From Parcubacteria group bacterium LiPW_30 (GTDB lineage: Bacteria; Patescibacteriota; Minisyncoccia; Phycocordibacterales; VMEP01): 64,000 nucleotides of DNA. This document shows positions 1 to 64,000 of this stretch, one piece after another. How positions within the stretch are numbered: the first letter of the stretch is position 1; the number at the start of each line of letters is the position of its first letter. The position numbers and the translations under genes are program-made. The notes under the pieces were generated by a model. The model did no database searches. It was not told the origin of the DNA and worked only from the letters and a program-made list of their open reading frames with translations. The stretch is taken from positions 255,883 to 319,882 of the forward strand of contig VMEP01000001.1 in NCBI GenBank assembly GCA_007375595.1, written 5' to 3'.

Positions 1-450
1 GTTGGATTGAAAGATACAGCAAAGACGACTGTTACCGGAATCGAAATGTTCAATAAGACATTGAACGAAGGTATGGCCGGAGACAACGCAGGTATCCTTA
101 TTCGTGGAATAAAGAAAGAGGAAATTACCCGTGGTCAGGTTTTGGCTAAGCCAGGTTCTGTTACACCTCACACAGACTTCGAAGCAGAAGTTTATATCTT
201 GAAGAAGGAAGAAGGAGGTCGTCACACACCATTCTTCTCAGGTTACAAGCCTCAGTTTTATATTCGTACAACGGATGTGACTGGAGACGTGACCCTTCCA
301 GAAGGTGTTGAAATGGTTATGCCTGGAGACACAATGAAATTCAAAGTGAAGCTCGTTGCTCCAGTTGCCCTTGAGGAAAAACAGCGTTTTGCTATCCGTG
401 AGGGAGGTAAGACTGTTGGTGCAGGCGCAGTAACAAAGATTACGGCATAA
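1..450 (+). CDS. tuf: Elongation factor Tu, C-terminal part (gene starts upstream of window)
   Basis: ORF 7..450 translation matches EF-Tu domains 2-3 (GIEMF...[17 protein letters not shown]); open at window start. Confidence 0.9.
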
Positions 451-550
451 AGACTAGCTATCAGCTTCTAGCTTATAGCTTTTAGAAAATAAGATAGAAT
501 TCTAAATTACTAATGAAGCTAACAAGCTGAAACCTAAAAAGCTAAAAATA

Positions 551-952
551 ATGGCTCAAACAGAATTAAAAACTAAAAAAGTAGTAGAAAAAAAGGTTGC
601 TTCAAAAACACCTCGTGTTTCTAAAGCTTCAGCGAAAGAAGAGGTTATCACCAAACTTCGCATAAGAGTGCGAGCATATGAGAGTAAAATCCTCGATGCT
701 TCAGTGAAACAAATCATTGATACCGCGCTTCGTTATGATGCGAAACTAGTTGGTCCAATTCCACTTCCTACTGAAATAAAGAAGTACACGGTCAACCGCT
801 CGTCATTCGTCTATAAGAATGCGCGAGAGCAATTCGAGATGAGGATTCACAAGCGAGTAATTGATATTCTTAACCCTTCGGCAAAGATTATCGAAGCGCT
901 CACAAACATGAATCTTCCGTCGGGCGTTGATATTGATGTGAAGATGTTATAA
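551..952 (+). CDS. rpsJ: 30S ribosomal protein S10 with N-terminal Lys-rich extension
   Basis: KLRIRVRAYESKILD...GPIPLPT...HKRVIDIL motif set typical of S10. Confidence 0.9.
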   Translation: MAQTELKTKKVVEKKVASKTPRVSKASAKEEVITKLRIRVRAYESKILDASVKQIIDTALRYDAKLVGPIPLPTEIKKYTVNRSSFVYKNAREQFEMRIHKRVIDILNPSAKIIEALTNMNLPSGVDIDVKML

Positions 953-973
953 AAACTGGAAAGCCAGTTTAAA

Positions 974-1006
974 CAAAAAATCCCCAACATCAGGGGATTT
1001 TTTGTT
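974..1006 (+). terminator. Rho-independent terminator after rpsJ
   Basis: aaaaaatccccaacatcaggggattttttgttg: GC stem plus T-run. Confidence 0.6.
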
Positions 1007-1115
1007 GTGTGTGGCTTTGTTTTCCCATACTGTCTCCGCTTTTGCCTTTAAAAACATTGCGTAATTTTTTTGGATCTTCCTAAAATCAAGACTTTTTCTT
1101 CTGAATTTTAATACT

Positions 1116-1212
1116 CCAAAATACCTCCAAAAAACATTGCGCAGTGCGGCGGCACGAGCATAGTAAATTTTCAGCAGAAAATTATACGTGTTTTTAGGAG
1201 GTATTTTAAAAA
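1116..1212. mobile_element. MITE-like small repeat element, short copy; 19-bp imperfect terminal inverted repeats
   Basis: aaaatacctccaaaaaaca ... tgtttttaggaggtatttt (1 mismatch); internal gcgcagtgcg and taaattttcagcagaaaattatacg core shared with the copy at 54941 and others. Confidence 0.6.
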
Positions 1213-1270
1213 AGAGAAATAATGTGTTTTTAGAAGTAAAAGCTAAAAAAAGAAATAATTTACTTATTTG

Positions 1271-1298
1271 TTGCATTTTTTATTGGCTTCTGTATAAT
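1271..1298 (+). promoter_or_regulatory. sigma70-like promoter upstream of rplC (TTGCAT - 16 nt - TGTATAAT)
   Basis: hexamers read directly from sequence; position after terminator and MITE. Confidence 0.4.
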
Positions 1299-1364
1299 CC
1301 CCGTTACTCTTCATTGAGTAGATCTAAGTCCCCGCCAGTTCACGAATTGGCCGTTTCTGGGGAC

Positions 1365-1411
1365 CAATGGACAATCACCCCGCTTTGGTGAAGTCCATTG
1401 CGGTTTTTTTA
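1365..1411 (+). promoter_or_regulatory. Leader hairpin plus U-tract in rplC 5' UTR (candidate attenuator)
   Basis: caatggac...gtccattg 8-bp stem followed by cggttttttt, 40 nt upstream of the rplC ATG. Confidence 0.4.
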
Positions 1412-1450
1412 TTGCAAAAAATGAAATTCCTTTTGGGTATAAAAAAGAAT

Positions 1451-2050
1451 ATGGAACAGTTTTTCTCCGAAGACGGGAGAGCTTTTGCAGTGACTATCGT
1501 TTCTGCAACCCCTCTTACCGTTACGAGAACTAAAACAGCAAAGTCTGATGGTTATTCCGCTGTACAGGTTGGTCACGGAGAAAAACGCGAAAAACTTCTT
1601 TCAAAGGCTGAGTTAGGTCAGAGAAAAGGTTTTGCTAATTTTCGTAAATTGAAAGAATTCAGAATGCCAGAAGAAAAACTTGGTGAATACAAGGCTGGCG
1701 ATATGCTTGATGTTTCTCAGTTTGAAGTCGGCGATAAGATTGCCGTCTCCGGTGTTTCAAAAGGAAAAGGATTCCAAGGAGTTGTGAAGCGTCACGGATT
1801 TCACGGAGGACGCCGTTCTCACGGACAAAAGCACTCAGAGCGTGAACCAGGTGCTATTGGTGGTTCTGGTGGTCGCGCTGGAGGTCGTGTTGCAAAAGGT
1901 ATCCGTATGGCTGGTAGAATGGGTTCTGACCGTGTTACGGTTAAAAACCTTATGGTTGCCGCTATTGATAAAGAGAACAACACAATTTTAATTAAGGGAG
2001 CTCTTCCAGGGAAACCAGGAACACTTCTTGAAATTAGAAAAATTTCATAA
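1451..2050 (+). CDS. rplC: 50S ribosomal protein L3
   Basis: Translation from ATG 1451 (MEQFFSEDGRAFAVTIVSATPLTV...); upstream part of ORF 1367 overlaps the leader hairpin, so the shorter start is preferred. Confidence 0.85.
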   Translation: MEQFFSEDGRAFAVTIVSATPLTVTRTKTAKSDGYSAVQVGHGEKREKLLSKAELGQRKGFANFRKLKEFRMPEEKLGEYKAGDMLDVSQFEVGDKIAVSGVSKGKGFQGVVKRHGFHGGRRSHGQKHSEREPGAIGGSGGRAGGRVAKGIRMAGRMGSDRVTVKNLMVAAIDKENNTILIKGALPGKPGTLLEIRKIS

Positions 2051-2055
2051 AAATC

Positions 2056-2796
2056 ATGGAAAAGTCTAAAACACAAAAGAATAAGGTAGCTACGGCTAAA
2101 GAAAGCGTTAAGAAAGTACGCCCTCTAGTTGATATGAACGCAAAGGTCTACAACCAAGACGGGAAAGATGCTGGCACAGTCGAACTTCCAAAGACTGTTT
2201 TTGATGTTAAGTGGAATGATGATTTGGTTCATCAGGTTATGCTTTCAATGCAGTCTAACGCTCGCGCTGGTACAGCTCACACTAAAAACAGAGGAGATGT
2301 ACGCGGAGGTGGTAAGAAACCTTGGGCACAGAAAGGAACCGGTCGCGCACGACACGGCTCTTCAAGAAGCCCTATTTGGCGTGGTGGTGGTGTGACATTT
2401 GGTCCACGTGCTGAGAAAAACTATGATCGTAAGATAAACAAGAAGATGAAGGTTAAGGCGCTTTACACTGTTTTGTCGAGGAAATTTAGAGATGGTGAAA
2501 TTCTTTTTGTTGATACATTTAAACTAGCTTCTCCAAAAACAAAAGAAGCAAAAGTTATTTTTGAAAAAATAGTAGCAGGAGCAAAGCTCACAAAGACAAC
2601 AATGAAGAAGCGAAATACTGCATATCTTGCACTTGGAGCAAAAGATGTTCAGGTAGAAAAGAGTTTCCGCAATCTTCCAAATCTTGAGACAGGTAATGTT
2701 CGCGATTTGAACCTACTTTCTTTACTTAATCACCGTTACATTATAATTTCCGAACCAAAAGAAAGTATTTCGTTTTTGTCGGCAAAGATTAAATAA
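2056..2796 (+). CDS. rplD: 50S ribosomal protein L4
   Basis: Operon position and L4-like sequence (GTGRARHGS...). Confidence 0.85.
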   Translation: MEKSKTQKNKVATAKESVKKVRPLVDMNAKVYNQDGKDAGTVELPKTVFDVKWNDDLVHQVMLSMQSNARAGTAHTKNRGDVRGGGKKPWAQKGTGRARHGSSRSPIWRGGGVTFGPRAEKNYDRKINKKMKVKALYTVLSRKFRDGEILFVDTFKLASPKTKEAKVIFEKIVAGAKLTKTTMKKRNTAYLALGAKDVQVEKSFRNLPNLETGNVRDLNLLSLLNHRYIIISEPKESISFLSAKIK

Positions 2797-2801
2797 AATA
2801 T

Positions 2802-3158
2802 ATGGCACGAACAGCAAAAAAAGAAGAAGTTAAAGGAATCGCAGTTAAGGCGAGAGTCCAGCCTGTTGCTAAGCAGGCGAAAAATACTGGTGCATATACC
2901 CTTGTTCGCCCACACATCACAGAGAAAGCATCTTTCCTTACTTCTTCAAACGTATATACACTTGTGGTTCCAGTTGAAATGAATAAAAAAGAAATTTCAA
3001 AAGTTGTTGAGAAATTATACAAAGTTAAATCCGTTAAAATCACAACAGCTCCTATTAAGAAGAAGAATATTTTCAATCGCGGAAAGTGGGGCACAAAAGG
3101 AGGTGGGAAAAAAGCTTATGTGTTTTTGAAAAAGGGCGATTCAATTGATTTTGCATAA
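2802..3158 (+). CDS. rplW: 50S ribosomal protein L23
   Basis: Operon position, size, L23-like core. Confidence 0.8.
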   Translation: MARTAKKEEVKGIAVKARVQPVAKQAKNTGAYTLVRPHITEKASFLTSSNVYTLVVPVEMNKKEISKVVEKLYKVKSVKITTAPIKKKNIFNRGKWGTKGGGKKAYVFLKKGDSIDFA

Positions 3159-3168
3159 TTAAACTATT

Positions 3169-4011
3169 ATGAAAACCTACAAACCAACATCACCATCAAG
3201 AAGAAGCATGACAGGCGTAGTATATCGCAATGTTATCACCCATACAGAGCCATTAAAAGCTCTTACCAAGGGTCGCAAGCGAGATAGTGGACGCAACTCT
3301 GCTGGACGCATTACCACTCGCCATAAAGGAGGTGGGCACAAAAGACTCTATCGTGATATAGATTTTAAATATAATAAATTTGATATTCCAGCAAAGATTG
3401 CGAGCGTTGAATACGATCCAAACCGCACTGGTTTTATAGGTCTCGCTGTTTATAAAGACGGAGAGAAGCGTTATGTGCTTTTACCTAAATCTGTTGGAGT
3501 AGGTAACTCTTTTATCGTTAGTGAAACTGCATCGATAACCCCAGGAAATCGCATGCCACTCAAACAAGTTCCTGTTGGTACTTTTGTTTACAACGTTGAA
3601 CTAAAACCAAAGGGTGGTTCAAAAATTGCGCGCGGGGCTGGTGTTTATGTGGAAGTTGTTGCAAACAACGACGGTTACACGCACTTAAAAATGCCATCTA
3701 CAGAAGTTCGAAAAGTTTCTGATAAATGTTACGCATGTATCGGGCAGGTTTCAAACGAAGAACACGGACTTGTAAAAATAGGAAAAGCAGGACGTTCTCG
3801 ATGGATGGGTATTCGCCCAACAGTTCGTGGAACAGCTATGAACCCTGTTGATCACCCACACGGTGGAGGTGAAGGACGCCAAGGACGCGGTCTTCGACGT
3901 GCAAAGAGCAAGTGGGGCAAGCCAACAGGCAAGGGCCAAAAGACACGCGCACCTAAAAAATATTCAAACGTCTTTATTGTTTCAAGACGTAAAGTTGGAA
4001 AGAAACGATAA
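3169..4011 (+). CDS. rplB: 50S ribosomal protein L2
   Basis: Hallmark GRNSAGRITTRHKGGGHKRLYR and C-terminal Gly/Arg-rich tail. Confidence 0.95.
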   Translation: MKTYKPTSPSRRSMTGVVYRNVITHTEPLKALTKGRKRDSGRNSAGRITTRHKGGGHKRLYRDIDFKYNKFDIPAKIASVEYDPNRTGFIGLAVYKDGEKRYVLLPKSVGVGNSFIVSETASITPGNRMPLKQVPVGTFVYNVELKPKGGSKIARGAGVYVEVVANNDGYTHLKMPSTEVRKVSDKCYACIGQVSNEEHGLVKIGKAGRSRWMGIRPTVRGTAMNPVDHPHGGGEGRQGRGLRRAKSKWGKPTGKGQKTRAPKKYSNVFIVSRRKVGKKR

Positions 4012-4027
4012 TAATATAGCTATAAAC

Positions 4028-4060
4028 AAAAAATCTCGTCACATGGCGAGATTTTTTATT
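4028..4060 (+). terminator. Terminator directly after rplB
   Basis: aaaaaatctcgtcacatggcgagattttttatt. Confidence 0.5.
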
Positions 4061-4062
4061 AC

Positions 4063-4145
4063 GAGTTTACTTTTATCTTTACGGGTATAGTATTTCTCTT
4101 AGTTTACTTCTTTAATTTTTTGGCGGAGGAATCATGTCAAGAGAA
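4063..4145 (+). repeat. Direct repeat copy 1 (~80 bp leader: promoter-like TATAGTAT, RBS GGAGGAA, ATG-TCA-AGA)
   Basis: Near-identical to 5081..5162; each precedes a different small ORF starting MSR. Confidence 0.8.
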
Positions 4146-4550
4146 TCAGATGGCATCCTTTTTTCAGCAGTGTGCGGACATTGCGGCGAGTGTTGGGATG
4201 ATCATGAAAATCCGTATCAGTATGGTTGGACGGAAGACATGATGAAACAACGTCAGCCTGGCTTTAAAAAGTCGCTTTATGATTGCCCGGGGTTTCAGGT
4301 CAGAAAGATTGATTTGCCAGACATCATACTTGTTTCTGCAAGACGATTGTTTTTTGGAGAACCCCAATTACCTGTTTTTTGGAAATATCCCGGAATCAAG
4401 TCTGCCGCCGAGCACTGCTTGAAACAAAATCAAGCGAAGTGGGATTCGGCCGAAAGGAAACAGCGGTGGTCAATGTATAGTGACTGTGTGGTCCTTATTG
4501 GCGTTAACCCCAAGACAGGAACATCTGTCGTTGTTGATTGTGGTAGCTGA
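4134..4550 (+). CDS. Hypothetical protein, CxxCxxC N-terminus, GC-rich cassette gene
   Basis: ORF with RBS in duplicated leader; ~50% GC against ~38% background. Confidence 0.45.
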   Translation: MSRESDGILFSAVCGHCGECWDDHENPYQYGWTEDMMKQRQPGFKKSLYDCPGFQVRKIDLPDIILVSARRLFFGEPQLPVFWKYPGIKSAAEHCLKQNQAKWDSAERKQRWSMYSDCVVLIGVNPKTGTSVVVDCGS

Positions 4551-4610
4551 TAAGCCAATTATTGTGTACAAGGTCAGATTTCCGGACGAGTAGTTCGTCG
4601 GTGTAAGATA

Positions 4611-4650
4611 ATCGGCGCAGGGTTCTCACCCCGCGCCGATTTTTATTTTA
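4611..4650 (+). terminator. Rho-independent terminator
   Basis: atcggcgc...gcgccgat stem followed by ttttatttt. Confidence 0.6.
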
Positions 4651-4722
4651 CCAAAGGAAACTTACTTGGTCGTTTACAATTTTTTCAAGATTGCGTAGTA
4701 TCACACATAGAGGGAAAGTTCG

Positions 4723-5016
4723 ATGTTTTCTTACTGGGGGATTTCACCAGTGGACGACAAATTTAAACTGTTTCATGAGATTTCTCGGTTTTTACGTACC
4801 GCCCCACAGCCTGCAGTGATTGCGTGGAGAGAAGGGTGGAGCAAAATTACCCTACATCCCGACGGGTTTGAGTCGTGGGATTCGTGTGGGTGTTGTACAA
4901 CTGGATACTCTCCGGGGTGGTATTGCGAAAATCCCAAGGGGTCTTACCGTTGGATCTGTGGTCCCAAAGGAGAGAGCGTCAAAGGAAAAGCCCCAGAAGG
5001 ACTTTGTTGTTTGTGA
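4723..5016 (+). CDS. Hypothetical Cys-rich small protein
   Basis: RBS GAGGGAAAG before ATG; overlapping alternative frame 4820..5032 cannot be excluded. Confidence 0.35.
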   Translation: MFSYWGISPVDDKFKLFHEISRFLRTAPQPAVIAWREGWSKITLHPDGFESWDSCGCCTTGYSPGWYCENPKGSYRWICGPKGESVKGKAPEGLCCL

Positions 5017-5040
5017 AAACCTGGGTGACTAAAATAAAAA

Positions 5041-5074
5041 CCTGCAAAACCATCTCGGTCCTGCAGGTTTTTCT
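5041..5074 (+). terminator. Rho-independent terminator
   Basis: cctgca...tgcagg stem then tttttc. Confidence 0.55.
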
Positions 5075-5080
5075 GTTATG

Positions 5081-5162
5081 GGTTTACTTTTATTCCTGCT
5101 GGTATAGTATTTCTCTTAGTTTACTTCTTTAATTTTTGGCGGAGGAATCATGTCAAGACTGA
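5081..5162 (+). repeat. Direct repeat copy 2 of the cassette leader
   Basis: Matches 4063..4145 with few substitutions. Confidence 0.8.
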
Positions 5163-5398
5163 GAATTACAAGCGCCCGGGTGCTTGCGAAGATTGCTGGT
5201 CCAGAATGTGGAATTCATTGTCAGGTCAGAATCACTGCACCACTCAACAGTGTTTTTCAGGGAATTACTGCACCAAGTCTCTGGTTGGCAGAAGTGAGCA
5301 GACTTTTCCCCGAAATTCCAGAAAACCATCTTTCCATGGCGCCTGACGATAGTTTCGCTGTGCTCGCGGACCGTATCGCCGAGTACTTGAATCGCTGA
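5150..5398 (+). CDS. Hypothetical small protein (second MSR... cassette gene)
   Basis: Same leader/RBS as 4134 ORF, terminator downstream. Confidence 0.4.
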   Translation: MSRLRITSARVLAKIAGPECGIHCQVRITAPLNSVFQGITAPSLWLAEVSRLFPEIPENHLSMAPDDSFAVLADRIAEYLNR

Positions 5399-5425
5399 CG
5401 AATAACTTCGCCAGAAGAATGAAAG

Positions 5426-5456
5426 AAGCCCTGCGCATGCGCAGGGCTTTGTTTGT
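5426..5456 (+). terminator. Rho-independent terminator
   Basis: agccctgcgcatgcgcagggct followed by ttgtttg. Confidence 0.6.
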
Positions 5457-5741
5457 AGGTGGCCCCGCCGATCGGGGCAGACCTCCTGGTATCTCGTCTG
5501 ATCTAGCTCTCCTTGCTTGGCCGTGCAAGTATGATGCCTGTCGTTTTGACGAGCGGACAACGCCCACCGGAGTGGCGTATTCCAGGGTGAGGGACATGAT
5601 TACAACGACTTGCCTCCTTTACTCATATCCTAAGTCCGATTAGGGAGCAGCATACATCGAGGGGAATATGTGGGCGGGGCGCCCGACGACCCCAAGATTA
5701 GTCACCAAGTCCTTTTTCGATATTATCTGGTTTAGTCTGGT

Positions 5742-5769
5742 TTGACAATGGTTTTTCTTCTGATAATAT
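5742..5769 (+). promoter_or_regulatory. sigma70-like promoter re-starting the r-protein operon (TTGACA - 16 nt - TG-n-TAATAT)
   Basis: Consensus hexamers read directly, 60 nt upstream of rpsS. Confidence 0.5.
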
Positions 5770-5831
5770 GCACGACAAGCTCACTTGGGCTGTTTTTGTT
5801 TGTTTTTCATTAATTATACTAATTACTACAA

Positions 5832-6176
5832 ATGACCAGGTCACTAAAAAAAGGACCATACGTTGATCCACGCCTTCTAAAAAAGATAGAAGGTAAAAAA
5901 CCACTTGAAGCTGGGGTTATTAAGACTTGGTCACGACCATGCCAAATTTCTCCGGAGATGGTTGGTTTTACTTTTGGTGTACATAATGGAAAGAGCCATA
6001 TTGAAGTTTTGGTTACAGAAGATATGGTTGGACATCGCCTAGGTGAATTTTCTCCAACAAAGAAATTCGTAAGACACGGAGGTAAAATGCAGAAAGAGCT
6101 TGAACAGAAGAAGAAACAAGCGGAAATTTCTGCCGCACAGTCTGCTAAGGCAACCGCCGGTGATAAAAAGAAATAA
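5832..6176 (+). CDS. rpsS: 30S ribosomal protein S19 with Lys/Ala-rich C-terminal extension
   Basis: SLKKGPYVD...TWSR...VHNGK core. Confidence 0.9.
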
Positions 6177-6181
6177 AAAAT

Positions 6182-6604
6182 ATGAAAGCTGCACTTACAA
6201 ATTATCGCCAATCACCAAGAAAGGTTAGACTCGTAACTGATTTGGTAAAAGGAAAAAGCGTTGAGCAGGCAATTGCGTTGCTTACTTTTTCTGGGAAAAG
6301 AGCAGGAGACCCAATCCAAAAGCTAATCCGTTCAGCAATAGCAAATGCTAAAACTAACAACAAAGCTGAGGGTGAACTTTTCATAAAAGAATTTCGTGTT
6401 GACGAAGGGGTAACTCTTAAGCGTTCAATGCCTCGCGCTCGTGGTTCGGCTTTTCCAATTAAGAAACGCCAGAGCCATATTTTATTGGTTCTCGGGGAGC
6501 GAGGAGTTGTAGAGCCAAAAGAGGCAAAGAAGACCACCGCTTCAGTTAAAAAAACAGAGAAATCTGAAAAAAGTATTACTAAGAAGCTAAAAGCTAAAAG
6601 CTAA
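6182..6604 (+). CDS. rplV: 50S ribosomal protein L22
   Basis: Operon position; ARGSAFPIKKRQSHI-like L22 motif. Confidence 0.9.
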   Translation: MKAALTNYRQSPRKVRLVTDLVKGKSVEQAIALLTFSGKRAGDPIQKLIRSAIANAKTNNKAEGELFIKEFRVDEGVTLKRSMPRARGSAFPIKKRQSHILLVLGERGVVEPKEAKKTTASVKKTEKSEKSITKKLKAKS

Positions 6605-6618
6605 AAGCTGTTATTATC

Positions 6619-7299
6619 ATGACTCACGTTGTCCATCCATACGCACATAGAATAGGAATTTTAAGAGACTGGAAGTCTCGCTGGTTCGCAACGCTAGGTG
6701 GGAAATACAGTACCCTTTTACGTGGAGATGTTTTACTACGCGAGTATCTTGAAAAGAAACTCCGTGGTTTTTATATTGATTCTATTGATATTGAAAGAAG
6801 TCCAAAAACATTGCGTTTAAATATTAGAACATCACGTCCAGGAATGGTTATCGGCAGAAGCGGGGAAGGTTCAACTCGTTTACGAAACGATATAGTTGCT
6901 TTCATGAGAAAGAACAAGCTTGAAACTCCTGGTGAGCTAAAAATTGATATTGAAGAGGTTTCGTCTCCGGAAACAAGCGCAGCTATTGTTTCTTATATGG
7001 TTGCTGAAGCTCTTGAAAAACGCCTACCATTCCGCCGTGTTTTGAAACAGACAGTTGAAAAGGTTATGGCAAACCGCGATGTGAAAGGTGTTAAGGTTGC
7101 TTTGTCCGGTCGCTTAGGTGGAGCTGATATGGCAAGACGAGAGCACTTGAAGAGAGGCGGAATTCCACTTCAGACAATGCGCGCTGATATCGATTTTTAT
7201 CGAGAAAAAGCCCATCTTCCATATGGTGATATCGGTATTAAAGTTTGGATTTATAAAGGCGAAATTTTTGCTAAGGATAAGGATCAGGAGAAAAAATAA
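6619..7299 (+). CDS. rpsC: 30S ribosomal protein S3
   Basis: HPYAHRIGI...KH domain...GRLGGADMAR. Confidence 0.95.
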   Translation: MTHVVHPYAHRIGILRDWKSRWFATLGGKYSTLLRGDVLLREYLEKKLRGFYIDSIDIERSPKTLRLNIRTSRPGMVIGRSGEGSTRLRNDIVAFMRKNKLETPGELKIDIEEVSSPETSAAIVSYMVAEALEKRLPFRRVLKQTVEKVMANRDVKGVKVALSGRLGGADMARREHLKRGGIPLQTMRADIDFYREKAHLPYGDIGIKVWIYKGEIFAKDKDQEKK

Positions 7300-7311
7300 C
7301 CCAATAAATTT

Positions 7312-7740
7312 ATGTTATTCCCTAAAAAAGTTAAATACCGAAAGTGGCAGACAACTAGAAAGAATCCTGCTAAGTTAAAGGTGGAGACACGTGGTCTTTC
7401 TCTTTCGTATGGAGCTTTTGGGTTAAAGGCCCAGACCGAGGCTCGTGTAGATAGTAAGCAGATCGAAGCGGCAAGACGCGCAATGTCACGCGCCCTTGGT
7501 AAAACTGGCCGTATTTGGATCCGTATCTTCCCCGACCGCCCAGTTACCGCAAAGGCGGCTGAAGTTCCTATGGGTAAAGGAAAAGGAGACCCAAAGGGGT
7601 ATTGTTTCCAGGTTAAACCAGGAAGGATTTTGTTTGAGGTTGATGGTGTAGTAGAATCAGTCGCGCGCGAGGCCCTACGTAAGGGTGGTACAAAACTTCC
7701 ACTTAAGACAAAGTTTATGAGTCGCGCTGGAATGTTTTAA
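7312..7740 (+). CDS. rplP: 50S ribosomal protein L16
   Basis: MLFPKKVKYRK...RMGKGKG. Confidence 0.95.
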   Translation: MLFPKKVKYRKWQTTRKNPAKLKVETRGLSLSYGAFGLKAQTEARVDSKQIEAARRAMSRALGKTGRIWIRIFPDRPVTAKAAEVPMGKGKGDPKGYCFQVKPGRILFEVDGVVESVAREALRKGGTKLPLKTKFMSRAGMF

Positions 7741-7750
7741 TTATATTTTT

Positions 7751-7948
7751 ATGAAAGATTTAAAAACAAAAAAAGACGAAGACCTAAAGAAACTTCTTGT
7801 TGAGAAACAAGATGCTTTGAGAGCTTTTCGCCTCGGTCTTTCTGGAAGTAAGATTAAGAATGTAAAAGAAGGAGCAGAGATAAAAAAAGATATCGCGCGC
7901 ATCATGACCGAAGTTTCAAGTCGCCGAATTGCAGTTATCGCCAAATAA
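7751..7948 (+). CDS. rpmC: 50S ribosomal protein L29
   Basis: Size and position between L16 and S17; [10 protein letters not shown]-like. Confidence 0.8.
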
Positions 7949-7956
7949 ATATTTAT

Positions 7957-8211
7957 ATGACAAAAGCTACTGAACAAAAGAATAAGAAAGTACTAAAGGG
8001 GAAAGTTGTCTCTGATAAAATGGGTAAGACTGTGGTTGTTCTTATTGAGCGATATGTAAAGCACCCTAAGTATGGTAAGTTTATGAACCTAACAAAGCGT
8101 TACAAGGCACATGATGAGACAAACGCCTTCAAGGTTGGAGATGTGGTCGAAATAGAAGAAACTAGACCTATGTCTAAGGATAAGTGTTTCGTGGTCCGCA
8201 CAACAAAATAA
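7957..8211 (+). CDS. rpsQ: 30S ribosomal protein S17
   Basis: [14 protein letters not shown]...KRYKAHDE. Confidence 0.9.
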
Positions 8212-8215
8212 TTTT

Positions 8216-8584
8216 ATGATACAAGATGGCACAGTAGTAAAAGTTACAGATAACTCCGGAGCAAAAATCGGAAAGGTTTTCAAAGTGCTCGGTGGTTCAA
8301 AGAGACGATACGCGCAAATCGGAGATCTTGTTGTACTTTCAATCAAGATTGCAGAACCACGTAAGGCAACAAAGAAAAAAGATGTTGTTAAGGGTGTTGT
8401 TGTTCGCCAGCGAAAGCCTTTCAAGCGTAAGGATGGTTCTTATATTTCTTTTGATGACACAGCCGTTGTTCTTGTTGACGATAAGGGAGAGCCAAAGGCA
8501 GGACGTGTTTTCGGACCAATTCCTCGAGAGATTGGGGAGCGTGGTTATCAGAAGATTGTTTCGCTTGCGCCTGAGGTTATATAG
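8216..8584 (+). CDS. rplN: 50S ribosomal protein L14
   Basis: MIQ..T...V.DNSGAK. Confidence 0.95.
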   Translation: MIQDGTVVKVTDNSGAKIGKVFKVLGGSKRRYAQIGDLVVLSIKIAEPRKATKKKDVVKGVVVRQRKPFKRKDGSYISFDDTAVVLVDDKGEPKAGRVFGPIPREIGERGYQKIVSLAPEVI

Positions 8585-8590
8585 AAAAAT

Positions 8591-8896
8591 ATGAAAATCA
8601 AAAAAGGAGACAATATAATAATCATTGCCGGTAAGGATCGCGGCAAAAAAGGAAAGGTTGTTAAGGCCATGCCTAAAGACGGTAAAGTTATCGTCGAAGG
8701 TTTAAATATGGTTAAACGCCACAAGAAGGCTCGCAAGGCGGGAACAAAAGGACAGACTGTTTCTGTTGCTATGCCAATCAACGTTTCAAACGTTATGATT
8801 ATTGATCCAAAGGATGGAACACAGACACGCGTTGGGAAGAAACTTTCTGGTGGAAGATTTGTTCGTATAGCAAAGAAGAGCGGAAGTGAAATATAA
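8591..8896 (+). CDS. rplX: 50S ribosomal protein L24
   Basis: KIKKGD.V.IIAGKDRGK KOW motif. Confidence 0.9.
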   Translation: MKIKKGDNIIIIAGKDRGKKGKVVKAMPKDGKVIVEGLNMVKRHKKARKAGTKGQTVSVAMPINVSNVMIIDPKDGTQTRVGKKLSGGRFVRIAKKSGSEI

Positions 8897-9449
8897 AAAC
8901 ATGAAAATAAAAACGACAAAAGAAAAAGAAATAGAAGCCTATAGCAAACTAAAGGAGGAATTTGGCTATAAGAATAAAATGGCTGCACCAAAACTTTCTA
9001 AAGTTGTTATTTCTGTTGGTGTCGGTAATCTTTTGAAAAAAGACAGAACTAAAGGGGATTTCGTAAACGGCAGACTCGGCAAGATAGCTGGACAGAAATC
9101 AGTTGCTCGTGGGGCAAAAAAGGCTATTGCAACCTTTAAATCTAGACAAGGCGACATTATCGGCTACATGGTTACACTTCGTGGAGCACGCATGTACTCT
9201 TTCCTTGAAAAACTTTTCAATGTTGCGCTTCCTCGCACTAAAGACTTTCGTGGTATAAACCGGACCGCTGTTGATGAAATGGGTAATCTTACGATTGGTA
9301 TTAAAGAGCACACAATTTTCCCAGAAACAGCCGATGAAGAACTAAAAGATGTTTTTGGAATGGCTATAACACTTGTTAGTACCGCAAAAAGCAAGAAGGA
9401 AGGAATGGCTTTTTACGAATTACTCGGAACTCCGTTTAAGAGAAAGTAG
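8886..9449 (+). CDS. rplE: 50S ribosomal protein L5
   Basis: L5 core (DFRGI...YSFLEKL...). Confidence 0.95.
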   Translation: MKYKNMKIKTTKEKEIEAYSKLKEEFGYKNKMAAPKLSKVVISVGVGNLLKKDRTKGDFVNGRLGKIAGQKSVARGAKKAIATFKSRQGDIIGYMVTLRGARMYSFLEKLFNVALPRTKDFRGINRTAVDEMGNLTIGIKEHTIFPETADEELKDVFGMAITLVSTAKSKKEGMAFYELLGTPFKRK

Positions 9450-9472
9450 AATATTTTTACCTAAAAACAAAA

Positions 9473-9506
9473 AACCCTCTCTGTTTACAGAGAGGGTTTT
9501 TTGTTG
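9473..9506 (+). terminator. Rho-independent terminator after rplE
   Basis: aaccctctctgtttacagagagggttttttgttg. Confidence 0.65.
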
Positions 9507-9595
9507 ACAGATAAAAGCTAAGGAGTAGTCTTTTAAATAGATGTATGTAGTACGGCGTTTCAATCAAAATCGTTTCTATACAAAAGAGGTGTGCC

Positions 9596-10048
9596 ATGGC
9601 AAAGAAGGTGGTGTCAGAAGGAGTGTTGGCGGCAAGGGCAAATGAGGCCGCCAGGAGAAAGTGCAGAAAGAGCCTGATCGCGTGGAGCGCTCACCCGATT
9701 TCGAAGGAGTCATTCCCCGATGACTTCGCGGATGGGTTTGATTTCGCCGACCGGGCTGGTTCAGGGGCTTTTGAAGCTTTCGCCGGTCGGCTTGAGACGA
9801 ATCTCGCCTCAGCGCCGTGTGCTCAGTGTTCAAAGGATTGTCCCGGTTCACACGGGGAATGTCTCCTCGATGTTGACCCTGGGGCACTTCAGGACCAGGA
9901 AGATCTCGCAGTCGAGGAGGCCGAAATGAGCCCCTTCGTGTTGGCTGCGAGGCGTGCTGGTTTCGACCATGATACCGCCTTGCGCATGGAGGCCGAAATG
10001 GAAATTGAGATGAGTCGTCTTTCTGGGGAAATGGACAGCATCCATTAG
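9596..10048 (+). CDS. Hypothetical acidic protein, GC-rich (~58%) cassette gene inserted between rplE and rpsZ
   Basis: RBS AAGAGG then ATG; own terminator downstream; compositional outlier. Confidence 0.4.
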   Translation: MAKKVVSEGVLAARANEAARRKCRKSLIAWSAHPISKESFPDDFADGFDFADRAGSGAFEAFAGRLETNLASAPCAQCSKDCPGSHGECLLDVDPGALQDQEDLAVEEAEMSPFVLAARRAGFDHDTALRMEAEMEIEMSRLSGEMDSIH

Positions 10049-10093
10049 GCAGACCTCTGTCAAAATTGGTTGTTCGCTCTTCGGAGACGTTTA

Positions 10094-10129
10094 CGCCCCG
10101 ACACGATGTTTGTGTTCGGGGCGTTTTCT
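10094..10129 (+). terminator. Rho-independent terminator
   Basis: cgccccgacacgatgtttgtgttcggggcg followed by ttttct. Confidence 0.6.
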
Positions 10130-10148
10130 ATTGTTAGTTTGTGCCAGT

Positions 10149-10176
10149 TTGACATTAAAGGGCGTTTTGGTAGTAT
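10149..10176 (+). promoter_or_regulatory. sigma70-like promoter (TTGACA - 16 nt - TAGTAT) reading toward rpsZ
   Basis: Hexamers read directly. Confidence 0.45.
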
Positions 10177-10353
10177 ATGCGGGAGCTCATTTGAGCCAGT
10201 TTTTTGGGAAACTATCCGTTCTGATCCGTTTTTCTCCTTTAGGGCTTCGGCATTAAAGAATAAAAACGAGACATCGAAAGGGAAAGTCCCGAATTTAAAT
10301 TATTCCGACGAACGATTAACGTGCTGTCGGAATAAAAAGAAAACTTTTTATTT

Positions 10354-10539
10354 ATGGCAAAAACATCAACTAGAGTTCGCGCGTTAAAGACGCCAAAATT
10401 CAGCACACGAAAAGTAAATCGTTGTTTTCGTTGTGGACGTAAGCGTGCTTTCATGCGTGATTTCGGTCTTTGTCGTATTTGTTTCCGTGAATTAGCCAAC
10501 GATGGAAAATTGCCTGGCATTAAGAAATCATCCTGGTAA
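10354..10539 (+). CDS. rpsZ: 30S ribosomal protein S14 type Z (zinc-binding, 61 aa)
   Basis: CFRCGR...CRIC zinc ribbon, typical short S14. Confidence 0.9.
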
Positions 10540-10547
10540 AAAATATT

Positions 10548-10943
10548 ATGACCACTGACCCTATTGCAGACATGTTAATTCGTATAAAGAATGGTAGTAA
10601 AGCCAAAAAGGAAACGGTGCTTATTCCTTATTCACAGTTACGGTTTTCTATCGCTCAAATCCTACTTCGTGAAGGATATCTTTCATCTGTTACAAAGAGA
10701 CTACGAAAGGCATCTCGATTACTTGAGGTTGGTTTGATTTATGATGGAAACGGAACACCAAAAGTCACAGACGTAGAGCGTGTTTCGAAATCATCAAAGC
10801 GTATTTATGCCGGCGTTCGTGATGTTCGTCCCGTTAAATACGGTTACGGTATTATGGTTCTTTCAACTCCAAAAGGTCTTTTGACTGGAGATGAGGCGCG
10901 AAAAGAACATGTCGGAGGAGAAGTAATGTTTAAAATCTGGTAA
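10548..10943 (+). CDS. rpsH: 30S ribosomal protein S8
   Basis: MTTDPIADMLIRIKN. Confidence 0.95.
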   Translation: MTTDPIADMLIRIKNGSKAKKETVLIPYSQLRFSIAQILLREGYLSSVTKRLRKASRLLEVGLIYDGNGTPKVTDVERVSKSSKRIYAGVRDVRPVKYGYGIMVLSTPKGLLTGDEARKEHVGGEVMFKIW

Positions 10944-10947
10944 TTAT

Positions 10948-11481
10948 ATGAGCAGACTAGGAAAACAAATTATCGCAATTCCCGAAAAAACCACAATTAC
11001 AATGGAGGGTAATATTGTTACGGTTAAGGGACCGTTGGGAGAAATCTCGCGCGTTTTCCGTGATAGCGAAATTACAATAAACATTGCCGACACAGTTACT
11101 TTGGTTCCAAAAAGAAATGACGTTTTCTCCCGCGCTCTTTGGGGAACCTATGCATCGCACATAAAAAACATGCTTGCTGGCGTTAATAAGGCCTACGAAA
11201 AAAAGCTTATTCTTGAAGGAGTTGGTTTTAAATCAGAAGTTGTCGGGACATCACTTAATCTTGCTCTTGGTTTTTCACATCCAGTAAAAATGGCAATTCC
11301 AGAAGGTCTTACTGTTAAGGCGGAGAAAAACGTTATTACAATTTCTGGTATTGATAAGGAAAAGGTCGGACAGTTTGCTTCACAAGTTCGTAGTATGAAA
11401 AAACCAGAACCATATAAGGGTAAAGGATTCCGTTACGAAGGTGAAGTTATTCGCAGAAAACAAGGGAAGAAGTCCGCATAA
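10948..11481 (+). CDS. rplF: 50S ribosomal protein L6
   Basis: SRLGK.PI.IP two-domain L6. Confidence 0.95.
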   Translation: MSRLGKQIIAIPEKTTITMEGNIVTVKGPLGEISRVFRDSEITINIADTVTLVPKRNDVFSRALWGTYASHIKNMLAGVNKAYEKKLILEGVGFKSEVVGTSLNLALGFSHPVKMAIPEGLTVKAEKNVITISGIDKEKVGQFASQVRSMKKPEPYKGKGFRYEGEVIRRKQGKKSA

Positions 11482-11490
11482 TATAAATAT

Positions 11491-11841
11491 ATGAAAACAG
11501 GTAATTCAAAAACTGAACTTCGAGCAAGGCGACACAAAAAGATTCGCTCACAGGTTTCTGGAACAGCAGAGCGCCCTCGTCTTGCTGTGTATAAATCAAA
11601 CCGTTATCTTTATGCGCAAGTAATAGACGATGTTCTAGGCAAGACACTTGCTCAAGCATCAGACATGACCCTTAAAGGAAAAACAAAGACCGACAAAGCA
11701 AAACAGGTTGGTGTTGAAATTGCGAAGAATGCACTTTCAAAAAAAATCAGCAAGGTCGTTTTTGATCGAGGTGGTTTTAATTATACGGGGCGAATTAAAG
11801 CATTGGCCGAAGCAGCCCGTGAAGGTGGCCTTCAATTTTAA
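11491..11841 (+). CDS. rplR: 50S ribosomal protein L18
   Basis: [18 protein letters not shown]. Confidence 0.9.
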
Positions 11842-11852
11842 TTTTTAAATAT

Positions 11853-12518
11853 ATGACGAAAGAAGAAATAATAAAAGAAGAAATTGTAAACGCTGATGTT
11901 CCAGCTGTTTCTTCTCCTGTCACAGAGATAGCTATTCCTGTGGAAGCTCAAAAGCCAAAGAATGATTTTTCTCCGCGCCGAGACGCCGGAAAGAAAAAAG
12001 GTGGTGGTTCACGCCCTTTTAGAAAAGGGTTTGAAAGAGTTAAACCTGAATTTGATCACAAGATAATAAATATTCGTCGTGTTGCCCGCGTTGTTGCCGG
12101 GGGACGTCGCTTTAGTTTTAGTGTTGTGTTGGTCGCAGGCGACCGAAAGGGAACTGTTGGAGTTGGAATGGGTAAGGCCGGAGACACAGCGCTTGCAATA
12201 GAAAAGGCAATGCGTTCGGCTAAGAAAAACATGTTCAAAGTTTCTTTGAATAAGAAAATGTCTATTCCTCACGACGTGGAAGCAAAATACTCAAGCGGAA
12301 CAGTGATGTTAATGCCCAACAAATCACGCGGACTTATCGCGGGTAGTGCGGTTCGTATTGTTGCTGATTTAGCTGGAGTGAAAGACATTACTGGAAAAGT
12401 TTTTTCTGGAAGTAAGAACTCTCTTAACATCGCAATGGCAACAGTTAAAGCATTAAAGATGTTGAAGCCGGCTAAGGTTAATGCCGTGGTCGCAACAGAA
12501 GATAAGGTTAGTAAATAA
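11853..12518 (+). CDS. rpsE: 30S ribosomal protein S5 with N-terminal extension
   Basis: S5 core (INIRRVARVVAGGRRFSFSVVLV...). Confidence 0.9.
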   Translation: MTKEEIIKEEIVNADVPAVSSPVTEIAIPVEAQKPKNDFSPRRDAGKKKGGGSRPFRKGFERVKPEFDHKIINIRRVARVVAGGRRFSFSVVLVAGDRKGTVGVGMGKAGDTALAIEKAMRSAKKNMFKVSLNKKMSIPHDVEAKYSSGTVMLMPNKSRGLIAGSAVRIVADLAGVKDITGKVFSGSKNSLNIAMATVKALKMLKPAKVNAVVATEDKVSK

Positions 12519-12523
12519 ATACC

Positions 12524-12973
12524 ATGCAAACTCATAACGTAAAAAGGAATACTAAAAATAGAAAAAACCCAGCTGTTGGGCGTGGTGGAAAGCGTGGTAA
12601 AACTTCTGGTCGTGGTACCAAAGGACAGAAAGCTCGCGCTGGTAACAAGAGACGCCCACAAATGCGCGATACCATCAAGAAGTTACCAAAACGCCGTGGT
12701 CATGGTATGAACCGTGCTCGCACAGTTAACTCAAGTATTGTTACTACTGCTGTTGTAAATATTGATCTTCTTGAAAAAGTATTTCCAGCTGGTTCTGTTA
12801 TAACACCAGAAGTTCTCGCAGAAAATAAACTAATCAGAAAGGTTTCTGGTAAATTCCCTCCAATCAAGATTTTGGCTAGAGGAACACTCAATAAAAATTT
12901 TACCTTCAAAGGATGTTCAATGTCTGTGAAGGCGAAAGAAATAGTTGAGTCGGTTGGTGGAAAGGTTGAATAA
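12524..12973 (+). CDS. rplO: 50S ribosomal protein L15; no L30 gene lies between rpsE and this gene
   Basis: GRGGKRGKTSGRGTKGQ motif; only a 5-nt gap to rpsE. Confidence 0.9.
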   Translation: MQTHNVKRNTKNRKNPAVGRGGKRGKTSGRGTKGQKARAGNKRRPQMRDTIKKLPKRRGHGMNRARTVNSSIVTTAVVNIDLLEKVFPAGSVITPEVLAENKLIRKVSGKFPPIKILARGTLNKNFTFKGCSMSVKAKEIVESVGGKVE

Positions 12974-12983
12974 TAAAAATTTT

Positions 12984-14255
12984 ATGGACGCATTTATAAA
13001 CAAGCTCAAAATCATAATCGGCGACAGAGCTCTTTTAAAGCGCATCCTTTTTGTTATTTTCATGCTTTTTGTTTTCCGTGCTTTAGCGGCTATTCCAATC
13101 CCAGGTGTTGACCCACTTCGCTTGTCTCAGTTTTTGAGTGGCAATCAATTTTTAGGTTTACTTAACATCTTTTCTGGCGGTGGTTTGGCGACCTTGTCGA
13201 TAGTGATGCTTGGAGTTGGACCTTACATCACAGCCTCTATTATCATGCAGCTTTTGACGATAATGGTACCTAGTTTAAAACAGATGTACCACGAAGAGGG
13301 GGATTTGGGTCGTAGAAAATTTACCCAGTATTCACGCCTCATTACATTACCACTCGCTCTTATTCAGGGATTTAGTTTGCTTGTTTTGCTTGAGCGACAA
13401 GGAATCATTGAACACCTCACTCTTTTTAGTAAAGTAACAAATCTTATTGTTATTACAGGTGGTACCGTTTTGTTGATGTGGCTCGGAGAATTGATTTCAC
13501 AATATGGAATTGGCAATGGAGTTTCCCTTATTATTTTTGCCGGCATTGTCTCGAGCCTTCCTTCGAGCGTTGGGCAGTTGCTATTCACGTTTGATGTTTC
13601 TCAGATTCCACTATATCTAGCCTTTTTGGTTGCTGGCTTATTGATTGTTGCCGGCGTTGTCTTTGTTACAGAAGCCGAACGACCGTTGCCGGTGACATAC
13701 GCTAAGCGTGTTCGTGGAAGTAAGATGTTTGGTGGGGTTTCAACTTATCTACCATTACGTATTAATCAGGCTGGTGTTATTCCAATAATTTTTGCCCTCT
13801 CAATCCTTCTCTTTCCTCAAATGATTGGCGCCTTTTTGGCAACATTTAGTAATAGTATATTGCAGACTATTTCTTCATTCCTTATTTCTTTCTCTCAAAA
13901 TACTTGGGTTTATGGGATTTTCTATTTCGTTCTTGTTTTCTTATTTACTTATTTTTACACCGCGGTTACTTTTGACCCAGATTCAATCGCAACTAATCTA
14001 CAGAAAAATGGAGCATTTATTCCAGGTGTTCGCCCAGGGCAATCAACCTCTGAATATATCGCTAAGATTTTAAATCGTATTACTCTCTTTGGCGCATTAT
14101 TCCTTGGCGCTATCGCCGTTTTGCCTCTAATAATGCAAGGGTTAACTGGTATTGCAACGCTTGCAATCGGGGGAACAGCTTTGCTTATCGTTGTTTCAGT
14201 TGTTCTTGATCTCGTTAAAAAGGTTGACGCTCAGGTTTCAATGAGGGAATACTAG
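12984..14255 (+). CDS. secY: Preprotein translocase SecY
   Basis: 10-TM profile, SecY motifs; start set at ATG after rplO stop. Confidence 0.9.
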   Translation: MDAFINKLKIIIGDRALLKRILFVIFMLFVFRALAAIPIPGVDPLRLSQFLSGNQFLGLLNIFSGGGLATLSIVMLGVGPYITASIIMQLLTIMVPSLKQMYHEEGDLGRRKFTQYSRLITLPLALIQGFSLLVLLERQGIIEHLTLFSKVTNLIVITGGTVLLMWLGELISQYGIGNGVSLIIFAGIVSSLPSSVGQLLFTFDVSQIPLYLAFLVAGLLIVAGVVFVTEAERPLPVTYAKRVRGSKMFGGVSTYLPLRINQAGVIPIIFALSILLFPQMIGAFLATFSNSILQTISSFLISFSQNTWVYGIFYFVLVFLFTYFYTAVTFDPDSIATNLQKNGAFIPGVRPGQSTSEYIAKILNRITLFGALFLGAIAVLPLIMQGLTGIATLAIGGTALLIVVSVVLDLVKKVDAQVSMREY

Positions 14256-14411
14256 GAAGAAGTCATTAGCTTTCAGGTATCAGCTTCGTTAGAAAAGTTC
14301 TTAACTCGATGATTTTTCTAATAAGCTAAAAACTAACGCAGCTATCCCGCCGTTCAATTGTTTGATAGGATTTTAAGAAGCTAACAACTAACAGACTAAA
14401 AGCCAATTAAC

Positions 14412-15011
14412 ATGGATTTACAAACTTTTATTTTTATCGGACGCTCTGGGTGTGGCAAAGGAACACAGGCTGAATTGTTAAAAAAATACGTAGAAGAACA
14501 TGATACTGAAAAGAGATCGATTTATTACCTTGAAACCGGTGAGCGCTTCAGAAATTTTCTCTCCAAGGATGGTTATTCTAATAAACTAGCGCGTGAAATA
14601 GCAGAGAATTCAGAACTTCAGCCTTCGTTTTTAGCTGTTTCCATGTGGTCAAGTAGTTTTATAGAAAATTTAAACGGAGAAGAGCATGTTTTTATTGATG
14701 GCACTCCAAGAACGTTACCAGAGACATATATATTAGAGACTGCTTTAAACTTCTATAAAAGAGGACGAGCAAAAGTTATTTATATAAATGTTTCTCGAGA
14801 GGAATCAGAAAAAAGATTGCTCGCTCGTGGTAGGAAAGACGATAAGAAAATTGGAGATATAGAAAAAAGATTAAATTGGTTTGATAATGACGTCGTTCCG
14901 GCGGTTATGTATTTAAGTCAAAGTAAGAATCATGATTTTTACGATATAGATGGAGAGCAGTCTATTGAAGATGTGCACAAAGAGCTTATTTCTAAGGTAT
15001 TTTCTGGTTAA
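14412..15011 (+). CDS. adk: Adenylate kinase-like nucleoside monophosphate kinase
   Basis: P-loop GRSGCGKGTQAELL; operon position after secY. Confidence 0.7.
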   Translation: MDLQTFIFIGRSGCGKGTQAELLKKYVEEHDTEKRSIYYLETGERFRNFLSKDGYSNKLAREIAENSELQPSFLAVSMWSSSFIENLNGEEHVFIDGTPRTLPETYILETALNFYKRGRAKVIYINVSREESEKRLLARGRKDDKKIGDIEKRLNWFDNDVVPAVMYLSQSKNHDFYDIDGEQSIEDVHKELISKVFSG

Positions 15012-15020
15012 CTAAATTTA

Positions 15021-15062
15021 TTTCCTACAATTATAACGCTATAGCGTTATAATTGTAGGAAA
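15021..15062. repeat. Perfect 42-bp palindrome centred on GCTATAGC
   Basis: tttcctacaattataacgc TATA gcgttataattgtaggaaa; no flanking U-tract. Confidence 0.8.
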
Positions 15063-15079
15063 TAAAAAAAACAAAAACA

Positions 15080-15850
15080 ATGGCAACAATACTAACAACT
15101 GAAGAAGAATATGAGATTGTCCGCGAAGGGGGGAAGCGTCTTGGCTTGATACTTCAGGTTTTGGCATCTTCTGCAAAACCAGGTGTTACGACAATGGAAC
15201 TTGACCAAATTGCACACAAATTAATTACCAAAGAAGGTGATAAACCAGCTTTTCTTGGTTATACCCCCGATGGGTCCGATAGACCATACCCAGCGACTCT
15301 CTGTATTTCTGTAAATAGCGAAGTGGTACACGGAATTCCCAAAGATAGAGTTTTAAGAGATGGAGACATTGTTGGTCTTGATTTAGGTCTTTCACACAGA
15401 GGTCTTTATGTTGATAGCGCTATAACGGTTCCAGTTGGAGAGATAGACGATGTTGCAAAAAGACTTATCGAAACCACAAGAGAGGCGCTTTCTCGTGGAA
15501 TGAATGTTGTTAAAGTAGGGGCAAGGATTGGAGATATTGGCGAAGCGATTGAAAGATATGTTAAGACAGAAGGTTTTGCTATCGTTAAAATTTTAGGAGG
15601 GCACGCTCTTGGCGTACACCCACACGAAGAGCCATACATACCAAATTATGGTAAACGCGGCACTGGGCCAATTCTTAAAGAAGGAATGCTTATTGCGCTT
15701 GAACCAATCGTTAATGAAGGATCTCCGAAAGTAACCCTAGATGAAAAAGATGGATATACCTTCCATACAGAAGATGGCAAACGCTCCGCACACTTTGAAC
15801 ATACTCTACTCATAACAAAAGATGGCGCAGAAATAATAACTCTCGTTTAA
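15080..15850 (+). CDS. map: Methionine aminopeptidase type I
   Basis: Pita-bread fold metal ligands (D..D..H..E..E) in conserved context. Confidence 0.9.
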   Translation: MATILTTEEEYEIVREGGKRLGLILQVLASSAKPGVTTMELDQIAHKLITKEGDKPAFLGYTPDGSDRPYPATLCISVNSEVVHGIPKDRVLRDGDIVGLDLGLSHRGLYVDSAITVPVGEIDDVAKRLIETTREALSRGMNVVKVGARIGDIGEAIERYVKTEGFAIVKILGGHALGVHPHEEPYIPNYGKRGTGPILKEGMLIALEPIVNEGSPKVTLDEKDGYTFHTEDGKRSAHFEHTLLITKDGAEIITLV

Positions 15851-15924
15851 GGGCGAGGTTTCCTTGTTTAAAATTTTTTCTAATATCTTCCAACTTTCTC
15901 GTATCCGCGGTATCATAAAACTTA

Positions 15925-18675
15925 ATGGTTTTAAACTTTAACGGAGAAAGTCATGAAAAATTTGTAAATCCCGAAGAGGAGATTAATTTTTTGCGTGAAC
16001 GTCTTGCAGAAAAGGAAAAAGAAGCCTCGTTTGGTAAAGAATCGGCGCCAGTTAATCATGAAAAAGAGGTTATTAGGGAATATTCGGAAAAGCCAGCTCG
16101 GGAAATTTTGCATCACGAAAAGGTGCTGGGGGAACAAGAGGTAGAGCGTATCGTTCTTGATTTGAAGCCAGAAGAGCACGATAAACAAATGGAGGAGCTT
16201 CTAGGACTTCTTATTGAAAAAGGTGCTCGTAACACTATTTCAGTTGTGGAGAAGATGGATAATCCCCACATAACTGACGACTTTCACAGAATACTTGTTC
16301 AATATGTTAAAAGCGTAGGAAAAGTTCCAGACTTAGAAAAAGATAAACAAGTTTGGAAGGCGGTACATATGCGTCTTTATGAAATCCTTCTTCCAGAAGG
16401 AGACGCAGAAAAGCAGGCAAAAAGCTTTAAAGAAATTGTTACGATAATGGAACAGTTTTACGCTGGGATGCTTTCTGTTTCCGATGGTCGAGATAATTTT
16501 CCAGGGAAGAATTATTTTACGCTTGAGATAGCTTTGTCTAATCAAAGCAGTGAAATAGTTTTTTACGCTTCTGTTCCTGATGATAAGAGTGGTTTGTTGG
16601 AAAAACAGTTACTCGGTTTATATAAAGACGCTCGAATTAGGGAGGTAAAGGATGATTATAATATTTTTAACGAAAAGGGAGCATCTTTGGGCGCCTACGG
16701 AGCTTTCACAAAAAGTCAGGTCTATCCAATAAAAACATATGCAGATTTTGAACATGATCCACTTCCGGTAATTCTTAACGTTTTTTCTAAACTTAAAAAT
16801 AAAGGAGAGGGGGCGGCAATTCAATTTTCAGTTTCTCCTGTTGGTGATTATTTCTTGAAAAGATACGGAAGAGTGCTTGACGATTTAAAACGAGGAGTGC
16901 CAAAAGATGAAGCAACAAATATTTCGCCAACTGTCGGACAAGAGGTGGGGAGGTTTGCCAAGGAACTCATTATGGGTGTTTCTGTGCCTAAAAAAATTGA
17001 TGGGAAAGAGGTTATTGATGAAGACGCGGTAAAATATGTTTCGGAAAAAATTAGTAGCACTATTGTTAATACAAACATTCGAGTAATTGCTTCCGCAGAG
17101 ACAACCTTGCGCGCTGAAGAAATTTTAGGTGAACTACAATCGGCTTTTAATCAATTCACAGATACTAAAGGAAATGGTGTTGAGTTTAAGTCGTTAAAAC
17201 GCCACGACCTGTTGAAGCTTTTTCAAGAATTTTCTTATAGGCTATTTTCTCAAGATCATTCTTTGCCGCTCAACCTAAAAGAACTTACCACAATGTTCCA
17301 TTTTCCAGAGCAGGTTTCGTCGGCGCCACAACTAAAACAAGCCCGTTCCACGACAGCGCCTGCACCGCTTGATGCTCCAACCTACGGGACACTTCTTGGA
17401 ATAAATAAACACCGTGGAGAAAATAAGGAAATTTTTATTACCGACGAAGATCGAATGCGTCACTTTTATGTTGTCGGACAAACAGGCACTGGTAAGACCG
17501 CAATCATGAAGAACATGATTATTCAGAATATTAAAGCTGGGCACGGGGTGTGCATGATAGACCCACACGGAACCGATATTGAGGATATTTTAGGAAATAT
17601 TCCACCTGAGAGAGAAAAAGACGTTATTTATTTTGACCCAGCTTACACAGAAAGAGTGATGGGTTTGAACATGCTGGAGTATGACCAAACTCGACCAGAG
17701 CGGAAAACTTTCGTGGTTAACGAGTTGATTTCGATTTTTAATAAATTATTTGATATGAAAGTTGCTGGCGGACCAGCATTTGAACAGTACTTCAGAAACT
17801 CTGCTCTTTTGGTTATGGAACACCCAGAATCTGGCAGCACTCTTCTTGAAATTGTGCGTGTTTTGGCTGACAAATCTTTTCGTGACATGAAATTGTCTTA
17901 TTGTAAGAATCCAGTGATTACGCAGTTTTGGCAAAACGCGATTAAGACAAGCGGGGAGCAGTCGCTCGCCAACTTTGTCCCTTATATCTCAAGCAAATTT
18001 GATCCATTTTTATCAAACGATATTATGCGTCCAGTTATTGCTCAAGAAAAATCATCATTTAATTTTAGGCAAATAATGGATGAGAAAAAAATACTCTTGG
18101 TTAATTTGTCTAAAGGGAGGTTGGGAGATTTAAACGCCAATTTAATAGGGCTTATCTTGGTTGGCAAGATTCTTATTGCCGCGCTTTCTCGTGTTGATAT
18201 TGTTGGCGGAAAACCTGCTGATTTTTATTTATACATTGATGAGTTCCAAAATATAACCACTGACTCAATTTCCACAATCCTTTCAGAAGCGCGAAAATAC
18301 AGATTATCTCTAAATGTTGCCCATCAATTTATTAAACAACTTGATGAAAAAACAAAGAACGCTATTTTCGGCAACGTTGGTTCAATGGCGGTGTTTCGTG
18401 TTGGTAGTGAGGATGCAGAATTTTTAGAGAAACAACTTGCGCCAGTTTTTTCTGCAAGAGATATTATGAATTTGGACAATTATAACGCTTACGTGAAAAT
18501 GCTTATGAATGGTCAACCAGCCAGAGCTTTTAACATTGAAACGATTTCGCCAAGGAAGGGGGACGTAAATACCGCTACAAGAATTAAAGAGGCGTCTTAC
18601 CAAAAATACGGAACCCCCCGTGTAGAAATTGAGGAGCATATCGCTCAAAAGTATCGCCAAACAGGAACAGTTTAG
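15925..18675 (+). CDS. Large soluble P-loop ATPase: C-terminal VirD4/TraD/TrwB-like (type IV coupling protein family) domain with an uncharacterised ~480-aa N-terminal region
   Basis: Walker A GQTGTGKT, Walker B LYIDEF, downstream RKYR...NVAHQFIKQL resembling the T4CP R..QS..QL motif; no TM segments. Confidence 0.5.
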   Translation: MVLNFNGESHEKFVNPEEEINFLRERLAEKEKEASFGKESAPVNHEKEVIREYSEKPAREILHHEKVLGEQEVERIVLDLKPEEHDKQMEELLGLLIEKGARNTISVVEKMDNPHITDDFHRILVQYVKSVGKVPDLEKDKQVWKAVHMRLYEILLPEGDAEKQAKSFKEIVTIMEQFYAGMLSVSDGRDNFPGKNYFTLEIALSNQSSEIVFYASVPDDKSGLLEKQLLGLYKDARIREVKDDYNIFNEKGASLGAYGAFTKSQVYPIKTYADFEHDPLPVILNVFSKLKNKGEGAAIQFSVSPVGDYFLKRYGRVLDDLKRGVPKDEATNISPTVGQEVGRFAKELIMGVSVPKKIDGKEVIDEDAVKYVSEKISSTIVNTNIRVIASAETTLRAEEILGELQSAFNQFTDTKGNGVEFKSLKRHDLLKLFQEFSYRLFSQDHSLPLNLKELTTMFHFPEQVSSAPQLKQARSTTAPAPLDAPTYGTLLGINKHRGENKEIFITDEDRMRHFYVVGQTGTGKTAIMKNMIIQNIKAGHGVCMIDPHGTDIEDILGNIPPEREKDVIYFDPAYTERVMGLNMLEYDQTRPERKTFVVNELISIFNKLFDMKVAGGPAFEQYFRNSALLVMEHPESGSTLLEIVRVLADKSFRDMKLSYCKNPVITQFWQNAIKTSGEQSLANFVPYISSKFDPFLSNDIMRPVIAQEKSSFNFRQIMDEKKILLVNLSKGRLGDLNANLIGLILVGKILIAALSRVDIVGGKPADFYLYIDEFQNITTDSISTILSEARKYRLSLNVAHQFIKQLDEKTKNAIFGNVGSMAVFRVGSEDAEFLEKQLAPVFSARDIMNLDNYNAYVKMLMNGQPARAFNIETISPRKGDVNTATRIKEASYQKYGTPRVEIEEHIAQKYRQTGTV

Positions 18676-18779
18676 TCTATACGTTTTAATTTAATTATAG
18701 GTGGTAGGGATTTTTTTGTCAGGTTAGTTTCCGTACGGTAAATTACTTTTTAGAGCACAGTCTTTAATTAATAGTTAGT

Positions 18780-18829
18780 TTCCATACCTCCAATCCATGT
18801 GCTATAGCACATGGATTGGAGGTATGGAA
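18780..18829. repeat. Perfect 50-bp palindrome centred on GCTATAGC
   Basis: ttccatacctccaatccatgt GCTATAGC acatggattggaggtatggaa. Confidence 0.8.
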
Positions 18830-18940
18830 TTGTCTTGAGAATTTTAGGAGGTTGCAGTATGTAGGCGTTCTTTGTTAGGATAAGCCCTACATCACACTAA
18901 AAGGTGATAGGGCTAGACCGGGTGTCCCACGGACGCCATA

Positions 18941-19033
18941 GGGCGAACAGTCTGGGTACAGACTGTTTTAGCCCTAAAACATTATTACCAAAATGTTCGG
19001 GCGAACAAATTTTAAATAAAATTTGTTTTAGCC
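18941..19033 (+). repeat. Two tandem copies of the TTCGGGCGA-hairpin-TTTTAGCC motif
   Basis: gggcgaaCAGTCTGggtaCAGACTGttttagcc then ctaaaa..ttcgggcgaaCAAATTTtaaataAAATTTGttttagcc. Confidence 0.6.
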
Positions 19034-19062
19034 ATTAAACAGTTAATTAAATTTCTAAATTT

Positions 19063-19539
19063 ATGGCTCACGAGAAAAAAGAAACTTCGCTTATTATTTT
19101 TAAACCAGATACTCTCCAAAGAGGTTTGCTTGGAGAAATGATTCATCGTTTTGAAAGAAAGGGCTTGAAGATTCGCGGACTCAAAATGATGCAATTAGAA
19201 GATGTGGTTCTTGAAGAGCATTACGCTCATATAAAAGATAAACCATTTTTTGGCGGGATAAAGGAGTATATGAAAGCAACACCAGTCGTTGTTTTTGCGG
19301 TAACAGGAATTAATGCAATCTCGGCAATTCGTACCATTATCGGACCAACAAAAGGACATGAAGCTCCAGCCGGGACAATCCGCGGAGATTTTTCTATGAG
19401 TGGTCAATCAAATATTGTTCATGCGTCAGACTCAAAAGAATCAGCAGAAGCAGAACTAAAGCGTTTCTTTAAAGAAGATGAGTTGTTTGATTATGAACGT
19501 CCTAATTTCCCTTTTATCTACGCAGACGAAGCATTCTAG
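19063..19539 (+). CDS. ndk: Nucleoside diphosphate kinase
   Basis: NDK fold motifs (FKPD..QRGL, active-site His region NIVHASDS). Confidence 0.9.
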   Translation: MAHEKKETSLIIFKPDTLQRGLLGEMIHRFERKGLKIRGLKMMQLEDVVLEEHYAHIKDKPFFGGIKEYMKATPVVVFAVTGINAISAIRTIIGPTKGHEAPAGTIRGDFSMSGQSNIVHASDSKESAEAELKRFFKEDELFDYERPNFPFIYADEAF

Positions 19540-19547
19540 TTGATTAA

Positions 19548-19832
19548 AATAATTAGATAAATCAAGTATTTTTTGAAATTAAGGTTACTCGAGAATAAAT
19601 TTCTAATTAAATTTGGCTTGTCACTTTAGAAATATTCATAATTTCTGATAAATGTCAGAAATGGTTTGTTAAATATAGATATTTTAATTTTTAGTCCATT
19701 CCAATATAAATTTCTGATTAAATGGGGCCTGCCCCGTTAGAAATAAACGCTGTTTTACTTACAGCATCAAAATAATTATATAAATCAACCTGTTTTTGAA
19801 ATTATCTTTACTCGAGAATAAATTTCTAATGG
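19548..19832 (+). repeat. Two ~60-bp direct repeats (19548-19607, 19774-19832) sharing ttactcgagaataaatttctaat
   Basis: ~85% identity read by eye. Confidence 0.5.
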
Positions 19833-19849
19833 GGTCAATATTGCAAACC

Positions 19850-20035
19850 AATTCTTCGGTGATACGATTTAAGTAGGGTTATTTGGGAGGTTATCTAGAT
19901 CAAGTCATTAGTTCCGGGAGCTTAGCTTACACTACGTCTTGGCGCAGTGTAGAGGGCACCCACGTATTACTACGCTAGTGGCTAACTTCACTAAGTAACC
20001 CTAAAGAAAGATTCCTGCAGGGCAGGATTTTTCTT
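19850..20035 (+). ncRNA. Candidate structured small RNA ending in an intrinsic terminator
   Basis: Long-range helix agggttat...gtaaccct enclosing ~120 nt with internal helices, then cctgcagggcagg plus T-run at 20005-20035. Confidence 0.25.
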
Positions 20036-20088
20036 TTTTAGAATGGGTGTTAGAATACAGAAACGATAGAACGTCTTTATTCGAACGA

Positions 20089-21462
20089 ATGGCAATTTCA
20101 AAAAAATTAAAACTTTCATTTTTTGGCGGAGCCGGTGAAGTCACTGGCTCCAATTTTCTTATTGAGGGAGAAGGTAAGAAAATATTAATTGATTGTGGGC
20201 TATATCAAGGTAGTAAAATTGGTGACCTCAGAAATCTAGACCCACTTTTGTATAATGCGGCTGAAATTGATGTTGTTTTTGTGACCCACGCTCATATTGA
20301 CCACATTGGGCGTATTCCAAAGCTTATTAAAGACGGTTTTCGTGGTGAAATTTACTCAACAATACCAACGAAAGAAATAGGAGAATTGTCTTTAATGGAT
20401 AGCCTCGGTGTTTTAGGGAAGGAAGCGAAACGAGATAATCACCCAGTTATTTATCGCGAAGAAGATGTTCTTCATGCTGTTAAGTTATGGAAAACGGTCG
20501 GCTATCACGAACCAGTAAAAGTTGGGGAAAATATCTCCGTTGTGTTTAGGGATGCCGGACACATTTTAGGTTCAGCGATGGTTGAAATTACATACAACGG
20601 AAAGAAAATTCTTTTTACCGGTGATTTGGGAAATTCTCCGGCACCACTGCTTCGTGATACAGAAAAAGTAACAGATGCTGATTATATGGTTATTGAGAGC
20701 GTTTATGGTGACCGCAACCACGAAAGCGTGGATGAACGAAAGAAAAAAACAGAGCAGGTTATTGAAGACACAATTAGTAAGGGTGGTGTTCTTATGATTC
20801 CAGCATTTTCAATAGAACGAACACAAGACCTTTTGCTTGAAATAAACAATCTTGTTGAAAACAAAAGAATTCCACCAGTTTCAATATTTTTGGATTCACC
20901 GCTTGCAATAAATGTGACAAAAATTTATCGAAATAATCAGGATTTTTTCAACAAAGAAGCGTTAGGGATTATTCATGGAGGAGATGACATTTTTAATTTT
21001 CCAGGGTTGAAACTTACCCCCACCACAGAGGAGTCTAAAAAAATTATCGACTATCCAAATCCAAAAATAATTATTGCAGGCTCCGGTATGTCAAACGGAG
21101 GGAGAATAGTGCACCACGAGCAGAATTATCTCGGAGATCCTAGAAGCACTCTGATGCTTATTGGTTATCAAGCAGTTGGTACACCAGGGAGAATGCTTCA
21201 AGAAGGAGCAAAAAGAGTTAGAATAAACGCCACAGAAGTAGAGGTTAAGGCGAAGGTTGTCAGCATTTCTGGTTACTCTGCGCATAAAGATGGTGACCAT
21301 TTGTTTAAATTTGTTAAAGGCACTGCCGATACTCTTAAAAAAGTTTTTGTAGTTCACGGAGAACCAAAAACAACAATGTTTTTTGTTCAAAGATTGCGTG
21401 ATTACTTAGGACTCAACGCAATGGCCCCACAGGCCGGTGAATCAGTCGAACTTGATTTCTGA
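20089..21462 (+). CDS. MBL-fold beta-CASP ribonuclease (RNase J-like)
   Basis: HAHIDHIG motif and beta-CASP C-terminal region; start set at ATG (MAISKK), ORF track begins at an upstream GTG. Confidence 0.75.
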   Translation: MAISKKLKLSFFGGAGEVTGSNFLIEGEGKKILIDCGLYQGSKIGDLRNLDPLLYNAAEIDVVFVTHAHIDHIGRIPKLIKDGFRGEIYSTIPTKEIGELSLMDSLGVLGKEAKRDNHPVIYREEDVLHAVKLWKTVGYHEPVKVGENISVVFRDAGHILGSAMVEITYNGKKILFTGDLGNSPAPLLRDTEKVTDADYMVIESVYGDRNHESVDERKKKTEQVIEDTISKGGVLMIPAFSIERTQDLLLEINNLVENKRIPPVSIFLDSPLAINVTKIYRNNQDFFNKEALGIIHGGDDIFNFPGLKLTPTTEESKKIIDYPNPKIIIAGSGMSNGGRIVHHEQNYLGDPRSTLMLIGYQAVGTPGRMLQEGAKRVRINATEVEVKAKVVSISGYSAHKDGDHLFKFVKGTADTLKKVFVVHGEPKTTMFFVQRLRDYLGLNAMAPQAGESVELDF

Positions 21463-21485
21463 TATAATAAAAAACATTAAAATAT

Positions 21486-22124
21486 ATGGAAGAAAACGAT
21501 AAGCATTTTCATAATAGGATAAGAATTTGTGTTTCCGGCGCCGCTGAAACGGGGCATTGTGGTATTGGGGCATTAGAAAAAGCAAAAGAGCTCGGCAAGG
21601 AAATTGCGAGACAAGGGGCAATTTTAGAGAACGGCGCTACAACTGGATTTCCATTATGGGCTGCTATTGGGGCAAAAGAAGTGAGTGGTATTGTTGTTGG
21701 TTTTTCTCCTGCCGCCAACGAAAAAGAACATCGCGAGGTTTACCGTTTACCTGTTGATTATCACGACATTATTGTTTACACCGGATTTGGTTACTCTGGG
21801 CGAGATCTTCTCTTAACCCGATCTGCAGAGGCTATTATTATAGGTTGTGGGCGTATTGGTACCGTGCACGAATTTACTATCGCTTATGAAGACGATAAGC
21901 CGATTGGGATATTACAAGGCGATTGGGATATGGATGAAGTTTTGAAAAATATTATGGATAAAAGTAATCGCGTAAATAATAAGATTATTTTTGAATCTGA
22001 TCCAAAAAGACTTGTTGAGAGAGTTATAGAAATTGTTAAAAAAGACAGAGCCACACGAGGGGAGACAACTCGTTTACCAGATACTCCTCCAAGTAACGAA
22101 GAATTACTGAAAGCAGTTCAGTAG
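21486..22124 (+). CDS. LOG/TIGR00725-like Rossmann-fold protein
   Basis: GCGRIGTVHE resembles the LOG PGGxGTxxE motif; glycine-rich N-terminal nucleotide-binding region. Confidence 0.45.
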   Translation: MEENDKHFHNRIRICVSGAAETGHCGIGALEKAKELGKEIARQGAILENGATTGFPLWAAIGAKEVSGIVVGFSPAANEKEHREVYRLPVDYHDIIVYTGFGYSGRDLLLTRSAEAIIIGCGRIGTVHEFTIAYEDDKPIGILQGDWDMDEVLKNIMDKSNRVNNKIIFESDPKRLVERVIEIVKKDRATRGETTRLPDTPPSNEELLKAVQ

Positions 22125-22139
22125 AAAACGAAGCTAAAA

Positions 22140-22172
22140 CAAAAAAACCACCATTTGGTGGTTTTTTTGTTT
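22140..22172. terminator. Bidirectional terminator between convergent genes
   Basis: aaaaaaaccaccatttggtggtttttttg. Confidence 0.7.
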
Positions 22173-22179
22173 TAGGTAT

Positions 22180-22530
22180 TTATTTTGCGAGTGCGAATTC
22201 TACGATTCTCTTGAAACTTTCTGGTTTCTTGTCCGCGATATCAGACATAACCTTTCTGTCTATTTCAATATTTTTTAATTTCAAAATGTTGATGAACTTG
22301 CTGTACGAAAGACCATGTGGACGAATTGCTGCGTTTATGCGAACTGTCCAAAGACGACGAAAATCATTTTTCTTATCTTTTCTGTGTGCAAAAGAATACT
22401 TCCCAGCATGAACCAAAGCCTCATGGGCCATGATTTCTTTAGTTGAGCGACCAAAACGAAAACCCTTTACCTTCTTAAGGACGTTACGTCGTGTCTTGCT
22501 TGCAATTGTTCCTCTTTTTACTCTTGTCAT
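22180..22530 (-). CDS. rplT: 50S ribosomal protein L20
   Basis: MTRVKRG...KKVKGFRFGRS. Confidence 0.9.
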   Translation of the reverse strand: MTRVKRGTIASKTRRNVLKKVKGFRFGRSTKEIMAHEALVHAGKYSFAHRKDKKNDFRRLWTVRINAAIRPHGLSYSKFINILKLKNIEIDRKVMSDIADKKPESFKRIVEFALAK

Positions 22531-22540
22531 ATTATTTAAA

Positions 22541-22738
22541 TTACCTCTGTTTTAATCCTGGAAGAAAACGACTCTTTTCTTTGTTGGTCATTTTAAAAGC
22601 AACACCAAGCTTTCCAGCAAGTTGTTTTTCGCGACTTTGCTTAGCATTGAAATGGTTAAAACCAGGCTTTCGGCCGATAATTTTACCGTTCTTTGTTACA
22701 CGGAGTCTTTTTGAAAATGATTTGTTTGTTTTTGTCAT
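22541..22738 (-). CDS. rpmI: 50S ribosomal protein L35
   Basis: 65-aa basic protein between infC and rplT. Confidence 0.85.
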   Translation of the reverse strand: MTKTNKSFSKRLRVTKNGKIIGRKPGFNHFNAKQSREKQLAGKLGVAFKMTNKEKSRFLPGLKQR

Positions 22739-22756
22739 TTGTTTGCTTGTTCGGAT

Positions 22757-23278
22757 CTAGTTTTTCTTGGTATCTCTTTCGAGAACAATACTATATCCTT
22801 TTGGCCCCTTTTTGAAAGGGTCCGCAATTTTGTAGTTTTCGCTAATCAAAACAAGTATGCGTTCAAGGCGACTTTTAAGGAATTTTTCCTCCATATACTT
22901 CGCGCGCCCCGCTAAATATAGGTCTGCTCTAACGCGATGGCCATCTTTAAGCCACTCTGACGCTTTTTTGGCTTTTATGCCGAGATCGTGCTCAGAAGTG
23001 CCGATTTTAACCTGAACCGTCTTGGTTTCGGTCACATGAGCGTGAGCTTTGATTTTCTTGTTTTTCTTGCTCTGCTCGTACTGAAATTTACCATAATCCA
23101 TTATTTTTGCAACCGGTGGGACTATATCTGGCGATATTTCAATTAAATCTAGGCCTTTCTCCTTGGCTTTGGCTAAGGCGTCGGCAAACGACATAACGCC
23201 TAAATTCCCGTCTTCGTTGTCAATGATACGTAATTCTGGGGCTCTTATTTGATTGTTTATGCGGAGTTTAACGGACAC
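22757..23278 (-). CDS. infC: Translation initiation factor IF-3
   Basis: RINNQIRAPELRIIDNEDGNLGVM... Confidence 0.9.
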   Translation of the reverse strand: MSVKLRINNQIRAPELRIIDNEDGNLGVMSFADALAKAKEKGLDLIEISPDIVPPVAKIMDYGKFQYEQSKKNKKIKAHAHVTETKTVQVKIGTSEHDLGIKAKKASEWLKDGHRVRADLYLAGRAKYMEEKFLKSRLERILVLISENYKIADPFKKGPKGYSIVLERDTKKN

Positions 23279-23329
23279 GTGTTTGTTTATTCAGTGAATT
23301 GTAGCCGAGAAGGGGGGAATAATCAATAT

Positions 23330-23700
23330 GTTTTTTAATGTTCGCCCTTAAAATGCGCGTATAATTTTTTGCTAAAAATTTACTATACTCGCCTCGCCAG
23401 GCTCCGTAATGCATTTTAAGGGCGAACATAGAGATATTAAATACAAAAAACTTTGCTGAATTTTCGCTCTGCTCGATTCGTCAATCTGCGCAAGGTATTT
23501 TAGGGGTGTATGCAGGAAATAAAATACTTAGAAATGCACGTATAATTTTCTGCTGAAAATTTACTATACTCGGCTCGTCAGCCTCCGTCTCTCAATTGCT
23601 TCACTTATCGCAATTGAGCATCGCACTGCGCCCGCCTGCGCGTACACGCGGGCAGGCAATGTTTTTAAATACAAAAAATTGGATTTTTGAAGAAGGAGGA
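23330..23700 (-). mobile_element. Cluster of two partial MITE-family copies, minus orientation
   Basis: 23341-23430 bounded by ttcgcccttaaaatgc / gcattttaagggcgaa inverted repeats; 23536-23690 is the reverse complement of modules seen at 54961-55105 (ctcaattgcgataagtgaagcaattgagagacggaggctgacgagccgag). Confidence 0.55.
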
Positions 23701-23715
23701 AGGTTTATTTTTACA

Positions 23716-23748
23716 AAAAAAAGAACAGGACCCGGAGGTCCTGTTTGT
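23716..23748 (-). terminator. Terminator for minus-strand gene 23757..24827
   Basis: acaggacccggaggtcctgt followed by a T-run on the minus strand. Confidence 0.6.
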
Positions 23749-23756
23749 CGCCAGTG

Positions 23757-24827
23757 TTACTTATCGGCGGGCGTGGTGGCTAGCCTCTTCAGGTTTTGTT
23801 CGGCTTCTTCCGTTTGCCGTTCTGCTTCCCGAATTGCCGCGAGGCGGGCGTATTCAGCCTTCCTTATTTCATACAGCTTAAGGAATTCCGCCGCCTTTGA
23901 GTTTACGAGACAGGCTTCTTCGACGGTAGTCGCTAGGCGAGTTTTACCGACAGGGGATTTGGTTGTGCGGAGTTCTGTTCGCAGAGAGATTTCTTTGAGC
24001 TTTGCCAAACATGGTTCATCAAGCTCTTCGAAACCCCAGAAACTGCTTCGCATACCATAAATATCCCACAGCAGGTCAATCTTGCCGATGGAGGACAGCA
24101 CTTCAAGCATCCAGAGTTTTGCCGAGTTGATGTTTTTGCGCATCTCGGCATTTTGCTTTGCTTTCTCTTCTGGACGGATATGCCACGACTTGATTTCTTC
24201 TCCCTTCCACTTGAAAACAAACGCTGCGAGTCGCAGTAGGAAATTGATGGCCTGTTGTTCGTTGTGGTTGGAGGCCTCTAGTCCAGATAGGTTGCGAACA
24301 GCCCCCCCTTCGACCGCGAAAAAGTTCATGAGGATTGGAAGGATTCGCCCTGAAACAAAGTCAGTGCCCCATGGGTCTCTGCTCCTGTGTTGCACGGAGA
24401 GGGAGTTCTCAATCTCGACCTTGAAGAAGTTCTGGGCGAGTACGTCAAACGCTTTGCGTGCCAACTTCTGGCGAAACCATGCTGGGTTTCCTGGTTGGCG
24501 ATTTCCGTACCTGTCGTAGCCGATGACATATCCTTTGCCTTCATCTGACTCAAGATGCCACTGGGAATAACCACGTTCCCAACCATCAGCAATGGCGAAG
24601 TAGGTTTCCAGGCGATCAGCATGGTCGTACTCTTGTTCGCCATGACTGAAACGCTCAAACCCCACATTGAAACCCTCGTGGAGCAGTCCGGCCAGCTGGT
24701 GCGTGGTGGTGGACTCTTGCCAGCAGGTTCGCCACTCGTTCCAATTACGGGGCGGGCGAATTTCGCGCACCATGAGGGGGTGTGGTAGAGCACTTACGGC
24801 ACTTACGAGATCTTCAATTTGCGACAT
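23757..24827 (-). CDS. Hypothetical 357-aa protein, GC-rich (~52%), coiled-coil C-terminus
   Basis: Start moved to internal Met (MSQIEDL) because the longer ORF overlaps tRNA-Ala; RBS AGAGAGG upstream. Confidence 0.5.
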   Translation of the reverse strand: MSQIEDLVSAVSALPHPLMVREIRPPRNWNEWRTCWQESTTTHQLAGLLHEGFNVGFERFSHGEQEYDHADRLETYFAIADGWERGYSQWHLESDEGKGYVIGYDRYGNRQPGNPAWFRQKLARKAFDVLAQNFFKVEIENSLSVQHRSRDPWGTDFVSGRILPILMNFFAVEGGAVRNLSGLEASNHNEQQAINFLLRLAAFVFKWKGEEIKSWHIRPEEKAKQNAEMRKNINSAKLWMLEVLSSIGKIDLLWDIYGMRSSFWGFEELDEPCLAKLKEISLRTELRTTKSPVGKTRLATTVEEACLVNSKAAEFLKLYEIRKAEYARLAAIREAERQTEEAEQNLKRLATTPADK

Positions 24828-24929
24828 TTTGTTGCCTCTCTTTCTTTCTTGGGTTATGCCCCGTACTGTGACGGGACGAGGTACTGCTATGCCAAATATA
24901 CCTCGGGGCTTGATTAAGTCAAACTGTTG

Positions 24930-25005
24930 TGGTGGACCATACCGGATTCGAACCGGTCGCCTCATCCATGCCATGGATGCGCTCTACCAAATGAGCTAAT
25001 GGCCC
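24930..25005 (-). tRNA. tRNA-Ala (anticodon GGC), CCA encoded
   Basis: Cloverleaf folded by hand: acceptor GGGCCAT/ATGGTCC, D-arm GCTC..GAGC, anticodon loop ATGGCAT, T-loop TTCGAAT. Confidence 0.8.
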
Positions 25006-25064
25006 CTAAAATATTTTACAGAAAAATATTCGGGCGACCATTTTCTTTAGAAAATGGTTTAGCC
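25006..25064 (+). promoter_or_regulatory. CTAAAA-hairpin-TTCGGGCGA-hairpin-TTTTAGCC motif, antisense orientation abutting the tRNA-Ala 5' end
   Basis: Read on minus strand the motif ends TTTTAG immediately before mature tRNA G1. Confidence 0.5.
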
Positions 25065-25097
25065 TTTAAATTTTGAAACACTATACCAAAACAAACA

Positions 25098-25135
25098 AAA
25101 ACAGCCCGACGAAAGTCGGGGCTGTTTTTGTTTCT
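25098..25135. terminator. Bidirectional terminator
   Basis: aaaaacagccccgactttcgtcgggctgtttttgtttg-type hairpin flanked by A-run and T-run. Confidence 0.6.
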
Positions 25136-25145
25136 ATTAATTAAA

Positions 25146-25305
25146 ACTATTTCTTTGAAGGAAGGATTTTGTACATTCCAGTTCCACACACTGTACATGT
25201 ACCTTTTGCTGCAGGGCGTCCAGGCTTTATTTCAGTCTGCTGAACATCCTTCATCTCACGCTTTTCCTTACACTTCACACAATACCCAATTATTTTTTCA
25301 TCCAT
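25146..25305 (-). pseudogene. Small double-CxxC zinc-ribbon protein gene (52 aa expected) disrupted by a single extra G (frameshift)
   Basis: Minus-strand translation MDEKIIGYCVKCKEKA* then +1 frame ...REMKDVQQTEIKPGRPAAKGTCTVCGTGMYKILPSKK*; intact reading is restored by deleting one g in aaggaaaagGcgtgag. Confidence 0.35.
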
Positions 25306-25451
25306 AGTTATATAGTCTAGCCTATTTTAGGGTAAATACACAAGGAGGAAGGGGAATATACCCGTTTGACCTTTCTGTGATTATCATGTAGTAGTTAGTG
25401 TTAGTAATTGTTGAATTTTCAATCAACGGGATAGAAAAGGAAAAAACGATC

Positions 25452-26861
25452 ATGCACATTTCAACTCGCGGTTTGGCTCCGGCGGTTAATTTTGCCTACA
25501 CGGTGCTCAAGGGAATTGCGCCAGATGGTGGTTTATACGTTCCGGAGAAGATTTTCCAGTTTGCCGAAGATGACATTCGTCGGCTTGCTGGACTTTCCTA
25601 TACGGAGGTTGCCAAAATTGTCATGGATCGGTTTGCTCCGGACATGGACAAAGTCGCGCTTCACGGCGCGATAGACAAGGCTTATACCCCCGACGTTTTT
25701 GCAAACGTTACCGAAAAGGATGACAATCCCATCGACATCGTCCCTGTGCGCCATCTTGGTCAAGATTTGTATCTTGCTCGGCTGAGCAATGGGCCAACTC
25801 TCGCATTCAAGGATTTGGCGTTGCAGTTGCTTGGCCACCTCTTCGAAATCGTTCTCGACGGGAAACCACTCAACGTGCTTGGGGCGACGTCGGGCGACAC
25901 GGGGTCGGCGGCTATTCATGCCATGCTCGGAAGAAAGGATATACGCGTTTTCATGCTCTCTCCGCATGGCAGGATGAGTCAATTTCAATCGGCTCAGATT
26001 TTGGGCGTCAATGACCCGATGATTCACAACATTTCGGTCAACGGTTCGTTCGACGATTGCCAAGACGTGGTGAAGGCGGTTAGCGGGGACGCTAGCTTCA
26101 GGGAGGAGTACAACATCGGCGCCGTAAACTCAATCAATTGGGCAAGGGTTGCCGCGCAGGTGGTCTACTACTTCTTTGTTTGCTCCCGCATCCGTGGTCG
26201 TGATGGTGGCCAAATTGACGTCGCCGTCCCGACAGGGAATTACGGCAACATCTATGCGGCCTGGGTTGCGAAAATGATGGGGTTGCCGATTCGTCGGCTG
26301 ATTCTCGCAACCAACGAAAACGATGTTCTGCATGAGTTTTTCACAACGGGCATTTACAGGCCCAGACTGAAGACCATCGAAACGTCGAGTCCGTCGATGG
26401 ACATCACCAAGGCGTCGAATTTCGAGCGTTACGTTTTTGACGTTTTTGGCGGCAACTCAACCAAGGTTGCAAGGCTGTGGGCGGCACTCGACAAGACGGG
26501 GCAGTTTGATTTGTCGCACAGGATGGCGAAGATTCGCGAGACAGGTATTACTTCCTGCGCAGTTCAGCAGGAACAAGTCGCCGAGACCATCAACTACGCC
26601 TTCGTGAAGTACGGCATCGTCATCGACCCCCACACGGCGGTAGCAATGCACTCGGCAATTAATACGCAGCAGTCCGGCGTGCCGATGGTCGTGATGGAGA
26701 CAGCTCAGCCCTGCAAGTTTGACCTTGCTATAAAGCAGGCGCTTGGTTTCACTGTATCGCCTCCTTCGAGCATGAAGGACCTTATGTCCACAAAGCAGTT
26801 CTTTACGCAGATGGATCCAAACGTCGAAGCGACCAAGGAATTCATTCGCGCGCGGGCATGA
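25452..26861 (+). CDS. thrC: Threonine synthase
   Basis: PLP-enzyme motifs GPTLAFKD and ATSGDTGSAA; GC ~55-60%, well above background. Confidence 0.85.
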   Translation: MHISTRGLAPAVNFAYTVLKGIAPDGGLYVPEKIFQFAEDDIRRLAGLSYTEVAKIVMDRFAPDMDKVALHGAIDKAYTPDVFANVTEKDDNPIDIVPVRHLGQDLYLARLSNGPTLAFKDLALQLLGHLFEIVLDGKPLNVLGATSGDTGSAAIHAMLGRKDIRVFMLSPHGRMSQFQSAQILGVNDPMIHNISVNGSFDDCQDVVKAVSGDASFREEYNIGAVNSINWARVAAQVVYYFFVCSRIRGRDGGQIDVAVPTGNYGNIYAAWVAKMMGLPIRRLILATNENDVLHEFFTTGIYRPRLKTIETSSPSMDITKASNFERYVFDVFGGNSTKVARLWAALDKTGQFDLSHRMAKIRETGITSCAVQQEQVAETINYAFVKYGIVIDPHTAVAMHSAINTQQSGVPMVVMETAQPCKFDLAIKQALGFTVSPPSSMKDLMSTKQFFTQMDPNVEATKEFIRARA

Positions 26862-26883
26862 GCGAATTCATTTTCGCTTTTCA

Positions 26884-26985
26884 AAACCTAGTCTTCGGGC
26901 TAGGTTTTTTGTTTGGTGAGGCGTTGATTTCATAACTAAAATTTTTGAATTAATAAAACCCGCCGGAGCGGGTTTTTTGTGACTT
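26884..26985. terminator. Two successive intrinsic terminator hairpins
   Basis: aaaacctagtcttcgggctaggttttttg and aaaacccgccggagcgggttttttg. Confidence 0.65.
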
Positions 26986-26989
26986 CTTT

Positions 26990-27493
26990 TTACCATGGCG
27001 TTTTATTTCCAGGATATTCTGCGATTGCAAACTCGAGGCCATCTATCCCGTAATCAGCGAGACGGACACACCCACCCATGAAGCAAAACTGCTTGGCTTG
27101 GAGAATGTCGAGAGCCACGGTTGTTTCCATGCCCTGGAAAAGATTCCAGAGGTAGTGGGATTTCACCCTTTCGTCCACAACAGGTTCACCTCGTCGCTGG
27201 ATGTTTACAAGCCAGAAGATAGTGAAGACGGTCGGGGCGAGGAGGTCGCTCTTGTACTTCTTGTAGAGGCGGTATTCGGTACGGTTTGCGACGATACCGG
27301 CCAGAAGATACTTGATTACGGCAAGGAGCGGGTTCCGGTGATGTTTCTCAAGGTTACCCCGTACTTGTTTCTTCTGAATTGATTCGAAGAGCTTGATGAA
27401 CGGCCTTAGTGGGCGAAATCGCGCAATCTTGATGGCGTACTGCCCAATCAAAATTACACAGCGGGTAGAACCACACGCGAAATCAAGGTACAT
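26990..27493 (-). CDS. Hypothetical 167-aa protein, possibly small kinase-like fold
   Basis: AIKIAR (beta-3 Lys-like) and VRLADYG (DFG-like) motifs; GC-rich; weak inference. Confidence 0.3.
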   Translation of the reverse strand: MYLDFACGSTRCVILIGQYAIKIARFRPLRPFIKLFESIQKKQVRGNLEKHHRNPLLAVIKYLLAGIVANRTEYRLYKKYKSDLLAPTVFTIFWLVNIQRRGEPVVDERVKSHYLWNLFQGMETTVALDILQAKQFCFMGGCVRLADYGIDGLEFAIAEYPGNKTPW

Positions 27494-27621
27494 GATGCCT
27501 CCCGTTCCTGTTGGTTGAAGAGACTACCTATGTTTACTCGCTACACTTCATCATCTTTGGGGCTGGAAGTCAAGGATAAAAAACAAACCCATGGAAACCT
27601 GTGCTTGTGTTTTTGTGGGGT

Positions 27622-27683
27622 GGCTAAAACATCTCTACAAAAGAGATGTTCGCCCGAATATTTTGTAATTGCAAAATATTTTA
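27622..27683 (-). promoter_or_regulatory. Fifth copy of the TTCGGGCGA hairpin motif, sense orientation ahead of gene 27705
   Basis: ggctaaaaCATCTCTacaaaAGAGATGttcgcccgaa tattttgtaattgcaaaatat tttag | gagggg. Confidence 0.5.
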
Positions 27684-27704
27684 GGAGGGGTAGGATTGGG
27701 GGAC

Positions 27705-28049
27705 ATGGAGAAGGTAATACTAAGTGTGTTTGTTGGGGTACTTTTGGTTCCACAAATTGCTTTTGCTCACCCTGGTAGGACAGACTCTTCTGGTTGTCAC
27801 ACGTGTAAAACAAATTGTTCCAATTGGGGTCTTTCGTATGGAGAATATCATTGTCATAATTCAAAAGGAGTTTCTCAGCCAAAGGAACCAATAAAAAGTA
27901 CGTATGGTGAAAATGGAACAGGTTACGTTTCTAAAGCTCCTGAATATAAGACACAGAAAGTTAATACGGTGAAAAGTGTAAATACACAACAAAACAAAAA
28001 AGTAGAAGAAAAAGGAAATTGGTTTAGTAGATTATTAGGGTGGAGGTAA
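27705..28049 (+). CDS. Secreted small protein with His/Cys metal-binding-like motif (HPGRTDSSGCH...GEYHCH) and C-terminal WFSRLLGW tail
   Basis: Signal peptide MEKVILSVFVGVLLVPQIAFA; RBS AGGAGGGG; start set at ATG (track ORF begins at an upstream TTG). Confidence 0.5.
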   Translation: MEKVILSVFVGVLLVPQIAFAHPGRTDSSGCHTCKTNCSNWGLSYGEYHCHNSKGVSQPKEPIKSTYGENGTGYVSKAPEYKTQKVNTVKSVNTQQNKKVEEKGNWFSRLLGWR

Positions 28050-28058
28050 TAAAAGGAG

Positions 28059-29042
28059 ATGAAGAAAATATTTATTGCATCATTATTAATATTTACACCA
28101 GTTCTGTTTTTAAGTGCAAGCTCTATTAAGGGTGTTTCGCTTGGTGAGTTTGCCAGCTGTAGTTATTATTTAATAGAGGACAGTTCTGGGGACTATACAC
28201 TCGCAGAGTGGTACGGTGGTATTACTCCATACGAAGGAGATGTTTTATATGGGGAGTTACATTCCTATGGATTTAAGGATTTGTACAATATTACAAGGGA
28301 TAATTCTACTCGTGTGTGGATTGATGACTACTTATTGTCCGAGGACAGGGCAACGGAAAAGCTAATAGATGAATGTGGTTGGGACAGGGAAATTTTTAAT
28401 TATTTTGGTAACACGTCCTATTACCCTTCCTCTTATACACAACCACCGCGCGTATCACCGCCTACAATTTCTTGTCCTGTTAATTCAACTTTAAATTCTT
28501 CTGATTCAAAATGTTATTGTAACTCTGGGTATTCTATAAATTCAAATGGAAATGCTTGTGTAGTAAATATGCCCACTTGTACAGCCAATTCGTCTAGGAG
28601 GGCAGATAATCAATGTTATTGTGACACAAGTTTTACGCGTGTTGGAGATAGGTGTATTAGTTACACAGAAAAGTGTCAATTGACTTATGGGTCAAATTCT
28701 TATGGAACTGAAACAAATTGTTATTGTTCAAACGGTTATATTTTTAATAGTGCTGGCAATTACTGTGTTCCTAAGCCCGTAACAGTTACTACTAATCCGG
28801 TACCTAATAACGTAAGTGCTAATAAATTAACCACAGACTTAACAGAACCTGCTGTATCAAAAAAAGAAATAAAAACAATCACAACAAAAACAAATATTCT
28901 TAAAACAAAAACGATAAAGTCACAATTATCTAGTACAACTATTTCTGCGAAAGCGTCGACAACTATTGAAACACCTAATTCTAAAACAAAAATAGATCCA
29001 AAAATATCATGGTTCAATAGATTGTTTGGTTGGTTTAAATAG
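28059..29042 (+). CDS. Secreted Cys-repeat protein (three C-x-C-x2-GY-x3-N/S-x-G-N-x-C-V repeats, Thr/Lys-rich linker, C-terminal SWFNRLFGWFK)
   Basis: Signal peptide; repeats CYCNSGYSINSNGNACV / CYCDTSFTRVGDRCI / CYCSNGYIFNSAGNYCV. Confidence 0.6.
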   Translation: MKKIFIASLLIFTPVLFLSASSIKGVSLGEFASCSYYLIEDSSGDYTLAEWYGGITPYEGDVLYGELHSYGFKDLYNITRDNSTRVWIDDYLLSEDRATEKLIDECGWDREIFNYFGNTSYYPSSYTQPPRVSPPTISCPVNSTLNSSDSKCYCNSGYSINSNGNACVVNMPTCTANSSRRADNQCYCDTSFTRVGDRCISYTEKCQLTYGSNSYGTETNCYCSNGYIFNSAGNYCVPKPVTVTTNPVPNNVSANKLTTDLTEPAVSKKEIKTITTKTNILKTKTIKSQLSSTTISAKASTTIETPNSKTKIDPKISWFNRLFGWFK

Positions 29043-29087
29043 TTTATGTGATTGTGTTTTATCGTAAGAATGGAGTCAAAATAAAAA

Positions 29088-29696
29088 ATGACAAGTGATT
29101 TAAATACCATTGTGGGACTTTACAGGGAAAAAGTTTTTCAAATTTTAAAAGTGTCATTTATCCTAGAGTACTTAGAGGAATATAATTATGAATTTTCTGT
29201 AAAATACAGAGAACAGAATGCATCATTAATAACAGTGATTGAATCTATTGATTTTTGTCACACGATGCTTTTATCACGTATTTTTGACGAGGATAACAAA
29301 TCTTTCTCAGTTAAAAATATACTTAAAAAACTAAATAAGAATTATAACAATGGTGTAATTTCTGAGATTACGGAGTTAGAGCTTAAGGGGACTTTAAAAA
29401 ATCTTAGTATGTGGAGGGGAAATGTTTTTGCTCATGATAATTTTAATGTTTCAATGTCTTCAGAGCATTACGATATGTACCCTTCTCATACGATAGATTT
29501 TGAAACATTACATCAATATCTTATCGATACTCTTATAACATACGAATTTGATTTGATTAATAATGATAAATCAGTTGAATATTTAACTAATGTTTTTAAT
29601 GAGGAGTTAGAAGCTAAGAAAAAACAATGGGAAGGTGATATTAATTTAGTATTAAAGTTTATTGGTAATTATAGAGTTCAAAATCTATTAAAGTAA
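29088..29696 (+). CDS. Hypothetical protein in AT-rich island; possible HEPN-like Rx5H motif (WRGNVFAHD)
   Basis: ~28% GC; motif-level inference only. Confidence 0.35.
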   Translation: MTSDLNTIVGLYREKVFQILKVSFILEYLEEYNYEFSVKYREQNASLITVIESIDFCHTMLLSRIFDEDNKSFSVKNILKKLNKNYNNGVISEITELELKGTLKNLSMWRGNVFAHDNFNVSMSSEHYDMYPSHTIDFETLHQYLIDTLITYEFDLINNDKSVEYLTNVFNEELEAKKKQWEGDINLVLKFIGNYRVQNLLK

Positions 29697-29830
29697 TTTA
29701 TTGCTCGCTAAATTTTGTGTTGTTTGAACGTAAGGGTTTTCATCAGTTTAGTTAAATTATGGGTTTCGGTTGCATAAACACTCTAGAACTGTAAGTATTA
29801 ACGTGTTAGGATATTTGTGATTTTATAACC

Positions 29831-30241
29831 ATGTCAAAGCATAAAGGAATATGGGAGTATGTAAAAATTAGTTCTTCGGAATACTACTATTCTGAAATAC
29901 AACCAGAAGGAATAAATTATTTTCTTCGAGCTGCAACAGCAAAAATTCTATGGGTGACTTTTTGTTACATACTGGTTTTAAAGATGATCCCGCTAACTAA
30001 CTTTATCCTTTTGAACGCCTCGGTTCTTCTTGCGGGAAGCGCGTTTATTTTCTTTTGGGAACAGGTTGTAAAAGATCATGCTCCAAAATGGTGTGACGAT
30101 TTTGTAACTGGAAAGATATTTTTTGAAGTTGACATATCTTCATTAAACAAGTATATTTTCTACCTCTTTATAGCAAACCTACTTATGTTCCTTTTCCCTG
30201 GAACTAAATTAGGATTAACAACATCTTATGACAAAAAATAG
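29831..30241 (+). CDS. Hypothetical membrane protein
   Basis: Three predicted TM segments; AT-rich. Confidence 0.4.
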   Translation: MSKHKGIWEYVKISSSEYYYSEIQPEGINYFLRAATAKILWVTFCYILVLKMIPLTNFILLNASVLLAGSAFIFFWEQVVKDHAPKWCDDFVTGKIFFEVDISSLNKYIFYLFIANLLMFLFPGTKLGLTTSYDKK

Positions 30242-30872
30242 TCTTACAACTAGTATTATATTGTTTATTTTGGCAGTATCATTGCTCTTCTTTGCAATAA
30301 AGAATAGTAGCAAAGAGGATAGTAAAACTAATATATCCATCGAGACCATAAAGGAAGAAGTTATTCCGTATAAAGCAAAAGATTCGATGAGCAAAGTTTT
30401 AGTTGTGAAAGATTTTAAGAATTCCTCAATTTCCCACAGCCCGACAGATACTTTTAAAAAAACACTAGAGGTCAACGGGACCATCGTTGGTGGTTATATA
30501 TACATTAAGGCCGATGTTGACAACAGGGCCCTTACTAGTTTTGATGATATATATGTAAAACTCATAGAGTCTTCCCATGGGTTGTATAAAGAATATGGGG
30601 GACATTTAATACAAAGCCAAAGTCTTGACACCCCTAAAAATGATAAACAAACCGAATTTTTATACGAACTTTCGTCTATAAAATATAAAAAAAGTTTTAC
30701 CGATTCTGACAAAGAGGTACTTTCTGGTAACTGGCTCGCTATTTTAAATGATTCTACAACTAAGAAAATTTTGGGGTTCTCCTCAACTTCTCGAAATGGG
30801 GATATGCAAGAGATGTATATTTATTATAAATGTTTAGATAACACCGATTGTTCGATTAGTATTTCCCAGTGA
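30228..30872 (+). CDS. Hypothetical N-terminally anchored extracytoplasmic protein
   Basis: Single N-terminal TM then Ser/Lys-rich domain. Confidence 0.4.
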   Translation: MTKNSLTTSIILFILAVSLLFFAIKNSSKEDSKTNISIETIKEEVIPYKAKDSMSKVLVVKDFKNSSISHSPTDTFKKTLEVNGTIVGGYIYIKADVDNRALTSFDDIYVKLIESSHGLYKEYGGHLIQSQSLDTPKNDKQTEFLYELSSIKYKKSFTDSDKEVLSGNWLAILNDSTTKKILGFSSTSRNGDMQEMYIYYKCLDNTDCSISISQ

Positions 30873-30916
30873 TTTAAGGTTATTTTTTTATTTAAAATAT
30901 GTAAATAGAACCAAAT

Positions 30917-31228
30917 GTGGTTAGTTACTTTCTGGTTATTACGTCTGGATTTGCTGTTGTGTGGGGTTTTCGGGCTTTTAGTGATAGTGGTGAAAAGAAG
31001 ATATCTGAGTTCGAATATGCCGGGTTCAGTACTTTTTGGGGAAGTTTAGTTTTCATTTTATTTATCTGGATATTAAAAAACAAATCAGATATTTTGCTTG
31101 GGGCACTTTCTTATCCTTTTACGGCTACGCCCACATTGTTTTTACTCGGAGGTATTACTGGAGCTTCCACTGGGTGGATTTTTAAACATACGCATGAGTT
31201 GCGGACTTGGTTGCAAAGTAAACTATGA
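30917..31228 (+). CDS. Hypothetical small membrane protein
   Basis: Hydrophobic segments; weak. Confidence 0.3.
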   Translation: MVSYFLVITSGFAVVWGFRAFSDSGEKKISEFEYAGFSTFWGSLVFILFIWILKNKSDILLGALSYPFTATPTLFLLGGITGASTGWIFKHTHELRTWLQSKL

Positions 31229-31364
31229 CAAGGGAGATTGACTATAAATAACTTTTTGCCGTCGCAAAAAGTTTTGAGGATTAGTTCGATGTGGGAATTG
31301 GTCACAAATCTTTTGTTGCTACAAAAGTTCGCGACCCCGCCTCGCGCCGTCGCGCTCCGGCTTT

Positions 31365-31447
31365 CAATTCCCCACACAAGACATGCAGATGTCTTGCTCC
31401 ATCTCCACAAACAAAAATGGCTCACCGAAAGGTGAGCTCATTTTTGA
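31365..31447. repeat. Inverted partial copy of the tmRNA 3' end next to a bidirectional terminator hairpin
   Basis: ttcaattcccc...tccatctccacaa is the reverse complement of tmRNA 3' segments tgtggagatgg / ggggaattgaa; terminator ggctcaccgaaaggtgagcc. Confidence 0.5.
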
Positions 31448-31452
31448 TAATT

Positions 31453-31849
31453 GTGGAGATGGGGGGAATTGAACCCCCGTGCAGATGATTTTCAGGCGCG
31501 GGTCTACGAAGCTTAGTTTGTTTTTTTGTTTTCAGCACGAAAGGTTTAAAGCAAACAAAATCCTTTCACACTTATCCTCTATGTTTTTTAGTTAGTATCC
31601 CCGAGAAGTGAAATACGCTTAGTCCGGAAATATAACGCCCGTTCACATCTACCAGACTGCAATGTGACGAACGACCTTAGCTTATTTTATTAAGCGAAAG
31701 CGACGGCGAAGCTGTTTGCCTTAAAATAAGGAGAAACAGATAAGCCCTGTGCAGTTTTGTTTGCACTTATGTTTTGTGACGGTTTAACAAGTCATCACAG
31801 CTTGGCTTGCGCGCGCGAGAATGGTCAGCTGTCTAAGCAAATCATCCCC
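31453..31849 (-). ncRNA. ssrA: tmRNA (ssrA)
   Basis: Minus-strand 5' GGGGATG pairs with 3' CATCTCC; T-arm GGGGGTTCAATTCCCCC; candidate tag reading frame GCA AAC AGC TTC GCC GTC GCT TTC GCT TAA TAA; smpB adjacent. Confidence 0.75.
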
Positions 31850-31910
31850 CTAAAACATTTTTGTTGCAAAAATGTTCGGGCGACCATTTTCTTTAGAAAA
31901 TGGTTTAGCC
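31850..31910 (+). promoter_or_regulatory. CTAAAA-hairpin-TTCGGGCGA-hairpin-TTTTAGCC motif abutting the tmRNA 5' end (antisense as written)
   Basis: 45-nt core identical to the copy at 25019-25064. Confidence 0.5.
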
Positions 31911-31913
31911 AAT

Positions 31914-32183
31914 TTAATGGCACACCCTATTTTGTTTATATTTCTTTAAAATCTTTTGTTTGAATCTAGCCGACCACAGACTTTTTAGGAATCTCTCTCT
32001 GTTGAACGCTTCACTTTTATCATCTAATTTTTCAGAATAAATGATTTCAAACGGTCGGCGTTTTACAGTCGCGATAACCTTGCCTTGATTGTGGTCTTTG
32101 ATTCTGCGTTCAAGATTTTCTGTACATCCTACATACAGTTTCTCGTCTTTTAAACTGAGTAGAATATAAACAAAATAGGGCAT
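31914..32183 (-). CDS. GIY-YIG domain nuclease (UPF0213/YhbQ-like)
   Basis: YFVYILLS..KLYVGCT..L.RRI.DHN motif set. Confidence 0.75.
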   Translation of the reverse strand: MPYFVYILLSLKDEKLYVGCTENLERRIKDHNQGKVIATVKRRPFEIIYSEKLDDKSEAFNRERFLKSLWSARFKQKILKKYKQNRVCH

Positions 32184-32184
32184 A

Positions 32185-32631
32185 CTACATGTTTTTCAAT
32201 GATCTCCTTACTTCACGCATGTCGTCTCGTTTTTTTATTGTCTCGCGTTTATCAAATTTCTTTTTACCGCGAGCAACTCCGAGCGACACCTTGACCTTAC
32301 CTTTTTTATTATACATCGAAAGTGGCACTATTGTCAACTTCTTTTCTTGCTCCATTTGGGCAAGTTCAATGATTTCTTTCTTGGTTAGAAGGAGTTTTCT
32401 GGTGCGGAGAGGATCATAACCTTTTGGCATATTTCCGGCTTGATATGGCGGGATATTTGAACCAAGTAAAAAAACTTCGCCACCACGGACGACAGCATAA
32501 GCCCCCTCAAGGGAACCCATACCTCCTTTAATAGACTTAACCTCAGGACCTAAAAGCTCAATACCAGCTTCTAGTGTTTCCGTAATTTCGTAATTAAATC
32601 TAGCTTTTTTGTTTTCTATGAAAGAAGACAT
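32185..32631 (-). CDS. smpB: SsrA-binding protein SmpB
   Basis: SmpB family sequence; adjacent to tmRNA. Confidence 0.9.
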   Translation of the reverse strand: MSSFIENKKARFNYEITETLEAGIELLGPEVKSIKGGMGSLEGAYAVVRGGEVFLLGSNIPPYQAGNMPKGYDPLRTRKLLLTKKEIIELAQMEQEKKLTIVPLSMYNKKGKVKVSLGVARGKKKFDKRETIKKRDDMREVRRSLKNM

Positions 32632-32699
32632 ATTGCGATTCTAACACGCCTTAAGATATTTTTTCATATACTTTTAAACTGGTGTATAATGTCGAAACT

Positions 32700-34634
32700 A
32701 TGGAAATAAAAATGCCAAAAATGAAGGGTGGAAAAGACGAAAAGGGGAATAAAAAAGAATTGAAAAAAATGACCACTATTCAATTGGTCAGCAATATTGC
32801 TACAGCTCTTTTAATTTTCCTACTCTTAACTTCTCTATATTCATATATTTCCGAGCGCGCTAAAAAACCAGCCAACATTCCAGTCTCCGAAGCTGCTCAA
32901 TTAGTTCAAGATGGAAAGGTAAAAAAGATTTCGGTTGTTGGTGAGGAATTGAAAATCACACTTACTGACGATACAGAGCGCACTTCAAAGAAAGAAAAAG
33001 AGTCGGCAGTTTCTGAAACACTTTCGCGCTACGGTGTTACTTCTGAAAAATTATCTAAAGTTGAAGTTTCTATTTCAGATGACCGTGGTGTTTCATTTTG
33101 GTTACTCAACATTTTACCTTTTCTTATTCCCGTTCTTTTCATTGTCTTTTTCTTTTGGTTCTTATCTCGACAAGTTAAGGGCGCTGGCATGCAAGCATTT
33201 ACTTTCGGACAATCCAAAGCCCGCGTTATTGACCCTCTAGATTTAAATCAAAAAGTAACATTTAAAGATGTCGCAGGGGTGAAAGAAGCAAAGGAAGAAT
33301 TACGTGAGATTGTCGACTTTTTGAAAAACCCTAAAAAATTCTTAGACATCGGCGCACGTATTCCAAAAGGTGTTCTTTTGATGGGTGCTCCCGGCACAGG
33401 AAAAACATTGCTTGCAAGAGCGGTGGCGGGGGAAGCAGCCGTGCCATTTTTCTATCTATCCGGTTCTGAATTCGTGGAAATGTTTGTTGGCGTTGGCGCT
33501 TCTCGTGTACGCGACTTGTTTATGATGGCAAAGAAAGCAGCTCCAGCAATTGTTTTCGTTGATGAAATTGACGCCGTTGGTCGCGTGCGCGGAACAGGTG
33601 TTGGTGGTGGCAACGATGAACGCGAGCAAACACTGAATCAAATTCTAGTCGAGATGGATGGTTTTGAACCAACCGAGAAAGTTATTGTTATGGCAGCAAC
33701 CAACAGGCCTGATGTTTTGGACCCAGCTTTGCTTCGTCCAGGTCGTTTTGATCGTCGAGTAATTCTTGATTTACCAGACCGCGACGAACGTGAAGAGATT
33801 TTGAAAATTCACAGTTTGAAAAAGCCATTAACCGAAGATGTTAACCTCCGTGTGATTGCTGAACGTACACCTGGTTTTTCTGGCGCTGATTTATTCTCAC
33901 TTATGAACGAAGGTGCAATTTTGGCCGCACGAGAAATAAGAAAGAAAGTTTCCCAATACGACCTTATTCGTTCTATTGAAAAAGTGATGATGGGCCCAGA
34001 AAGAAAGAGCCACCTTCTCTCTATTAAAGAAAAAGAAATTACCGCCTACCACGAAGCAGGGCACGCGCTACTTGCTTCCGTCTTACCATATGCTGACCCA
34101 GTGCATAAAGTTTCAATCGTTGCTCGTGGTCGCGCTGGTGGATACACACTAAAACTTCCAATCGAAGAAAGAAAATTACAATCGAAGAAAGAGTTTTTGG
34201 ATGATATTGTTGTTTCTCTTGGTGGATACGTTGCTGAAGAAACAGTTTTTGGTGATTTAACAACAGGACCATCAAACGACCTTCAAGTCGCAACCGCCTT
34301 AGCGCGCGACATGGTTACTAAATATGGAATGTCTGAAAAGATGGGACCAGTCGCGCTTGAAGGTTCTGGTGGGCGAGTTTTATTTGGAACCGGTGTTTCG
34401 GATCACGGCTATTCCGAAGTTGTTTCCGCAAAAATTGACGAAGAGGTTTCAAAGATAATGAACGATTCAATGAAAAAAGCGCAGGCGGAAATAAAAACAC
34501 ACAGAAAAATACTTGATGCTATCGCCAAAGAACTTGTTTCAGTTGAAACGATTGAGCGAGAAGAGTTTGAAAAAATTCTTGTTGCCAATGGCATAATGCC
34601 AAAGAAGGGAGAGGGAATCGACATCGTTTCGTAA
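32700..34634 (+). CDS. ftsH: ATP-dependent zinc metalloprotease FtsH
   Basis: AAA Walker [18 protein letters not shown] zinc site; start uncertain (a -10-like TGTATAAT at 32683-32690 argues against the 32682 start). Confidence 0.9.
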
Positions 34635-34644
34635 AAATAAATAT

Positions 34645-34678
34645 AAAACAAAAAAACCGCCAAATGGCGGTTTTTTTA
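34645..34678. terminator. Bidirectional terminator
   Basis: aaaaaaaccgccaaatggcggttttttta. Confidence 0.7.
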
Positions 34679-35671
34679 TTACTTAAGATTTAATCTTTCA
34701 GAAATCAAATCTACTTTTCCACGCACGTTTTCATAGTTAGATTTCTTTGAAGCGTAAAGCTCATAGTCTTTCTTTGTGTGTGAGTCACCACCACCACTTT
34801 CAAGTGCTTTGTATTTTTTTATCAACCCTTTTAGTATTTCTTGTTCTTTTTTTATTCCCTCTTTAAATTTACCTTTAAAGCCCAATCCATAAGTTGTTTC
34901 AAGACCATCAATACGCTTTTGTTTCAAAAGCTTCTCTACTAGTTTTAGTGGAATTTCTTTTGCGGTGGTGAAATAGTGGGCGATAAAGGCAAGACCTCCG
35001 GCATTTCTAATAAGCTTAACGGCTTCGTCTAAATCAGGTCGGTCATCTATTTCAACAGAACATGGTTTAAATGCGTGATGTCCAAGGAAAAGACTATAGG
35101 GTTGTTGATATTCGCCAACGTTCATCATTAAGTCGTATTCTTTTTTAATTTTGTCATTTGTTTTTGAAGCCTCCTTCATTTCCTCTATAGATTTCTTAAA
35201 AATAAGAAGATTCCTCTTTTTTGAAAGAAGGATGGAAACGATATGTGGTTTATTAACTACTCCTTCGCCAGCCTTTCGAAGACACTCTTTTGCTGTTATA
35301 GAAAGACCATATTTTTGAAGATTTAAAACCGTCTTTTCCATGCGAGTAATTCTCAATCGTGATATTTTTTCCGTGAACGCGCGAAGTTTTTTATTTTGAG
35401 GGTTAACAAACAAACCTATTGTATGTAGCGTGCCGTTTCCACGGAGGGCCTCTTTGGGGTGCTTTGCAGAAATTTCAATTCCCATAACCACATTCACAGG
35501 ACCTTTATATTTTTTTAGAAAAGTAAGTGTTTTATCACTCGGTAATACATCGTGGTCAGTAAAAGCTAGAGTTTTGTAACCTAGTTTTTCAGTAAGAGCT
35601 AAGACTTCTTTGTGGCTTAAATCGCCGTCTGAAATTTTTGTATGATTATGTAGGGATTCAATATTTTTCAT
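34679..35671 (-). CDS. PHP-domain metal-dependent phosphoesterase
   Basis: N-terminal H.H..SDG and later His/Asp ligand pattern of the PHP family. Confidence 0.65.
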   Translation of the reverse strand: MKNIESLHNHTKISDGDLSHKEVLALTEKLGYKTLAFTDHDVLPSDKTLTFLKKYKGPVNVVMGIEISAKHPKEALRGNGTLHTIGLFVNPQNKKLRAFTEKISRLRITRMEKTVLNLQKYGLSITAKECLRKAGEGVVNKPHIVSILLSKKRNLLIFKKSIEEMKEASKTNDKIKKEYDLMMNVGEYQQPYSLFLGHHAFKPCSVEIDDRPDLDEAVKLIRNAGGLAFIAHYFTTAKEIPLKLVEKLLKQKRIDGLETTYGLGFKGKFKEGIKKEQEILKGLIKKYKALESGGGDSHTKKDYELYASKKSNYENVRGKVDLISERLNLK

Positions 35672-35744
35672 TTCGTATGGTATTTTGAGCCGTCAGTATA
35701 ACATTTTGTCTTAATCTTAGTTTTCCTGTTTTTATTAGAAACCA

Positions 35745-35786
35745 TCCCCCGACTATAATTACGCTATAGCGTAATTATAGTCGGGG
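35745..35786. repeat. Perfect 42-bp palindrome centred on GCTATAGC
   Basis: cccccgactataattacgc TATA gcgtaattatagtcggggg. Confidence 0.8.
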
Positions 35787-35882
35787 GGGGTTATTTAAAA
35801 CTTGTGCAGTTTCTCTTGAAAATGTAAACTTCGATTTACGTTCTATTTATTTATGTAGCCAAGAACTTGATTGAAAATATGC

Positions 35883-35960
35883 GTCCGCCCTTAGCTCAGT
35901 TGGTTAGAGCACAGAGCTTATACCTCTGCGGTCCCTGGTTCGAATCCAGGAGGGCGGACA
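35883..35960 (+). tRNA. tRNA with anticodon TAT (UAU; reads AUA, Ile); acceptor helix can extend to 9 bp
   Basis: Cloverleaf folded by hand: D-arm TAGCTCAGTTGGTTAGAGC, anticodon stem CAGAG/CTCTG, loop CTTATAC, T-loop TTCGAAT, acceptor CCGCCCT/AGGGCGG. Confidence 0.6.
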
Positions 35961-35974
35961 TATATTTTCAGTTT

Positions 35975-38134
35975 CTACTCAAAGTGTATCGTTGCTTCTT
36001 TTTCCGCTAGTTTTTCTTTAAGTCTAGGATATTTAGTGAGCTTGTTTTCAAGAATTATTTTTTTTGCTTCCTCTCGCGCTGCTTCCACCATCTTTAGATT
36101 TTTTAGCGCCTCCATTCCAATATCAGAAAGCCCCCATTGTTTTCCGCCAGAGAGTTCTCCTGGGCCACGTAGTTTTAAATCAAGTTCGGCAAGCTCAAAT
36201 CCATTTTTCGCTTCAGTGATTGCCTTTAGGCGAGCTTTTGATTTTTCGTTGTCTGACTCAGGGAATAAATAACAATATGATTGATGACTACTTCGCTGGA
36301 CTCGTCCGCGAAGTTGGTGAAGTTGAGCTAGTCCAAATCTTTCCGCACCCTCAATAATAATTGAAGTTGCGTTGGGAACATTTAATCCAACTTCTACCAC
36401 AGAAGTTGCAACCAAAATATTCATTTTCCCAAAAAGAAAATCTTCCATCACTCGGTCACGTTCTTCGCGCTTCATCTTGCTGTGTAAAATTCCGATAGTA
36501 GATTTTGGGAAAACACTTTTCTTTAAACGTTTAGCTTCAGCTGTTACCGACTTCGCATTCAGTGCCATTGATTTGTCTGGATCTGGTTCGTCAATTCGCG
36601 GACAAATTATATATGCCTGCCTACCAGCGGTAATTTCTTCTTGGATTTTTTCATAAACTTTTTCGCGTTTTCCTTTGGTGACAATTTCTGTAATAACTTG
36701 TTTTCGCCCAACAGGCATTTCGTCTATCAGTGTTAAATCTAGGTCTCCATAGACGGTTAGCGCGAGCGTGCGTGGGATTGGAGTTGCGGTCATTGAAAGA
36801 AGGTGTGGAGCGGAAGTATCTTTGCGAGCAAGCCTCATTCGCTGGTTTGTGCCGAATCGATGTTGTTCGTCAATAACAACTAAACCTAAGTTTTTAAAAG
36901 AAACACTTTTTTGTATTAAGGCGTGTGTTCCAATTACGATTGGAATTTCCCCATTTGCCACCCATTTCAGAAATTGAGTTCTTGAAATATTTGTCCAAGA
37001 GCTCGGATTTACTTTTGATGGAAATTTTCTACACCCTGAACCCGTAATTAAACCAACGGAGATATTCATGTGGGTAAAATATTTTATGAAGGATTCAAAA
37101 TGCTGAGAAGCCAATATTTCAGTTGGCGCCATATAAGCGACCTGCATTCTGGCGGCGCGGTTTTCTTTAGGGCTTGTGGAAATAACCGCGTAAGAAGCAG
37201 TTGCCGCAACGGCAGTTTTTCCCGAACCAACATCTCCTTCAAGTAGGCGCGACATTGGTTTTCCACTTTTGAAATCTTCCAAAATGTCTTTTATCGCATT
37301 GTTCTGCGCCTCGGTTGCTTCAAAAGGGAAGCGTTCAATAAACCCTTGAACATCCTCTTTGTCGGGTTCTATAACAAACGAGTTATTTTTTTCAAATTCA
37401 AACTTTGCTTGTTGTCGTTGTAGTTGGATGAAAAAGACTTCTTCGAAAGCGAAACGTTTGCGCGCCGCAGAAGCGTGAGATTCATTTTTGGGATTATGTA
37501 TAAAAATGAGCGCATCTTTTAACTGAGGAAGTTTGTATTTTGTAAGAATCTCGTTTGGTATTGGGTCATCTAAAGTATTTAAAAAATTTGCTTGAAGTAA
37601 TTTTCTTATTGAGTGCTGAAACCACAAAGAAGAAATTCCCTTACTTTCCTCATATACAGGAATCATGCTCTCGGTTGTGACCGCCTCTCCCAGTAACCCG
37701 TTTTGAAGAGGGAGGCTCGCAACACGCTCTATATCTGGGTTTGCTAAATATCGTGAACCACTTCTTTCTGAAATAACACCACTTACTCTCACAGAAGATT
37801 CGGCAGGAATCATTTTTGCGAGATATGGTTGGTTGAACCAAACTATTTTTATTGAGCCTGTGTGGTCGGTGAGAGTTCCTTCGGCCATTGGGATTTTTTT
37901 TCGGAAAGCTTTGCTTGTTTTAAGATTGGTTAGTTTGCCGAAAAAAATAACCCGGTCGCCAGAACGAGAAGATAAAATTGCTTGAGACGAACCAAAGTCT
38001 ATATAGCGCGAGGGAAGGTGATAAAGAAGATCTCTTACTGTTATTATTTTTAGTTTAACAAGAGCTTCTTTCTGAGATTGATTTAACCTAAAAAGAGAAG
38101 ATATTGGGGTTTTTTCCTCAAAGGTTGTTTGCAT
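35975..38134 (-). CDS. recG: ATP-dependent DNA helicase RecG
   Basis: Wedge domain plus SF2 helicase motifs GDVGSGKT, DEQHRFG. Confidence 0.9.
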   Translation of the reverse strand: MQTTFEEKTPISSLFRLNQSQKEALVKLKIITVRDLLYHLPSRYIDFGSSQAILSSRSGDRVIFFGKLTNLKTSKAFRKKIPMAEGTLTDHTGSIKIVWFNQPYLAKMIPAESSVRVSGVISERSGSRYLANPDIERVASLPLQNGLLGEAVTTESMIPVYEESKGISSLWFQHSIRKLLQANFLNTLDDPIPNEILTKYKLPQLKDALIFIHNPKNESHASAARKRFAFEEVFFIQLQRQQAKFEFEKNNSFVIEPDKEDVQGFIERFPFEATEAQNNAIKDILEDFKSGKPMSRLLEGDVGSGKTAVAATASYAVISTSPKENRAARMQVAYMAPTEILASQHFESFIKYFTHMNISVGLITGSGCRKFPSKVNPSSWTNISRTQFLKWVANGEIPIVIGTHALIQKSVSFKNLGLVVIDEQHRFGTNQRMRLARKDTSAPHLLSMTATPIPRTLALTVYGDLDLTLIDEMPVGRKQVITEIVTKGKREKVYEKIQEEITAGRQAYIICPRIDEPDPDKSMALNAKSVTAEAKRLKKSVFPKSTIGILHSKMKREERDRVMEDFLFGKMNILVATSVVEVGLNVPNATSIIIEGAERFGLAQLHQLRGRVQRSSHQSYCYLFPESDNEKSKARLKAITEAKNGFELAELDLKLRGPGELSGGKQWGLSDIGMEALKNLKMVEAAREEAKKIILENKLTKYPRLKEKLAEKEATIHFE

Positions 38135-38169
38135 ACGTGTTGCCTTTTAGTATAGCAAACTCATTGAGG

Positions 38170-38766
38170 TTAATTTTTCTTGTTACTACCAAGAATATTT
38201 TCTTCAAAAATTGTAGTGATAAGACGCTCAACCACAAGGAAAAGAAGAAGACCTAAGGCGAGCCCAATTTCGGCATAGCGGAAATAATATTTAAGGTGAG
38301 GTATCCAAGCGCTTGTAGTATAAGCAATCCCTCCGACTATAAAGATCCAGACAAGCACTGCTTTTACGTCAGCTCTAAAAAATTTTCTAACTGGGACGTT
38401 AAGCATTCCTGAACGAATTAAGGTTATACGATTGGTGCCATAGATAAATTTCGTGGCCATAAGGAGAGTATCTGTACGGTTTAAAATGCCGTCATCAAAG
38501 CGTTTAGTTACCTTGCTAATTATTTTAGAAGGTAGACTTTCGGGATGTCTGTTGGCAAATTTTCCTAATGAGTACCATAAAAAATCCCCAATGAGCGCGC
38601 CTAAAATAAGAAGTGGGGCGATATATGGAAGATAGAAAAATCCTTGTTTTGTAAGAAAAGCGGAAACGAAGACAACAACATCACCTTCAATCATCATTAA
38701 AGCAAAGGCCCCTAAATAGGCGGATAGTTTCCAAGAGATTAAGTATTTTAGGAAGAGGGTTTTCAT
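38170..38766 (-). CDS. DedA/VTT-family membrane protein
   Basis: TM topology and DedA-like core. Confidence 0.65.
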   Translation of the reverse strand: MKTLFLKYLISWKLSAYLGAFALMMIEGDVVVFVSAFLTKQGFFYLPYIAPLLILGALIGDFLWYSLGKFANRHPESLPSKIISKVTKRFDDGILNRTDTLLMATKFIYGTNRITLIRSGMLNVPVRKFFRADVKAVLVWIFIVGGIAYTTSAWIPHLKYYFRYAEIGLALGLLLFLVVERLITTIFEENILGSNKKN

Positions 38767-38874
38767 GGGAGCTTATCTATAATTTGTTTCAGCATATCAT
38801 AATTTTTTATCATAAAAACAAAAAGGCGCATGTAGATTTTTCTACACACGCCTCCTAAGGTTAGGCTGAAGGTT

Positions 38875-39327
38875 TTATTCCAGCCCGACCAAACTCAGGG
38901 TCATCCCCAGAATCGGCAGATGGTTTGGAAAAAAGTTCTGGAGCCCTCGGATTTGGTCAAGGGAGAACGACTTCACAATTTCTCCCTCGTCGCCAGTTGC
39001 CGCGAGATCTGCAAAGTCCCCAAGTCCGACGTAGAGATACTGGGTGTGGGTCCTCTTGTCGAGTTTCCCGAGCCTGGATACTCGCACCGTCACACCAGTC
39101 TCTTCTTTGACCTCACGTACGGCGGCATTGTCTGCTGCCAAATGGTCGTCGTATGGATGTTCTGGATTGACGTCCTCCTTGTCGATTTTTCCGCCAGGGA
39201 ACTTCCAGTAATGTGGCTCAGGTTTCGTTTTGTCGAGGACTAAGGCAAATCGCCCCGTATTCTCGTCAATTACCGCAACAACAGACGCGCCAATACCGGC
39301 CGTCTTATCAGATTTTTGATTAGCCAA
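38875..39327 (-). CDS. NUDIX hydrolase
   Basis: Nudix box GGKIDKED....AAVREVKEETGV; GC-rich. Confidence 0.7.
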   Translation of the reverse strand: MANQKSDKTAGIGASVVAVIDENTGRFALVLDKTKPEPHYWKFPGGKIDKEDVNPEHPYDDHLAADNAAVREVKEETGVTVRVSRLGKLDKRTHTQYLYVGLGDFADLAATGDEGEIVKSFSLDQIRGLQNFFPNHLPILGMTLSLVGLE

Positions 39328-39534
39328 TTTAACCCACCTCCTAGCGGGGGAAAATCAAGTTAAGTTAAAGGGTCTTGCTACTTTTTATGATAGCACGTTT
39401 GTATAAAAAAGTCAATGCGGGGTGGTAATGTGTACACATTACCCATAGAGCTTGACTACTTAATTCTGCCATGTTACCGTACAAAAAGATTCATTGTCCC
39501 GCTCCGAAAGGAGCTTTCCTTAAAGGAGGAACCC

Positions 39535-39894
39535 ATGCTACTGTCCAGCGAGTTAGCCTTGCAATTGAAATCCGTTCGGAAACCGATCGTGTTCTCTCTT
39601 TTCGGACCGGAAGGCGCCGATGACGAGCGGGAACAAATCATCTTCAAGAATGCTCTGGTCGTCGAAGTAATTAACGCCTTGCGACTCTGTGGCTTCTGTC
39701 AAATCTATGCCGCCAAACTCCTGATTGGAACCTCCAATGAGGCAAGAGTGCGGAGAGAAACCTTCGAGCTTCTTGAGCTTTTCCAAAGGCAGATCATGCT
39801 TTTGAGGATCGGCGGAGAGACCCTCAAGTTCGAGACACTCGAATTTGGCGAACCGGGCTCAGTGTCGATTCGGCTGGATGTACTTTTGATTTGA
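39535..39894 (+). CDS. Hypothetical protein (GC-rich)
   Basis: RBS AAAGGAGGAA before internal Met; terminator downstream. Confidence 0.35.
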   Translation: MLLSSELALQLKSVRKPIVFSLFGPEGADDEREQIIFKNALVVEVINALRLCGFCQIYAAKLLIGTSNEARVRRETFELLELFQRQIMLLRIGGETLKFETLEFGEPGSVSIRLDVLLI

Positions 39895-39912
39895 CGCGAA
39901 CTGTCAAAACAG

Positions 39913-39945
39913 GCCGCCCCAATTGGGGCGGCTAACTTTTTTAAT
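39913..39945 (+). terminator. Rho-independent terminator
   Basis: caggccgccccaattggggcggctaacttttttaa. Confidence 0.65.
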
Positions 39946-39959
39946 TATTTTCTTCGGCC

Positions 39960-40165
39960 AAATATCTTACTTGCTGTTGCTCGTAAAAATTTAAAACGGA
40001 GACGGTGGTTCGGCCACGAATATTTTACTCGCCGTCGCTCGTAAAATTTCTTGACCACGGCTCGCGACCTGTTCTGCTGAACAGGTGCCCGCTCCGCCTT
40101 TCGAATCCCACCGTCTTTACGAAAAATATAGTCACAAAATGCTTCACATTTTGTTCCTTGTTTTA
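39960..40165. repeat. Degenerate repeats derived from the tRNA-Ser 3' end
   Basis: aacggagacggtgg at 40002 and 40165; ttcgaatcccaccgtct at 40097 is an inverted copy of the T-arm/acceptor; direct repeats ttact[ct]gc[ct]gt[ct]gctcgtaaaa at 39969 and 40025. Confidence 0.5.
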
Positions 40166-40252
40166 CGGAGACGGTGGGATTCGAACCCACGGTCCCGATT
40201 AAGGGACGCCTCGTTAGCAGTGAGGTGCTTTCGACCACTCAGCCACGTCTCC
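40166..40252 (-). tRNA. tRNA-Ser (anticodon GCT) with long variable arm
   Basis: GGAGACGTGGCTGAGTGGTCGAAAGC...CTGCTAA loop...long extra arm...GGTTCGAATCC. Confidence 0.85.
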
Positions 40253-40340
40253 ATATATTATATAAACATTGCACGCTTTCTCTTTTTAATGCACCGCCGA
40301 TATGAGAAAACTTAACACATTTTTATTAGTTGAGCCAATG

Positions 40341-41030
40341 TTATTTTGCCACAGTGATTTTTAAAAAATTCCTTGCTCCAGATTTTTTAAGAGCTTTTTC
40401 TGCTTCATGGAGGGTTGCGCCAGTAGTTGAAACATCGTCTATTAAAATTATATTTTTTCCGCGCACTAATTCTTTGTTTTTAACAGCAAAACAACCGCGA
40501 ACATTATTTTTTCTTTCTCCTTTATTTTTTATTTCCGCTTGTGGGGGTGTGTCAATCGCACGGAGAAGAATATCTTTTTTAAGTGTGAAGTTTTCTCCCG
40601 CATCTTTTTCAATTAAAGCTTCCGCCAAAAGTTCCGCCTGGTTATATCCTCGTTTTTTAAAACGTTTTGTAGAAAGTGGAACGGGAATCAGAACGGCATC
40701 GCTCCAGTTTTTTAGTAATTTTAGGTCGGCAAGTTCTGGAAGTAGTCTTTCATAAAGAGCTTCCGCTAAAATTGGAGCTAAGTATCTTCCATTTCTGTAC
40801 TTTAGTTTCCAGATAGCTCTTTTAACTATTTTGTTCTGGTAAGAAAACACAGCAACAACCTCTTCTTCTTGTTTAAAATCTGGTGGCGGTAAAACGACGA
40901 GGCATTTTGCGCATAAACCAACCTCTTTTTCCCCACAACCAACACAAGAAATAGGGTAGAGGGTATTTGATAGCAAAAAAGAAAGGGGCTGTAATAAATC
41001 GGTTAGTTTTTTTAAATCAACACTAAACAT
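40341..41030 (-). CDS. comFC: Competence protein ComFC (double zinc ribbon plus phosphoribosyltransferase domain)
   Basis: CxxC..CxxC N-terminus and PRTase motif IILIDDVSTTGAT. Confidence 0.8.
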   Translation of the reverse strand: MFSVDLKKLTDLLQPLSFLLSNTLYPISCVGCGEKEVGLCAKCLVVLPPPDFKQEEEVVAVFSYQNKIVKRAIWKLKYRNGRYLAPILAEALYERLLPELADLKLLKNWSDAVLIPVPLSTKRFKKRGYNQAELLAEALIEKDAGENFTLKKDILLRAIDTPPQAEIKNKGERKNNVRGCFAVKNKELVRGKNIILIDDVSTTGATLHEAEKALKKSGARNFLKITVAK

Positions 41031-41115
41031 CGCAAATTTTTAAAACTTTTTTATGTTATACTTTTAAAAAGACTTTTCAAACATGGCTATTGTAATTGTA
41101 ATTGATTTTTAGGTT

Positions 41116-42267
41116 ATGGATAATCCCTTCAACAAAATTCTTGGGTCACTTAAATCGGGCTTCGCCAAAAGAAGCCAGAGTGTTGTTGGTATCGATATTG
41201 GTTCTTCTTTCGTTAAAGTTGTGCAACTTAAAAAGAAAGGTGGACGCGCCGTGCTTGAAACATATGGCGAGCTTGCTTTGGGCCCAATCGCTGGGCTTGA
41301 AGTTGGAAGAATGACCAACCTTTCTGCGGAGAAAGTTGCCCAAGCGGTAGCAGATATTTTTCGTGAGGCCAACGTGACAACAAAAGAGAGCGCAATCGCA
41401 ATTCCGCTTTCTGGTAGCCTTATCTCTTTTGTGGAGATTCCGTATCTTGTAGAAAAACAACTTCAAGAAATTATTCCGATTGAAGCGAGAAAGTATATTC
41501 CTGTGCCAATCTCCGAAGTCACTCTTGATTGGTGGATTATTCCAAAATTTGATAGCGCAACAACCGAAGTTAGCGAATCGGAAAAATCGAGTATTACTGC
41601 CGGAGCAAGAGTTCAGAAGGCCGATGTGTTGATTGCTGCAATTCACAATGAGGTGCTTATGAAGCTAAAAAGCGTAGCAACTTTAAATAGTTTAAATGCT
41701 GGGTTTTTTGAAATAGAGGTTTTCAGTACAGTTCGTTCTACTTTTGGACACGACTTGGTACCAACAATGCTTTTTGATATGGGTGCCGGAATGACCAAGC
41801 TTTCTATTGTGGAAAGAGGAATCATGCAAAGCTCGCACATAATAAATAGAGGATCACAAGACATCACGATGAACATTTCAAACTCTCTCGGGGTCTCGTC
41901 TTCGCGCGCGGAAGAGCTGAAGCGTTTATACGGATTATCTCAAACAGAGACCGAAGAAGGAAAAGTTGTCGCCGAAATCTCATCCACAGTTCTTGAGTAT
42001 GTATTTTCCGAAGCGAATAGGATATTATTAAACTACGAAAGGAAATATAATAAAACTGTCTCAAAGGTTATCCTTATCGGTGGCGGCGTTCTTTTAAAAG
42101 GGTTTAAAGAAGCAGCAGAAAAAAATCTAGAAGCCGAAGTTCTTTACGGAGATCCATTTGCAAAAGTCGAAGCCCCTGCGTTTTTAACAGATGTATTAAA
42201 AGAGGCTGGACCAGAGTTTGCTGTGGCAATAGGATTGGCTCTAAGAAGACTACAAGAACTTGATTAA
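41116..42267 (+). CDS. pilM: Type IV pilus assembly protein PilM (actin-like ATPase fold)
   Basis: VVGIDIGSSFVKVV and later conserved blocks. Confidence 0.85.
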   Translation: MDNPFNKILGSLKSGFAKRSQSVVGIDIGSSFVKVVQLKKKGGRAVLETYGELALGPIAGLEVGRMTNLSAEKVAQAVADIFREANVTTKESAIAIPLSGSLISFVEIPYLVEKQLQEIIPIEARKYIPVPISEVTLDWWIIPKFDSATTEVSESEKSSITAGARVQKADVLIAAIHNEVLMKLKSVATLNSLNAGFFEIEVFSTVRSTFGHDLVPTMLFDMGAGMTKLSIVERGIMQSSHIINRGSQDITMNISNSLGVSSSRAEELKRLYGLSQTETEEGKVVAEISSTVLEYVFSEANRILLNYERKYNKTVSKVILIGGGVLLKGFKEAAEKNLEAEVLYGDPFAKVEAPAFLTDVLKEAGPEFAVAIGLALRRLQELD

Positions 42268-42298
42268 AAAATTTTTATATTAGGCACTTCGTAATTTA

Positions 42299-42919
42299 AT
42301 GGATTACCCATCACAAAATCAAACATCATTTATTCCAAGAAAGTCCTTGGTTAAAGAAGGAAACGGGGGTGAAAAACCTGTTGGGGTCTTTCTTATTATT
42401 TCTGTTTTTATTTTTCTAGTTGCCGTTCTTGGTGGTGTTGGCGTCTTTCTTTACGAGAAAAAATTATCTAACGATATACAAAGTGCTAGCGATAGTTTAA
42501 AAAGGGCACAAGGGGCTTTTGAAATTCCAACGATAGAGAATTTGAAATTATTAGGAAGAAGAATTGAAATGTCTAAAAACTTAGTTCAAAGACACACCGT
42601 AGTGTCGCCGGTTTTTGAATTACTACAAAACGAAACTTTGAAAAGTGTGCGATTTAATAAATTTGAATACTCTAATGACCTTAAAGGTGTTGTGAAGGTG
42701 GATTTGGACGGAGAAGCAAAAAGCTATGAAACTCTTGCTTTGCAGTCATCTGAGTTTGCCAAAAATAAGAACATTAAAGGTAATGTCTTTTCAAATATCA
42801 ATTTGGATGAAAAAGGCAATGTTGTTTTTAAAGTAGAACTCACTCTTGACCCAACTGTTATTTCTTACCGCGACCAATTATTACGATTAAGTGGTGGTAG
42901 TGAAGATTTCCAATTTTAA
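42299..42919 (+). CDS. PilN-like bitopic membrane protein
   Basis: Single TM after short N-terminus; follows pilM. Confidence 0.5.
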   Translation: MDYPSQNQTSFIPRKSLVKEGNGGEKPVGVFLIISVFIFLVAVLGGVGVFLYEKKLSNDIQSASDSLKRAQGAFEIPTIENLKLLGRRIEMSKNLVQRHTVVSPVFELLQNETLKSVRFNKFEYSNDLKGVVKVDLDGEAKSYETLALQSSEFAKNKNIKGNVFSNINLDEKGNVVFKVELTLDPTVISYRDQLLRLSGGSEDFQF

Positions 42920-42922
42920 AAT

Positions 42923-43516
42923 ATGCTTAAAGTAATTTTTCCAATTTTATTGCTCTCCACGTCAGTCTTGATGTTTTTCACTTTTATTAATCCGCATTAT
43001 CAGAAAATAAAAACAGAACAGGTTGAACTTGCGGATTATAATGAGGCACTCGATAATTCGAAGATTATTTTAGGTCAAAAAAACGATCTTCTGGCTACCG
43101 TTAATGAAATTCCACAAGAACAAAAAGATAAATTAGAAAAATTACTTCCAAGTAATATTGATAATATCCGTCTTATAATCGAAATTAATAATATCGCCAA
43201 AAGATACGGAATAGTGCTTCGGGCAATTGAATTTGGTAGCACCCCTGGTAGTGGAGACAAGAAGACTGACAGCTCTCAGGCGGGACAAAAGGGCGCTGCA
43301 CCAAGCACTACTGGCGGAAATAATGAATACGGGACGGTCACTCTTGGTTTTACCACAGTCGCATCGTACAAGACATGCGTTTCTTTCTTAAAAGAAATAG
43401 AAACGAGTTTACGTTTGGTCGAAATAAAATCTGTCTTGTTTGATGCTCCAGCTTCTTCACAAGATAAAGATTTGTACACCTTTAGAATTGAGCTTAGTAC
43501 CTTTTGGTTAAAATAA
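42923..43516 (+). CDS. PilO-like bitopic membrane protein
   Basis: Single N-terminal TM; operon position. Confidence 0.45.
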   Translation: MLKVIFPILLLSTSVLMFFTFINPHYQKIKTEQVELADYNEALDNSKIILGQKNDLLATVNEIPQEQKDKLEKLLPSNIDNIRLIIEINNIAKRYGIVLRAIEFGSTPGSGDKKTDSSQAGQKGAAPSTTGGNNEYGTVTLGFTTVASYKTCVSFLKEIETSLRLVEIKSVLFDAPASSQDKDLYTFRIELSTFWLK

Positions 43517-43525
43517 AAAAGATAT

Positions 43526-43882
43526 ATGATTTCTAAAAATATAAAGAATATAGTAATAGCCGGGGTGATAATAGGCGCAAGTTTTCTTGTTTATTCTTTT
43601 TTTATAAAATCTAGTGATTCAAACGAATCTATTTCTTCAACCCCGTCTGCTGTTGAAATGAATCAGACTGATAACACCACAGGAAATCAAATCTTAAAAA
43701 TATTAAGTAATTTAAAAACTATCAGAATAGATAAAAACTTCTTTTCTGAACCAGCCTTCATTGAGTTACAAGATTATAGTGTTAATTTGACCGAGGAACA
43801 GGTTGGTAGACAGAATCCATTTATTTCCGTAGGAGCTGAGCCGGTACAGGCACCACAGGCTACCCCTAAGGTAACACAGTAA
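43526..43882 (+). CDS. Hypothetical bitopic protein in pilus operon
   Basis: N-terminal TM; position before pilB. Confidence 0.35.
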   Translation: MISKNIKNIVIAGVIIGASFLVYSFFIKSSDSNESISSTPSAVEMNQTDNTTGNQILKILSNLKTIRIDKNFFSEPAFIELQDYSVNLTEEQVGRQNPFISVGAEPVQAPQATPKVTQ

Positions 43883-43930
43883 GTTGTGGTTTTGTGATAG
43901 TTAACAGTTAAAAATTATTTTTGAAAAACT

Positions 43931-45637
43931 ATGAGTTTTCTCGACAAGCTTGCTGAAGAAAAAATAATTAAACAAAGTGAGCTTGAAGAAATAAGCTTGC
44001 GTTTAGCTGAGGGGAATACAGATGTTGACGATATTCTTATCGCCAAGGGAGTGAAAGAGGATGTTATTGTTAAGCTAAAATCTGAATATTCCAATGTTCC
44101 AATGCGAAGAATAGATATAAAAGCTATTTCTTTTGACGTTTTAAAATATATTCCAGAGGAGTCGGCAACTTATTATAAATTTGTTCCAATTGGAGTCACT
44201 CAGGGTGTGCTTGAAGTTGGCCTTTTGGACCCAGATAACCTAGATACTCGCGATGCGTTACAGTTTATTGCTTCGAAAATTGGGATGCCGTTTAAGATGT
44301 TTGTTATTTCAAAATCTGATTTCAACGGGATAATTAATAACTACAAAGGATTAACCGGGGAAGTGACCCACGCACTTGAAGATCTTACTCCACCTCAAGG
44401 AGACATGGATCTTGATGCGGAAAAAGCTGAAGGAAAGGTTGATACAGAAAAAATAATAGAAGACGCCCCAGTTTCTAAAATAGTTGCGGTTATTTTAAGA
44501 CATGCCACAGAGGGTGGCGCCTCAGATATTCATATCGAAAACGCTGGAGACAAAGTTAAGGTTAGGTTTCGTGTTGACGGTGTTTTGCATACAAGTTTGT
44601 TTCTGCCGTTAAAAGTTTACGCGGCGGTTATTTCTCGTATTAAAATTCTCGCCAACTTAAAGCTCGACGAAAAAAGAAAACCACAAGACGGACGTTTCTC
44701 GGTAAAACTAGAAGGTAGGAAAGTGGATATTCGTGTTTCTTCTTTGCCAACATTTTACGGAGAGAAGATAGCAATGAGAATTCTTGATTCGGAAAAGGGT
44801 GTTAAGCCACTTGATAGCATTGGTCTTACTGAAGGAAATTTGGCGAAAATAAGAAAGGCCATGCTTGAGCCGTATGGTTTGATTTTAGTTAGTGGACCAA
44901 CCGGTTCTGGAAAGACGACCACTCTTTACTCGATGTTAAATGAGCTTGATAGAGAAAAAAGAAACGTAGTAAGTTTGGAAGATCCGGTTGAATACAATAT
45001 TCCAGGGATGAATCAATCTCAAATTGTTCCTGAGATTGGATATAGTTTTGCTTCTGGTCTCCGTTCTATTTTGCGTCAGGACCCAGACGTGATAATGGTT
45101 GGTGAAATTCGTGATAAAGAAACTGCCGAACTTGCAATTCAGGCTTCTTTGACTGGGCACATGGTGTTCGCAACCATCCACACTAATAACGCAATCGGTA
45201 CAGTTCCTCGTTTGGTTGATATGGGTATAGACCCATATTTGATTGCTCCGACTTTAACTCTCTCGATTGCTCAGCGTTTGGTTCGTGTCGCTTGCCCTGC
45301 CTCTATTCGGCCAGTACCGGTTGAGGGTGCAATTAAAATGATGTTTGATAAACAATTCGCAGATTTACCAGAGGAGTTTAAGAAAGAATTGAATCTTGGG
45401 GGGAATGTTTACAACGTTGAGCCGTCTCCGGAATGCCCTTCAGGTACTCGTGGTCGCGTCGCGGTGTTTGAGATTTTTGATATAGATAAAGAGGTGGAGG
45501 CTATGATCTTGAAAGACCCAACAGACATAGAACTTTGGAAGATTGCTCGTAAAAAGGGGATGCTCACAATGAGAGAAGACGCTATCCAAAAGGCTCTTCG
45601 TGGAGAGATTGCTTTTCAAGAAGTAAACTCATTGTAA
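43931..45637 (+). CDS. pilB: Type IV pilus assembly ATPase PilB (GspE family)
   Basis: Walker A GPTGSGKTTT, Asp and His boxes, C-terminal tetracysteine motif. Confidence 0.9.
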   Translation: MSFLDKLAEEKIIKQSELEEISLRLAEGNTDVDDILIAKGVKEDVIVKLKSEYSNVPMRRIDIKAISFDVLKYIPEESATYYKFVPIGVTQGVLEVGLLDPDNLDTRDALQFIASKIGMPFKMFVISKSDFNGIINNYKGLTGEVTHALEDLTPPQGDMDLDAEKAEGKVDTEKIIEDAPVSKIVAVILRHATEGGASDIHIENAGDKVKVRFRVDGVLHTSLFLPLKVYAAVISRIKILANLKLDEKRKPQDGRFSVKLEGRKVDIRVSSLPTFYGEKIAMRILDSEKGVKPLDSIGLTEGNLAKIRKAMLEPYGLILVSGPTGSGKTTTLYSMLNELDREKRNVVSLEDPVEYNIPGMNQSQIVPEIGYSFASGLRSILRQDPDVIMVGEIRDKETAELAIQASLTGHMVFATIHTNNAIGTVPRLVDMGIDPYLIAPTLTLSIAQRLVRVACPASIRPVPVEGAIKMMFDKQFADLPEEFKKELNLGGNVYNVEPSPECPSGTRGRVAVFEIFDIDKEVEAMILKDPTDIELWKIARKKGMLTMREDAIQKALRGEIAFQEVNSL

Positions 45638-45730
45638 TGAGGTGGATAACACGTTTTGTAGTATGATATATAATATTCAGTGGATTAAGAAGTATAAAAT
45701 ATTTCTTAAAAATCTGAATAGATACATATT

Positions 45731-46123
45731 ATGGAGAAAATGAATAAAAAAATACTTATTGTTGATGACGATAATTTTTTGCTTGATATGTACAGTTTAA
45801 AATTCACCGAACGTGGTTTTAGCGTGGACTCATCTTTGGGGAGCGTTGACCTAATTCAGAAGCTACGCGGTGGAGCGACCCCAGACATTTTGTTATTAGA
45901 CATTGTTATGCCGACAATGGATGGTTTTGAAGTTTTGGAGGCAATAAAAAAAGAAAATTTAGCAAAAGGTGCTATTAAAATAATACTTTCAAACCGCGGA
46001 CAGAAGGAGGATATAGACCGCGGGATAAGTTTAGGGGCAAAGGGATATATTGTAAAAGCAACAGCTACACCAACGGAAGTGGTTGATAAGGTGATAGAAA
46101 TAATTGGATCTTCTCAGAAATAA
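45731..46123 (+). CDS. Single-domain response regulator (CheY-like receiver) inside the pilus operon
   Basis: ILIVDDD...LLLDIVMPTMDG...K receiver signature. Confidence 0.75.
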   Translation: MEKMNKKILIVDDDNFLLDMYSLKFTERGFSVDSSLGSVDLIQKLRGGATPDILLLDIVMPTMDGFEVLEAIKKENLAKGAIKIILSNRGQKEDIDRGISLGAKGYIVKATATPTEVVDKVIEIIGSSQK

Positions 46124-46143
46124 TAAAATATTAATTATTTAAA

Positions 46144-47208
46144 ATGGATTATCAAAAAATACTCGCAGAATTGATTTCTATCGTTATTAAAGAAGGTGGC
46201 TCAGACCTCCACTTATCAGAAGGTCGGTATCCGGCAGTTCGTGTCGCGGGGACGTTGAGTTATCTTGTAAAAAAAGAAGTACTTAAAAAAGAAGATACCC
46301 TTGGTTTACTCGAGGCTCTTATTGGAAAAGAGAGAGTTAAAAAATTTTTAGAAAAACAAGAGTTTGATTTTTCATATGAATTTAATAAAGGGGAGGCAAG
46401 AATGAGAGGTAATGCTTTTATAGAAAAAGGGGCAATAAGTGTTGCTTTGAGACTTATTCCAAGGGTAAAAACTTTAGCTGAGTTGAGACTTCCTCCGATA
46501 CTCACTGAATTTGCAAGAAAAAAACAAGGATTTTTCTTGGTAGTGGGCCCAGTTGGGCAAGGTAAATCAACAACACTCGCTTCGATGATTAATCTTATCA
46601 ACGCCGAACGAGCAGAACATATTGTTACGATTGAAGACCCTATTGAATATATCTTTGAACAAGAGCGCTCAATGATAGACCAACGTGAAGTTGGTATAGA
46701 CACAAAAGATTTTCAAACAGCGTTGAATTCTGTTTTTAGGCAAGACGTGAATGTCATTATGATTGGAGAAATGAGAAACCCAGAGACGATGGCAACAGCC
46801 GTAACCGCCGCTGAAACAGGACACCTTGTTTTTTCAACACTACACACAAACAACGCCTCTCAAACAATAGACCGTATTATTGACTCATTTAGTGCTGGGC
46901 AACAAGACCAGATTCGTGTACAACTTGCTTCAAGTTTACTCGGAATTTTTTCACAACGTCTTGTACCGCGCATTTCTGGTGGCATGGTTCCAGCATACGA
47001 GCTTTTGATAAAAAATAATGCTGTTGCTAATTTGATTCGAGAAAAAAGAACACATGAAATAAATATGATTATTGAAACAGGGTCAGAACAGGGGATGATT
47101 GATATGAACCACTCTTTATTAGAGCTTGTTTCTATGGGAGAAATAACACCAGAAAGTGCATATACTTATTCCCTTAATCCCAAAGGACTAGAAAGATCGC
47201 TTTCTTAA
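46144..47208 (+). CDS. pilT: Twitching motility ATPase PilT
   Basis: Walker A GPVGQGKSTT; PilT-size (354 aa) lacking the N-terminal GSPII domain. Confidence 0.9.
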   Translation: MDYQKILAELISIVIKEGGSDLHLSEGRYPAVRVAGTLSYLVKKEVLKKEDTLGLLEALIGKERVKKFLEKQEFDFSYEFNKGEARMRGNAFIEKGAISVALRLIPRVKTLAELRLPPILTEFARKKQGFFLVVGPVGQGKSTTLASMINLINAERAEHIVTIEDPIEYIFEQERSMIDQREVGIDTKDFQTALNSVFRQDVNVIMIGEMRNPETMATAVTAAETGHLVFSTLHTNNASQTIDRIIDSFSAGQQDQIRVQLASSLLGIFSQRLVPRISGGMVPAYELLIKNNAVANLIREKRTHEINMIIETGSEQGMIDMNHSLLELVSMGEITPESAYTYSLNPKGLERSLS

Positions 47209-47228
47209 GATAATTAAATTTTACTCAG

Positions 47229-48446
47229 ATGATTTTTTCATACAAAGCGATAACTCAAGATGGGCAAGAGAAGAAAGGCACTATTGAGGTTGCAACACAA
47301 GATATGGCAATTGTTGCGCTTCAGCGCCGAGGACTCGTTGTTGCTTCTATAGAGGAAGTCAAAGAAGGACAAGGTGGTTCTATTTTTAATTACAACCTCG
47401 CTTTTCTTGAAAGTGTTTCTTCAAAAGATGTGGTTATGCTTTCACGACAAGTTGCAACACTTTTTGACGCGAACGTTTCAGTTCTCAAGGCTTTTAGAAT
47501 GCTTGCAGCTGAATCAGAGAAATCGATTATTCGAAATAACCTAACATTACTATCTGACGATATACAAGGAGGGTTGTCTATTTCTGAATCAATGCTCAAA
47601 AGACCAGTATTATTCTCTCCTTTCTATGTGAACATGGTTAGGGCGGGGGAGGAATCAGGAAAATTATCAGACACATTTATGAGCCTTGCGGACCAAATGG
47701 AACGTTCGTACGAATTAACCTCAAAAGCTCGTGGGGCAATGATTTACCCAGCTTTCGTCATCGGGACGTTCGTGGTTGTTATGATATTAATGCTCACGAT
47801 GGTTATTCCAAAATTAGCAGGTATTTTGGAAGAGAGTGGACAAGCTGTTCCAGTTTATACGCAAATAGTTTTGTTCATGAGTAAGTTCCTTGTTGATTAT
47901 GGAATATTTTTTCTATTTCTCCTTGTTGGAATCGTTGTGTATCTTTGGAAGTTTAAATTTAAAGATGAAGGGGGGTTTTATCTTGACCGTATGAAATTGT
48001 CTATCCCTTTTGTGAAAGACCTTTTTGAGAAGTTATATTTATCTCGTATCTCCGATAACATGGACACGATGCTCTCTTCTGGAATTTCAATGGTGCGTTC
48101 TCTTGAGATTAGCGCCTCGGTTGTTGATAATAAAGTTTACGAACAAATATTGATTAAGACCGCTGAAGATGTGCGTGGTGGTGTTCCTCTTTCAGACGCT
48201 TTATACAAATACGAGGAAATGCCAAACATGATGATACAGATGATTCGAGTTGGAGAGGAAACTGGTAAACTCGCCCCAATCCTAAAAACAGTCGCCCGTT
48301 TTTATCGTCGTGAAGTTAATACCGCCGTTGATACCTTGGTGAGTTTGATTGAGCCAATTATGATTGTCGCCCTAGGTTTGGGTGTTGGTATCTTACTCGC
48401 ATCTGTTTTGGTCCCAATTTACAACATCGCTTCGGCTGGATTCTAG
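47229..48446 (+). CDS. pilC: Type IV pilus platform protein PilC (GspF family)
   Basis: Duplicated GspF domains, 3 TM. Confidence 0.9.
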   Translation: MIFSYKAITQDGQEKKGTIEVATQDMAIVALQRRGLVVASIEEVKEGQGGSIFNYNLAFLESVSSKDVVMLSRQVATLFDANVSVLKAFRMLAAESEKSIIRNNLTLLSDDIQGGLSISESMLKRPVLFSPFYVNMVRAGEESGKLSDTFMSLADQMERSYELTSKARGAMIYPAFVIGTFVVVMILMLTMVIPKLAGILEESGQAVPVYTQIVLFMSKFLVDYGIFFLFLLVGIVVYLWKFKFKDEGGFYLDRMKLSIPFVKDLFEKLYLSRISDNMDTMLSSGISMVRSLEISASVVDNKVYEQILIKTAEDVRGGVPLSDALYKYEEMPNMMIQMIRVGEETGKLAPILKTVARFYRREVNTAVDTLVSLIEPIMIVALGLGVGILLASVLVPIYNIASAGF

Positions 48447-48675
48447 TGGCAGAAAGATAGCTTTTAGCTTCACCAGCTTCTTTAGGGGATAGGGGGCAGG
48501 TTGTATAGTTAAAAGCTCTCTCCTATCGGTCTAACAAGCTAATGAAGCTATGTTAGCTAACACCTGCTTAAAGTTGTCCACATAATCCTTCCCACAATAA
48601 AGATTGGCTGGTATAATAAGACAATCTTAAAAATTGAGGCTTTTTAATGGGTCAAATTATAATTTAAATTAAAAT

Positions 48676-49155
48676 ATGAATAGAAATAATAAAGGTTTTA
48701 CGCTTATCGAACTCTTGGTTGTTATCGCAATCATCGGTATTTTGTCGTCTATCGTTCTTGCTTCCCTAAACACAGCTCGTGGTAAGGGTGCAGACGCAGC
48801 TATTAAGGGGAACCTTGAAGGTATCCGTGTTCAAGCAGAAATGCTCTACGACACTAATGGTGGTTATGGTGTTGATGCTACACCTACAGCATTTACTGCC
48901 GCTGCTTGTGCAGCAACAGCAGATACTCTCTTTGCTGACACTGTAATCAAAGGTCAAATCACCTCTGCTGGTACTGCCGTGGACAGTGATGGTATGGCTA
49001 ATGGTAGTTGTGTAAGCACCGCTTCAGAATGGGCAGTATCAATGCCACTAAAGACAGCTCCCTCAACATCTTGGTGTGTTGATAGTACAGGAGCATCAAG
49101 GGTCGTTAGTCCAGCTGGTACAGATAAAGGATTTAGTGGTAATGCTTGTAAATAG
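48676..49155 (+). CDS. Type IV major pilin
   Basis: Class III signal KGFTLIELLVVIAIIGIL; C-terminal Cys pair. Confidence 0.8.
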   Translation: MNRNNKGFTLIELLVVIAIIGILSSIVLASLNTARGKGADAAIKGNLEGIRVQAEMLYDTNGGYGVDATPTAFTAAACAATADTLFADTVIKGQITSAGTAVDSDGMANGSCVSTASEWAVSMPLKTAPSTSWCVDSTGASRVVSPAGTDKGFSGNACK

Positions 49156-49171
49156 TCTTAATTTTCTATCA

Positions 49172-49205
49172 AACAAAAAACCCCGCTTTTCTGCGGGGTT
49201 TTTTG
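49172..49205 (+). terminator. Rho-independent terminator after pilin
   Basis: aaacaaaaaaccccgcttttctgcggggttttttgttg. Confidence 0.75.
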
Positions 49206-49230
49206 TTGTTGCATGATATAATTTAAGTAT

Positions 49231-50073
49231 ATGGAAGCGCTTATTGGATTATTTTCTTTTATTTTAGGAACAGTTGTTGGTAGTTTTCTGAATGTTGTAA
49301 GTTTGCGCCACAATACAGGCAGAGGTCTTTCTGGGCGTTCTTTTTGCTTTACTTGTGGAAAAACACTTAGTTGGTACGAACTAATACCCGTCTTTAGTTT
49401 TCTTTTTCAAAAGGGTAGATGTCGGGCATGTGAGAGTGCAATTTCTTGGCAGTATCCAACAGTTGAAGTAATAACTGGTATTTTGTTCTTTGCCCTTTCT
49501 CAAAAATTTTTAGACTTTTTTATGTTAGGTGCAATTGTTGGGGTTGGCAATTTTTATGGAGCGATGATTCTTTCCGCAATGGTTATTTACGCAGTACTTT
49601 TCGGTCTACTTATTGCTATCGGTGTTTATGACCTTAAGCACAAAATAATTCCCAATAAACTCGTTTATATATTTATTTTAGTTGCTTTTATACGTGTTGT
49701 TGGTGTTTCATTCATCAATATTTTTGTTTTAGGTGATACGCTCATTTCTGTTTTGCCGAACCTTTTATCGGGCCCTATTGTAGCTTTACCGCTTTTTCTT
49801 ATCTGGTTTTTATCAAATGGTCGTGCGATGGGGTTTGGGGATGTTAAATTGGCGCTTGGCCTTGGTTGGATGATGTCTTTGTGGGGAGCTTTAGCAGCAC
49901 TTATGATTTCGTTTTGGGTTGGCGGTATTGTTGGTATTATTTTATTGTTTTTGTTTAGTAAAAAAATTACAATGAAGACAGAGGTGCCGTTTGCTCCTTT
50001 CTTAATCTCCGGCACTATTATTGCTTTTTTCTTTAACATCAACATTTTCAGTTTTTTAGAATTTTTTGGCTAA
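49231..50073 (+). CDS. pilD: Prepilin peptidase PilD (A24 family)
   Basis: N-terminal CxxC..CxxC zinc motif, polytopic membrane, conserved Asp residues. Confidence 0.85.
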   Translation: MEALIGLFSFILGTVVGSFLNVVSLRHNTGRGLSGRSFCFTCGKTLSWYELIPVFSFLFQKGRCRACESAISWQYPTVEVITGILFFALSQKFLDFFMLGAIVGVGNFYGAMILSAMVIYAVLFGLLIAIGVYDLKHKIIPNKLVYIFILVAFIRVVGVSFINIFVLGDTLISVLPNLLSGPIVALPLFLIWFLSNGRAMGFGDVKLALGLGWMMSLWGALAALMISFWVGGIVGIILLFLFSKKITMKTEVPFAPFLISGTIIAFFFNINIFSFLEFFG

Positions 50074-50095
50074 AAAACTTGAAGTAGAATAATAA

Positions 50096-50722
50096 ATGAA
50101 ACAAAAACTAATTAACCGAATACCTAAAAGCTACAGAATAATTCCTGAACGTGGTTTTACGATTATTGAACTATTAGTTGTTATCGGAATAATTGGGTTA
50201 CTTTCGTCGGTTACTTTGGCAAATTATAGAGACGTGTCAGCGCGTATTTCTCTTGAGAACTTAGTTCAACAAATGGCTATTATTGTTAGACAAGCTCAGG
50301 TTTACGGCATTTCTGTTGCGAAAACGAAAAATGTTGTTAGTGAATACCCTCCTTATGGAGTTCATTTTAATACGAGCCCAGCAACATCCTTCATTCTTTT
50401 TGTTGATAACGATGGAAGTGGACAATATTCTGGACAAAGCGAGGATGTTGAAATAATAAATTTAAAAAATAATAATGTGATAAGTGGTTTATCGGGGAAT
50501 AAAATTTCAAGTAGCTGTTTAAATATTCTTCCTCTTGGAACTTTGGACATTATTTTTACTCGACCAAATCCAGAGGCTGTTTTTTATGCTATCAGTGGAG
50601 AGTCGCAAGCTTATCCATCGGATGTGGAGATTACAGTGAAATCCCCAGATGGTTTATATAGAGAGGTAAGTGTATGGTCGACAGGACAAATAAGTGTTGG
50701 TAATGAGGCTTGTCCTTCTTAA
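50096..50722 (+). CDS. Minor pilin / pseudopilin
   Basis: ERGFTIIELLVVIGIIGLL prepilin signal. Confidence 0.6.
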   Translation: MKQKLINRIPKSYRIIPERGFTIIELLVVIGIIGLLSSVTLANYRDVSARISLENLVQQMAIIVRQAQVYGISVAKTKNVVSEYPPYGVHFNTSPATSFILFVDNDGSGQYSGQSEDVEIINLKNNNVISGLSGNKISSSCLNILPLGTLDIIFTRPNPEAVFYAISGESQAYPSDVEITVKSPDGLYREVSVWSTGQISVGNEACPS

Positions 50723-51336
50723 TTAACCCCATGTCTCTTTTAAATAAATTTAAGAAATTAAATAAGGATAACTTTAAAAAAGGTTTTACACTTGTCGAAC
50801 TTTTGGTTGCAGTGTCGCTTTTTGTGGTTGTTTCAACGGTTAGTATTATGGCGTTAATTACGGTCAAAGAAGCTAATGCAAAAGCTCAGGTAAAAAGAAA
50901 CGTTTTGAATAATTTAAGTTTCGCTGTTGAGAATATGGCAAGAAATCTTCGTGTTGGGACTGTTTATAGTTGTAATAGAAGTAGTTTATCTCCAGCCGAA
51001 ACACCAGTTGGTGTTGACTGTGTTAACGGAGAAGACAACATTACCTTTAAGGATTATTTAGGAGATGCCGTGACATATTCTTTAGATGGTGATAGTAAGG
51101 TGATATTGAAAAAGATAACTGGTATCGAAAATCAAGGGAGAACAACACCCGCTTTGCCAATTACTTCTCCGGATGTTCAAATTGACACCCTTCGCTTTAT
51201 TGTGAGAGAGGCAGGCGCTGGTGGCTTACAGCCATTTGCTGTTATTTTTGTTGAGGGTGTTGCTAAACCAGGAACAAAATTAGAAACTAGGTTTAAGGTT
51301 CAAACGTCGGCTTCACAAAGAGTTCTTGATTTTTAA
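50710..51336 (+). CDS. Minor pilin
   Basis: KKGFTLVELLVAVSLF prepilin signal. Confidence 0.6.
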   Translation: MSFLINPMSLLNKFKKLNKDNFKKGFTLVELLVAVSLFVVVSTVSIMALITVKEANAKAQVKRNVLNNLSFAVENMARNLRVGTVYSCNRSSLSPAETPVGVDCVNGEDNITFKDYLGDAVTYSLDGDSKVILKKITGIENQGRTTPALPITSPDVQIDTLRFIVREAGAGGLQPFAVIFVEGVAKPGTKLETRFKVQTSASQRVLDF

Positions 51337-51880
51337 TATGAATATTTTTATAAAAAGAAATAATAGTGTGAGCAATGAAAGAGGTTTTACTTTAATAGAA
51401 TCTATTGTTGCTATTTTTATTCTCTTGATTGCGATTGTGATGCCGATGGCAGTAGTGGCCCGAGCGCTTTTTGCCGCAAATTATGCTCAAGACCAAATTA
51501 CTGCGGTTTATTTAGCACAAGAAGGTGTGGAGTTGGTGCGTAACACGAGAGACAACAATGTTTTGAGCGGCAGTGCTTTATGGGATCAGGGAGACTTGAG
51601 TAACTGTTATGGTGCGAGTGGTTGTTATGTTGACGCAGTTCATAGTAGTAACATGGTTAATGTTTGTTCTGGAACATGCCCGTATGTTCAAGAAGGTGTG
51701 GGTGGTGGTATTTCTTGGTATGGAAACAATAGCGATTGGGGAAACACTAAATATATAAGAACAATAAAGCTTTCAAAAATTAGCGATTATGAAATCAAGG
51801 TTAATTCAACTGTTACTTGGGCTACTCGCGCTGCACCAAGAACAGTTTTGGTCGAAGACGTCATAACGAATTGGCCATAA
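51326..51880 (+). CDS. Minor pilin (PilV-like)
   Basis: ERGFTLIESIVAIFIL prepilin signal. Confidence 0.6.
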   Translation: MIFNMNIFIKRNNSVSNERGFTLIESIVAIFILLIAIVMPMAVVARALFAANYAQDQITAVYLAQEGVELVRNTRDNNVLSGSALWDQGDLSNCYGASGCYVDAVHSSNMVNVCSGTCPYVQEGVGGGISWYGNNSDWGNTKYIRTIKLSKISDYEIKVNSTVTWATRAAPRTVLVEDVITNWP

Positions 51881-51885
51881 TTTTT

Positions 51886-54416
<2,531 letters not shown>

Positions 54417-54505
54417 TTTTTACTCATTGACTTTTACGTAAAAGTATGATAGTGTTTTTGATAGTTTGCTGTACCTAATATTAACCTTTCGTGAGGAGGC
54501 TCTGA

Positions 54506-54841
54506 ATGAAGCCACGTGAAAAAAGCGCACTAAAGAGTGTCGTCGTCTTGTTCTTCTGTGCTGTGATGATGTCGGTTACGGCGATGTTTTTTCCCGAGTA
54601 CTTTGTCGAGATGTTTTTTATTGTTTTTCTCGCCACTGTATTTGTAATCAACCGACACCTCTGTGCCTCGTGCCCGAAATGCGGAAGCTGGGACACGTCT
54701 CGGAAGAGCAGTATGTCATTTGATTCACATCTTGGCTCCTTTCATTCGGTTGAATGGCAGATCTGTTCATGTGGATATGAATGGGGGAGTCATCACGAAA
54801 TCCTTTCAGCGAGAGAACATTCCCGTAGAAGCCCTATGTAA
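54506..54841 (+). CDS. Hypothetical 2-TM protein with C-terminal CxxC...CxC zinc-ribbon-like segment
   Basis: ORF with hydrophobic N-terminal half; GC higher than neighbours. Confidence 0.35.
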   Translation: MKPREKSALKSVVVLFFCAVMMSVTAMFFPEYFVEMFFIVFLATVFVINRHLCASCPKCGSWDTSRKSSMSFDSHLGSFHSVEWQICSCGYEWGSHHEILSAREHSRRSPM

Positions 54842-54940
54842 TTTCCCTCAAGTGGATAAAAGGCGGAGTGGTAGCAATACCCCCGCCTTTTTGTTTTGTT
54901 TTTAAAAATATTACGGAATTGTATTTTTTTAATTTAAGAC

Positions 54941-55127
54941 CCAAAATACCCCCAAAAAACATTGCGCAGTGCGACTGGCTCAATTGCGATAAGTGAAGCA
55001 ATTGAGAGACGGAGGCTGACGAGCCGAGTCGGGGTAGCGCAAATTTCTAGCAAGAAATTATGCGTGACCGAGCATAGTAAATTTTTAGCAAAAAATTATA
55101 CGCGTTTTTTGGGGGTATTTTAAAAAA
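54941..55127. mobile_element. MITE-like element, long copy; perfect 18-bp terminal inverted repeats
   Basis: ccaaaatacccccaaaaaac ... gttttttgggggtattttaa; internal modules shared with 1116, 23536-23690 (reverse complement), 59842-59937, 57740-57800. Confidence 0.65.
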
Positions 55128-55169
55128 AGAGATTTACTACCAACTTTTGATTTCTTGCGTTAGTATAAA

Positions 55170-55295
55170 GGGATGAATCCCGTTAGAAATCAGTATGTTA
55201 TATTTTGACGATGAATACATTTATCACACAACTAAATAGTCGAGCAATAGTTGCCAAACTAATACACGGAAGCGTCGACGCTTCCTATTTCTAAC
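55170..55295 (+). promoter_or_regulatory. Long-range inverted repeat plus internal palindrome in the gatC leader
   Basis: gggatgaatcccgttagaaat ... atttctaacgggatgaag; internal ggaagcgtcgacgcttcc. Confidence 0.35.
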
Positions 55296-55298
55296 GGG

Positions 55299-55577
55299 AT
55301 GAAGAAAGAAGATTTAGACAAATTAGCCAAGCTTTCACGTCTTTCCATTACCGACGAGGAAAAAGAAAAGCTCGCTTTGGAATTTGACTCAATTTTGGGT
55401 TATGTTTCTGAAATTGAAAAAGTTTCAGTGGGAGAGCGCATTCTTGAGGCTGGTCCTTTAAGAAACGTTATGCGTGAAGACGGAGAGCCACACGAAAGCG
55501 GTCTTTATACTAAAGCCATTTTAAATAATGCTCCAGATACGGAAGATGGGTATTTGAAAGTTAAACAAGTTTTTTAA
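55299..55577 (+). CDS. gatC: Glu-tRNA(Gln) amidotransferase subunit C
   Basis: Size, position before gatA, GatC-like sequence. Confidence 0.8.
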   Translation: MKKEDLDKLAKLSRLSITDEEKEKLALEFDSILGYVSEIEKVSVGERILEAGPLRNVMREDGEPHESGLYTKAILNNAPDTEDGYLKVKQVF

Positions 55578-55579
55578 AC

Positions 55580-57004
55580 ATGTCAGTTGATTTAAACAAG
55601 TTAATAATAGAGGAAGCATTGAAAGGACTCTCAAACGGAGATTTTTCGTCAGTTGACTTGGTAAAAAGTTCATTAAATATTATTTCCGAAAAAGAGGGAG
55701 ACATCCACGCCTATCTCGAAGTTTTTGATGACGCAATAGAGCAAGCAAAAAAAGCAGACGAGGAAAGAAAAAACGGTGGGAAAGGAATGCTTCTTGGAAT
55801 TCCTCTTGCTGTAAAAGATAACATTCTTATAGAAGGTCGCCGTGTTACTGCGGCTTCAAAAATACTTGAAGGCTATGTGGCGCCATATGACGCGACTGTC
55901 ATCAAACAACTTAAAAAAGAGGGGGCAATTTTTATCGGAAGAACAAACATGGACGAATTTGCCATGGGTGGTTCTACGGAAAATTCTGCGTTTGGTGTGA
56001 CAAAAAATCCACATGATTTGTCGAGAGTCGCTGGTGGTTCTTCGGGCGGGTCTGCCGCTGCCGTTGCCATGGGAAGTGTTTTGGGCGCGCTCGGCTCTGA
56101 TACGGGCGGTTCTATCAGACAACCTGCATCACTCTGCGGAGTTGTTGGTTTAAAAACTACATATGGTAGTGTGTCGCGTTTCGGGCTTATGGCGATGGGT
56201 TCTTCTCTTGATCAGATTGGACCATTTGCAAAAACAGTTGGCGACGCAGAAATATTATTTAAAGCAATTTCGGGTCACGATGAAATGGATAGCACTTCTT
56301 TGCCGGATGATTTTTATAAAACAGAGAGCAAGAAAGATAAATTGGTGATAGGTGTTCCTCGAAACTTTATTTTTACCGAAGGTATAGACAAAGAGGTGCT
56401 TTCAAATTTCGAAAAATCACTTAATCTTTTGGAAAAATCTGGCGCGGAAATAAAAGATATTGATTTGCCGAGTCTGAAGCACTCATTGGCTGTTTATTAT
56501 ATTTTGATGCCAGCGGAAGCTTCAACAAACTTGGCTCGCTTTGACGGTGTACGGTTTGGTCTTTCGGAAGATGGTGGAGATGTTTTAGGTTCTTACATGA
56601 AAACTCGTGGTGATGGATTTGGACGCGAGGTTCGTCGAAGAATTATGCTCGGAGCTTATGTTCTTTCTTCCGGGTATTATGACGCTTATTACAACAAGGC
56701 AAATGGTGTGAGGGCTCTTATAAACGACGACTTCAAGAAAGCTTTTAGTTCTGTTGATATTATTGCAACGCCGACTTCCCCGGTGCCGGCCTTTAAAATA
56801 GGGGAGAAATCAGAGGACCCACTTTCGATGTATCTTGCTGATATTTTCACAGTTCCTGTAAACTTAGCAGGAGTACCAGCGATTTCTATTCCATCAGGAT
56901 TTACAGAGGAAAAACTCCCGCTTGGAATTCAGTTTATTGCAGGACACGATAGAGAAGGAATACTTTTTGAGTTAGGAAAGAAGTTTGAATCAATTCGCGA
57001 ATAA
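55580..57004 (+). CDS. gatA: Glu-tRNA(Gln) amidotransferase subunit A (amidase signature)
   Basis: Amidase signature GGSSGGSAAAV, catalytic Ser-cisSer-Lys context. Confidence 0.9.
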   Translation: MSVDLNKLIIEEALKGLSNGDFSSVDLVKSSLNIISEKEGDIHAYLEVFDDAIEQAKKADEERKNGGKGMLLGIPLAVKDNILIEGRRVTAASKILEGYVAPYDATVIKQLKKEGAIFIGRTNMDEFAMGGSTENSAFGVTKNPHDLSRVAGGSSGGSAAAVAMGSVLGALGSDTGGSIRQPASLCGVVGLKTTYGSVSRFGLMAMGSSLDQIGPFAKTVGDAEILFKAISGHDEMDSTSLPDDFYKTESKKDKLVIGVPRNFIFTEGIDKEVLSNFEKSLNLLEKSGAEIKDIDLPSLKHSLAVYYILMPAEASTNLARFDGVRFGLSEDGGDVLGSYMKTRGDGFGREVRRRIMLGAYVLSSGYYDAYYNKANGVRALINDDFKKAFSSVDIIATPTSPVPAFKIGEKSEDPLSMYLADIFTVPVNLAGVPAISIPSGFTEEKLPLGIQFIAGHDREGILFELGKKFESIRE

Positions 57005-57005
57005 T

Positions 57006-57620
57006 ATGTTAGACCAAGAAACATTAACAAGACTAGGAAAGGGTGATGAAATTAATTATCTAAATCTAGAGTATTTTTTTAATTTAATATATCAAGGTTT
57101 AAACAATATTTATTTGCTTCTTTCCGGTGGTATTCCAGGTGTTTCATTTAGTGAAATTTTTTTGACCTTAAAAAATATTTTGCAAATATTGATTGTTTTT
57201 CTTATTGTGGGAATAGTTTATTGTTTTCTTCGTCTTCGTGAAATACGAAAAGAACAAAACGATAAATTAACTATCATTGAAATAAAAGATGATGGTGAGA
57301 AAATTAGAAATGAACGCTGGGCTATTGTTCAAGATCATTTGAATAGCGACAACGAAGCAGACTGGAAATTTGCAGTTATTGAGGCAGATAACATATTAGA
57401 TGAGCTCGTCAGAAAAATGGGATATGACGGAGAAGATTTAGGGGAACGTTTGAAGGCCGTTGAGCCATCCGATTTTCAAAGTTTACAAAGTGCGTGGGAG
57501 GCACATAAGGTACGTAATCAGATTGTTCATGAAAGTTCTGGTTTTAAGCTTACATACGCCGAAACAAAAAGAATAATTGGTTTATATGAACAGGTATTCC
57601 GTGAGTTTGAATATTTGTAA
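57006..57620 (+). CDS. Hypothetical membrane-anchored protein with C-terminal HEPN-like R-N-x-x-x-H motif (HKVRNQIVHE)
   Basis: TM helix ILQILIVFLIVGIVYCFL then soluble domain; motif-level inference. Confidence 0.4.
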   Translation: MLDQETLTRLGKGDEINYLNLEYFFNLIYQGLNNIYLLLSGGIPGVSFSEIFLTLKNILQILIVFLIVGIVYCFLRLREIRKEQNDKLTIIEIKDDGEKIRNERWAIVQDHLNSDNEADWKFAVIEADNILDELVRKMGYDGEDLGERLKAVEPSDFQSLQSAWEAHKVRNQIVHESSGFKLTYAETKRIIGLYEQVFREFEYL

Positions 57621-57655
57621 ATTTAGTTGAATTTTTTTGGTTTTGGGGTATTATT

Positions 57656-57685
57656 AGCACGAACGCCTGTAGAGACAGGCCTTTT
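57656..57685 (+). terminator. Terminator hairpin
   Basis: gcctgtagagacaggcctttt. Confidence 0.5.
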
Positions 57686-57719
57686 CAGTTAAAAACTGAG
57701 AAATTATATAGCGGGATGC

Positions 57720-57858
57720 GGGCTTATGGAGTAAGACCGGGCCGGAGCGTGGCGACGCGAGGCGGGGTCGCAGAATTTTTCAGCAGAAAAATATCTGTGA
57801 CGAAGTGGTACTCCTTGTGGTTTAACCACAAAGTTTGTTAAGGTAGTTGTTGAAAGAA
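57720..57858. mobile_element. MITE-family fragment inserted at the tRNA-Met 5' end, flanked by a direct repeat of the tRNA start
   Basis: Direct repeat aattata(t)agcgggatg at 57703 and 57856; internal ccggagcgtggcgacgcgaggcggggtcgcagaatttttcagcagaaaaatat matches family modules. Confidence 0.45.
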
Positions 57859-57863
57859 TTATA

Positions 57864-57932
57864 GCGGGATGGAGAAGTGGTATCTCGCAAGGCTCATAAC
57901 CTTGAGGCGCCCGTTCGAGTCGGGCTCCCGCA
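57864..57932 (+). tRNA. tRNA (anticodon CAT; Met or Ile-lysidine type), compact D-region
   Basis: Acceptor GCGGGAT/CTCCCGC, D-stem GAGA/TCTC, anticodon stem CAAGG/CCTTG, loop CTCATAA, T-loop TTCGAGT. Confidence 0.55.
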
Positions 57933-57993
57933 ACAAGTAAGCGTGGGTGACAGTCGCGAAGTTTCTAGTGTCACAGTACGATTATGATAGCTT

Positions 57994-58064
57994 GCCGATG
58001 TAGTTCAATGGTAGAACGAAGGACTCATAAGCCTTAGACAATGGTCCGATTCCATTCATCGGCA
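57994..58064 (+). tRNA. tRNA (anticodon CAT), second copy type
   Basis: Acceptor GCCGATG/CATCGGC, D-arm TAGTTCAATGGTAGAAC, loop CTCATAA, T-arm AATGG/CCATT. Confidence 0.55.
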
Positions 58065-58086
58065 CTCGGTTTAAAAAATCGAAAAT

Positions 58087-58162
58087 GCGGCCATAGCTCA
58101 ACTGGTTAGAGCACTCGCCTGTCACGCGAGAGGTTGTGGGTTCAAGTCCCATTGGCCGCGCA
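58087..58162 (+). tRNA. tRNA-Asp (anticodon GTC)
   Basis: Acceptor GCGGCCA/TGGCCGC, anticodon stem CTCGC/GCGAG, loop CTGTCAC, T-loop TTCAAGT. Confidence 0.85.
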
Positions 58163-58196
58163 AAATTAATCCCCGAAAGGGGATTTAATTTTGCGT
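58163..58196 (+). terminator. Terminator after the tRNA cluster
   Basis: aaattaatccccgaaaggggatttaatttt. Confidence 0.6.
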
Positions 58197-58209
58197 GACA
58201 AAGCAAGAC

Positions 58210-58325
58210 ACTTGAGTGCCTTGCGGTGGGACTTGAAGCCCGGAGCGATGTTTTTGTTTGAGCGTAGCGAAAGGCAAAAACCGCGAGGGCGGGCTGGGCG
58301 ATTTTTCAGTCAGGAAAAATACGAC
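58210..58325. repeat. GC-rich MITE-family fragment
   Basis: gggcgatttttcagtcaggaaaaatacgac resembles the aatttttcagcagaaaa core. Confidence 0.35.
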
Positions 58326-58462
58326 TAGCCAAGTCCAATTAGTATTTCTTTTTTGGTTTTTTTACAATTAAAATAACCCACTTGTCTTAAAGGTAAAATG
58401 GGTATTAAATTAAGCTAAATTTATCTCCCAGGAAGAGATTATGAAAATTACAATTACTCTAA

Positions 58463-59572
58463 ATGAAGATTTTTTACCATATACGAAACGCAGTAATTTC
58501 AATTATATTTTTAGGAAGTTTTTTTATTTTACCTTCGCTATCATATGCTGTATCAGGCACATGTTCATATCATGGAGGCGTTAACTGTTCGGCAGGATTT
58601 GATTGGGATGGAAGCGCTATTTGTAACGATGGATGGCGAGATAGTAGTGAACTATATTCTCAAGTCAATGGATGTTCTACTGATAGACGTCCTTTATGCA
58701 CGTCCGAAGAGGTTACCCAGCTTCAGAATAAATATGGTCTTCCTGAAATAAAACAAAGATGGGATAGTATTTCCCAAAAAATAGACGCTATTGCAAATAG
58801 CTCACAGTCATCCACTGACACCAATACTCTTCGGAATAATGCCATAGAATCAAGTAAACTTTATATAGAATTTTTACCCGTACAAGTTGAGTACCAAAAT
58901 GCATTCAACCACGCAATGGAAGATTGTTACGAACTAGGAGCTAAAGAAGAACAACAATTTAAGGATAATTTATACAAGCAACAGCAACAGAATCAAGATA
59001 ATTTGCGGAAGAAAGACCAAGAATTGGAAGATTACTTGTATAAGCTACTTCAATCTCAACAAACACAACCTACATCACAGCCAGCACAAACTAGTGGTGA
59101 TGTATGTGTAGAAAGAGGGGTTGCACATTCTCATTTAAAAAATTCTGCCTGTGAGTGTGATTCGGGGTATTACAACATTAACAATTCTTGTGTCCCATAC
59201 GATAACGCATGCAAGAGTCAGATGGGGTCTAGTGCTTACTATATTGGAAATAATCAATGCTCATGTTCAGCAGGTTATATTATGGAAAATAGTAAATGTG
59301 TTCCGCAGACTCTTCCTGTCAATAACAATAATGCAAATACATCGTCTGTGAATACGACTAACACTGTCTCACCAAAAGAAACTGTATTGCCATATAAACC
59401 TAAAGTAGAAGTTAAGAACCTTCCTGCCAAAACTAGTATTTCAAAATCAAAATCATTAGATAAACCACAAGCAACAACCACAAGCACGACAACTGCTCCA
59501 GTAATTCAAAAAAACACTAAACCAACAATTACTTCTAGAATTGGCTCGTGGCTCAAGAGTTTATTCAGATAA
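58463..59572 (+). CDS. Secreted Cys-repeat protein, paralog of 28059..29042
   Basis: Signal peptide; CECDSGYYNINNSCVP / CSCSAGYIMENSKCVP repeats, Thr/Asn-rich linker, C-terminal SWLKSLFR. Confidence 0.6.
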   Translation: MKIFYHIRNAVISIIFLGSFFILPSLSYAVSGTCSYHGGVNCSAGFDWDGSAICNDGWRDSSELYSQVNGCSTDRRPLCTSEEVTQLQNKYGLPEIKQRWDSISQKIDAIANSSQSSTDTNTLRNNAIESSKLYIEFLPVQVEYQNAFNHAMEDCYELGAKEEQQFKDNLYKQQQQNQDNLRKKDQELEDYLYKLLQSQQTQPTSQPAQTSGDVCVERGVAHSHLKNSACECDSGYYNINNSCVPYDNACKSQMGSSAYYIGNNQCSCSAGYIMENSKCVPQTLPVNNNNANTSSVNTTNTVSPKETVLPYKPKVEVKNLPAKTSISKSKSLDKPQATTTSTTTAPVIQKNTKPTITSRIGSWLKSLFR

Positions 59573-59682
59573 AGTTAGTCAGTTGAAGCTTTGGAATGTA
59601 AATACTCGTATCATTTATTCTTTCAAAACTGGTTCTGGTGTCGTTCAGTAAGTCGCGCAAAGTTAATCCCGTTCGCTTTGAG

Positions 59683-59717
59683 AAAACGCAGAAATAGATT
59701 ACTATTTCTGCGTGTTT
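59683..59717 (+). terminator. Rho-independent terminator
   Basis: aaaacgcagaaatagattactatttctgcgtgttt. Confidence 0.65.
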
Positions 59718-59722
59718 AGTTT

Positions 59723-59795
59723 GCCGTTGTAGCTCAGTTGGTAGAGCACGTCATTGGTAATGACGAGGTCTCCGGTTCAATCCCGGACAACGGCT
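59723..59795 (+). tRNA. tRNA-Thr (anticodon GGT)
   Basis: Acceptor GCCGTTG/CAACGGC, anticodon stem CGTCA/TGACG, loop TTGGTAA, T-loop TTCAATC. Confidence 0.85.
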
Positions 59796-59960
59796 CTGGG
59801 TTGTAACCAGTAAATAATTTTACTGGTGTACGGGATTGAAAGCCGGAGGCAGACGTGCCGAGGCGGGGTAGCGCAACCGGAGGCAGACGTGCCGAGGCGG
59901 GGTAGCGCAAAAATTTAGCAAAATTTTATGCGTGACCAATCCCGGACAACGGCTCTGGGT
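59779..59960. mobile_element. 137-bp MITE-family insert bounded by a 23-bp direct repeat of the tRNA-Thr 3' end
   Basis: aatcccggacaacggctctgggt at 59779-59801 and 59938-59960; insert has tandem 34-bp repeat ccggaggcagacgtgccgaggcggggtagcgcaa x2 plus aaatttagcaaaattttatgcgtgacc. Confidence 0.6.
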
Positions 59961-59972
59961 ATATAGGAATAT

Positions 59973-60048
59973 GCCACCTTAGCTCAGTTGGTAGAGCGAC
60001 CCCTTCGTAAGGGGTAGGTCCCCAGTTCGATTCTGGGAGGTGGCTCCA
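59973..60048 (+). tRNA. tRNA-Thr (anticodon CGT), CCA encoded
   Basis: Acceptor GCCACCT/AGGTGGC, anticodon stem ACCCC/GGGGT, loop TTCGTAA, T-loop TTCGATT. Confidence 0.85.
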
Positions 60049-60050
60049 AA

Positions 60051-60938
60051 ATGAAAGATAAACAGTCTATAGAAAAACGTATAGCAGAAATCGAAGCCCA
60101 AATGGCGGGGGCGGATTTTTGGAATGATAAGGTCACAGCGCAAGCAATATTAAAAGAATTTCAGCAATTAAAAAACGACCTTGAGGGCGCGTCTCGATAC
60201 GACAAGGGAAACGCTGTGATGACTATTTTCTCTGGGGCTGGTGGCGATGATTCTGAAGATTTTTCACGGATGCTTCTTAATATGTATGAAAAGTTTTTTG
60301 CGAAAAAAGGTTGGACCTCGCACGTTGTGCATGAAAATAAAAATGATTTAGGGGGATATCGTAATATCACAATCGAAATTAGTGGGAAAAACGCATATGG
60401 TTTGTTAAAAAATGAATCCGGTGTTCACAGGCTTGTTCGTATTTCTCCTTTTAATGCAAAAAAACTTCGCCACACCTCATTTTCAATGGTTGAAGTTATT
60501 CCAGATTTTGAAGAGGGAGATGAAAGTGATGTTCAGATTGCACCAGAAGACGTAAGGGTTGAATTTGCACGCTCGTCTGGTCCTGGTGGGCAAAACGTCA
60601 ATAAAAGAGAGACCGCAGTAAGAGTGGTGTATTTGGCGACAAATATTGCGGTTCACGCTGAGACGGAGCGTTCTCAAGAGCAGAACCGCGCGCGGGCTAT
60701 GCAGATTTTGCGAGGGAAATTATTTAAGAAAATGGAAGATGAGCGAAAGTCTAGAGAAAGTGGAATGTATGTTTCTAAGACAACTGAGGTTGAATGGGGT
60801 AATCAAATTCGCTCATACGTTTTGCATCCCTATAAAATGGTTAAGGACCACAGAACTGGTGTAGAAACAGGGGACGTGGACGGAGTTTTGGAAGAAGGAA
60901 AATTGGAGGAGTTTATTGAAGCAGAAAAAGGACTCTAG
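60051..60938 (+). CDS. prfB: Peptide chain release factor 2, short form (295 aa) with no programmed-frameshift leader
   Basis: SPF tripeptide (RISPFNAKKLRHTSF) and GGQ (SGPGGQNVNK); ATG 3 nt after the tRNA-Thr CCA end. Confidence 0.85.
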   Translation: MKDKQSIEKRIAEIEAQMAGADFWNDKVTAQAILKEFQQLKNDLEGASRYDKGNAVMTIFSGAGGDDSEDFSRMLLNMYEKFFAKKGWTSHVVHENKNDLGGYRNITIEISGKNAYGLLKNESGVHRLVRISPFNAKKLRHTSFSMVEVIPDFEEGDESDVQIAPEDVRVEFARSSGPGGQNVNKRETAVRVVYLATNIAVHAETERSQEQNRARAMQILRGKLFKKMEDERKSRESGMYVSKTTEVEWGNQIRSYVLHPYKMVKDHRTGVETGDVDGVLEEGKLEEFIEAEKGL

Positions 60939-61089
60939 ATTTGACCACAAACCTACTCTGAGAAATAACATTGAGGTAATTTTTTTGATATAATGCTTTG
61001 ATAATTCTTTTACTGTTTATATTTATGCTAAGGTAGAGTAGGCACGTGGTCACTGTCTTCTAAGACTCGCTCCGCTCGCCAAGAAAACA

Positions 61090-61770
61090 ATGATTTATTT
61101 TGATAAAGTTTCAAAAATATATAAAGACCAATCGGTTGCTCTTGAAGACGTTACAATAACAATCTCCCCCGGGGAATTTGTTTCTATTGTTGGACACTCT
61201 GGCGCTGGGAAGACTACGCTTCTTAAAATGCTCATGGTTGAGGAAAAGCCAACAGCGGGCAAAGTTTTTTTTGAATCGATAGATGTTCAGACACTTCGCG
61301 GGAAGGAAATACCAACATACCGCAGACGAATTGGTGTAGTTTTTCAGGATTTTAAGCTTTTGCCAAACAAAACTGCGTATGAAAATATCGCTTTTGCTAT
61401 GGAGGCTGCTGGGCGTAGCGATGAAGAGATTGCCTCAGATGTCCCTCACGCATTAGAGCTCGTTGATCTTGGTTTAAAGAGGTGGAATTTCCCTCATCAG
61501 CTTTCTGGTGGGGAACGCCAGAGGGTCGCTATTGCGCGTTCCATAATAAATCAACCAGATGTTTTGATTGCTGATGAGCCAACAGGTAATCTCGACCCTA
61601 TAAACACACAAGAAATCATCCAAATCTTGAAAAAAATCAACGACCTCGGCACAACCGTTATTTTAACCACCCATAACAAAGGAGTTATCGATTCTTTGGG
61701 GAAAAGAGTGGTAACAATGGAGAACGGAAGGATTTCTCGAGATGACGAGAAAGGGCGTTACGTGATGTAA
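61090..61770 (+). CDS. ftsE: Cell division ATP-binding protein FtsE
   Basis: ABC ATPase motifs GHSGAGKTT, LSGGERQRVAIARS, ADEPTGNLD. Confidence 0.9.
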   Translation: MIYFDKVSKIYKDQSVALEDVTITISPGEFVSIVGHSGAGKTTLLKMLMVEEKPTAGKVFFESIDVQTLRGKEIPTYRRRIGVVFQDFKLLPNKTAYENIAFAMEAAGRSDEEIASDVPHALELVDLGLKRWNFPHQLSGGERQRVAIARSIINQPDVLIADEPTGNLDPINTQEIIQILKKINDLGTTVILTTHNKGVIDSLGKRVVTMENGRISRDDEKGRYVM

Positions 61771-61819
61771 TTTTAGTAATTTTGTCCGCACTTCTAGTTT
61801 CTGATATAATGCGGGAGAT

Positions 61820-62740
61820 ATGATTTGGACAGACTTGAGACGTATCATAAAAGCCGGCATAACCAACTTTTGGCGCACTGGCACCGTCTCCCTCTCCTCG
61901 GTTTTTATCTTCACGGTAACTCTCTATTTTCTTGGCTCGCTAATTTTTTTGCAAGCAGTTTTGGACTACACACTAACGCAGATTAAAGACCGCGTTGACG
62001 TGAATACATATTTTACAATCGCAACCGATGAATCAAAGATTCTTTCAATAAAGAAAAAATTAGAGGCGCTTCCAGAAGTTGCCTCTGTTAACTACACCTC
62101 TCGAGACGAAGCGCTCGCGCAATTTAAGAAACGACACGAAAATGATTATCTAACCCTTCAAGCGCTTGATGAATTGGGCGATAATCCTCTTGGTGCATCA
62201 CTAAATATTAAAGCAAAAGACCCTTCGCAATATGAATCGGTTGTTAGATTTTTGCAGAGTGATAGTTTGGGCGCTCAGTCTGGCGGTCTTATTGATAAAA
62301 TTAATTACAACCAAAACAAGAGTGTCATAGAGCGACTCTCAGGTATTATTAATGGTTCTAAAAAAATTGGTTTTGGTGTCGCGTTTGCGCTCGCAATACT
62401 TTCTATTTTAATTACCTTCAACACAATCCGTTTAGTCATCTATGTTGCAAGGGAGGAGATTGGCATTATGCAACTTGTTGGGGCAAATGATTCTTATGTG
62501 CGTGGGCCATTTATCGTTGGTGGAATAATGTATGGAATTTTTTCTGCAATTTTTGCTTTGATACTTTTCGTTCCGACAACTATTTGGTTTGGGGAGACAA
62601 CCACAAGTTTCTTTGGTGGAATAAATATTTTTGACTATTACATGTCTAATTTCTTGGAGATAGCTTTCATTTTGCTTTTGTCTGGAGTGCTTTTGGGTGC
62701 GATATCGAGCGTCCTTGCCGTTAGGAAATATTTAAAATAA
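61820..62740 (+). CDS. ftsX: Cell division permease FtsX
   Basis: Topology: TM, periplasmic loop, three C-terminal TM; follows ftsE. Confidence 0.8.
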   Translation: MIWTDLRRIIKAGITNFWRTGTVSLSSVFIFTVTLYFLGSLIFLQAVLDYTLTQIKDRVDVNTYFTIATDESKILSIKKKLEALPEVASVNYTSRDEALAQFKKRHENDYLTLQALDELGDNPLGASLNIKAKDPSQYESVVRFLQSDSLGAQSGGLIDKINYNQNKSVIERLSGIINGSKKIGFGVAFALAILSILITFNTIRLVIYVAREEIGIMQLVGANDSYVRGPFIVGGIMYGIFSAIFALILFVPTTIWFGETTTSFFGGINIFDYYMSNFLEIAFILLLSGVLLGAISSVLAVRKYLK

Positions 62741-62744
62741 TGAA

Positions 62745-64000
62745 ATGAAAAGAAACAAAACAAAATACATTTTTGTGGTAGGAGGCGTGATATCAGGAGT
62801 CGGCAAGGGGGTAACTGTCTCATCAATAGGAAAAATCTTACAATCCCGCGGTCTTAAAGTGACCGCGATTAAAATTGACCCGTATGTAAACGTGGATGCT
62901 GGCACCATGAATCCAACAGAGCACGGCGAAGTTTTTGTGCTTGAAGATGGTTTTGAGACCGATCAAGACATGGGTAATTACGAGCGTTTCTTGGGAATAA
63001 AACTCTCCCGCGCTAATTACATGACGACAGGTCGTGTTTATGAGGCTGTTATAAAAAAAGAACGAAACCTAGAATACGGTGGGAAGTGTGTGCAGGTGGT
63101 GCCACATATTCCGCTTGAAATTATTGGGCGTATTGAACGCGCAGGCACAAGAGCAAGCGCTGATATTGTTGTGATTGAAATTGGTGGAACAGTCGGGGAA
63201 TACGAAAATATTTTATTCCTTGAAGCTGCTCGCATGATGAAGCTTCGCAAACCAGACGATGTGGCTTTCGTAATTGTCTCTTATCTCCCCGTGCCATCGA
63301 AAGTTGGAGAAATGAAAACAAAACCAACCCAGCACGCTGTTCGCGCTCTCTCAAGTGCTGGTATTCACCCAGATATTATTGTTGCGCGAAGTCAGGGGGC
63401 GATTGATAAAAAAAGAAAAGATAAACTAGCGCTTTTCTGTAATGTTTCACCGGAGTGTGTCATCTCTGCTCCAGATGTTGATAGTATTTACGATATCCCA
63501 TTAAATTTAGAGCGTGATCATTTAGGTGAAATTTTGTTAAAGAAATTAAAAGTGAAGGCAAAGAACGGCGCTGATCTAGCAGATTGGAAAAAGTTTTTTG
63601 ATGGTGTCGGAAAGTTTAAAGATGAAATAAAAATTGCGGTGGTTGGGAAATATTTTGATACCGGAGATTTCGTTTTGGCGGATTCATATATTTCCGTGAT
63701 TGAGGCAATAAAGTTTTCTGCGTATCATTTGAAAAAGCGCCCAGTTCTCACTTGGATAAACGCTAAAGATTTTGAGGTTGATCCAAAGAAAGTTAAACAG
63801 CTCGATAAATACGACGGCGTGGTTGTTCCTGGGGGATTTGGTGAATCGGGGATTGCAGGTAAACTCTCAGCTATTAAATATGCTCGCGAAAATAAGATTC
63901 CATATCTCGGGCTTTGTTATGGAATGCAACTTATTGTTATTGAATATGCAAGAAATGTTTTAGGTTTAAAGAATGCTAATACTGCTGAAATAGATCCTGA
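62745..64000 (+). CDS. pyrG: CTP synthase, N-terminal part (continues beyond window)
   Basis: Translation MKRNKTKYIFVVGGVISGVGKG...IDPYVNVDAGTM...LCYGMQL; open at window end, hence absent from the ORF track. Confidence 0.9.
   Translation, partial: MKRNKTKYIFVVGGVISGVGKGVTVSSIGKILQSRGLKVTAIKIDPYVNVDAGTMNPTEHGEVFVLEDGFETDQDMGNYERFLGIKLSRANYMTTGRVYEAVIKKERNLEYGGKCVQVVPHIPLEIIGRIERAGTRASADIVVIEIGGTVGEYENILFLEAARMMKLRKPDDVAFVIVSYLPVPSKVGEMKTKPTQHAVRALSSAGIHPDIIVARSQGAIDKKRKDKLALFCNVSPECVISAPDVDSIYDIPLNLERDHLGEILLKKLKVKAKNGADLADWKKFFDGVGKFKDEIKIAVVGKYFDTGDFVLADSYISVIEAIKFSAYHLKKRPVLTWINAKDFEVDPKKVKQLDKYDGVVVPGGFGESGIAGKLSAIKYARENKIPYLGLCYGMQLIVIEYARNVLGLKNANTAEIDP

Follow-up and report, generated by a model that had tools for sequence, protein, structure and literature searches.

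A covarying structured element behind tRNA and tmRNA genes adjoins a strain-variable island in a Parcubacteria bacterium

A structured element, termed E, was found beside the tmRNA gene (ssrA) in a 64-kb stretch of DNA (the window) of Parcubacteria bacterium LiPW_30, a groundwater organism. E is the main result of the analysis: it is supported by covariation, is strand-specific, has no match in Rfam and lies at the edges of strain-variable DNA. The locus is best read as two separate things that adjoin, a variable island with a HEPN gene and a resident structured element E, and the probability of this reading is put at about 0.7.

Element E at the tmRNA gene

The original prediction had placed the interval 29088-31452 beside a tmRNA 3' end, with a GIY-YIG nuclease gene on the other side of ssrA, and both assignments were confirmed. 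Since ssrA lies on the minus strand at 31451-31849, the interval falls at its 3' end. The tmRNA terminus is at 31451 and its final letters are CCATCTCCACAA; the CCA is therefore not encoded. The GIY-YIG gene is located between smpB and ssrA and, by blastn, is found in the relative L003 and cleanly missing from the relative L002. The Rfam scan of the window gave only the tmRNA and tRNAs above gathering threshold. The features of the locus are as follows.

31914..32183, minus strand: stand-alone GIY-YIG nuclease gene, 89 aa (Pfam E 1.9e-17)
31451..31849, minus strand: tmRNA (ssrA), by ARAGORN and Rfam RF00023 (130 bits)
31413..31447, no strand assigned: intrinsic-terminator hairpin, bidirectional, separating the tmRNA 3' end from the inverted copy
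31399..31410, minus strand: inverted copy of the tmRNA acceptor 3' strand and trailer, reading TTGTGGAGATGG (inverted-repeat search)
31377..31396, minus strand: hairpin A, interrupting the inverted copy; variable in sequence, with the pairing preserved in relatives
31297..31373, minus strand: E core (covariance model R1, 89.2 bits, E 1.5e-24)
31288..31300, minus strand: degenerate direct copy of the tmRNA T-loop/T-stem 3' segment CAATTCCCACATC, the 3' strand of helix P1

The inverted fragment of the tmRNA 3' end, which had also been predicted, does exist. The letters CCATCTCCACAA at 31399-31410 are complementary in 12/12 positions to the tmRNA end at 31451-31462, and TTCAATTCCCC at 31363-31373 matches the tmRNA T-loop and T-stem. 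The two parts are split by the 20-nt hairpin A, whose arms are CAAGACAT/ATGTCTTG in the window, TAAGACAT/ATGTCTTA in L002 and GCGAGCAAA/TTTGCTCGC in L003. The inverted copy tracks the tmRNA end, with ACAA/TTGT in the window and ACCA/TGGT in L003. The terminator scan called the stem at 31419-31438 on both strands.

The fragment is the 5' arm of the ~80-nt three-helix core of E. The core comprises the anti-T-loop/T-stem arm (P1 5' strand), P2 with a CGGA/GAG internal loop, hairpin B and GGGGTCG, and continues with hairpin C, which has a bulged A and a conserved G·U, and then GTGACC. P1 appears in the minimum free energy fold of E at ssrA. The folding energy is -53.9 kcal/mol (z -5.3) on the tRNA-sense strand and -40.7 kcal/mol on the other, a difference of 13 kcal/mol in favour of the sense strand.

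Conservation and distribution of E

Read in tRNA sense, E has the order terminator hairpin, antisense copy of the tRNA or tmRNA 3' end, three-helix core, GTGAC(C) and direct copy of the tRNA 3' end. RNAalifold on the MAFFT alignment gave compensatory changes in 12 of the 18 pairs. In a 43-hit alignment, which was fitted to the model and thereby inflates the paired percentage, 96.8% of cells were paired as against 33-49% with slid partners, and double (compensatory) changes were seen in 17 of 18 base pairs; none of 500 shuffles reached the observed score. A G·U pair occupies one position of the tRNA-sense strand in 33 of 38 sequences.

The covariance searches revealed 9 copies in the window; 80 Parcubacteria loci yielded 37, and 80 metagenome loci yielded 107. 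Among the assessable metagenome copies, 61 of 86 (71%) lie at most 400 nt downstream of a same-strand tRNA, and 16 isotypes are represented. The hosts are Parcubacteria and at least one Elusimicrobiota contig; E thus spans two or more phyla, and most copies lie a short way 3' of a tRNA or tmRNA gene. Apart from the copy at ssrA, the window holds the following.

1126..1192, plus strand: weak E-like copy (24.8 bits)
23354..23601, minus strand: two weaker E-like copies, at the far edge of a 1.6-kb insert by the tRNA-Ala 3' end
40009..40110, minus strand: copy 55 nt downstream of tRNA-Ser, with a 17-nt inverted and a 13-nt direct copy of the tRNA 3' end
54996..55072, plus strand: copy between protein genes, with a closing stem AAAATACCCCCAAAAAAC/GTTTTTTGGGGGTATTTT unrelated to any tRNA
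57729..57805, plus strand: copy upstream of tRNA-Met (covariance model)
58227..58333, plus strand: copy 66 nt downstream of tRNA-Asp (covariance model)
59830..59940, plus strand: copy 34 nt downstream of tRNA-Thr(ggt), flanked by the perfect 22-nt direct repeat ATCCCGGACAACGGCTCTGGGT

The 1.6-kb insert next to tRNA-Ala is missing from L002 and L003. Rfam 15 cmscan of the E core (31297-31373) and its arms gave no match even at E<=10, and the sole Rfam overlap is a chance-level rivX hit at 31390-31460 (14.5 bits against a gathering threshold of 100, E=1). The full-text literature search found no earlier description, and E is apparently undescribed so far. Viral contigs gave 25 pattern matches, about the chance number by a hand estimate, and none of these gave a score with the model.

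Several known kinds of sequence were considered for E and rejected. A second tRNA-like gene on the plus strand is contradicted by blank Rfam and ARAGORN results and by the poorer fold of that strand, and a retroviral-type primer-binding site for mature tmRNA by the match of the copy to the genomic ACAA trailer and not to CCA. The core is too small for a group I or II intron remnant and has none of their conserved motifs. The CGGA/GAG loop is not a standard kink-turn, as the pair next to it is Watson-Crick and shows covariation. A guide RNA of TnpB/IscB was dismissed because no such gene is nearby and Rfam gives no match, and the attP arm of a classical tyrosine integrase is not expected to have covarying hairpins with a fixed G·U.

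Possible functions of E

E is tentatively regarded as a miniature, recombinase-less (non-autonomous) integration module; this reading is ranked first at somewhat less than even odds, with a co-transcribed RNA as its close rival. The two complementary arms would fold as a single strand into a mimic of the T-arm/acceptor duplex, and a recombinase acting in trans would place the unit, in some cases together with a cassette, at the T-loop and restore the tRNA 3' end in doing so. The 56 tRNA-linked copies revealed that the repeat after GTGAC starts at the same T-loop position and is typically 19-20 nt long. At the loci L151 and L145, the proximal and distal tRNA 3' copies diverge beyond the discriminator, which is what a unit carrying a tRNA 3' end of its own should produce. 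L155 and L003 contain tandem units, and L145, L157 and L003 contain cassette-like ORFs flanked by E. At L077 a genomic island was inserted between the tmRNA and a pre-existing block of terminator, E and repeat; as the island split the tmRNA from this older block, E is resident there and not the scar of that island. If E is a recombination module, it would give integrase-less reduced genomes a new route to gain cassettes and could possibly serve as a retargetable insertion tool.

The search for an enzyme gave negative results. Two Pfam surveys of flanking ORFs showed no enrichment of recombinases (tyrosine recombinases included), transposases or reverse transcriptases beside E copies, and the loci surveyed, 1.7 Mb in all, showed no transposase. 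A true empty site was not obtained, and the search at tRNA-Thr gave only a contig starting inside E. E explains assembly breaks at these loci. The near-identical cores behind different tRNAs may reflect gene conversion and not recent transposition. The genes that follow E are housekeeping genes in most lineages, a pattern that suits a vertically inherited cis-acting RNA as well as a mobile element.

Such an RNA, co-transcribed with the tRNA or tmRNA and not mobile as DNA, would carry a closing helix in the 3' trailer that mimics the acceptor/T-arm minihelix. It could act in 3'-end processing, termination, insulation or stability, or could be a stable small RNA made via tRNA-processing enzymes, and as a new widespread class it would be linked to tRNA maturation in candidate phyla. 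The strand-specific structure with its conserved G·U and conserved bulged A argues for this reading, as do the orientation of all nine window copies like the upstream gene, the conserved position of E behind the tmRNA in genera whose SmpB proteins share only 60-65% identity, the housekeeping neighbours without recombinase enrichment and the distal copies ending in CCA in L145, L151 and L068. A strong terminator, however, usually separates the tRNA from E, and the perfect direct repeats of 19-53 nt, which include flanking DNA, look like insertion or duplication. Identical tandem units, copy-number differences between near-identical genomes and copies away from tRNAs with unrelated closing stems point the same way, and presence in two phyla suggests transfer. 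On balance the RNA reading is somewhat unlikely, and the integration module is kept as the first choice.

The integration module was compared with recombination sites that fold as single strands, namely the integron attC and the CTX-phage attP(+) hairpin. Like these, E conserves structure while its sequence varies, and it has a strand-specific G·U, a bulged base and a terminal loop of variable length. Its inverted target-like arms are able to mimic a duplex target, and tandem units and single-ORF cassettes between copies also occur. Unlike these, E would have as its target the tRNA T-loop and not attI or dif. Integron attC boxes R''/R' have the consensus RYYYAAC/GTTRRRY; on inspection of the alignment these boxes are missing in E, whose conserved ends are GGGGTCGCG...GTGACC. 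Classical attP arms lack two features of E, its additional inverted target copy and its covarying structured core.

E also shares features with REP/REPIN, MITE and CIME-type repeats, being short, multi-copy, intergenic and hairpin-forming, having no enzyme of its own, and differing in copy number between close relatives. The arms of E are inverted. In contrast to REP and MITE sequences, its repeats measure 19-53 nt with one end fixed in the T-loop, unlike short target-site duplications, 71% of its copies are tRNA-adjacent and the multi-helix core has a conserved internal loop; no RAYT or transposase was seen near the copies.

A further reading takes E as an exchange point of islands, where cassettes including the HEPN segment are swapped within the E core in the manner of an integron array without integrase. 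The stretch of 98% identity between the window and L002 ends within E, precisely at the base of hairpin C (31329/31330), after which each genome has a hairpin C of its own, GTGACC and cargo of its own. In L003, which contains four E cores, a 155-aa ORF separates the second core from the third; in L145 a single ORF is enclosed by two identical copies; and three indels in the 20 kb that the window shares with relatives abut E copies. Nevertheless, no second copy is present on the thrC side of the window island, and the breakpoint may be explained by homologous recombination or gene conversion between E copies. The lack of attC boxes and of any integron-type integrase also weighs against an exchange point, which is accordingly considered doubtful.

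The widest proposal is that E is a retargetable module, integron-like or guide-like, which homes small units or single-gene cassettes to nearly any tRNA or tmRNA T-loop via a host enzyme in Patescibacteria and Elusimicrobiota, with HEPN-type hot spots as its products. Its arms would fold around a conserved, protein-binding core into the target mimic. This is thought improbable.

The strain-variable island and its HEPN_AbiU2-type protein

The blastn comparison with the close relatives L002 and L003 revealed that the strain-variable region spans 26911-31329 and is bigger than the flagged interval. It has no match in either relative, while its flanks are 88-98% identical to both. Conservation of the island as core content in relatives was thus not borne out, and the island DNA is accessory and strain-variable. 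It lies between the tmRNA locus and thrC/tRNA-Ala. The GC content is 33.1% over 29088-31452 and 39.9% over the whole window; the ~28% GC predicted for the interval holds only for its first ORF (26.9%). The four plus-strand ORFs of the interval, of 202, 136, 214 and 103 aa, were confirmed. The features of the region are given below.

26911..29087, no strand assigned: rest of the strain-variable interval with 3 ORFs (blastn vs L002/L003)
within 26911..29087, minus strand: ORF of 167 aa (phrog_4301)
within 26911..29087, strand not given: YHYH-domain secreted protein, 126 aa
within 26911..29087, strand not given: Cys-rich secreted protein, 327 aa
29088..29696, plus strand: putative divergent HEPN_AbiU2-family protein, 202 aa, with key residues R110, H116 and D67
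29831..30241, plus strand: orphan, 136 aa, about 3 hydrophobic segments
30228..30872, plus strand: orphan, 214 aa, N-terminal anchor or signal peptide only
30917..31228, plus strand: orphan small membrane protein, 103 aa, at least 1 hydrophobic segment above threshold
31250..31273, no strand assigned: hairpin AACTTTTTGC/GCAAAAAGTT after the last island ORF (repeat search and terminator scan)

At the same position L002 carries a PIN gene and a SocA_Panacea pair, and L003 carries SoFic (PADLOC E 1.6e-101), the same SocA_Panacea pair and DsrE. Since the relatives hold SoFic, SocA/Panacea and PIN genes at this place, the interval from tmRNA to tRNA-Ala is a defence/toxin-antitoxin hot spot, and it belongs to the ultra-small Parcubacteria, whose phage defence is poorly known. 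The cargo is probably exchanged by recombination within or beside the conserved flanks and not by an island-encoded integrase.

Genomic islands integrated at tRNA and tmRNA genes were reportedly described by Williams in 2002/2003, and the original prediction had viewed the locus as a mobile defence island inserted at the ssrA 3' end with the inverted fragment as the leftover att site. In this group tmRNA 3' ends do serve as integration sites: L077 holds a serine-recombinase island with ABC-3C genes and a 535-aa recombinase, bounded by the 12-nt repeat CATCTCCACATC. This is a true local example of a tmRNA-integrated island. The window island resembles such islands in its place at the tmRNA 3' end, its variability between strains, its deviating composition and its defence-type cargo, and the tRNA-linked E copies resemble them in having T-loop-anchored direct repeats, like attL/attR pairs, whereas E units measure only about 130-250 bp. 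Site-specific integration is expected to leave a direct repeat at the far end of an island. In the window island, presence/absence polymorphism and atypical composition were found, but not an integrase or a distal repeat. The ORF list, Pfam, PHROGs and NCBIfam gave no integrase or recombinase domain in any ORF of 26911-31329, and the tmRNA 3' 18-mer, searched with up to 3 mismatches, matched only ssrA itself in the 64-kb window. Outside ssrA, the tmRNA 3' end recurs in direct orientation only as the degenerate 13-nt arm of E (31288-31300). In view of the absent integrase and distal direct repeat, integration at ssrA is not shown.

The fragment itself is inverted and proximal, where a direct and distal one would be expected. 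It lies inside a block that is 93-98% identical in L002 and L003 despite their different cargo, and it belongs to the multi-copy structured element that stands in the same arrangement behind many tRNA genes without any island. The att-scar interpretation of the fragment is largely refuted by these results, and insertion of the whole island at ssrA is considered very unlikely.

The 202-aa protein carries the motif WRGNVFAHD, and the predicted HEPN relationship is upheld, as the motif can be aligned with HEPN_AbiU2 and the fold agrees with that of HEPN proteins. The Pfam family PF18734 (HEPN_AbiU2), AbiU2 of the Lactococcus abortive-infection system AbiU within the HEPN superfamily of Anantharaman et al. 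2013 (PMC3710099), gave 22.6 bits (E 8e-5), which does not reach the gathering threshold of 26.8. The description as an orphan holds at close range, where the word-indexed search of 5.8 billion clusters returned only the protein itself, but not further out, as 9 remote homologues were found. The subfamily is small: of 1.84 billion representative clusters, only 10 belong to it at E<=1e-3. D67, W109, R110 and H116 are invariant in the 9 aligned members, which are 23-38% identical to the window protein, and 8 of the 9 match PF18734 (best E 4e-15), the homologue P0003 carrying an unmarked precomputed match. Membership in HEPN_AbiU2 is therefore transitive for the window protein.

HEPN proteins are defined by a four-helix up-down bundle whose third helix ends in an Rx4-6H motif, usually with a polar residue (N/D/H) directly after the arginine and an upstream conserved acidic residue (PMC3710099). 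R110-x5-H116 agrees with this definition, and the AlphaFold model (pTM 0.78) places the motif at the end of helix 96-115, the third helix of such a bundle. Upstream, D67 is invariant; after R110 the window protein has G111 and then N112, and its relatives have N, A or G there. From alignment and model, the protein is taken as a predicted divergent member of the HEPN_AbiU2 family, to which it adds a divergent subfamily. It is further a predicted metal-independent RNase, which would use R110 and H116, and a candidate effector of abortive-infection type or toxin type.

It differs from the HEPN_AbiU2 protein of the Lactococcus AbiU system in falling below the Pfam threshold and in the glycine after the arginine. 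Sel1-repeat or R-M genes are listed as neighbours of AbiU2 (PMC3710099), whereas the window gene has neither, nor a PADLOC match. PADLOC-DB 2.0 in fact recognised none of the four proteins nor the HEPN homologues P0003, P0004 and P0008, and this check for defence genes came out blank. The suggestion of a small defence or abortive-infection island thus retains the HEPN protein, the variable DNA and the defence/toxin-antitoxin genes of the relatives, and goes without PADLOC support. For the 202-aa protein, Foldseek against the PDB gave non-specific helical matches only and the PDB sequence profile search gave nothing. No antitoxin or partner is recognisable. The genomic context of the homologue P0006 has no neighbours in common with the window, the P0003 gene sits on a 1-kb contig, and for P0004 no genomic record exists.

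The 136-, 214- and 103-aa ORFs have no Pfam, PADLOC, PHROG or NCBIfam match and no tblastn match in 111 loci. They had been described as three membrane proteins, which is roughly right, with only an N-terminal anchor or signal in the 214-aa ORF. They are not conserved partners of the HEPN gene, and could be spurious or unrelated to it. The island genes as a whole might be non-functional AT-rich filler, with decaying or spurious ORFs and an inactive relic of the HEPN motif, since three of the four ORFs match nothing and the HEPN ORF is sub-threshold in Pfam and forms a singleton cluster. The ORFs are, however, long, tightly packed and on a single strand, the HEPN family retains its four invariant residues at such low identity, and the AlphaFold model is confident for the core helices, which makes mere filler highly improbable. 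The hairpin at 31250-31273, downstream of the last of these ORFs, is terminator-like and resembles a stray hairpin-C unit.

Locus layout at the tmRNA 3' end

The interval flagged in the original prediction, 29088-31452, lies at the 3' end of the tmRNA, since that gene was located at its right edge on the minus strand.

31451-31849, minus strand: tmRNA (ssrA), by ARAGORN and Rfam
29088-31228, plus strand: filled by four ORFs of 202, 136, 214 and 103 aa, by ORF calling

The earlier observation was largely correct. The other flank of ssrA carries smpB together with the expected GIY-YIG nuclease gene, of 89 aa. The GC content, stated as about 28%, fits the left part only, because the first ORF has 26.9% GC but 29088-31452 as a whole 33.1%; the window mean is 39.9%. 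By hydropathy, the 136-aa protein has about three hydrophobic segments and the 103-aa protein at least one; the 214-aa protein shows an N-terminal anchor, and the 202-aa protein lacks any such segment. The 202-aa product is identical to a protein encoded on a 680-kb contig of Parcubacteria group bacterium LiPW_30. Its HEPN reading was supported, and its predicted function is most likely phage-triggered or stress-triggered RNA cleavage. Two secreted proteins, 28059-29042 (Cys-rich, EGF-like) and 27669-28049 (YHYH domain), close with almost the same C-terminal tail, WFNRLFGWFK in the one and WFSRLLGWR in the other; this common tail may be a sorting or anchoring signal.

The inverted partial copy of the tmRNA 3' end was found to be real. 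CCATCTCCACAA (31399-31410) pairs without mismatch to the tmRNA gene's final 12 nt, and the T-loop and T-stem are matched by TTCAATTCCCC (31363-31373). Between these two parts lies a 20-nt hairpin, and a bidirectional terminator separates the copy from the gene. A query with SmpB against species-representative genomes returned two close relatives, L002 (100% SmpB identity) and L003 (97%). High identity in both runs through tmRNA, terminator and inverted fragment and ends at 31329/31330. The reading of the fragment as an att-site remnant was wrong in its specifics, as it is a part of element E kept in the relatives, though it led to this element family, which deserves follow-up. A sequence of about 37 nt with the palindrome CCATTTTCTAAAGAAAATGG occurs at 31881-31917 and 25035-25069 (94.6% identity), a position just 5' of ssrA and of tRNA-Ala, respectively, and recurs in L003; it may be a common promoter or operator for stable-RNA genes.

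Structure and spread of element E

On the tmRNA strand, E consists of GTGGAGATGG, GTGGGGAATTGAAAGCCGGAGC, GCGAGGCGGGGTCGCG and GTGACC in this order, each of the first three being followed by a hairpin; at the tmRNA, T-loop and T-stem then come again as a degenerate direct copy. Compensatory changes distinguish the first hairpin in the window, L002 and L003, and the inverted copy tracks the tmRNA end (ACAA with TTGT, ACCA with TGGT). The same architecture stands behind tRNA-Ser, tRNA-Asp and tRNA-Thr in the window, the arms of each copy matching its own tRNA. Double changes supported 12 of the 18 pairs of the consensus structure in a 19-sequence alignment, from which a covariance model (R1) was built. 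The model-fitted alignment of 43 hits revealed pairing in 96.8% of cells against 33-49% in slid controls, double changes at 17 of 18 pairs and a bulged A kept in hairpin C, the third hairpin; one position was G·U in 33 of 38 sequences of the model-fitted alignment. The window copy at the tmRNA folded with -53.9 kcal/mol (z -5.3) when read in tRNA sense, against -40.7 on the opposite strand. E is a conserved, strand-specific structure and apparently an undescribed family, with no match in Rfam 15 even at E-values up to 10. The tRNA-Thr copy contains a 34-nt internal tandem duplication (AACCGGAGGCAGACGTGCCGAGGCGGGGTAGCGC, 59864-59897); the same locus in another assembly (L111 1-110) is without it, and the duplication reflects either genuine microvariation or an error of assembly.

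With R1, the 64-kb window yielded nine copies and a set of 80 Parcubacteria loci 37; in about a dozen lineages of that set, E lies directly 3' of tmRNA. The core pattern occurred in at least 120 stretches of metagenome contigs, and all 80 metagenome loci listed hold model hits (107 altogether), with GC contents from 31% to 73%. The 25 pattern matches in viral contigs were about the number estimated for chance, and none scored with the model. The 64%-GC contig L157 was assigned to Elusimicrobiota by named homologues of a neighbouring protein, and E is present in two phyla.

E is strongly linked to tRNA 3' ends, with a fixed T-loop junction. Among 86 assessable metagenome hits, 61 followed a tRNA on the same strand at a distance of no more than 400 nt (16 isotypes); by a rough estimate, chance would place fewer than 1% there. 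The direct repeat after GTGAC had one T-loop start (CGAWT or CAAWT) in 56 tRNA-linked copies and usually spanned 19-20 nt, to the discriminator; sometimes it carried on into matching flanking DNA, reaching 53 nt in locus L029, and sometimes it diverged at once. The in-gene and distal copies of L151 and L145 differ beyond the discriminator.

Our inference, and the most likely reading at a probability of roughly 0.4, makes E a miniature, non-autonomous module for integration. Its antisense and sense arms would fold, single-stranded, into a mimic of the T-arm/acceptor duplex, and strand exchange at the T-loop, catalysed by a recombinase provided in trans, would leave the tRNA end restored. Integron attC and CTX-phage attP are recombination sites folded from a single strand, and the arms of E are likened to them in this mimicry of a duplex. 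The main rival, a somewhat less likely one, takes E for an RNA transcribed together with the tRNA or tmRNA, its closing helix imitating a tRNA minihelix. The weights are rough, and the ideas overlap and are not mutually exclusive.

Residence and plasticity at E

A bona fide tmRNA-integrated island was found in locus L077, showing what such an island looks like in these bacteria.

L077 10466-18420: tmRNA-integrated island with recombinase, ABC-3C genes and LOOT RNA

Its genes include one for a large serine recombinase (535 aa) that overlaps the tmRNA 3' end, and those of an ABC-3C conflict system (DUF2326, MC6, CTD10). It also carries a LOOT RNA (Rfam RF03000, 79.8 bits), and its insertion gave rise to a 12-nt repeat, CATCTCCACATC. 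Because these 7.4 kb went in between the tmRNA and a terminator-E-repeat block that already existed, E was there first and is older than the island, hence resident and no scar of it. The neighbours of E in other lineages are mostly housekeeping genes, and no recombinase enrichment was found on either side of it.

E occurs as tandem units and varies between strains. Among the metagenome contigs, L155 (9571-9939) has three to four mutually identical 134-nt units behind one tRNA; L163 (7124-8329) likewise carries a tandem array of three to four units downstream of a single tRNA. Four cores with a small ORF among them lie behind the tmRNA of L003. One ORF is flanked by two identical copies in L145, and a 271-aa ORF lies between tRNA-Gln and the terminator-E-repeat block in L157. 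In the roughly 20 kb common to the window, L002 and L003, E copies adjoin three indels: the tmRNA island, whose breakpoint is the base of hairpin C; an ORF of 159 aa in the window where L003 has another E, after the tRNA-Ser copy; and a 1.6-kb insert beside tRNA-Ala, ending in two E-like copies. E loci are also break points of public assemblies. That the core is a point of cassette exchange is unlikely, and such a role would be compatible with either an integration module or a co-transcribed RNA. The 1.6-kb insert (23327-24930, about 50% GC) directly follows the tRNA-Ala CCA end and is absent from L002 and L003; its ORF of about 355-405 aa had no Pfam, PHROG or NCBIfam match.

Strain-variable interval beside the tmRNA

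The DNA of L002 and L003 is 88-98% identical to the window over ftsH, smpB, ssrA, infC and beyond, and DNA comparison found no counterpart of 26911-31329 in L002 or L003. At this position L002 has a PIN-like protein and a SocA_Panacea pair, and L003 has SoFic (PADLOC E 1.6e-101) and duplicated DsrE genes along with the same pair. The island is not core content in the relatives, where other genes replace it, and its description as variable and defence-type is supported. As different defence and toxin-antitoxin genes sit there, the interval is a hypervariable defence/toxin-antitoxin hot spot. The proposed integration at ssrA was not demonstrated, because none of the three versions of the interval holds a recombinase and the 64-kb window holds no second tmRNA 3'-end copy, with three mismatches allowed.

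The stand-alone GIY-YIG gene (31914-32183, between smpB and ssrA) is itself a presence/absence polymorphism, since it is in L003 and cleanly absent from L002 (68 bp at the site against 338 bp in the window); it is possibly a mobile homing-type nuclease. The threonine synthase gene thrC (25398-26861) has 53% GC against 40% for the genome; lying beyond the variable stretch, it is also missing from L003 and is present in L002 at 88% identity. It was probably acquired horizontally, and metabolic cargo of this kind is unusual in a Parcubacterium. A DsrE-like gene occurs in exact duplicate in L003 (13547-13870 and 16155-16478), and a recurring family of small secreted/membrane proteins (N-terminus GDMEKVI...) has members in the variable interval of L003 and in that of the window.

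L003 11510-11977: GDMEKVI... family member
L003 12977-13414: GDMEKVI... family member
Window 27669-28049: GDMEKVI... family member

The duplicate and the recurring family suggest repeated local duplication and recombination.

Follow-up and report, generated by a model that had tools for sequence, protein, structure and literature searches.

The stretch of DNA analysed here (64 kb, hereafter the window) is a segment of a bacterial chromosome with a G+C content of 40%. Among its genes are those of a ribosomal protein cluster, secY, adk, map, the genes of RNase J and tmRNA, smpB, ftsH and recG, as well as ligA, gatA and the genes of a type IV pilus. A gap of 5 nt separates the S5 gene (11853-12518) from the L15 gene that comes after it (12524-12973), and the uL30 gene is missing between them, an absence that Brown and colleagues reportedly described in 2015 as a hallmark of the Candidate Phyla Radiation (CPR). 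The closest named homologues of the window RecG are from Candidatus Paceibacterota, Parcubacteria, Taylorbacteria, Zambryskibacteria, Yonathbacteria and Minisyncoccia; P0002, one of these named homologues, is 91% identical, and the best match overall (P0001), which is not one of them, 98%. The exact RecG protein of the window has no database record, and a look-up of its SmpB gave a Logan contig only. Thus, the missing uL30 gene, the names of the RecG homologues and the names of the genome-scan matches described below place the window in the Patescibacteria (CPR), most likely in the class Paceibacteria (Parcubacteria).

A tRNA gene on the + strand lies between ftsH (32682-34634, + strand, assigned by Pfam), which has smpB divergently upstream, and recG (35975-38134, - strand, Pfam RecG_wedge/DEAD/Helicase_C/RecG_dom3_C). 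RecG is convergent with the tRNA and has its stop codon at 35975-35977. A PHP-domain gene (34679-35671, - strand, Pfam PF02811) lies between ftsH and the tRNA and is also present there in two relatives (L363 and L370), an arrangement of the sublineage. A promoter scan showed no sigma-70-like site at 35600-36050. The only CAT-anticodon tRNAs of the window are two genes at 57863-58064 (+ strand), followed by a tRNA-Asp gene. One is initiator-like (57863-57933, A1xA72 and A11-U24), and the other, which adjoins it, is presumed to be the elongator tRNA-Met (57994-58064). The same initiator-Met-Asp cluster is found in related metagenome contigs.

ARAGORN called a tRNA-Ile with the anticodon TAT at 35885-35959 (+ strand), and Rfam matched RF00005 to 35885-35958 (+ strand) with 69.7 bits against a gathering score of 29 (E = 3.8e-13). 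The gene, positions 1-73, comprises the 74 nt at 35885-35958. C1 (35885) is paired with G72 (35957), followed by the discriminator A73 (35958) and C74 (35959). The CCA end is not gene-encoded, the 3' end reading ACATA; all eight tRNA genes of the window encode C74, and CCA is mostly absent from them. The anticodon loop C32-U33-UAU-A37-C38 (35917-35923) has the letters CTTATAC, with the anticodon U34 A35 U36 at 35919-35921. The standard elements U8, A14, G18G19, G15-C48, G46 and a T-loop TTCGAAT are present, giving a canonical cloverleaf. The two programs agree on the register, so that both the UAU anticodon and the C1-G72 pair proposed in a sequence-only reading of this DNA are confirmed by tRNA-prediction software. 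The best matches of the tRNA in E. coli are tRNA-Arg genes of ~80% identity, which are uninformative on ancestry.

Relatives were collected by a genome scan of one genome per species with the pattern C1-N6-TAGCTCAGTTGGTTAGAGC-N6-CTTATAC, in which C1 and the D-arm sequence were imposed. The C1 tRNA(UAU) pattern occurs in at least 120 Patescibacteria species; among the matches listed, every named title is of Patescibacteria type and no non-CPR phylum is named. These species gave 112 distinct sequences. Among the matches listed, the four cloverleaf helices are 99.9-100% paired in the 112 relatives, with compensatory changes at six of the seven acceptor pairs, all five anticodon-stem pairs and three of the five T-stem pairs, and A73 is invariant in 113 sequences. 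The high pairing and the compensatory changes indicate that the gene is under selection as a tRNA. A chance match or a pseudogene is ruled out by the high family score and by conservation with compensatory changes. The locus is a genuine tRNA-Ile gene with a UAU anticodon: the family score, the ARAGORN call and the helix covariation place it among the elongator-type tRNAs of RF00005, and its TAT anticodon, A37 and A73 are the sequence marks of a UAU-type bacterial tRNA-Ile2, the type of Mycoplasma mobile.

The genomic position of the tRNA is shared by the relatives. Among the matches listed, an FtsH homologue lies inside the locus in 85 of 120 relatives and a RecG homologue in 70 of 120. The tRNA sits between convergent ftsH and recG in either orientation: in 59 of the listed loci ftsH precedes it on the same strand (median gap of 139 nt), and in 25 ftsH lies downstream on the opposite strand. 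Because the genome scan had imposed C1 and the D-arm, an independent sample of six loci was chosen through RecG homologues only. A tRNA(UAU) is present between recG and ftsH in all six. The 1:72 pair is C-G in L363 (a 91% RecG relative) and L369, G-C in L364, L366 and L368, and A-U in L367. Four of these relatives have the CTTATAC loop together with acceptor stems, and in two cases also D-arms, that lie outside the genome-scan pattern. Since the 1:72 pair varies across the RecG-reached loci, the UAU anticodon is the constant. C1-G72 as a fixed signature or identity element of the lineage was rejected on the same counts (C-G in two, G-C in three and A-U in one), and the pair is instead a common variant, seen in at least 120 species. 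Some metagenome contigs of relatives have it too, in their elongator tRNA-Met(CAU), in the initiator-Met-Asp cluster mentioned above. In a viral comparison set, C1-G72 occurs in ~2 of 119 members, a figure that is only approximate because the set was roughly parsed and some members have introns. A CAU version of the tRNA in the ftsH-recG slot was also considered; a metagenome scan for C1 with CAT gave many tRNAs, none of which adjoined ftsH or recG. Judged by these comparisons, the window tRNA is ordinary for its lineage.

The acceptor helix can be extended outward. T35884:A35958 and G35883:C35959 bring it to 9 bp, as the sequence-only reading had pointed out. This pairing exists, but it is not conserved and forms the base of a longer helix between the two flanks. 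RNAfold predicts a helix of 22 bp in which 35869-35881 and 35883-35891 pair with 35951-35959 and 35961-35973, interrupted by a single 1x1 mismatch of C35882 (C(-3)) and A35960 (A75). The folding energy of the + strand is -49.6 kcal/mol (z = -7.0), and a fold of like stability is predicted for the antisense strand (-47.5 kcal/mol, z = -6.8). A repeat search likewise found an inverted repeat of 20 nt with 90% complementarity (35872-35891 vs. 35951-35970). The 5' flank, or leader, arm (35869-35884, + strand) contains the A-tract TTGAAAAT, with C35882 unpaired. The 3' flank arm (35958-35973, + strand) consists of A73, C74 and the trailer ATATATTTTCAGTT, with A35960 unpaired, and ends 2 nt before the recG stop codon. 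As the two extra pairs begin this long helix of the flanks, they most likely belong to the precursor or to the DNA rather than to a mature 9-bp stem.

The distribution of the helix was assessed with a leader-trailer score, which counts ungapped pairs between 14 bases of the leader and 14 of the trailer. It was calculated for 121 loci, with mismatched leaders and trailers as controls. The window scores 13/14, a value with a frequency of ~0.0006 in the controls. Scores of at least 10 were reached by 13 of the 121 loci (1.3% of the controls) and scores of at least 12 by 10 of the 121 (0.14% of the controls). The high-scoring subset includes a 98% relative whose flanks are identical to those of the window (L370), and the 91% relative L363, in which the flank sequence and the length of the inner stem differ and the flanks are still paired. 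In five relatives (L159, L179, L170, L209 and L213) the helix extends over ~24-31 bp. Double-sided changes occur at 12 of the 14 extension pairs in this subset, which was selected by pairing score; its figure of 86% paired is therefore circular, but the diversity of pair types is not. The length of 22 bp in the window and, with the same caveat on selection, the compensatory changes agree with an RNase III-type stem, for which some 20 bp or more would be expected. Other tRNAs of the same loci never score above 9/14. Taken together, these results show that the helix is real, specific to the UAU tRNA gene, formed from differing sequences and present in ~10% of the sampled lineages.

The helix resembles the RNase III stems of rRNA operons and bidirectional terminators in the long complementarity of the flanks around a structured RNA gene and in the A-tract upstream and the U-tract downstream. 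Unlike these, it encloses a single tRNA between convergent protein genes and occurs in only ~10% of related lineages. One function that we propose tentatively, at somewhat less than even odds, is that of a precursor processing stem, in which the tRNA would be cut from a longer transcript, for instance from the 3' end of that of ftsH or recG, by a nuclease specific for double strands such as RNase III, followed by RNase P and 3' trimming. The length of the helix in the window and the five relatives, its maintenance by different sequences in each lineage, L363 included, and its restriction to the UAU tRNA are consistent with this function, as is the position of the tRNA downstream of ftsH on the same strand (median of 139 nt) in the 59 listed loci. 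However, the circular paired percentage of the subset adds nothing to this argument, and the helix is present in so few of the sampled lineages that it is not generally needed for the UAU tRNA.

Alternatively, the antisense strand of the tRNA with the extra pairs could be the hairpin of an intrinsic terminator for the convergent recG, perhaps bidirectional, with AUUUUCAA as its U-tract. Read in the recG sense, the leader A-tract becomes a U-tract, which, with the recG stop codon 2 nt from the end of the helix, suggests such a terminator on the antisense tRNA. The equal stability of the antisense fold is in line with it, as is the position of the TTGAAAAT-type A-tract, which directly adjoins the inner paired segment on its outer side and shifts with the length of that segment (-14 to -7 in the window, -16 to -9 in L363). 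However, the A- and U-tracts are themselves mostly paired inside the helix, and the branched "loop" of 59 nt is atypical of intrinsic terminators. Comparison of the helix subset with the other loci showed no U-tract enrichment 3' of the helix, where the T content of the subset does not exceed theirs. A convergent gene at a distance of 3-15 nt is found in many relatives that lack an extension altogether, and the sampled loci showed no association of the extended helix with a closely abutting convergent gene. A terminator is thus unlikely.

At the DNA level, the flanking inverted repeat might allow the tRNA gene to invert between ftsH and recG, or be a remnant of such an event. Both orientations indeed occur in the same slot (59 vs. 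25 of the listed loci), and the subset with the repeat spans both of them with similar arms, AGAGT/ACTCT (L159 and L149 vs. L147, L197 and L207). However, the arms measure only 16-31 bp, a short length for homologous recombination, the neighbourhood showed no recombinase gene, and the repeat is absent from most loci of either orientation, so that this role appears improbable.

The extra pairs were also compared with those of tRNAs that have extended acceptor stems, namely tRNA-His with G-1:C73 (8 bp) and tRNA-Sec (8/5 or 9/4). As in these tRNAs, bases 5' of position 1 can pair with positions 73 and 74, but the window tRNA matches neither family in its anticodon, discriminator or remaining architecture, and the conserved -1/-2 pairing with 73/74 is not found. 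Among the matches listed, -1:73 is paired (U-A) in 64 of the 112 relatives, -2:74 (G-C) in 14 and -3:75 in 44, and the extension cells as a whole are 36% paired vs. 99.9% for the canonical seven. Across all tRNAs of these loci the most frequent leader base is U(-1), which precedes the other tRNAs just as often (25 of 35). Taken alone, the two extra pairs are within chance. A mature 9-bp stem is unlikely, because the pairs are unconserved, U(-1) is common elsewhere and C74 is encoded generally. Although U(-1):A73 and G(-2):C74 are pairable and two relatives (L164 and L217) were drawn by ARAGORN with a stem of 8 bp, a mature tRNA with a real 8- or 9-bp stem and its 5' end at -1 or -2 is extremely improbable in view of these frequencies and of an A73 that is invariant, as an Ile discriminator should be.

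The use and the meaning of AUA were analysed within the window. In its 65 long ORFs, AUA accounts for 315 of 1260 Ile codons (25%; 18.7 per 1000 codons), and the ribosomal protein genes use it as well. For the meaning, window codons in FtsH, RecG and SmpB were compared with the residues and codons aligned to them in Patescibacteria homologues. At the AUA positions of the window, the homologues have Ile encoded by ATT or ATC in 33%, Leu in 18%, AUA in 18%, Val in 12.5% and Met in less than 1.4%. This profile is like that of the ATT/ATC positions and unlike that of the ATG positions, where Met makes up 57%. Reassignment of AUA to Met or another amino acid is ruled out by this test. As the AUA codons align with Ile, Leu and Val, AUA means isoleucine; the decoder is unusual, and the genetic code is standard. 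AUA is thus in use here and read as Ile, as in M. mobile. The sequence-only reading had suggested non-canonical decoding of AUA in this lineage. The suggestion holds in so far as the data point to lysidine-independent reading, but the outcome of decoding is standard.

In most bacteria, AUA is read by tRNA-Ile2(CAU), which is modified to lysidine by TilS. The window tRNA would have the same task, AUA as Ile. Its body resembles the tRNA-Ile2(CAU) of E. coli and B. subtilis in C4-G69, C5-G68, the D-arm and the CGGUC variable loop. However, position 34 of the gene is T, so that there is no C34 for TilS to modify, and the first pairs are flipped (C1-G72, C2-G71). A73, A37, C4-G69 and U12-A23 of the Patescibacteria tRNA are Ile-like features. 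The identity set of the E. coli IleRS is said to include A38 and C29-G41, following Nureki and colleagues in 1994. The C38 and G29-C41 of the Patescibacteria tRNA differ from it, which hints at an adapted IleRS.

Whether the two kinds of tRNA occur together was judged from the tRNA isotype counts published for 95 complete Patescibacteria genomes (Nakagawa et al. 2026, Table S2, PMC13011429), which give the strongest support for replacement of the lysidine system, using the tRNAscan-SE count for Ile and the ARAGORN count for Met, which covers all CAT tRNAs. That paper says nothing of UAU, AUA or lysidine, and the tally and its reading were made in the present analysis; the table gives isotypes and not anticodons, so the equation of a second tRNA-Ile with tRNA(UAU) is drawn from our own loci. 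At least two tRNA-Ile with at most two CAT tRNAs were counted in 40 of the 95 genomes (ABY1 2, Dojkabacteria 7, Doudnabacteria 1, Gracilibacteria 2, Microgenomatia 12, Paceibacteria 14, UBA1384 1 and WWE3 1). A single tRNA-Ile with at least three CAT tRNAs was counted in 50 (Saccharimonadia 34, JAEDAM01 7, Paceibacteria 5, Gracilibacteria 3 and Kazan-3B-28 1). Five genomes combine a second tRNA-Ile with three or more CAT tRNAs (ABY1 2, Paceibacteria 1 and Saccharimonadia 2), and none has neither. A second tRNA-Ile is thus present in 45 of the 95, of which 40 have at most two CAT tRNAs, and the second tRNA-Ile and the third CAT tRNA are almost mutually exclusive. This near-exclusion is as expected if tRNA(UAU) and tRNA-Ile2(CAU) are alternative readers of AUA. 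Within the complete Paceibacteria, only two CAT tRNAs accompany two tRNA-Ile in 14 of 15 genomes, and 5 of 20 show the canonical pattern of one tRNA-Ile and at least three CAT tRNAs. The rarity that the sequence-only reading ascribed to a genomic TAT anticodon is therefore true of classical bacteria but not of the Patescibacteria, given the at least 120 species, the six of six independent loci and the 45 of 95 complete genomes with a second tRNA-Ile.

Searches for the lysidine enzyme agree with this pattern within their range. With the E. coli TilS as the tblastn query, neither the 64-kb window nor 0.84 Mb of related loci gave a TilS-like sequence, and a motif scan of the same sequences showed no ORF with an N-terminal PP-loop motif. 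No TilS family was seen among the Pfam labels around ftsH and recG in seven relatives, and no tilS adjoins ftsH in the window. IleRS is absent among the window ORFs examined. Beyond the 64-kb window, the genome may encode tilS and a third CAT tRNA, which would count against replacement.

Apparently, tRNA(UAU) replaces the lysidine-dependent tRNA-Ile2(CAU). The source genome would then have lost tRNA-Ile2(CAU) and tilS, its IleRS would accept U34, and U34 would be unmodified or carry a modification that limits the reading of AUG. A redundant decoder is the alternative: tilS and tRNA-Ile2(CAU) would be kept elsewhere in the genome, and the UAU tRNA would be an extra reader of AUA. Some Lactobacillus species (casei/plantarum) have both tilS and tRNA-Ile(UAU) and are listed among such bacteria by Taniguchi 2013 (PMC3575796), the five complete Patescibacteria genomes with both tRNA types show that the combination occurs in this group, and the present view is limited to 64 kb of the genome. 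However, the count of 14 of 15 complete Paceibacteria, the identity of the two window CAT tRNAs as initiator-like and elongator-like members of a conserved cluster and the failure to find a TilS-like sequence in the window or the related loci make redundancy distinctly unlikely.

We therefore prefer the reading, with a probability of about 0.75, that the gene encodes a functional minor tRNA-Ile that reads AUA directly in place of tRNA-Ile2(CAU) and TilS, with a mature acceptor stem of 7 bp and the outer pairing belonging to the 22-bp flank helix. The genome-encoded UAU anticodon would read AUA as isoleucine without prior conversion by TilS, standing in for tRNA-Ile2(CAU) plus TilS as in M. mobile. 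The mature tRNA would most likely have an ordinary 7-bp acceptor stem with C1-G72, and the flank helix would act on the precursor or on the DNA, for instance as a processing stem, and not as a 9-bp acceptor stem.

In M. mobile, an unmodified UAU anticodon reads AUA, an Arg of the IleRS, at the position of W905 in E. coli, lets the enzyme accept U34, and the ribosome rejects AUG (Taniguchi 2013, PMC3575796). The window tRNA is likewise a genomic UAU elongator tRNA that would read AUA as Ile, and the complete-genome pattern indicates that tRNA-Ile2(CAU) has been replaced here too. Unlike that case, it belongs to another phylum, its 1:72 pair is C-G and varies among relatives, and C38 is conserved. 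The scale also differs, since tRNA-Ile(UAU)-bearing bacteria comprised nine species of three clades in 2013 (PMC3575796), against most Patescibacteria classes here. The tilS gene is missing from Bifidobacterium and Neorickettsia, whose IleRS is of the eukaryote type (PMC3575796). These bacteria and Lactobacillus casei/plantarum share the TAT-anticodon tRNA-Ile with the window, without tilS in the former and beside it in the latter; with regard to tilS, the source genome would resemble the former. The window tRNA is thus of a known kind, the UAU-type minor tRNA-Ile, now from a different and very large lineage.

TilS is commonly regarded as a nearly universal and essential bacterial enzyme. The bacterial tRNA-Ile(UAU) is still termed a rare exception (bioRxiv 10.64898/2026.02.03.703510), and no paper describing AUA decoding in Patescibacteria or the CPR was found in the literature searched. 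The present comparisons suggest that the UAU tRNA is the normal decoder of AUA in most classes of a very large bacterial radiation. A more extended reading, for which we see an even chance, is that most Patescibacteria classes (ABY1, Dojkabacteria, Microgenomatia, most Paceibacteria, WWE3 and others) gave up lysidine and have AUA read by a U34 tRNA-Ile in the ftsH-recG slot, and that some lineages added the long flank helix as a dedicated device of processing, termination or inversion. The phylum-scale replacement of lysidine and the sporadic long helix are more interesting leads than the window tRNA itself. The finding bears on annotation, namely on the suitability of tilS as a marker gene and on the classification of CAT tRNAs, on how bacteria with small genomes keep a U34 tRNA from reading AUG, and on the model of a mutual replacement of UAU and LAU decoders during evolution. 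If the extended reading is true, lysidine-free decoding of AUA would be a bacterial state on the scale of a phylum, beyond a few odd species.

The gene order smpB, ftsH, tRNA-Ile(UAU), recG and tRNA-Ser(GCU) (32185-40252) is deeply conserved over the classes of Patescibacteria, as found in the window, in the relatives' loci from the genome scan for C1-type tRNA(UAU) genes (L121-L240) and in the loci reached through RecG homologues (L363-L370). The tRNA-Ile gene lies between the convergent ftsH and recG genes and occurs there in either orientation. Among viral tRNA(UAU) genes, C1-G72 is present in two of about 119, and one of the two contigs carrying them is 312 kb long.

A perfect palindrome of 20 bp with a 4-nt loop (35745-35788), CCCCCGACTATAATTACGC-TATA-GCGTAATTATAGTCGGGGG, is located between the start of the PHP-domain gene and tRNA-Ile(UAU). 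TATAAT is present on both of its strands, and both strands are flagged as terminator-like. The relative with a 98% identical RecG keeps the palindrome with altered ends. The equivalent position in the relative with a 91% identical RecG holds a different, G+C-rich sequence, which by eye looks like a hairpin.

The presumed elongator tRNA-Met(CAU) (57994-58064) is only 71-72 nt long, with a variable loop of 4 nt and a T-loop of TCCGATT, in which a C replaces U55, a pseudouridine that is near-universal in tRNA T-loops. The initiator-like tRNA (57863-57933) has A1xA72, whereas the bacterial initiator mismatch is C1xA72; in related contigs, positions 1 and 72 either form the C1xA72 mismatch or are paired, as A1-U72 in L263 and as U1-A72 in L271. 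One group of related metagenome contigs (within L249-L328) has C1-G72 in the CAT tRNA adjoining the initiator and tRNA-Asp (for example, L254:3841-3915). The acceptor arms of this tRNA are CCCGGGG.../...CTCCGGG or CCTCGGG, and its anticodon stem contains a conserved mismatch, A31-A39.

Elsewhere in the window, no uL30 gene is present between the S5 and L15 genes (11853-12973), which are separated by a gap of 5 nt; this absence fits the Candidate Phyla Radiation. A 916-aa ORF with HerA/TraG/TrwB-type coupling-protein domains (15925-18675) immediately follows map; such a gene is unexpected where the ribosomal protein-secY-adk-map cluster ends. The G+C content of 24001-28000 is 48%, compared with ~40% in the rest of the window, and this region surrounds tRNA-Ala(GGC) and the threonine synthase gene (25398-26861).

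In two relatives (L164:6387-6465 and L217:916-993), the 3' end of tRNA-Ile(UAU) reads A73-C74-C75-C76(-A). ARAGORN draws both with an 8-bp acceptor stem (U-1:A73) and C74 as the discriminator, after which L164 encodes CCA. Nearly all of the eight tRNA genes in the window (24930-60048) carry C74 without C75-A76; CCA is encoded only in tRNA-Ala(GGC) and tRNA-Thr(CGT). Among the matches listed for the related tRNA-Ile(UAU) genes (L121-L240), positions 73-74 are AC in all 114, and position 75 is mostly A. Together, the C74 pattern in the window and the invariant AC suggest that maturation of the 3' end keeps or requires C74.

Follow-up and report, generated by a model that had tools for sequence, protein, structure and literature searches.

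[quoted passage not shown] The constant part of this family is a two-hairpin core of 57-63 nt and not a terminal inverted repeat. The element lies in the window, by which we mean the whole 64,000-nt stretch of DNA that was analysed. The family is best read as a non-autonomous, structure-recognised integrative repeat, which would act as a folded single strand and depend on a putative enzyme provided in trans; we give this reading a probability of roughly 0.45, slightly below an even chance. CPR genomes are small, and repeats and mobile DNA are thought to be scarce in them. In the window, a noticeable part of the intergenic space is taken up by one structured element, at about one copy per 6 kb; in CPR bacteria this element causes assemblies to break and marks sites of difference between strains. 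Mosaic repeats of small palindromes are already known, and what is new here is the junction core, its Patescibacteria-wide range, its absence from Rfam and the cognate copies of gene ends.

Structure and distribution of the core

The core comprises two hairpins, P2 and P3, and is closed by a further stem, P1, so arranged that the compact copies at 1116-1212 and 23338-23429 form three-way junctions. In P2, stems of 3 bp and 4 bp are separated by an invariant GGA/GA internal loop, and the 4-bp stem ends in a GRCG loop, while P3 consists of a lower stem, a bulged A, a mostly A/T stem of 7 bp and an AGCA loop; the loops and two closing pairs were fixed by the search pattern, and their invariance is therefore uninformative. 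The GRCG loop is expandable, and a longer hairpin takes its place in the matches at 58260-58330 and 40012-40079. Likeness to the hammerhead, the twister and the K-turn was also considered by eye and rejected, CUGAnGA being unconserved. The bulge in the P2 loop is 1 nt and not 3 nt, and P2 is therefore K-turn-like at most.

A scan of species-representative genomes (one per species) with the core pattern gave at least 120 loci. Both helices were complementary in 113 of the 129 pattern matches listed, six of which lie in the window. Two matches that missed this complementarity filter (L013 and L070) were recovered by the covariance model, and the other 14 failures came from G+C-rich genomes of other phyla and were not recognised by it. 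Among the matches listed, the structured ones are all from Patescibacteria, at no fewer than 105 loci in many lineages, including Paceibacteria/Parcubacteria, Nomura-, Kaiser-, Yonath- and Taylorbacteria, Minisyncoccia and many Saccharibacteria MAGs; the further copies for which the preliminary description suggested a search are thus found in at least 105 Patescibacteria loci. Among the loci listed, the covariance model gave 125 matches, spread over 100 loci; the chance loci of other phyla gave none, and the three pattern matches in viral contigs were unstructured and attributable to chance. The family is mosaic, extragenic and multi-copy. Several copies often occur per 8 kb, with seven in the 2.4-kb contig L059; compound or nested copies are present in L059, L113 and L123 as well as at c54 and c23b of the window, and contigs frequently end within copies.

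In the alignment of the 113 cores, 95.4% of the paired cells were complementary, versus 71.4% in shuffles and 32-49% when the partners were slid against each other. Nineteen of the 23 core pairs changed on both sides across the 113 copies, including pairs of helices that were unused for filtering, and the covariation score over the same cores was 0.57 versus 0.155. For instance, pair 3-23 of P2a occurs as CG (55 copies), AU (31), GC (14) and UA (11), and pair 35-57 of P3 as CG (49), GC (30) and AU (23). Moreover, G.U/U.G pairs outnumber A.C/C.A pairs by 156 to 10 in the core, or by 79 to 10 when one conserved wobble is removed, and the strand shown is therefore the folding strand, either as RNA or as single-stranded DNA. 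The strong covariation together with this strand-specific G.U excess points to recognition of a folded single strand and not of double-stranded ends.

The core covaries more clearly than many curated RNA families. Rfam 15 gave no match in the window at the gathering score and, at E<=10, none overlapping any copy in 57600-60100 and 54880-55320, so that a known RNA gene, which the preliminary description had named as an alternative, has no counterpart among the copies. As well, literature searches found no description of such a CPR repeat or RNA. A family with clear covariation and yet no Rfam entry deserves a model of its own, which would improve annotation in thousands of MAGs. The LOOT RNA of Rfam was matched in L037, at 3 kb from the element and without overlap.

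Copies in the window and their turnover between strains

With filters off, the covariance model gave 12 matches in the window at E<1e-4, corresponding to about ten elements, one tandem hairpin duplication and one extra P3 hairpin, and the degenerate core pattern matched six times versus 0.00 expected from shuffles. Folding z-scores against shuffles were -6.8 (1116-1212), -8.2 (23335-23436, minus strand), -6.2 (the copy at the tmRNA gene) and -6.75 (54935-55135). The internal modules recur at the places reported in the preliminary description, and the covariance model of the core recognises all of the segments named there as related. The unit reported at 23341-23430 corresponds to a core match at 23353-23409 (minus strand, 59 bits) and the reverse-complement unit at 23536-23690 to one at 23534-23590 (minus strand, 59 bits). 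The supposed fragments at 57.7, 58.3 and 59.9 kb, however, are complete copies of a tRNA-linked subtype, and although several copies had been seen correctly, three on the minus strand had been overlooked (31300-31362, 40012-40079 and 23437-23493), which brings the total in 64 kb to about ten.

The copy at 54941-55127 (c54, plus strand) is compound. Its core at 55007-55069 scored 78.6 bits and a second match 25.4 bits, and the minimum free energy of folding was -70.8 kcal/mol (z -6.75). The inverted termini claimed for it are real, 54943-54960 (AAAATACCCCCAAAAAAC) and 55104-55121 being complementary at 18 of 18 positions and forming the outer closing stem P1. Within this stem lie a left module ATTGCGCAGTGCGA (54961-54974), a hairpin H0 (54978-55007), the inner full core and a second, outer P3 hairpin (55076-55102). 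The copy is an outer element like that at 1116-1212, with P1, the left module and its own P3, which encloses H0 and a full core. Positions 54978-55029 (52 nt) are 100% identical to the reverse complement of 23568-23619 in another compound copy (c23b), indicating that a module was exchanged recently between the two loci.

The copy at 1116-1212 (c1, plus strand) is a compact three-way junction of P1, P2 and P3, with a folding z-score of -6.76 and a core at 1137-1193 (57 bits). Its inverted termini, likewise noticed earlier, are the two sides of P1, 1118-1135 and 1190-1207, which pair at 17 of 18 positions. It is located in the rpsJ-rplC spacer, 3' of the rpsJ terminator and 5' of the rplC promoter. 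The remnant arms of an older element of the locus-L003 type, which spans 1036-1243 on the plus strand (5' arm 1036-1061, 3' arm 1224-1243), enclose c1, and the arrangement is therefore nested.

Three copies lie side by side on the minus strand. The first, c23a (23338-23429), has a perfect 19-bp closing stem (ATGTTCGCCCTTAAAATGC), a folding z-score of -8.24 and a core at 23353-23409 (59.2 bits). The second, c23c (23437-23512; match 23437-23493, 31.8 bits), is decayed, its 3' half being replaced from the AGCA loop of P3 onwards, and its counterpart is intact in strains L139-L142. The third, c23b (23520-23680), is compound and carries a left end AAAAACATTGC, an optional G+C hairpin, H0 and a core at 23534-23590 (59.2 bits).

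Comparison of strains revealed gain and loss of copies and of whole hairpins. In four contigs from other samples with identical infC, c23a is wholly absent, its 19-bp arms included, and the neighbouring copy, decayed as c23c in the window, is intact, with the breakpoint at the AGCA loop. In seven contigs with identical gatC, the gap between ligA and gatC is 27 nt, versus 895 bp in the window, where the strain-specific segment (54404-55298, plus strand) includes a promoter, an ORF of 111 aa, a terminator, c54 and a new promoter/leader for gatC. Some strains carry c1 in the rpsJ-rplC spacer, and others have there a different variant with one to four extra ORFs. None of the filled and empty sites compared makes a clean pair with an exact junction, the strain differences being replacements within diverged flanks, and comparison around the tRNA-Ser gene, the tmRNA gene and a 369-aa gene yielded no usable variants.

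Units of ORF, terminator and element that are present or absent between strains, as at ligA-gatC and rpsJ-rplC, recall an integron, in which the element would be an attC-analogous, folded single-stranded hairpin marking small gene cassettes inserted in intergenic spacers. Such a site would also account for strand-specific folding and for a hairpin whose base and tip are conserved and whose stem is variable yet paired, and the order of a gene end, its inverted copy, the hairpin and a direct copy (a ... a'-hairpin-a) formally equals attI ... R''-attC-R'. However, the R''/R' consensus (RYYYAAC/GTTRRRY) is absent from the stem bases, which read CAAAATAC/GTATTTTA, AATATTC/GAATATT or GAGCGAG/CGAGCG in the CPR copies, and the terminal structure is conserved here but variable in attC. 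Moreover, no integrase lies beside any cluster, most copies are without an ORF, and the copies are dispersed and do not form one array. We regard an integron-like site as clearly improbable.

Closing stems and inverted termini

Across the family, the pairing of the closing stem P1 is kept and its sequence differs from copy to copy. The inverted termini that the preliminary description ascribed to the family belong to one subfamily (c1/c54), in which they have the form CAAAATAC-N5-6-AAAAACATTGC ... GYGTTTTT-N5-6-GTATTTTAAAAAA. About 20 related copies of that subfamily from metagenomes show these termini (CAAAATAC.../...GTATTTTAAAAAA) again, which is not the case across the whole family, where the sequence changes and the complementarity remains. 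The copy at 23338-23429 represents another subfamily, AATATTC...AAAATGCATTA / GCGCATTTT...GAATATT, and in both subfamilies the middle of the stem is variable, with mostly compensating changes. For this comparison, 32 further copies with the exact P3 of the window were taken from metagenomes; a metagenome scan with the earlier terminal repeat plus ATTGC gave 0 matches.

In the short subtype, P1 has a median of 21 Watson-Crick pairs (range 7-38), every copy has its own sequence, and P1 differs even inside one genome (L021/L022, and the two L107 copies). Mismatches in P1 are G.T in 27 cases versus A.C in 7, and tandem G.A pairs are numerous. A GAGCGAG/CGAGCG motif recurs at the base of short-type stems; its reading as a target-site duplication flanking the stems was rejected, the GAGCG motifs being tandem G.A pairs of the stem itself. 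The stem-base motif recurs and the middle varies; the variable helix is therefore internal to the element, with a conserved base on one side and a conserved tip on the other. No extra copies of the short-type arms were found elsewhere in their own loci, and a search upstream for a direct copy of the 3' arm gave a weak signal only in the c1 subtype (median z 1.4).

The preliminary description interpreted the repeats as MITE-like. In a classical MITE, the double-stranded terminal repeats would be bound by the transposase of a related IS elsewhere in the genome, and insertion would produce a target-site duplication. Much of that description stands, since the elements are short, modular, multi-copy, strain-variable and without coding capacity or an enzyme of their own nearby, and since 18-19 bp inverted termini are common to c1, c54 and the 20 or so related metagenome copies. 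A classical MITE, however, is not supported. The target-site duplications for which a search had been proposed are absent from 1116-1212, 54941-55127 and 23338-23429, and the ends are wholly different between subfamilies, even within a genome, while the interior is conserved. The changes in the middle of the supposed terminal repeat are mostly compensating, the structure belongs to one strand, and a site read as a duplex would not be expected to show G.T in excess of A.C. The earlier remark that no transposase is present in the window was borne out by Pfam scans of 30 of its proteins, which also detected no integrase, reverse transcriptase or HUH enzyme; the autonomous partner envisaged earlier was found neither within 3 kb of the approximately 105 loci nor in viral contigs. 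A classical MITE is therefore very unlikely.

The search for an enzyme also covered recurrent neighbours. An all-against-all BLAST of the ORFs within 3 kb of the approximately 105 loci gave a largest cluster of 7 loci, made up of housekeeping genes, and no HUH gene was seen in the dense loci. Since neither the window nor the recurrent neighbours include a recombinase, a transposase or an HUH enzyme, an enzyme acting in trans is hypothetical. TIGR arrays have alternating 8-12 nt repeats and 9-nt spacers and adjoin a Nop-domain Tas gene, and in an alternative form they consist of stem-loop units with box C (RUGAUGA) and box D (CUGA) (PMC12045711). A TIGR or box C/D-like guide was rejected, as the copies have no box C, no box D, no alternating short repeats and no recurrent neighbour gene.

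Another reading of double-stranded DNA is that of a regulatory site, such as an operator, an UP element or a terminator of neighbouring genes. Copies do end at a distance of 10-60 nt from a downstream -35 box (at infC, at gatC and in several copies from metagenomes), and A/T tracts occur at their 3' ends. However, the gene contexts are unrelated and include tRNA trailers, no U-tract follows P1, and covariation of stems 60 nt apart, together with the G.U bias, is foreign to duplex operators. The element is also dispensable, sister strains keeping the same promoters. We regard such a site as extremely unlikely.

Copies at gene 3' ends and their interpretation

Long-type cores, defined as those with ...GAGGCGGGGTCGCG..., are frequently linked to stable-RNA genes. 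Among the matches listed, 47 of 75 long-type cores lie no more than 250 nt from a tRNA or tmRNA gene, and 33 of those 47 are directly downstream and on the same strand, at many isoacceptors. In this way, half of the family shows an att-like arrangement at the 3' ends of stable-RNA genes, and copies also adjoin 5S rRNA (five loci) and RNase P RNA genes. The order is constant. The gene end (a) is followed, after a linker of 2-170 nt, by its inverted copy (a'), GAAAGC, the core, GUGAC and a direct copy (a2); a comprises the final 7-24 nt of the tRNA, tmRNA or rplK gene next to the element. The same a - a' - core - a2 design surrounds the rplK stop codon in four species, and it is therefore not confined to RNA genes.

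The copied ends are cognate. The inverted copy a' corresponds to its own tRNA end over at least 8 nt in 24 of 33 cases, versus 11.6% of non-cognate pairs, and a2 matches its own tRNA end exactly over at least 12 nt in 12 of 33, versus 0% of non-cognate pairs. In L116, L056, L068, L069, L083 and L114, a direct repeat of 19-20 nt extends from C56 of the T-loop to the tRNA end; a second pattern consists of the discriminator and a few trailer bases (CACAAAG). Some copies, such as those of this second pattern, are joined to tRNA 3' ends within tRNA operons and must be transcribed. The inserts between the repeats are 80-170 bp long, non-coding and without an integrase gene, and the linkers from tRNA to a' are non-homologous between copies and resemble the tRNA's own terminator. 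Changes in a, a' and a2 go together in orthologous rplK and tRNA loci. A conserved junction surrounded by cognate copies of tRNA, tmRNA and rplK ends, both direct and inverted, is not accounted for by any repeat described in bacteria, and it points to a new choice of integration site or to a new control of RNA 3' ends.

Five of roughly seven tRNA/tmRNA transcription units in the window carry a copy. Like several others, the copy at 31284-31408 (c31, minus strand; core 31300-31362, 80.6 bits) sits 3' of a terminator, in this case that of the tmRNA gene, and other copies lie 5' of promoters. Its a', which is interrupted by a hairpin, is complementary at 20 of 20 positions to the 3' end of the tmRNA gene, with the trailer CAA included; at 31284-31300 this gene end recurs as a degenerate direct copy. 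The presence of the genomic trailer CAA and not CCA indicates that a' was copied from DNA or a primary transcript and not from the mature RNA, and the idea of a tRNA-primer-binding site was rejected for the same reason. The copy at 39997-40114 (c40, minus strand; match 40012-40079, 26.8 bits) is located 3' of tRNA-Ser, whose 3' end is copied inverted at 40099-40114 and directly at 39997-40012; both P2 and P3 are expanded.

The remaining three are on the plus strand. The copy at 57701-57830 (c57; core 57740-57802, 78.7 bits) lies upstream of tRNA-Met, and its core is embedded in a duplicated 5' fragment of that gene, promoter-proximal sequence included. At 58202-58340 (c58; match 58260-58330, 26.6 bits), 3' of tRNA-Asp, the copy consists of a hairpin, an inverted T-loop/T-stem copy (GGGACTTGAA), an expanded P2, P3 and a direct copy CAAGTCC. 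Between two tRNA-Thr genes, the copy at 59802-59960 (c59; core 59875-59937, 72 bits, with a second match of 26.7 bits) has a 24-nt direct repeat CAATCCCGGACAACGGCTCTGGGT at 59778-59801 (the tRNA end) and 59937-59960, identical at 24 of 24 positions, an inverted copy CGGGATTG and a tandem duplication of P2 (59841-59872).

In the main rival explanation, the element is a structured RNA with a host function in tRNA trailers and 3' UTRs, either a cis-acting module or a small RNA. Its transcription would be shared with the upstream gene or tRNA operon, a' would pair either with the upstream 3' end (H0) or with a2 (P1), and the RNA would serve as a switch or as a processing or stability signal, with a conserved CPR protein reading the GGA/GA and AGCA loops. 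We consider this possible though rather unlikely. It is consistent with core loops that are deeply conserved over distant lineages, covarying helices, tandem G.A motifs and G.U far above A.C, as well as with pattern-II copies that lie between tRNA genes and are fused to a tRNA 3' end. Of the short-type copies, 23 of 32 have an upstream gene in the same orientation, as do 46 of 55 copies of the long type, and orientation follows the neighbouring genes on both strands of the window despite a single replication direction, which is also a poor fit to a lagging-strand-template mechanism. Loci are retained across species (rplK in four, 5S in four), and the joint change of the trailer or rplK end, a' and a2 is what selection on two pairings, H0 and P1, would yield. 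However, many copies lie behind intrinsic terminators and upstream of promoters and have no recognisable promoter of their own, and those adjacent to 5S genes are antisense to all neighbouring genes. Perfect, copy-specific closing stems of 20-38 bp are unexpected for a stable bacterial RNA, and the direct repeats contain positions that are unpaired with a', such as in the 20-nt repeat of L116. Gain and loss between near-identical strains, nesting, assembly breaks and about ten copies per 64 kb in unrelated gene contexts also speak against it. The two readings, a host RNA and an integrative repeat, are not mutually exclusive; REP and Correia elements, for instance, are mobile DNA and are also active in transcripts.

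For the preferred reading, that of an integrative repeat, we propose that a protein encoded elsewhere recognises the element as a folded single strand, probably of DNA rather than RNA. The element would spread or be renewed through site-specific insertion at a target that its closing stem matches. Free or folded, a'/a would be a double-stranded mimic of that target, and recombination of the 3' arm with the identical genomic sequence would give a - linker - a' - core - a, the target gene being kept intact. Copies also nest and recombine at the conserved loops, which gives rise to the modules and to compound copies such as 54941-55127. Several results count against integration. Non-homologous, terminator-like linkers are not predicted by a simple circle-integration model, and short-type copies are without an upstream copy of the 3' arm. 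The absence of an exact-junction empty site among the strains compared, the transcribed copies in tRNA operons and the gene-following orientation weigh in the same direction, and the joint change of a, a' and a2 in orthologous loci is accounted for by selection on two alternative RNA pairings no less well than by repeated insertion.

The family shares features with several known systems. REP/BIME and REPIN sequences of proteobacteria, which are mobilised by RAYT, a Y1 HUH transposase, are likewise extragenic, multi-copy, hairpin-forming mosaics, mostly downstream of co-oriented genes and thought to be recognised as folded single strands by an enzyme encoded elsewhere. Unlike the REP/BIME unit, an imperfect palindrome of 20-40 nt with a 5' GTAG and a RAYT gene flanked by REPs, the CPR core has no GTAG, no RAYT was seen, and the unit is a two-hairpin junction with invariant internal loops and a copy-specific closing stem, one subtype being linked to tRNA ends. 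Conservation of the CPR core is also superphylum-wide, whereas that of REP is genus-wide. Rickettsia RPE, Neisseria Correia and pneumococcal BOX elements are small palindromic or modular repeats of reduced or host-associated genomes, some of them in or beside RNA genes, with mechanisms that are unknown or partly known. Correia elements have conserved ends and BOX has fixed modules; none of the three is known to have target-derived stems or any sequence relation to the CPR family.

Integrative elements of tRNA and tmRNA genes, with att sites for tyrosine integrases at T-loop and 3'-end sublocations, likewise show a direct repeat from the T-loop or discriminator to the 3' end of the RNA gene, and the duplicated segment keeps the gene intact. 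In contrast to these elements, the CPR "island" is only 80-170 bp long, lacks an integrase and holds an inverted target copy and a structured core, and a double-stranded circle of 80-170 bp could not form. The integron attC and the CTX-phi attP(+) hairpin are folded duplex copies of their targets. In them, too, intrastrand pairing rebuilds a target-like duplex, stems keep their pairing and vary in sequence, and folding is strand-specific; the CPR element differs in having neither the R-box consensus nor dif-like sites, in its conserved hairpin tip and in its targets, which would be many RNA-gene ends. The ends of IS200/IS605 elements and of their miniature derivatives (PATEs) similarly lack the usual terminal repeat and target-site duplication, carry hairpins with bulged bases, pair an internal guide with the flanking target and insert 3' of it. 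Compared with IS200/IS605, guide-target pairing in the CPR element would be 7-23 nt and not 4-5 nt, and both ends would be served by a single hairpin unit; a fixed target tetranucleotide is absent, TnpA (Y1) was unseen at the loci, and both orientations occur in one replichore, whereas orientation in the IS200/IS605 group is tied to the lagging-strand template.

Finally, a more speculative and improbable proposal, though less so than the integron-like one, is that the closing stem is a programmable address or a reversible sequestrator of RNA 3' ends. As a sequestrator, a trailer module would reversibly hide the preceding tRNA, tmRNA or mRNA 3' end through a/a' versus a'/a2 pairing. As an address, the a'/a stem, a folded copy of both target strands, might home the element, while a CPR-wide enzyme acting in trans would read the invariant two-hairpin core; any genomic sequence matching the stem would be a target, with 3' ends of stable RNAs preferred. 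Conceptually, such an address stands between the guide pairing of IS200/IS605, the folded sites of CTX-phi and attC, and the bridge-RNA recombinases.

Element copies at stable RNA and rplK genes

Upstream of tRNA-Met in the window, a second copy of the promoter-proximal sequence plus ~24 nt from the tRNA 5' end lies ahead of the real gene (57701-57830 versus 57853-57895), and the modular hairpin repeat interrupts this duplicate between tRNA positions 9 and 10. In each of four other genomes, a high-scoring copy begins a spacing of 30-220 nt past the 5S rRNA gene 3' end and is antisense to that gene (loci L011, 838-1043; L081, 4109-4326; L088, 1003-1201; and L075, 312-700). As well, the RNase P RNA gene at locus L066 has a copy 174 nt upstream, in divergent orientation.

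The protein gene rplK carries the element at its 3' end in four loci (L023, L079, L082, and L124), where the element 5' arm pairs with the last codons and the stop codon, and these codons recur in diverged form 3' of the core. These three segments match one another inside each species and differ from species to species.

Spacers and leaders at rplC and gatC

The spacer between rpsJ and rplC is a hot spot in other strains (L002, 3400-4320; L003 and L004), in which one to four extra ORFs are located upstream of the resident element. These comprise a 118-aa ORF, or 80-, 78-, and 64-aa ORFs together with a 489-aa DUF5667 protein. In the window, rplC has a promoter of its own, TTGCAT...TATAAT, and its leader is structured, with a terminator-like hairpin and T-run at the end (1250-1366). 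Together, these features suggest an S10-operon-type attenuator for rplC, separate from rpsJ.

Between ligA and gatC, the window carries a strain-specific 895-bp segment (54404-55298), in which a zinc-ribbon-like ORF of 111 aa has both a promoter and a terminator of its own. In other strains with identical GatC, a spacer of 27 nt takes the place of this segment. The gatC leader (55150-55298) contains a promoter-like TTGATT...TATAAA. On the 3' side of this sequence, ~100 nt are flanked by the two 12-nt arms of a long-range inverted repeat, CCCGTTAGAAAT / ATTTCTAACGGG. This leader had no match in Rfam and is therefore not recognisable as a T-box.

Other repeats and genes in the neighbourhood

The tRNA-Ala and tmRNA genes are each directly preceded by a shared GGCTAAA...TTTTAGG module (43 nt, 98% identity), which is also present at two further window sites; its positions are 25015-25070(-), 31860-31915(-), 27620-27700(+), and 18965-19045(+). 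The module runs from GGCTAAA through a hairpin, TCGSSCGA, and a second hairpin, the stem of which covaries, to TTTTAGG, and TTCGSSCGA occurs nine times against 1.8 expected. Downstream of the module site at 27653, an unannotated RNA may start near 27690, where Rfam gave no match. The arms of the element copy at 23338-23429(-) are similar to this module (ATGTTCGCCC).

Three long, perfect or near-perfect palindromes were also observed (15017-15066, 18780-18829, and 35749-35784), the first two with arms of 25+25 nt and zero spacer. All three are intergenic and have unrelated arms around the common centre GCTATAGC, which was found three times against 0.26 expected. They form a second family in the same genome, with variable arms around a conserved centre.

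Two direct-repeat pairs, 4052-4120 / 5069-5137 (69 nt, 87% identity) and 19543-19607 / 19766-19830 (65 nt, 86% identity), are unrelated to the hairpin repeat family. On a Minisyncoccia contig (L037, 797-912), a LOOT RNA (Rfam RF03000, 73.9 bits) lies 3 kb from the element without overlapping it. Finally, the gene at 15925-18675 in the window, surrounded by housekeeping genes, encodes a protein of 916 aa that has coupling-protein ATPase domains of the HerA/TraG-TraD/TrwB type.
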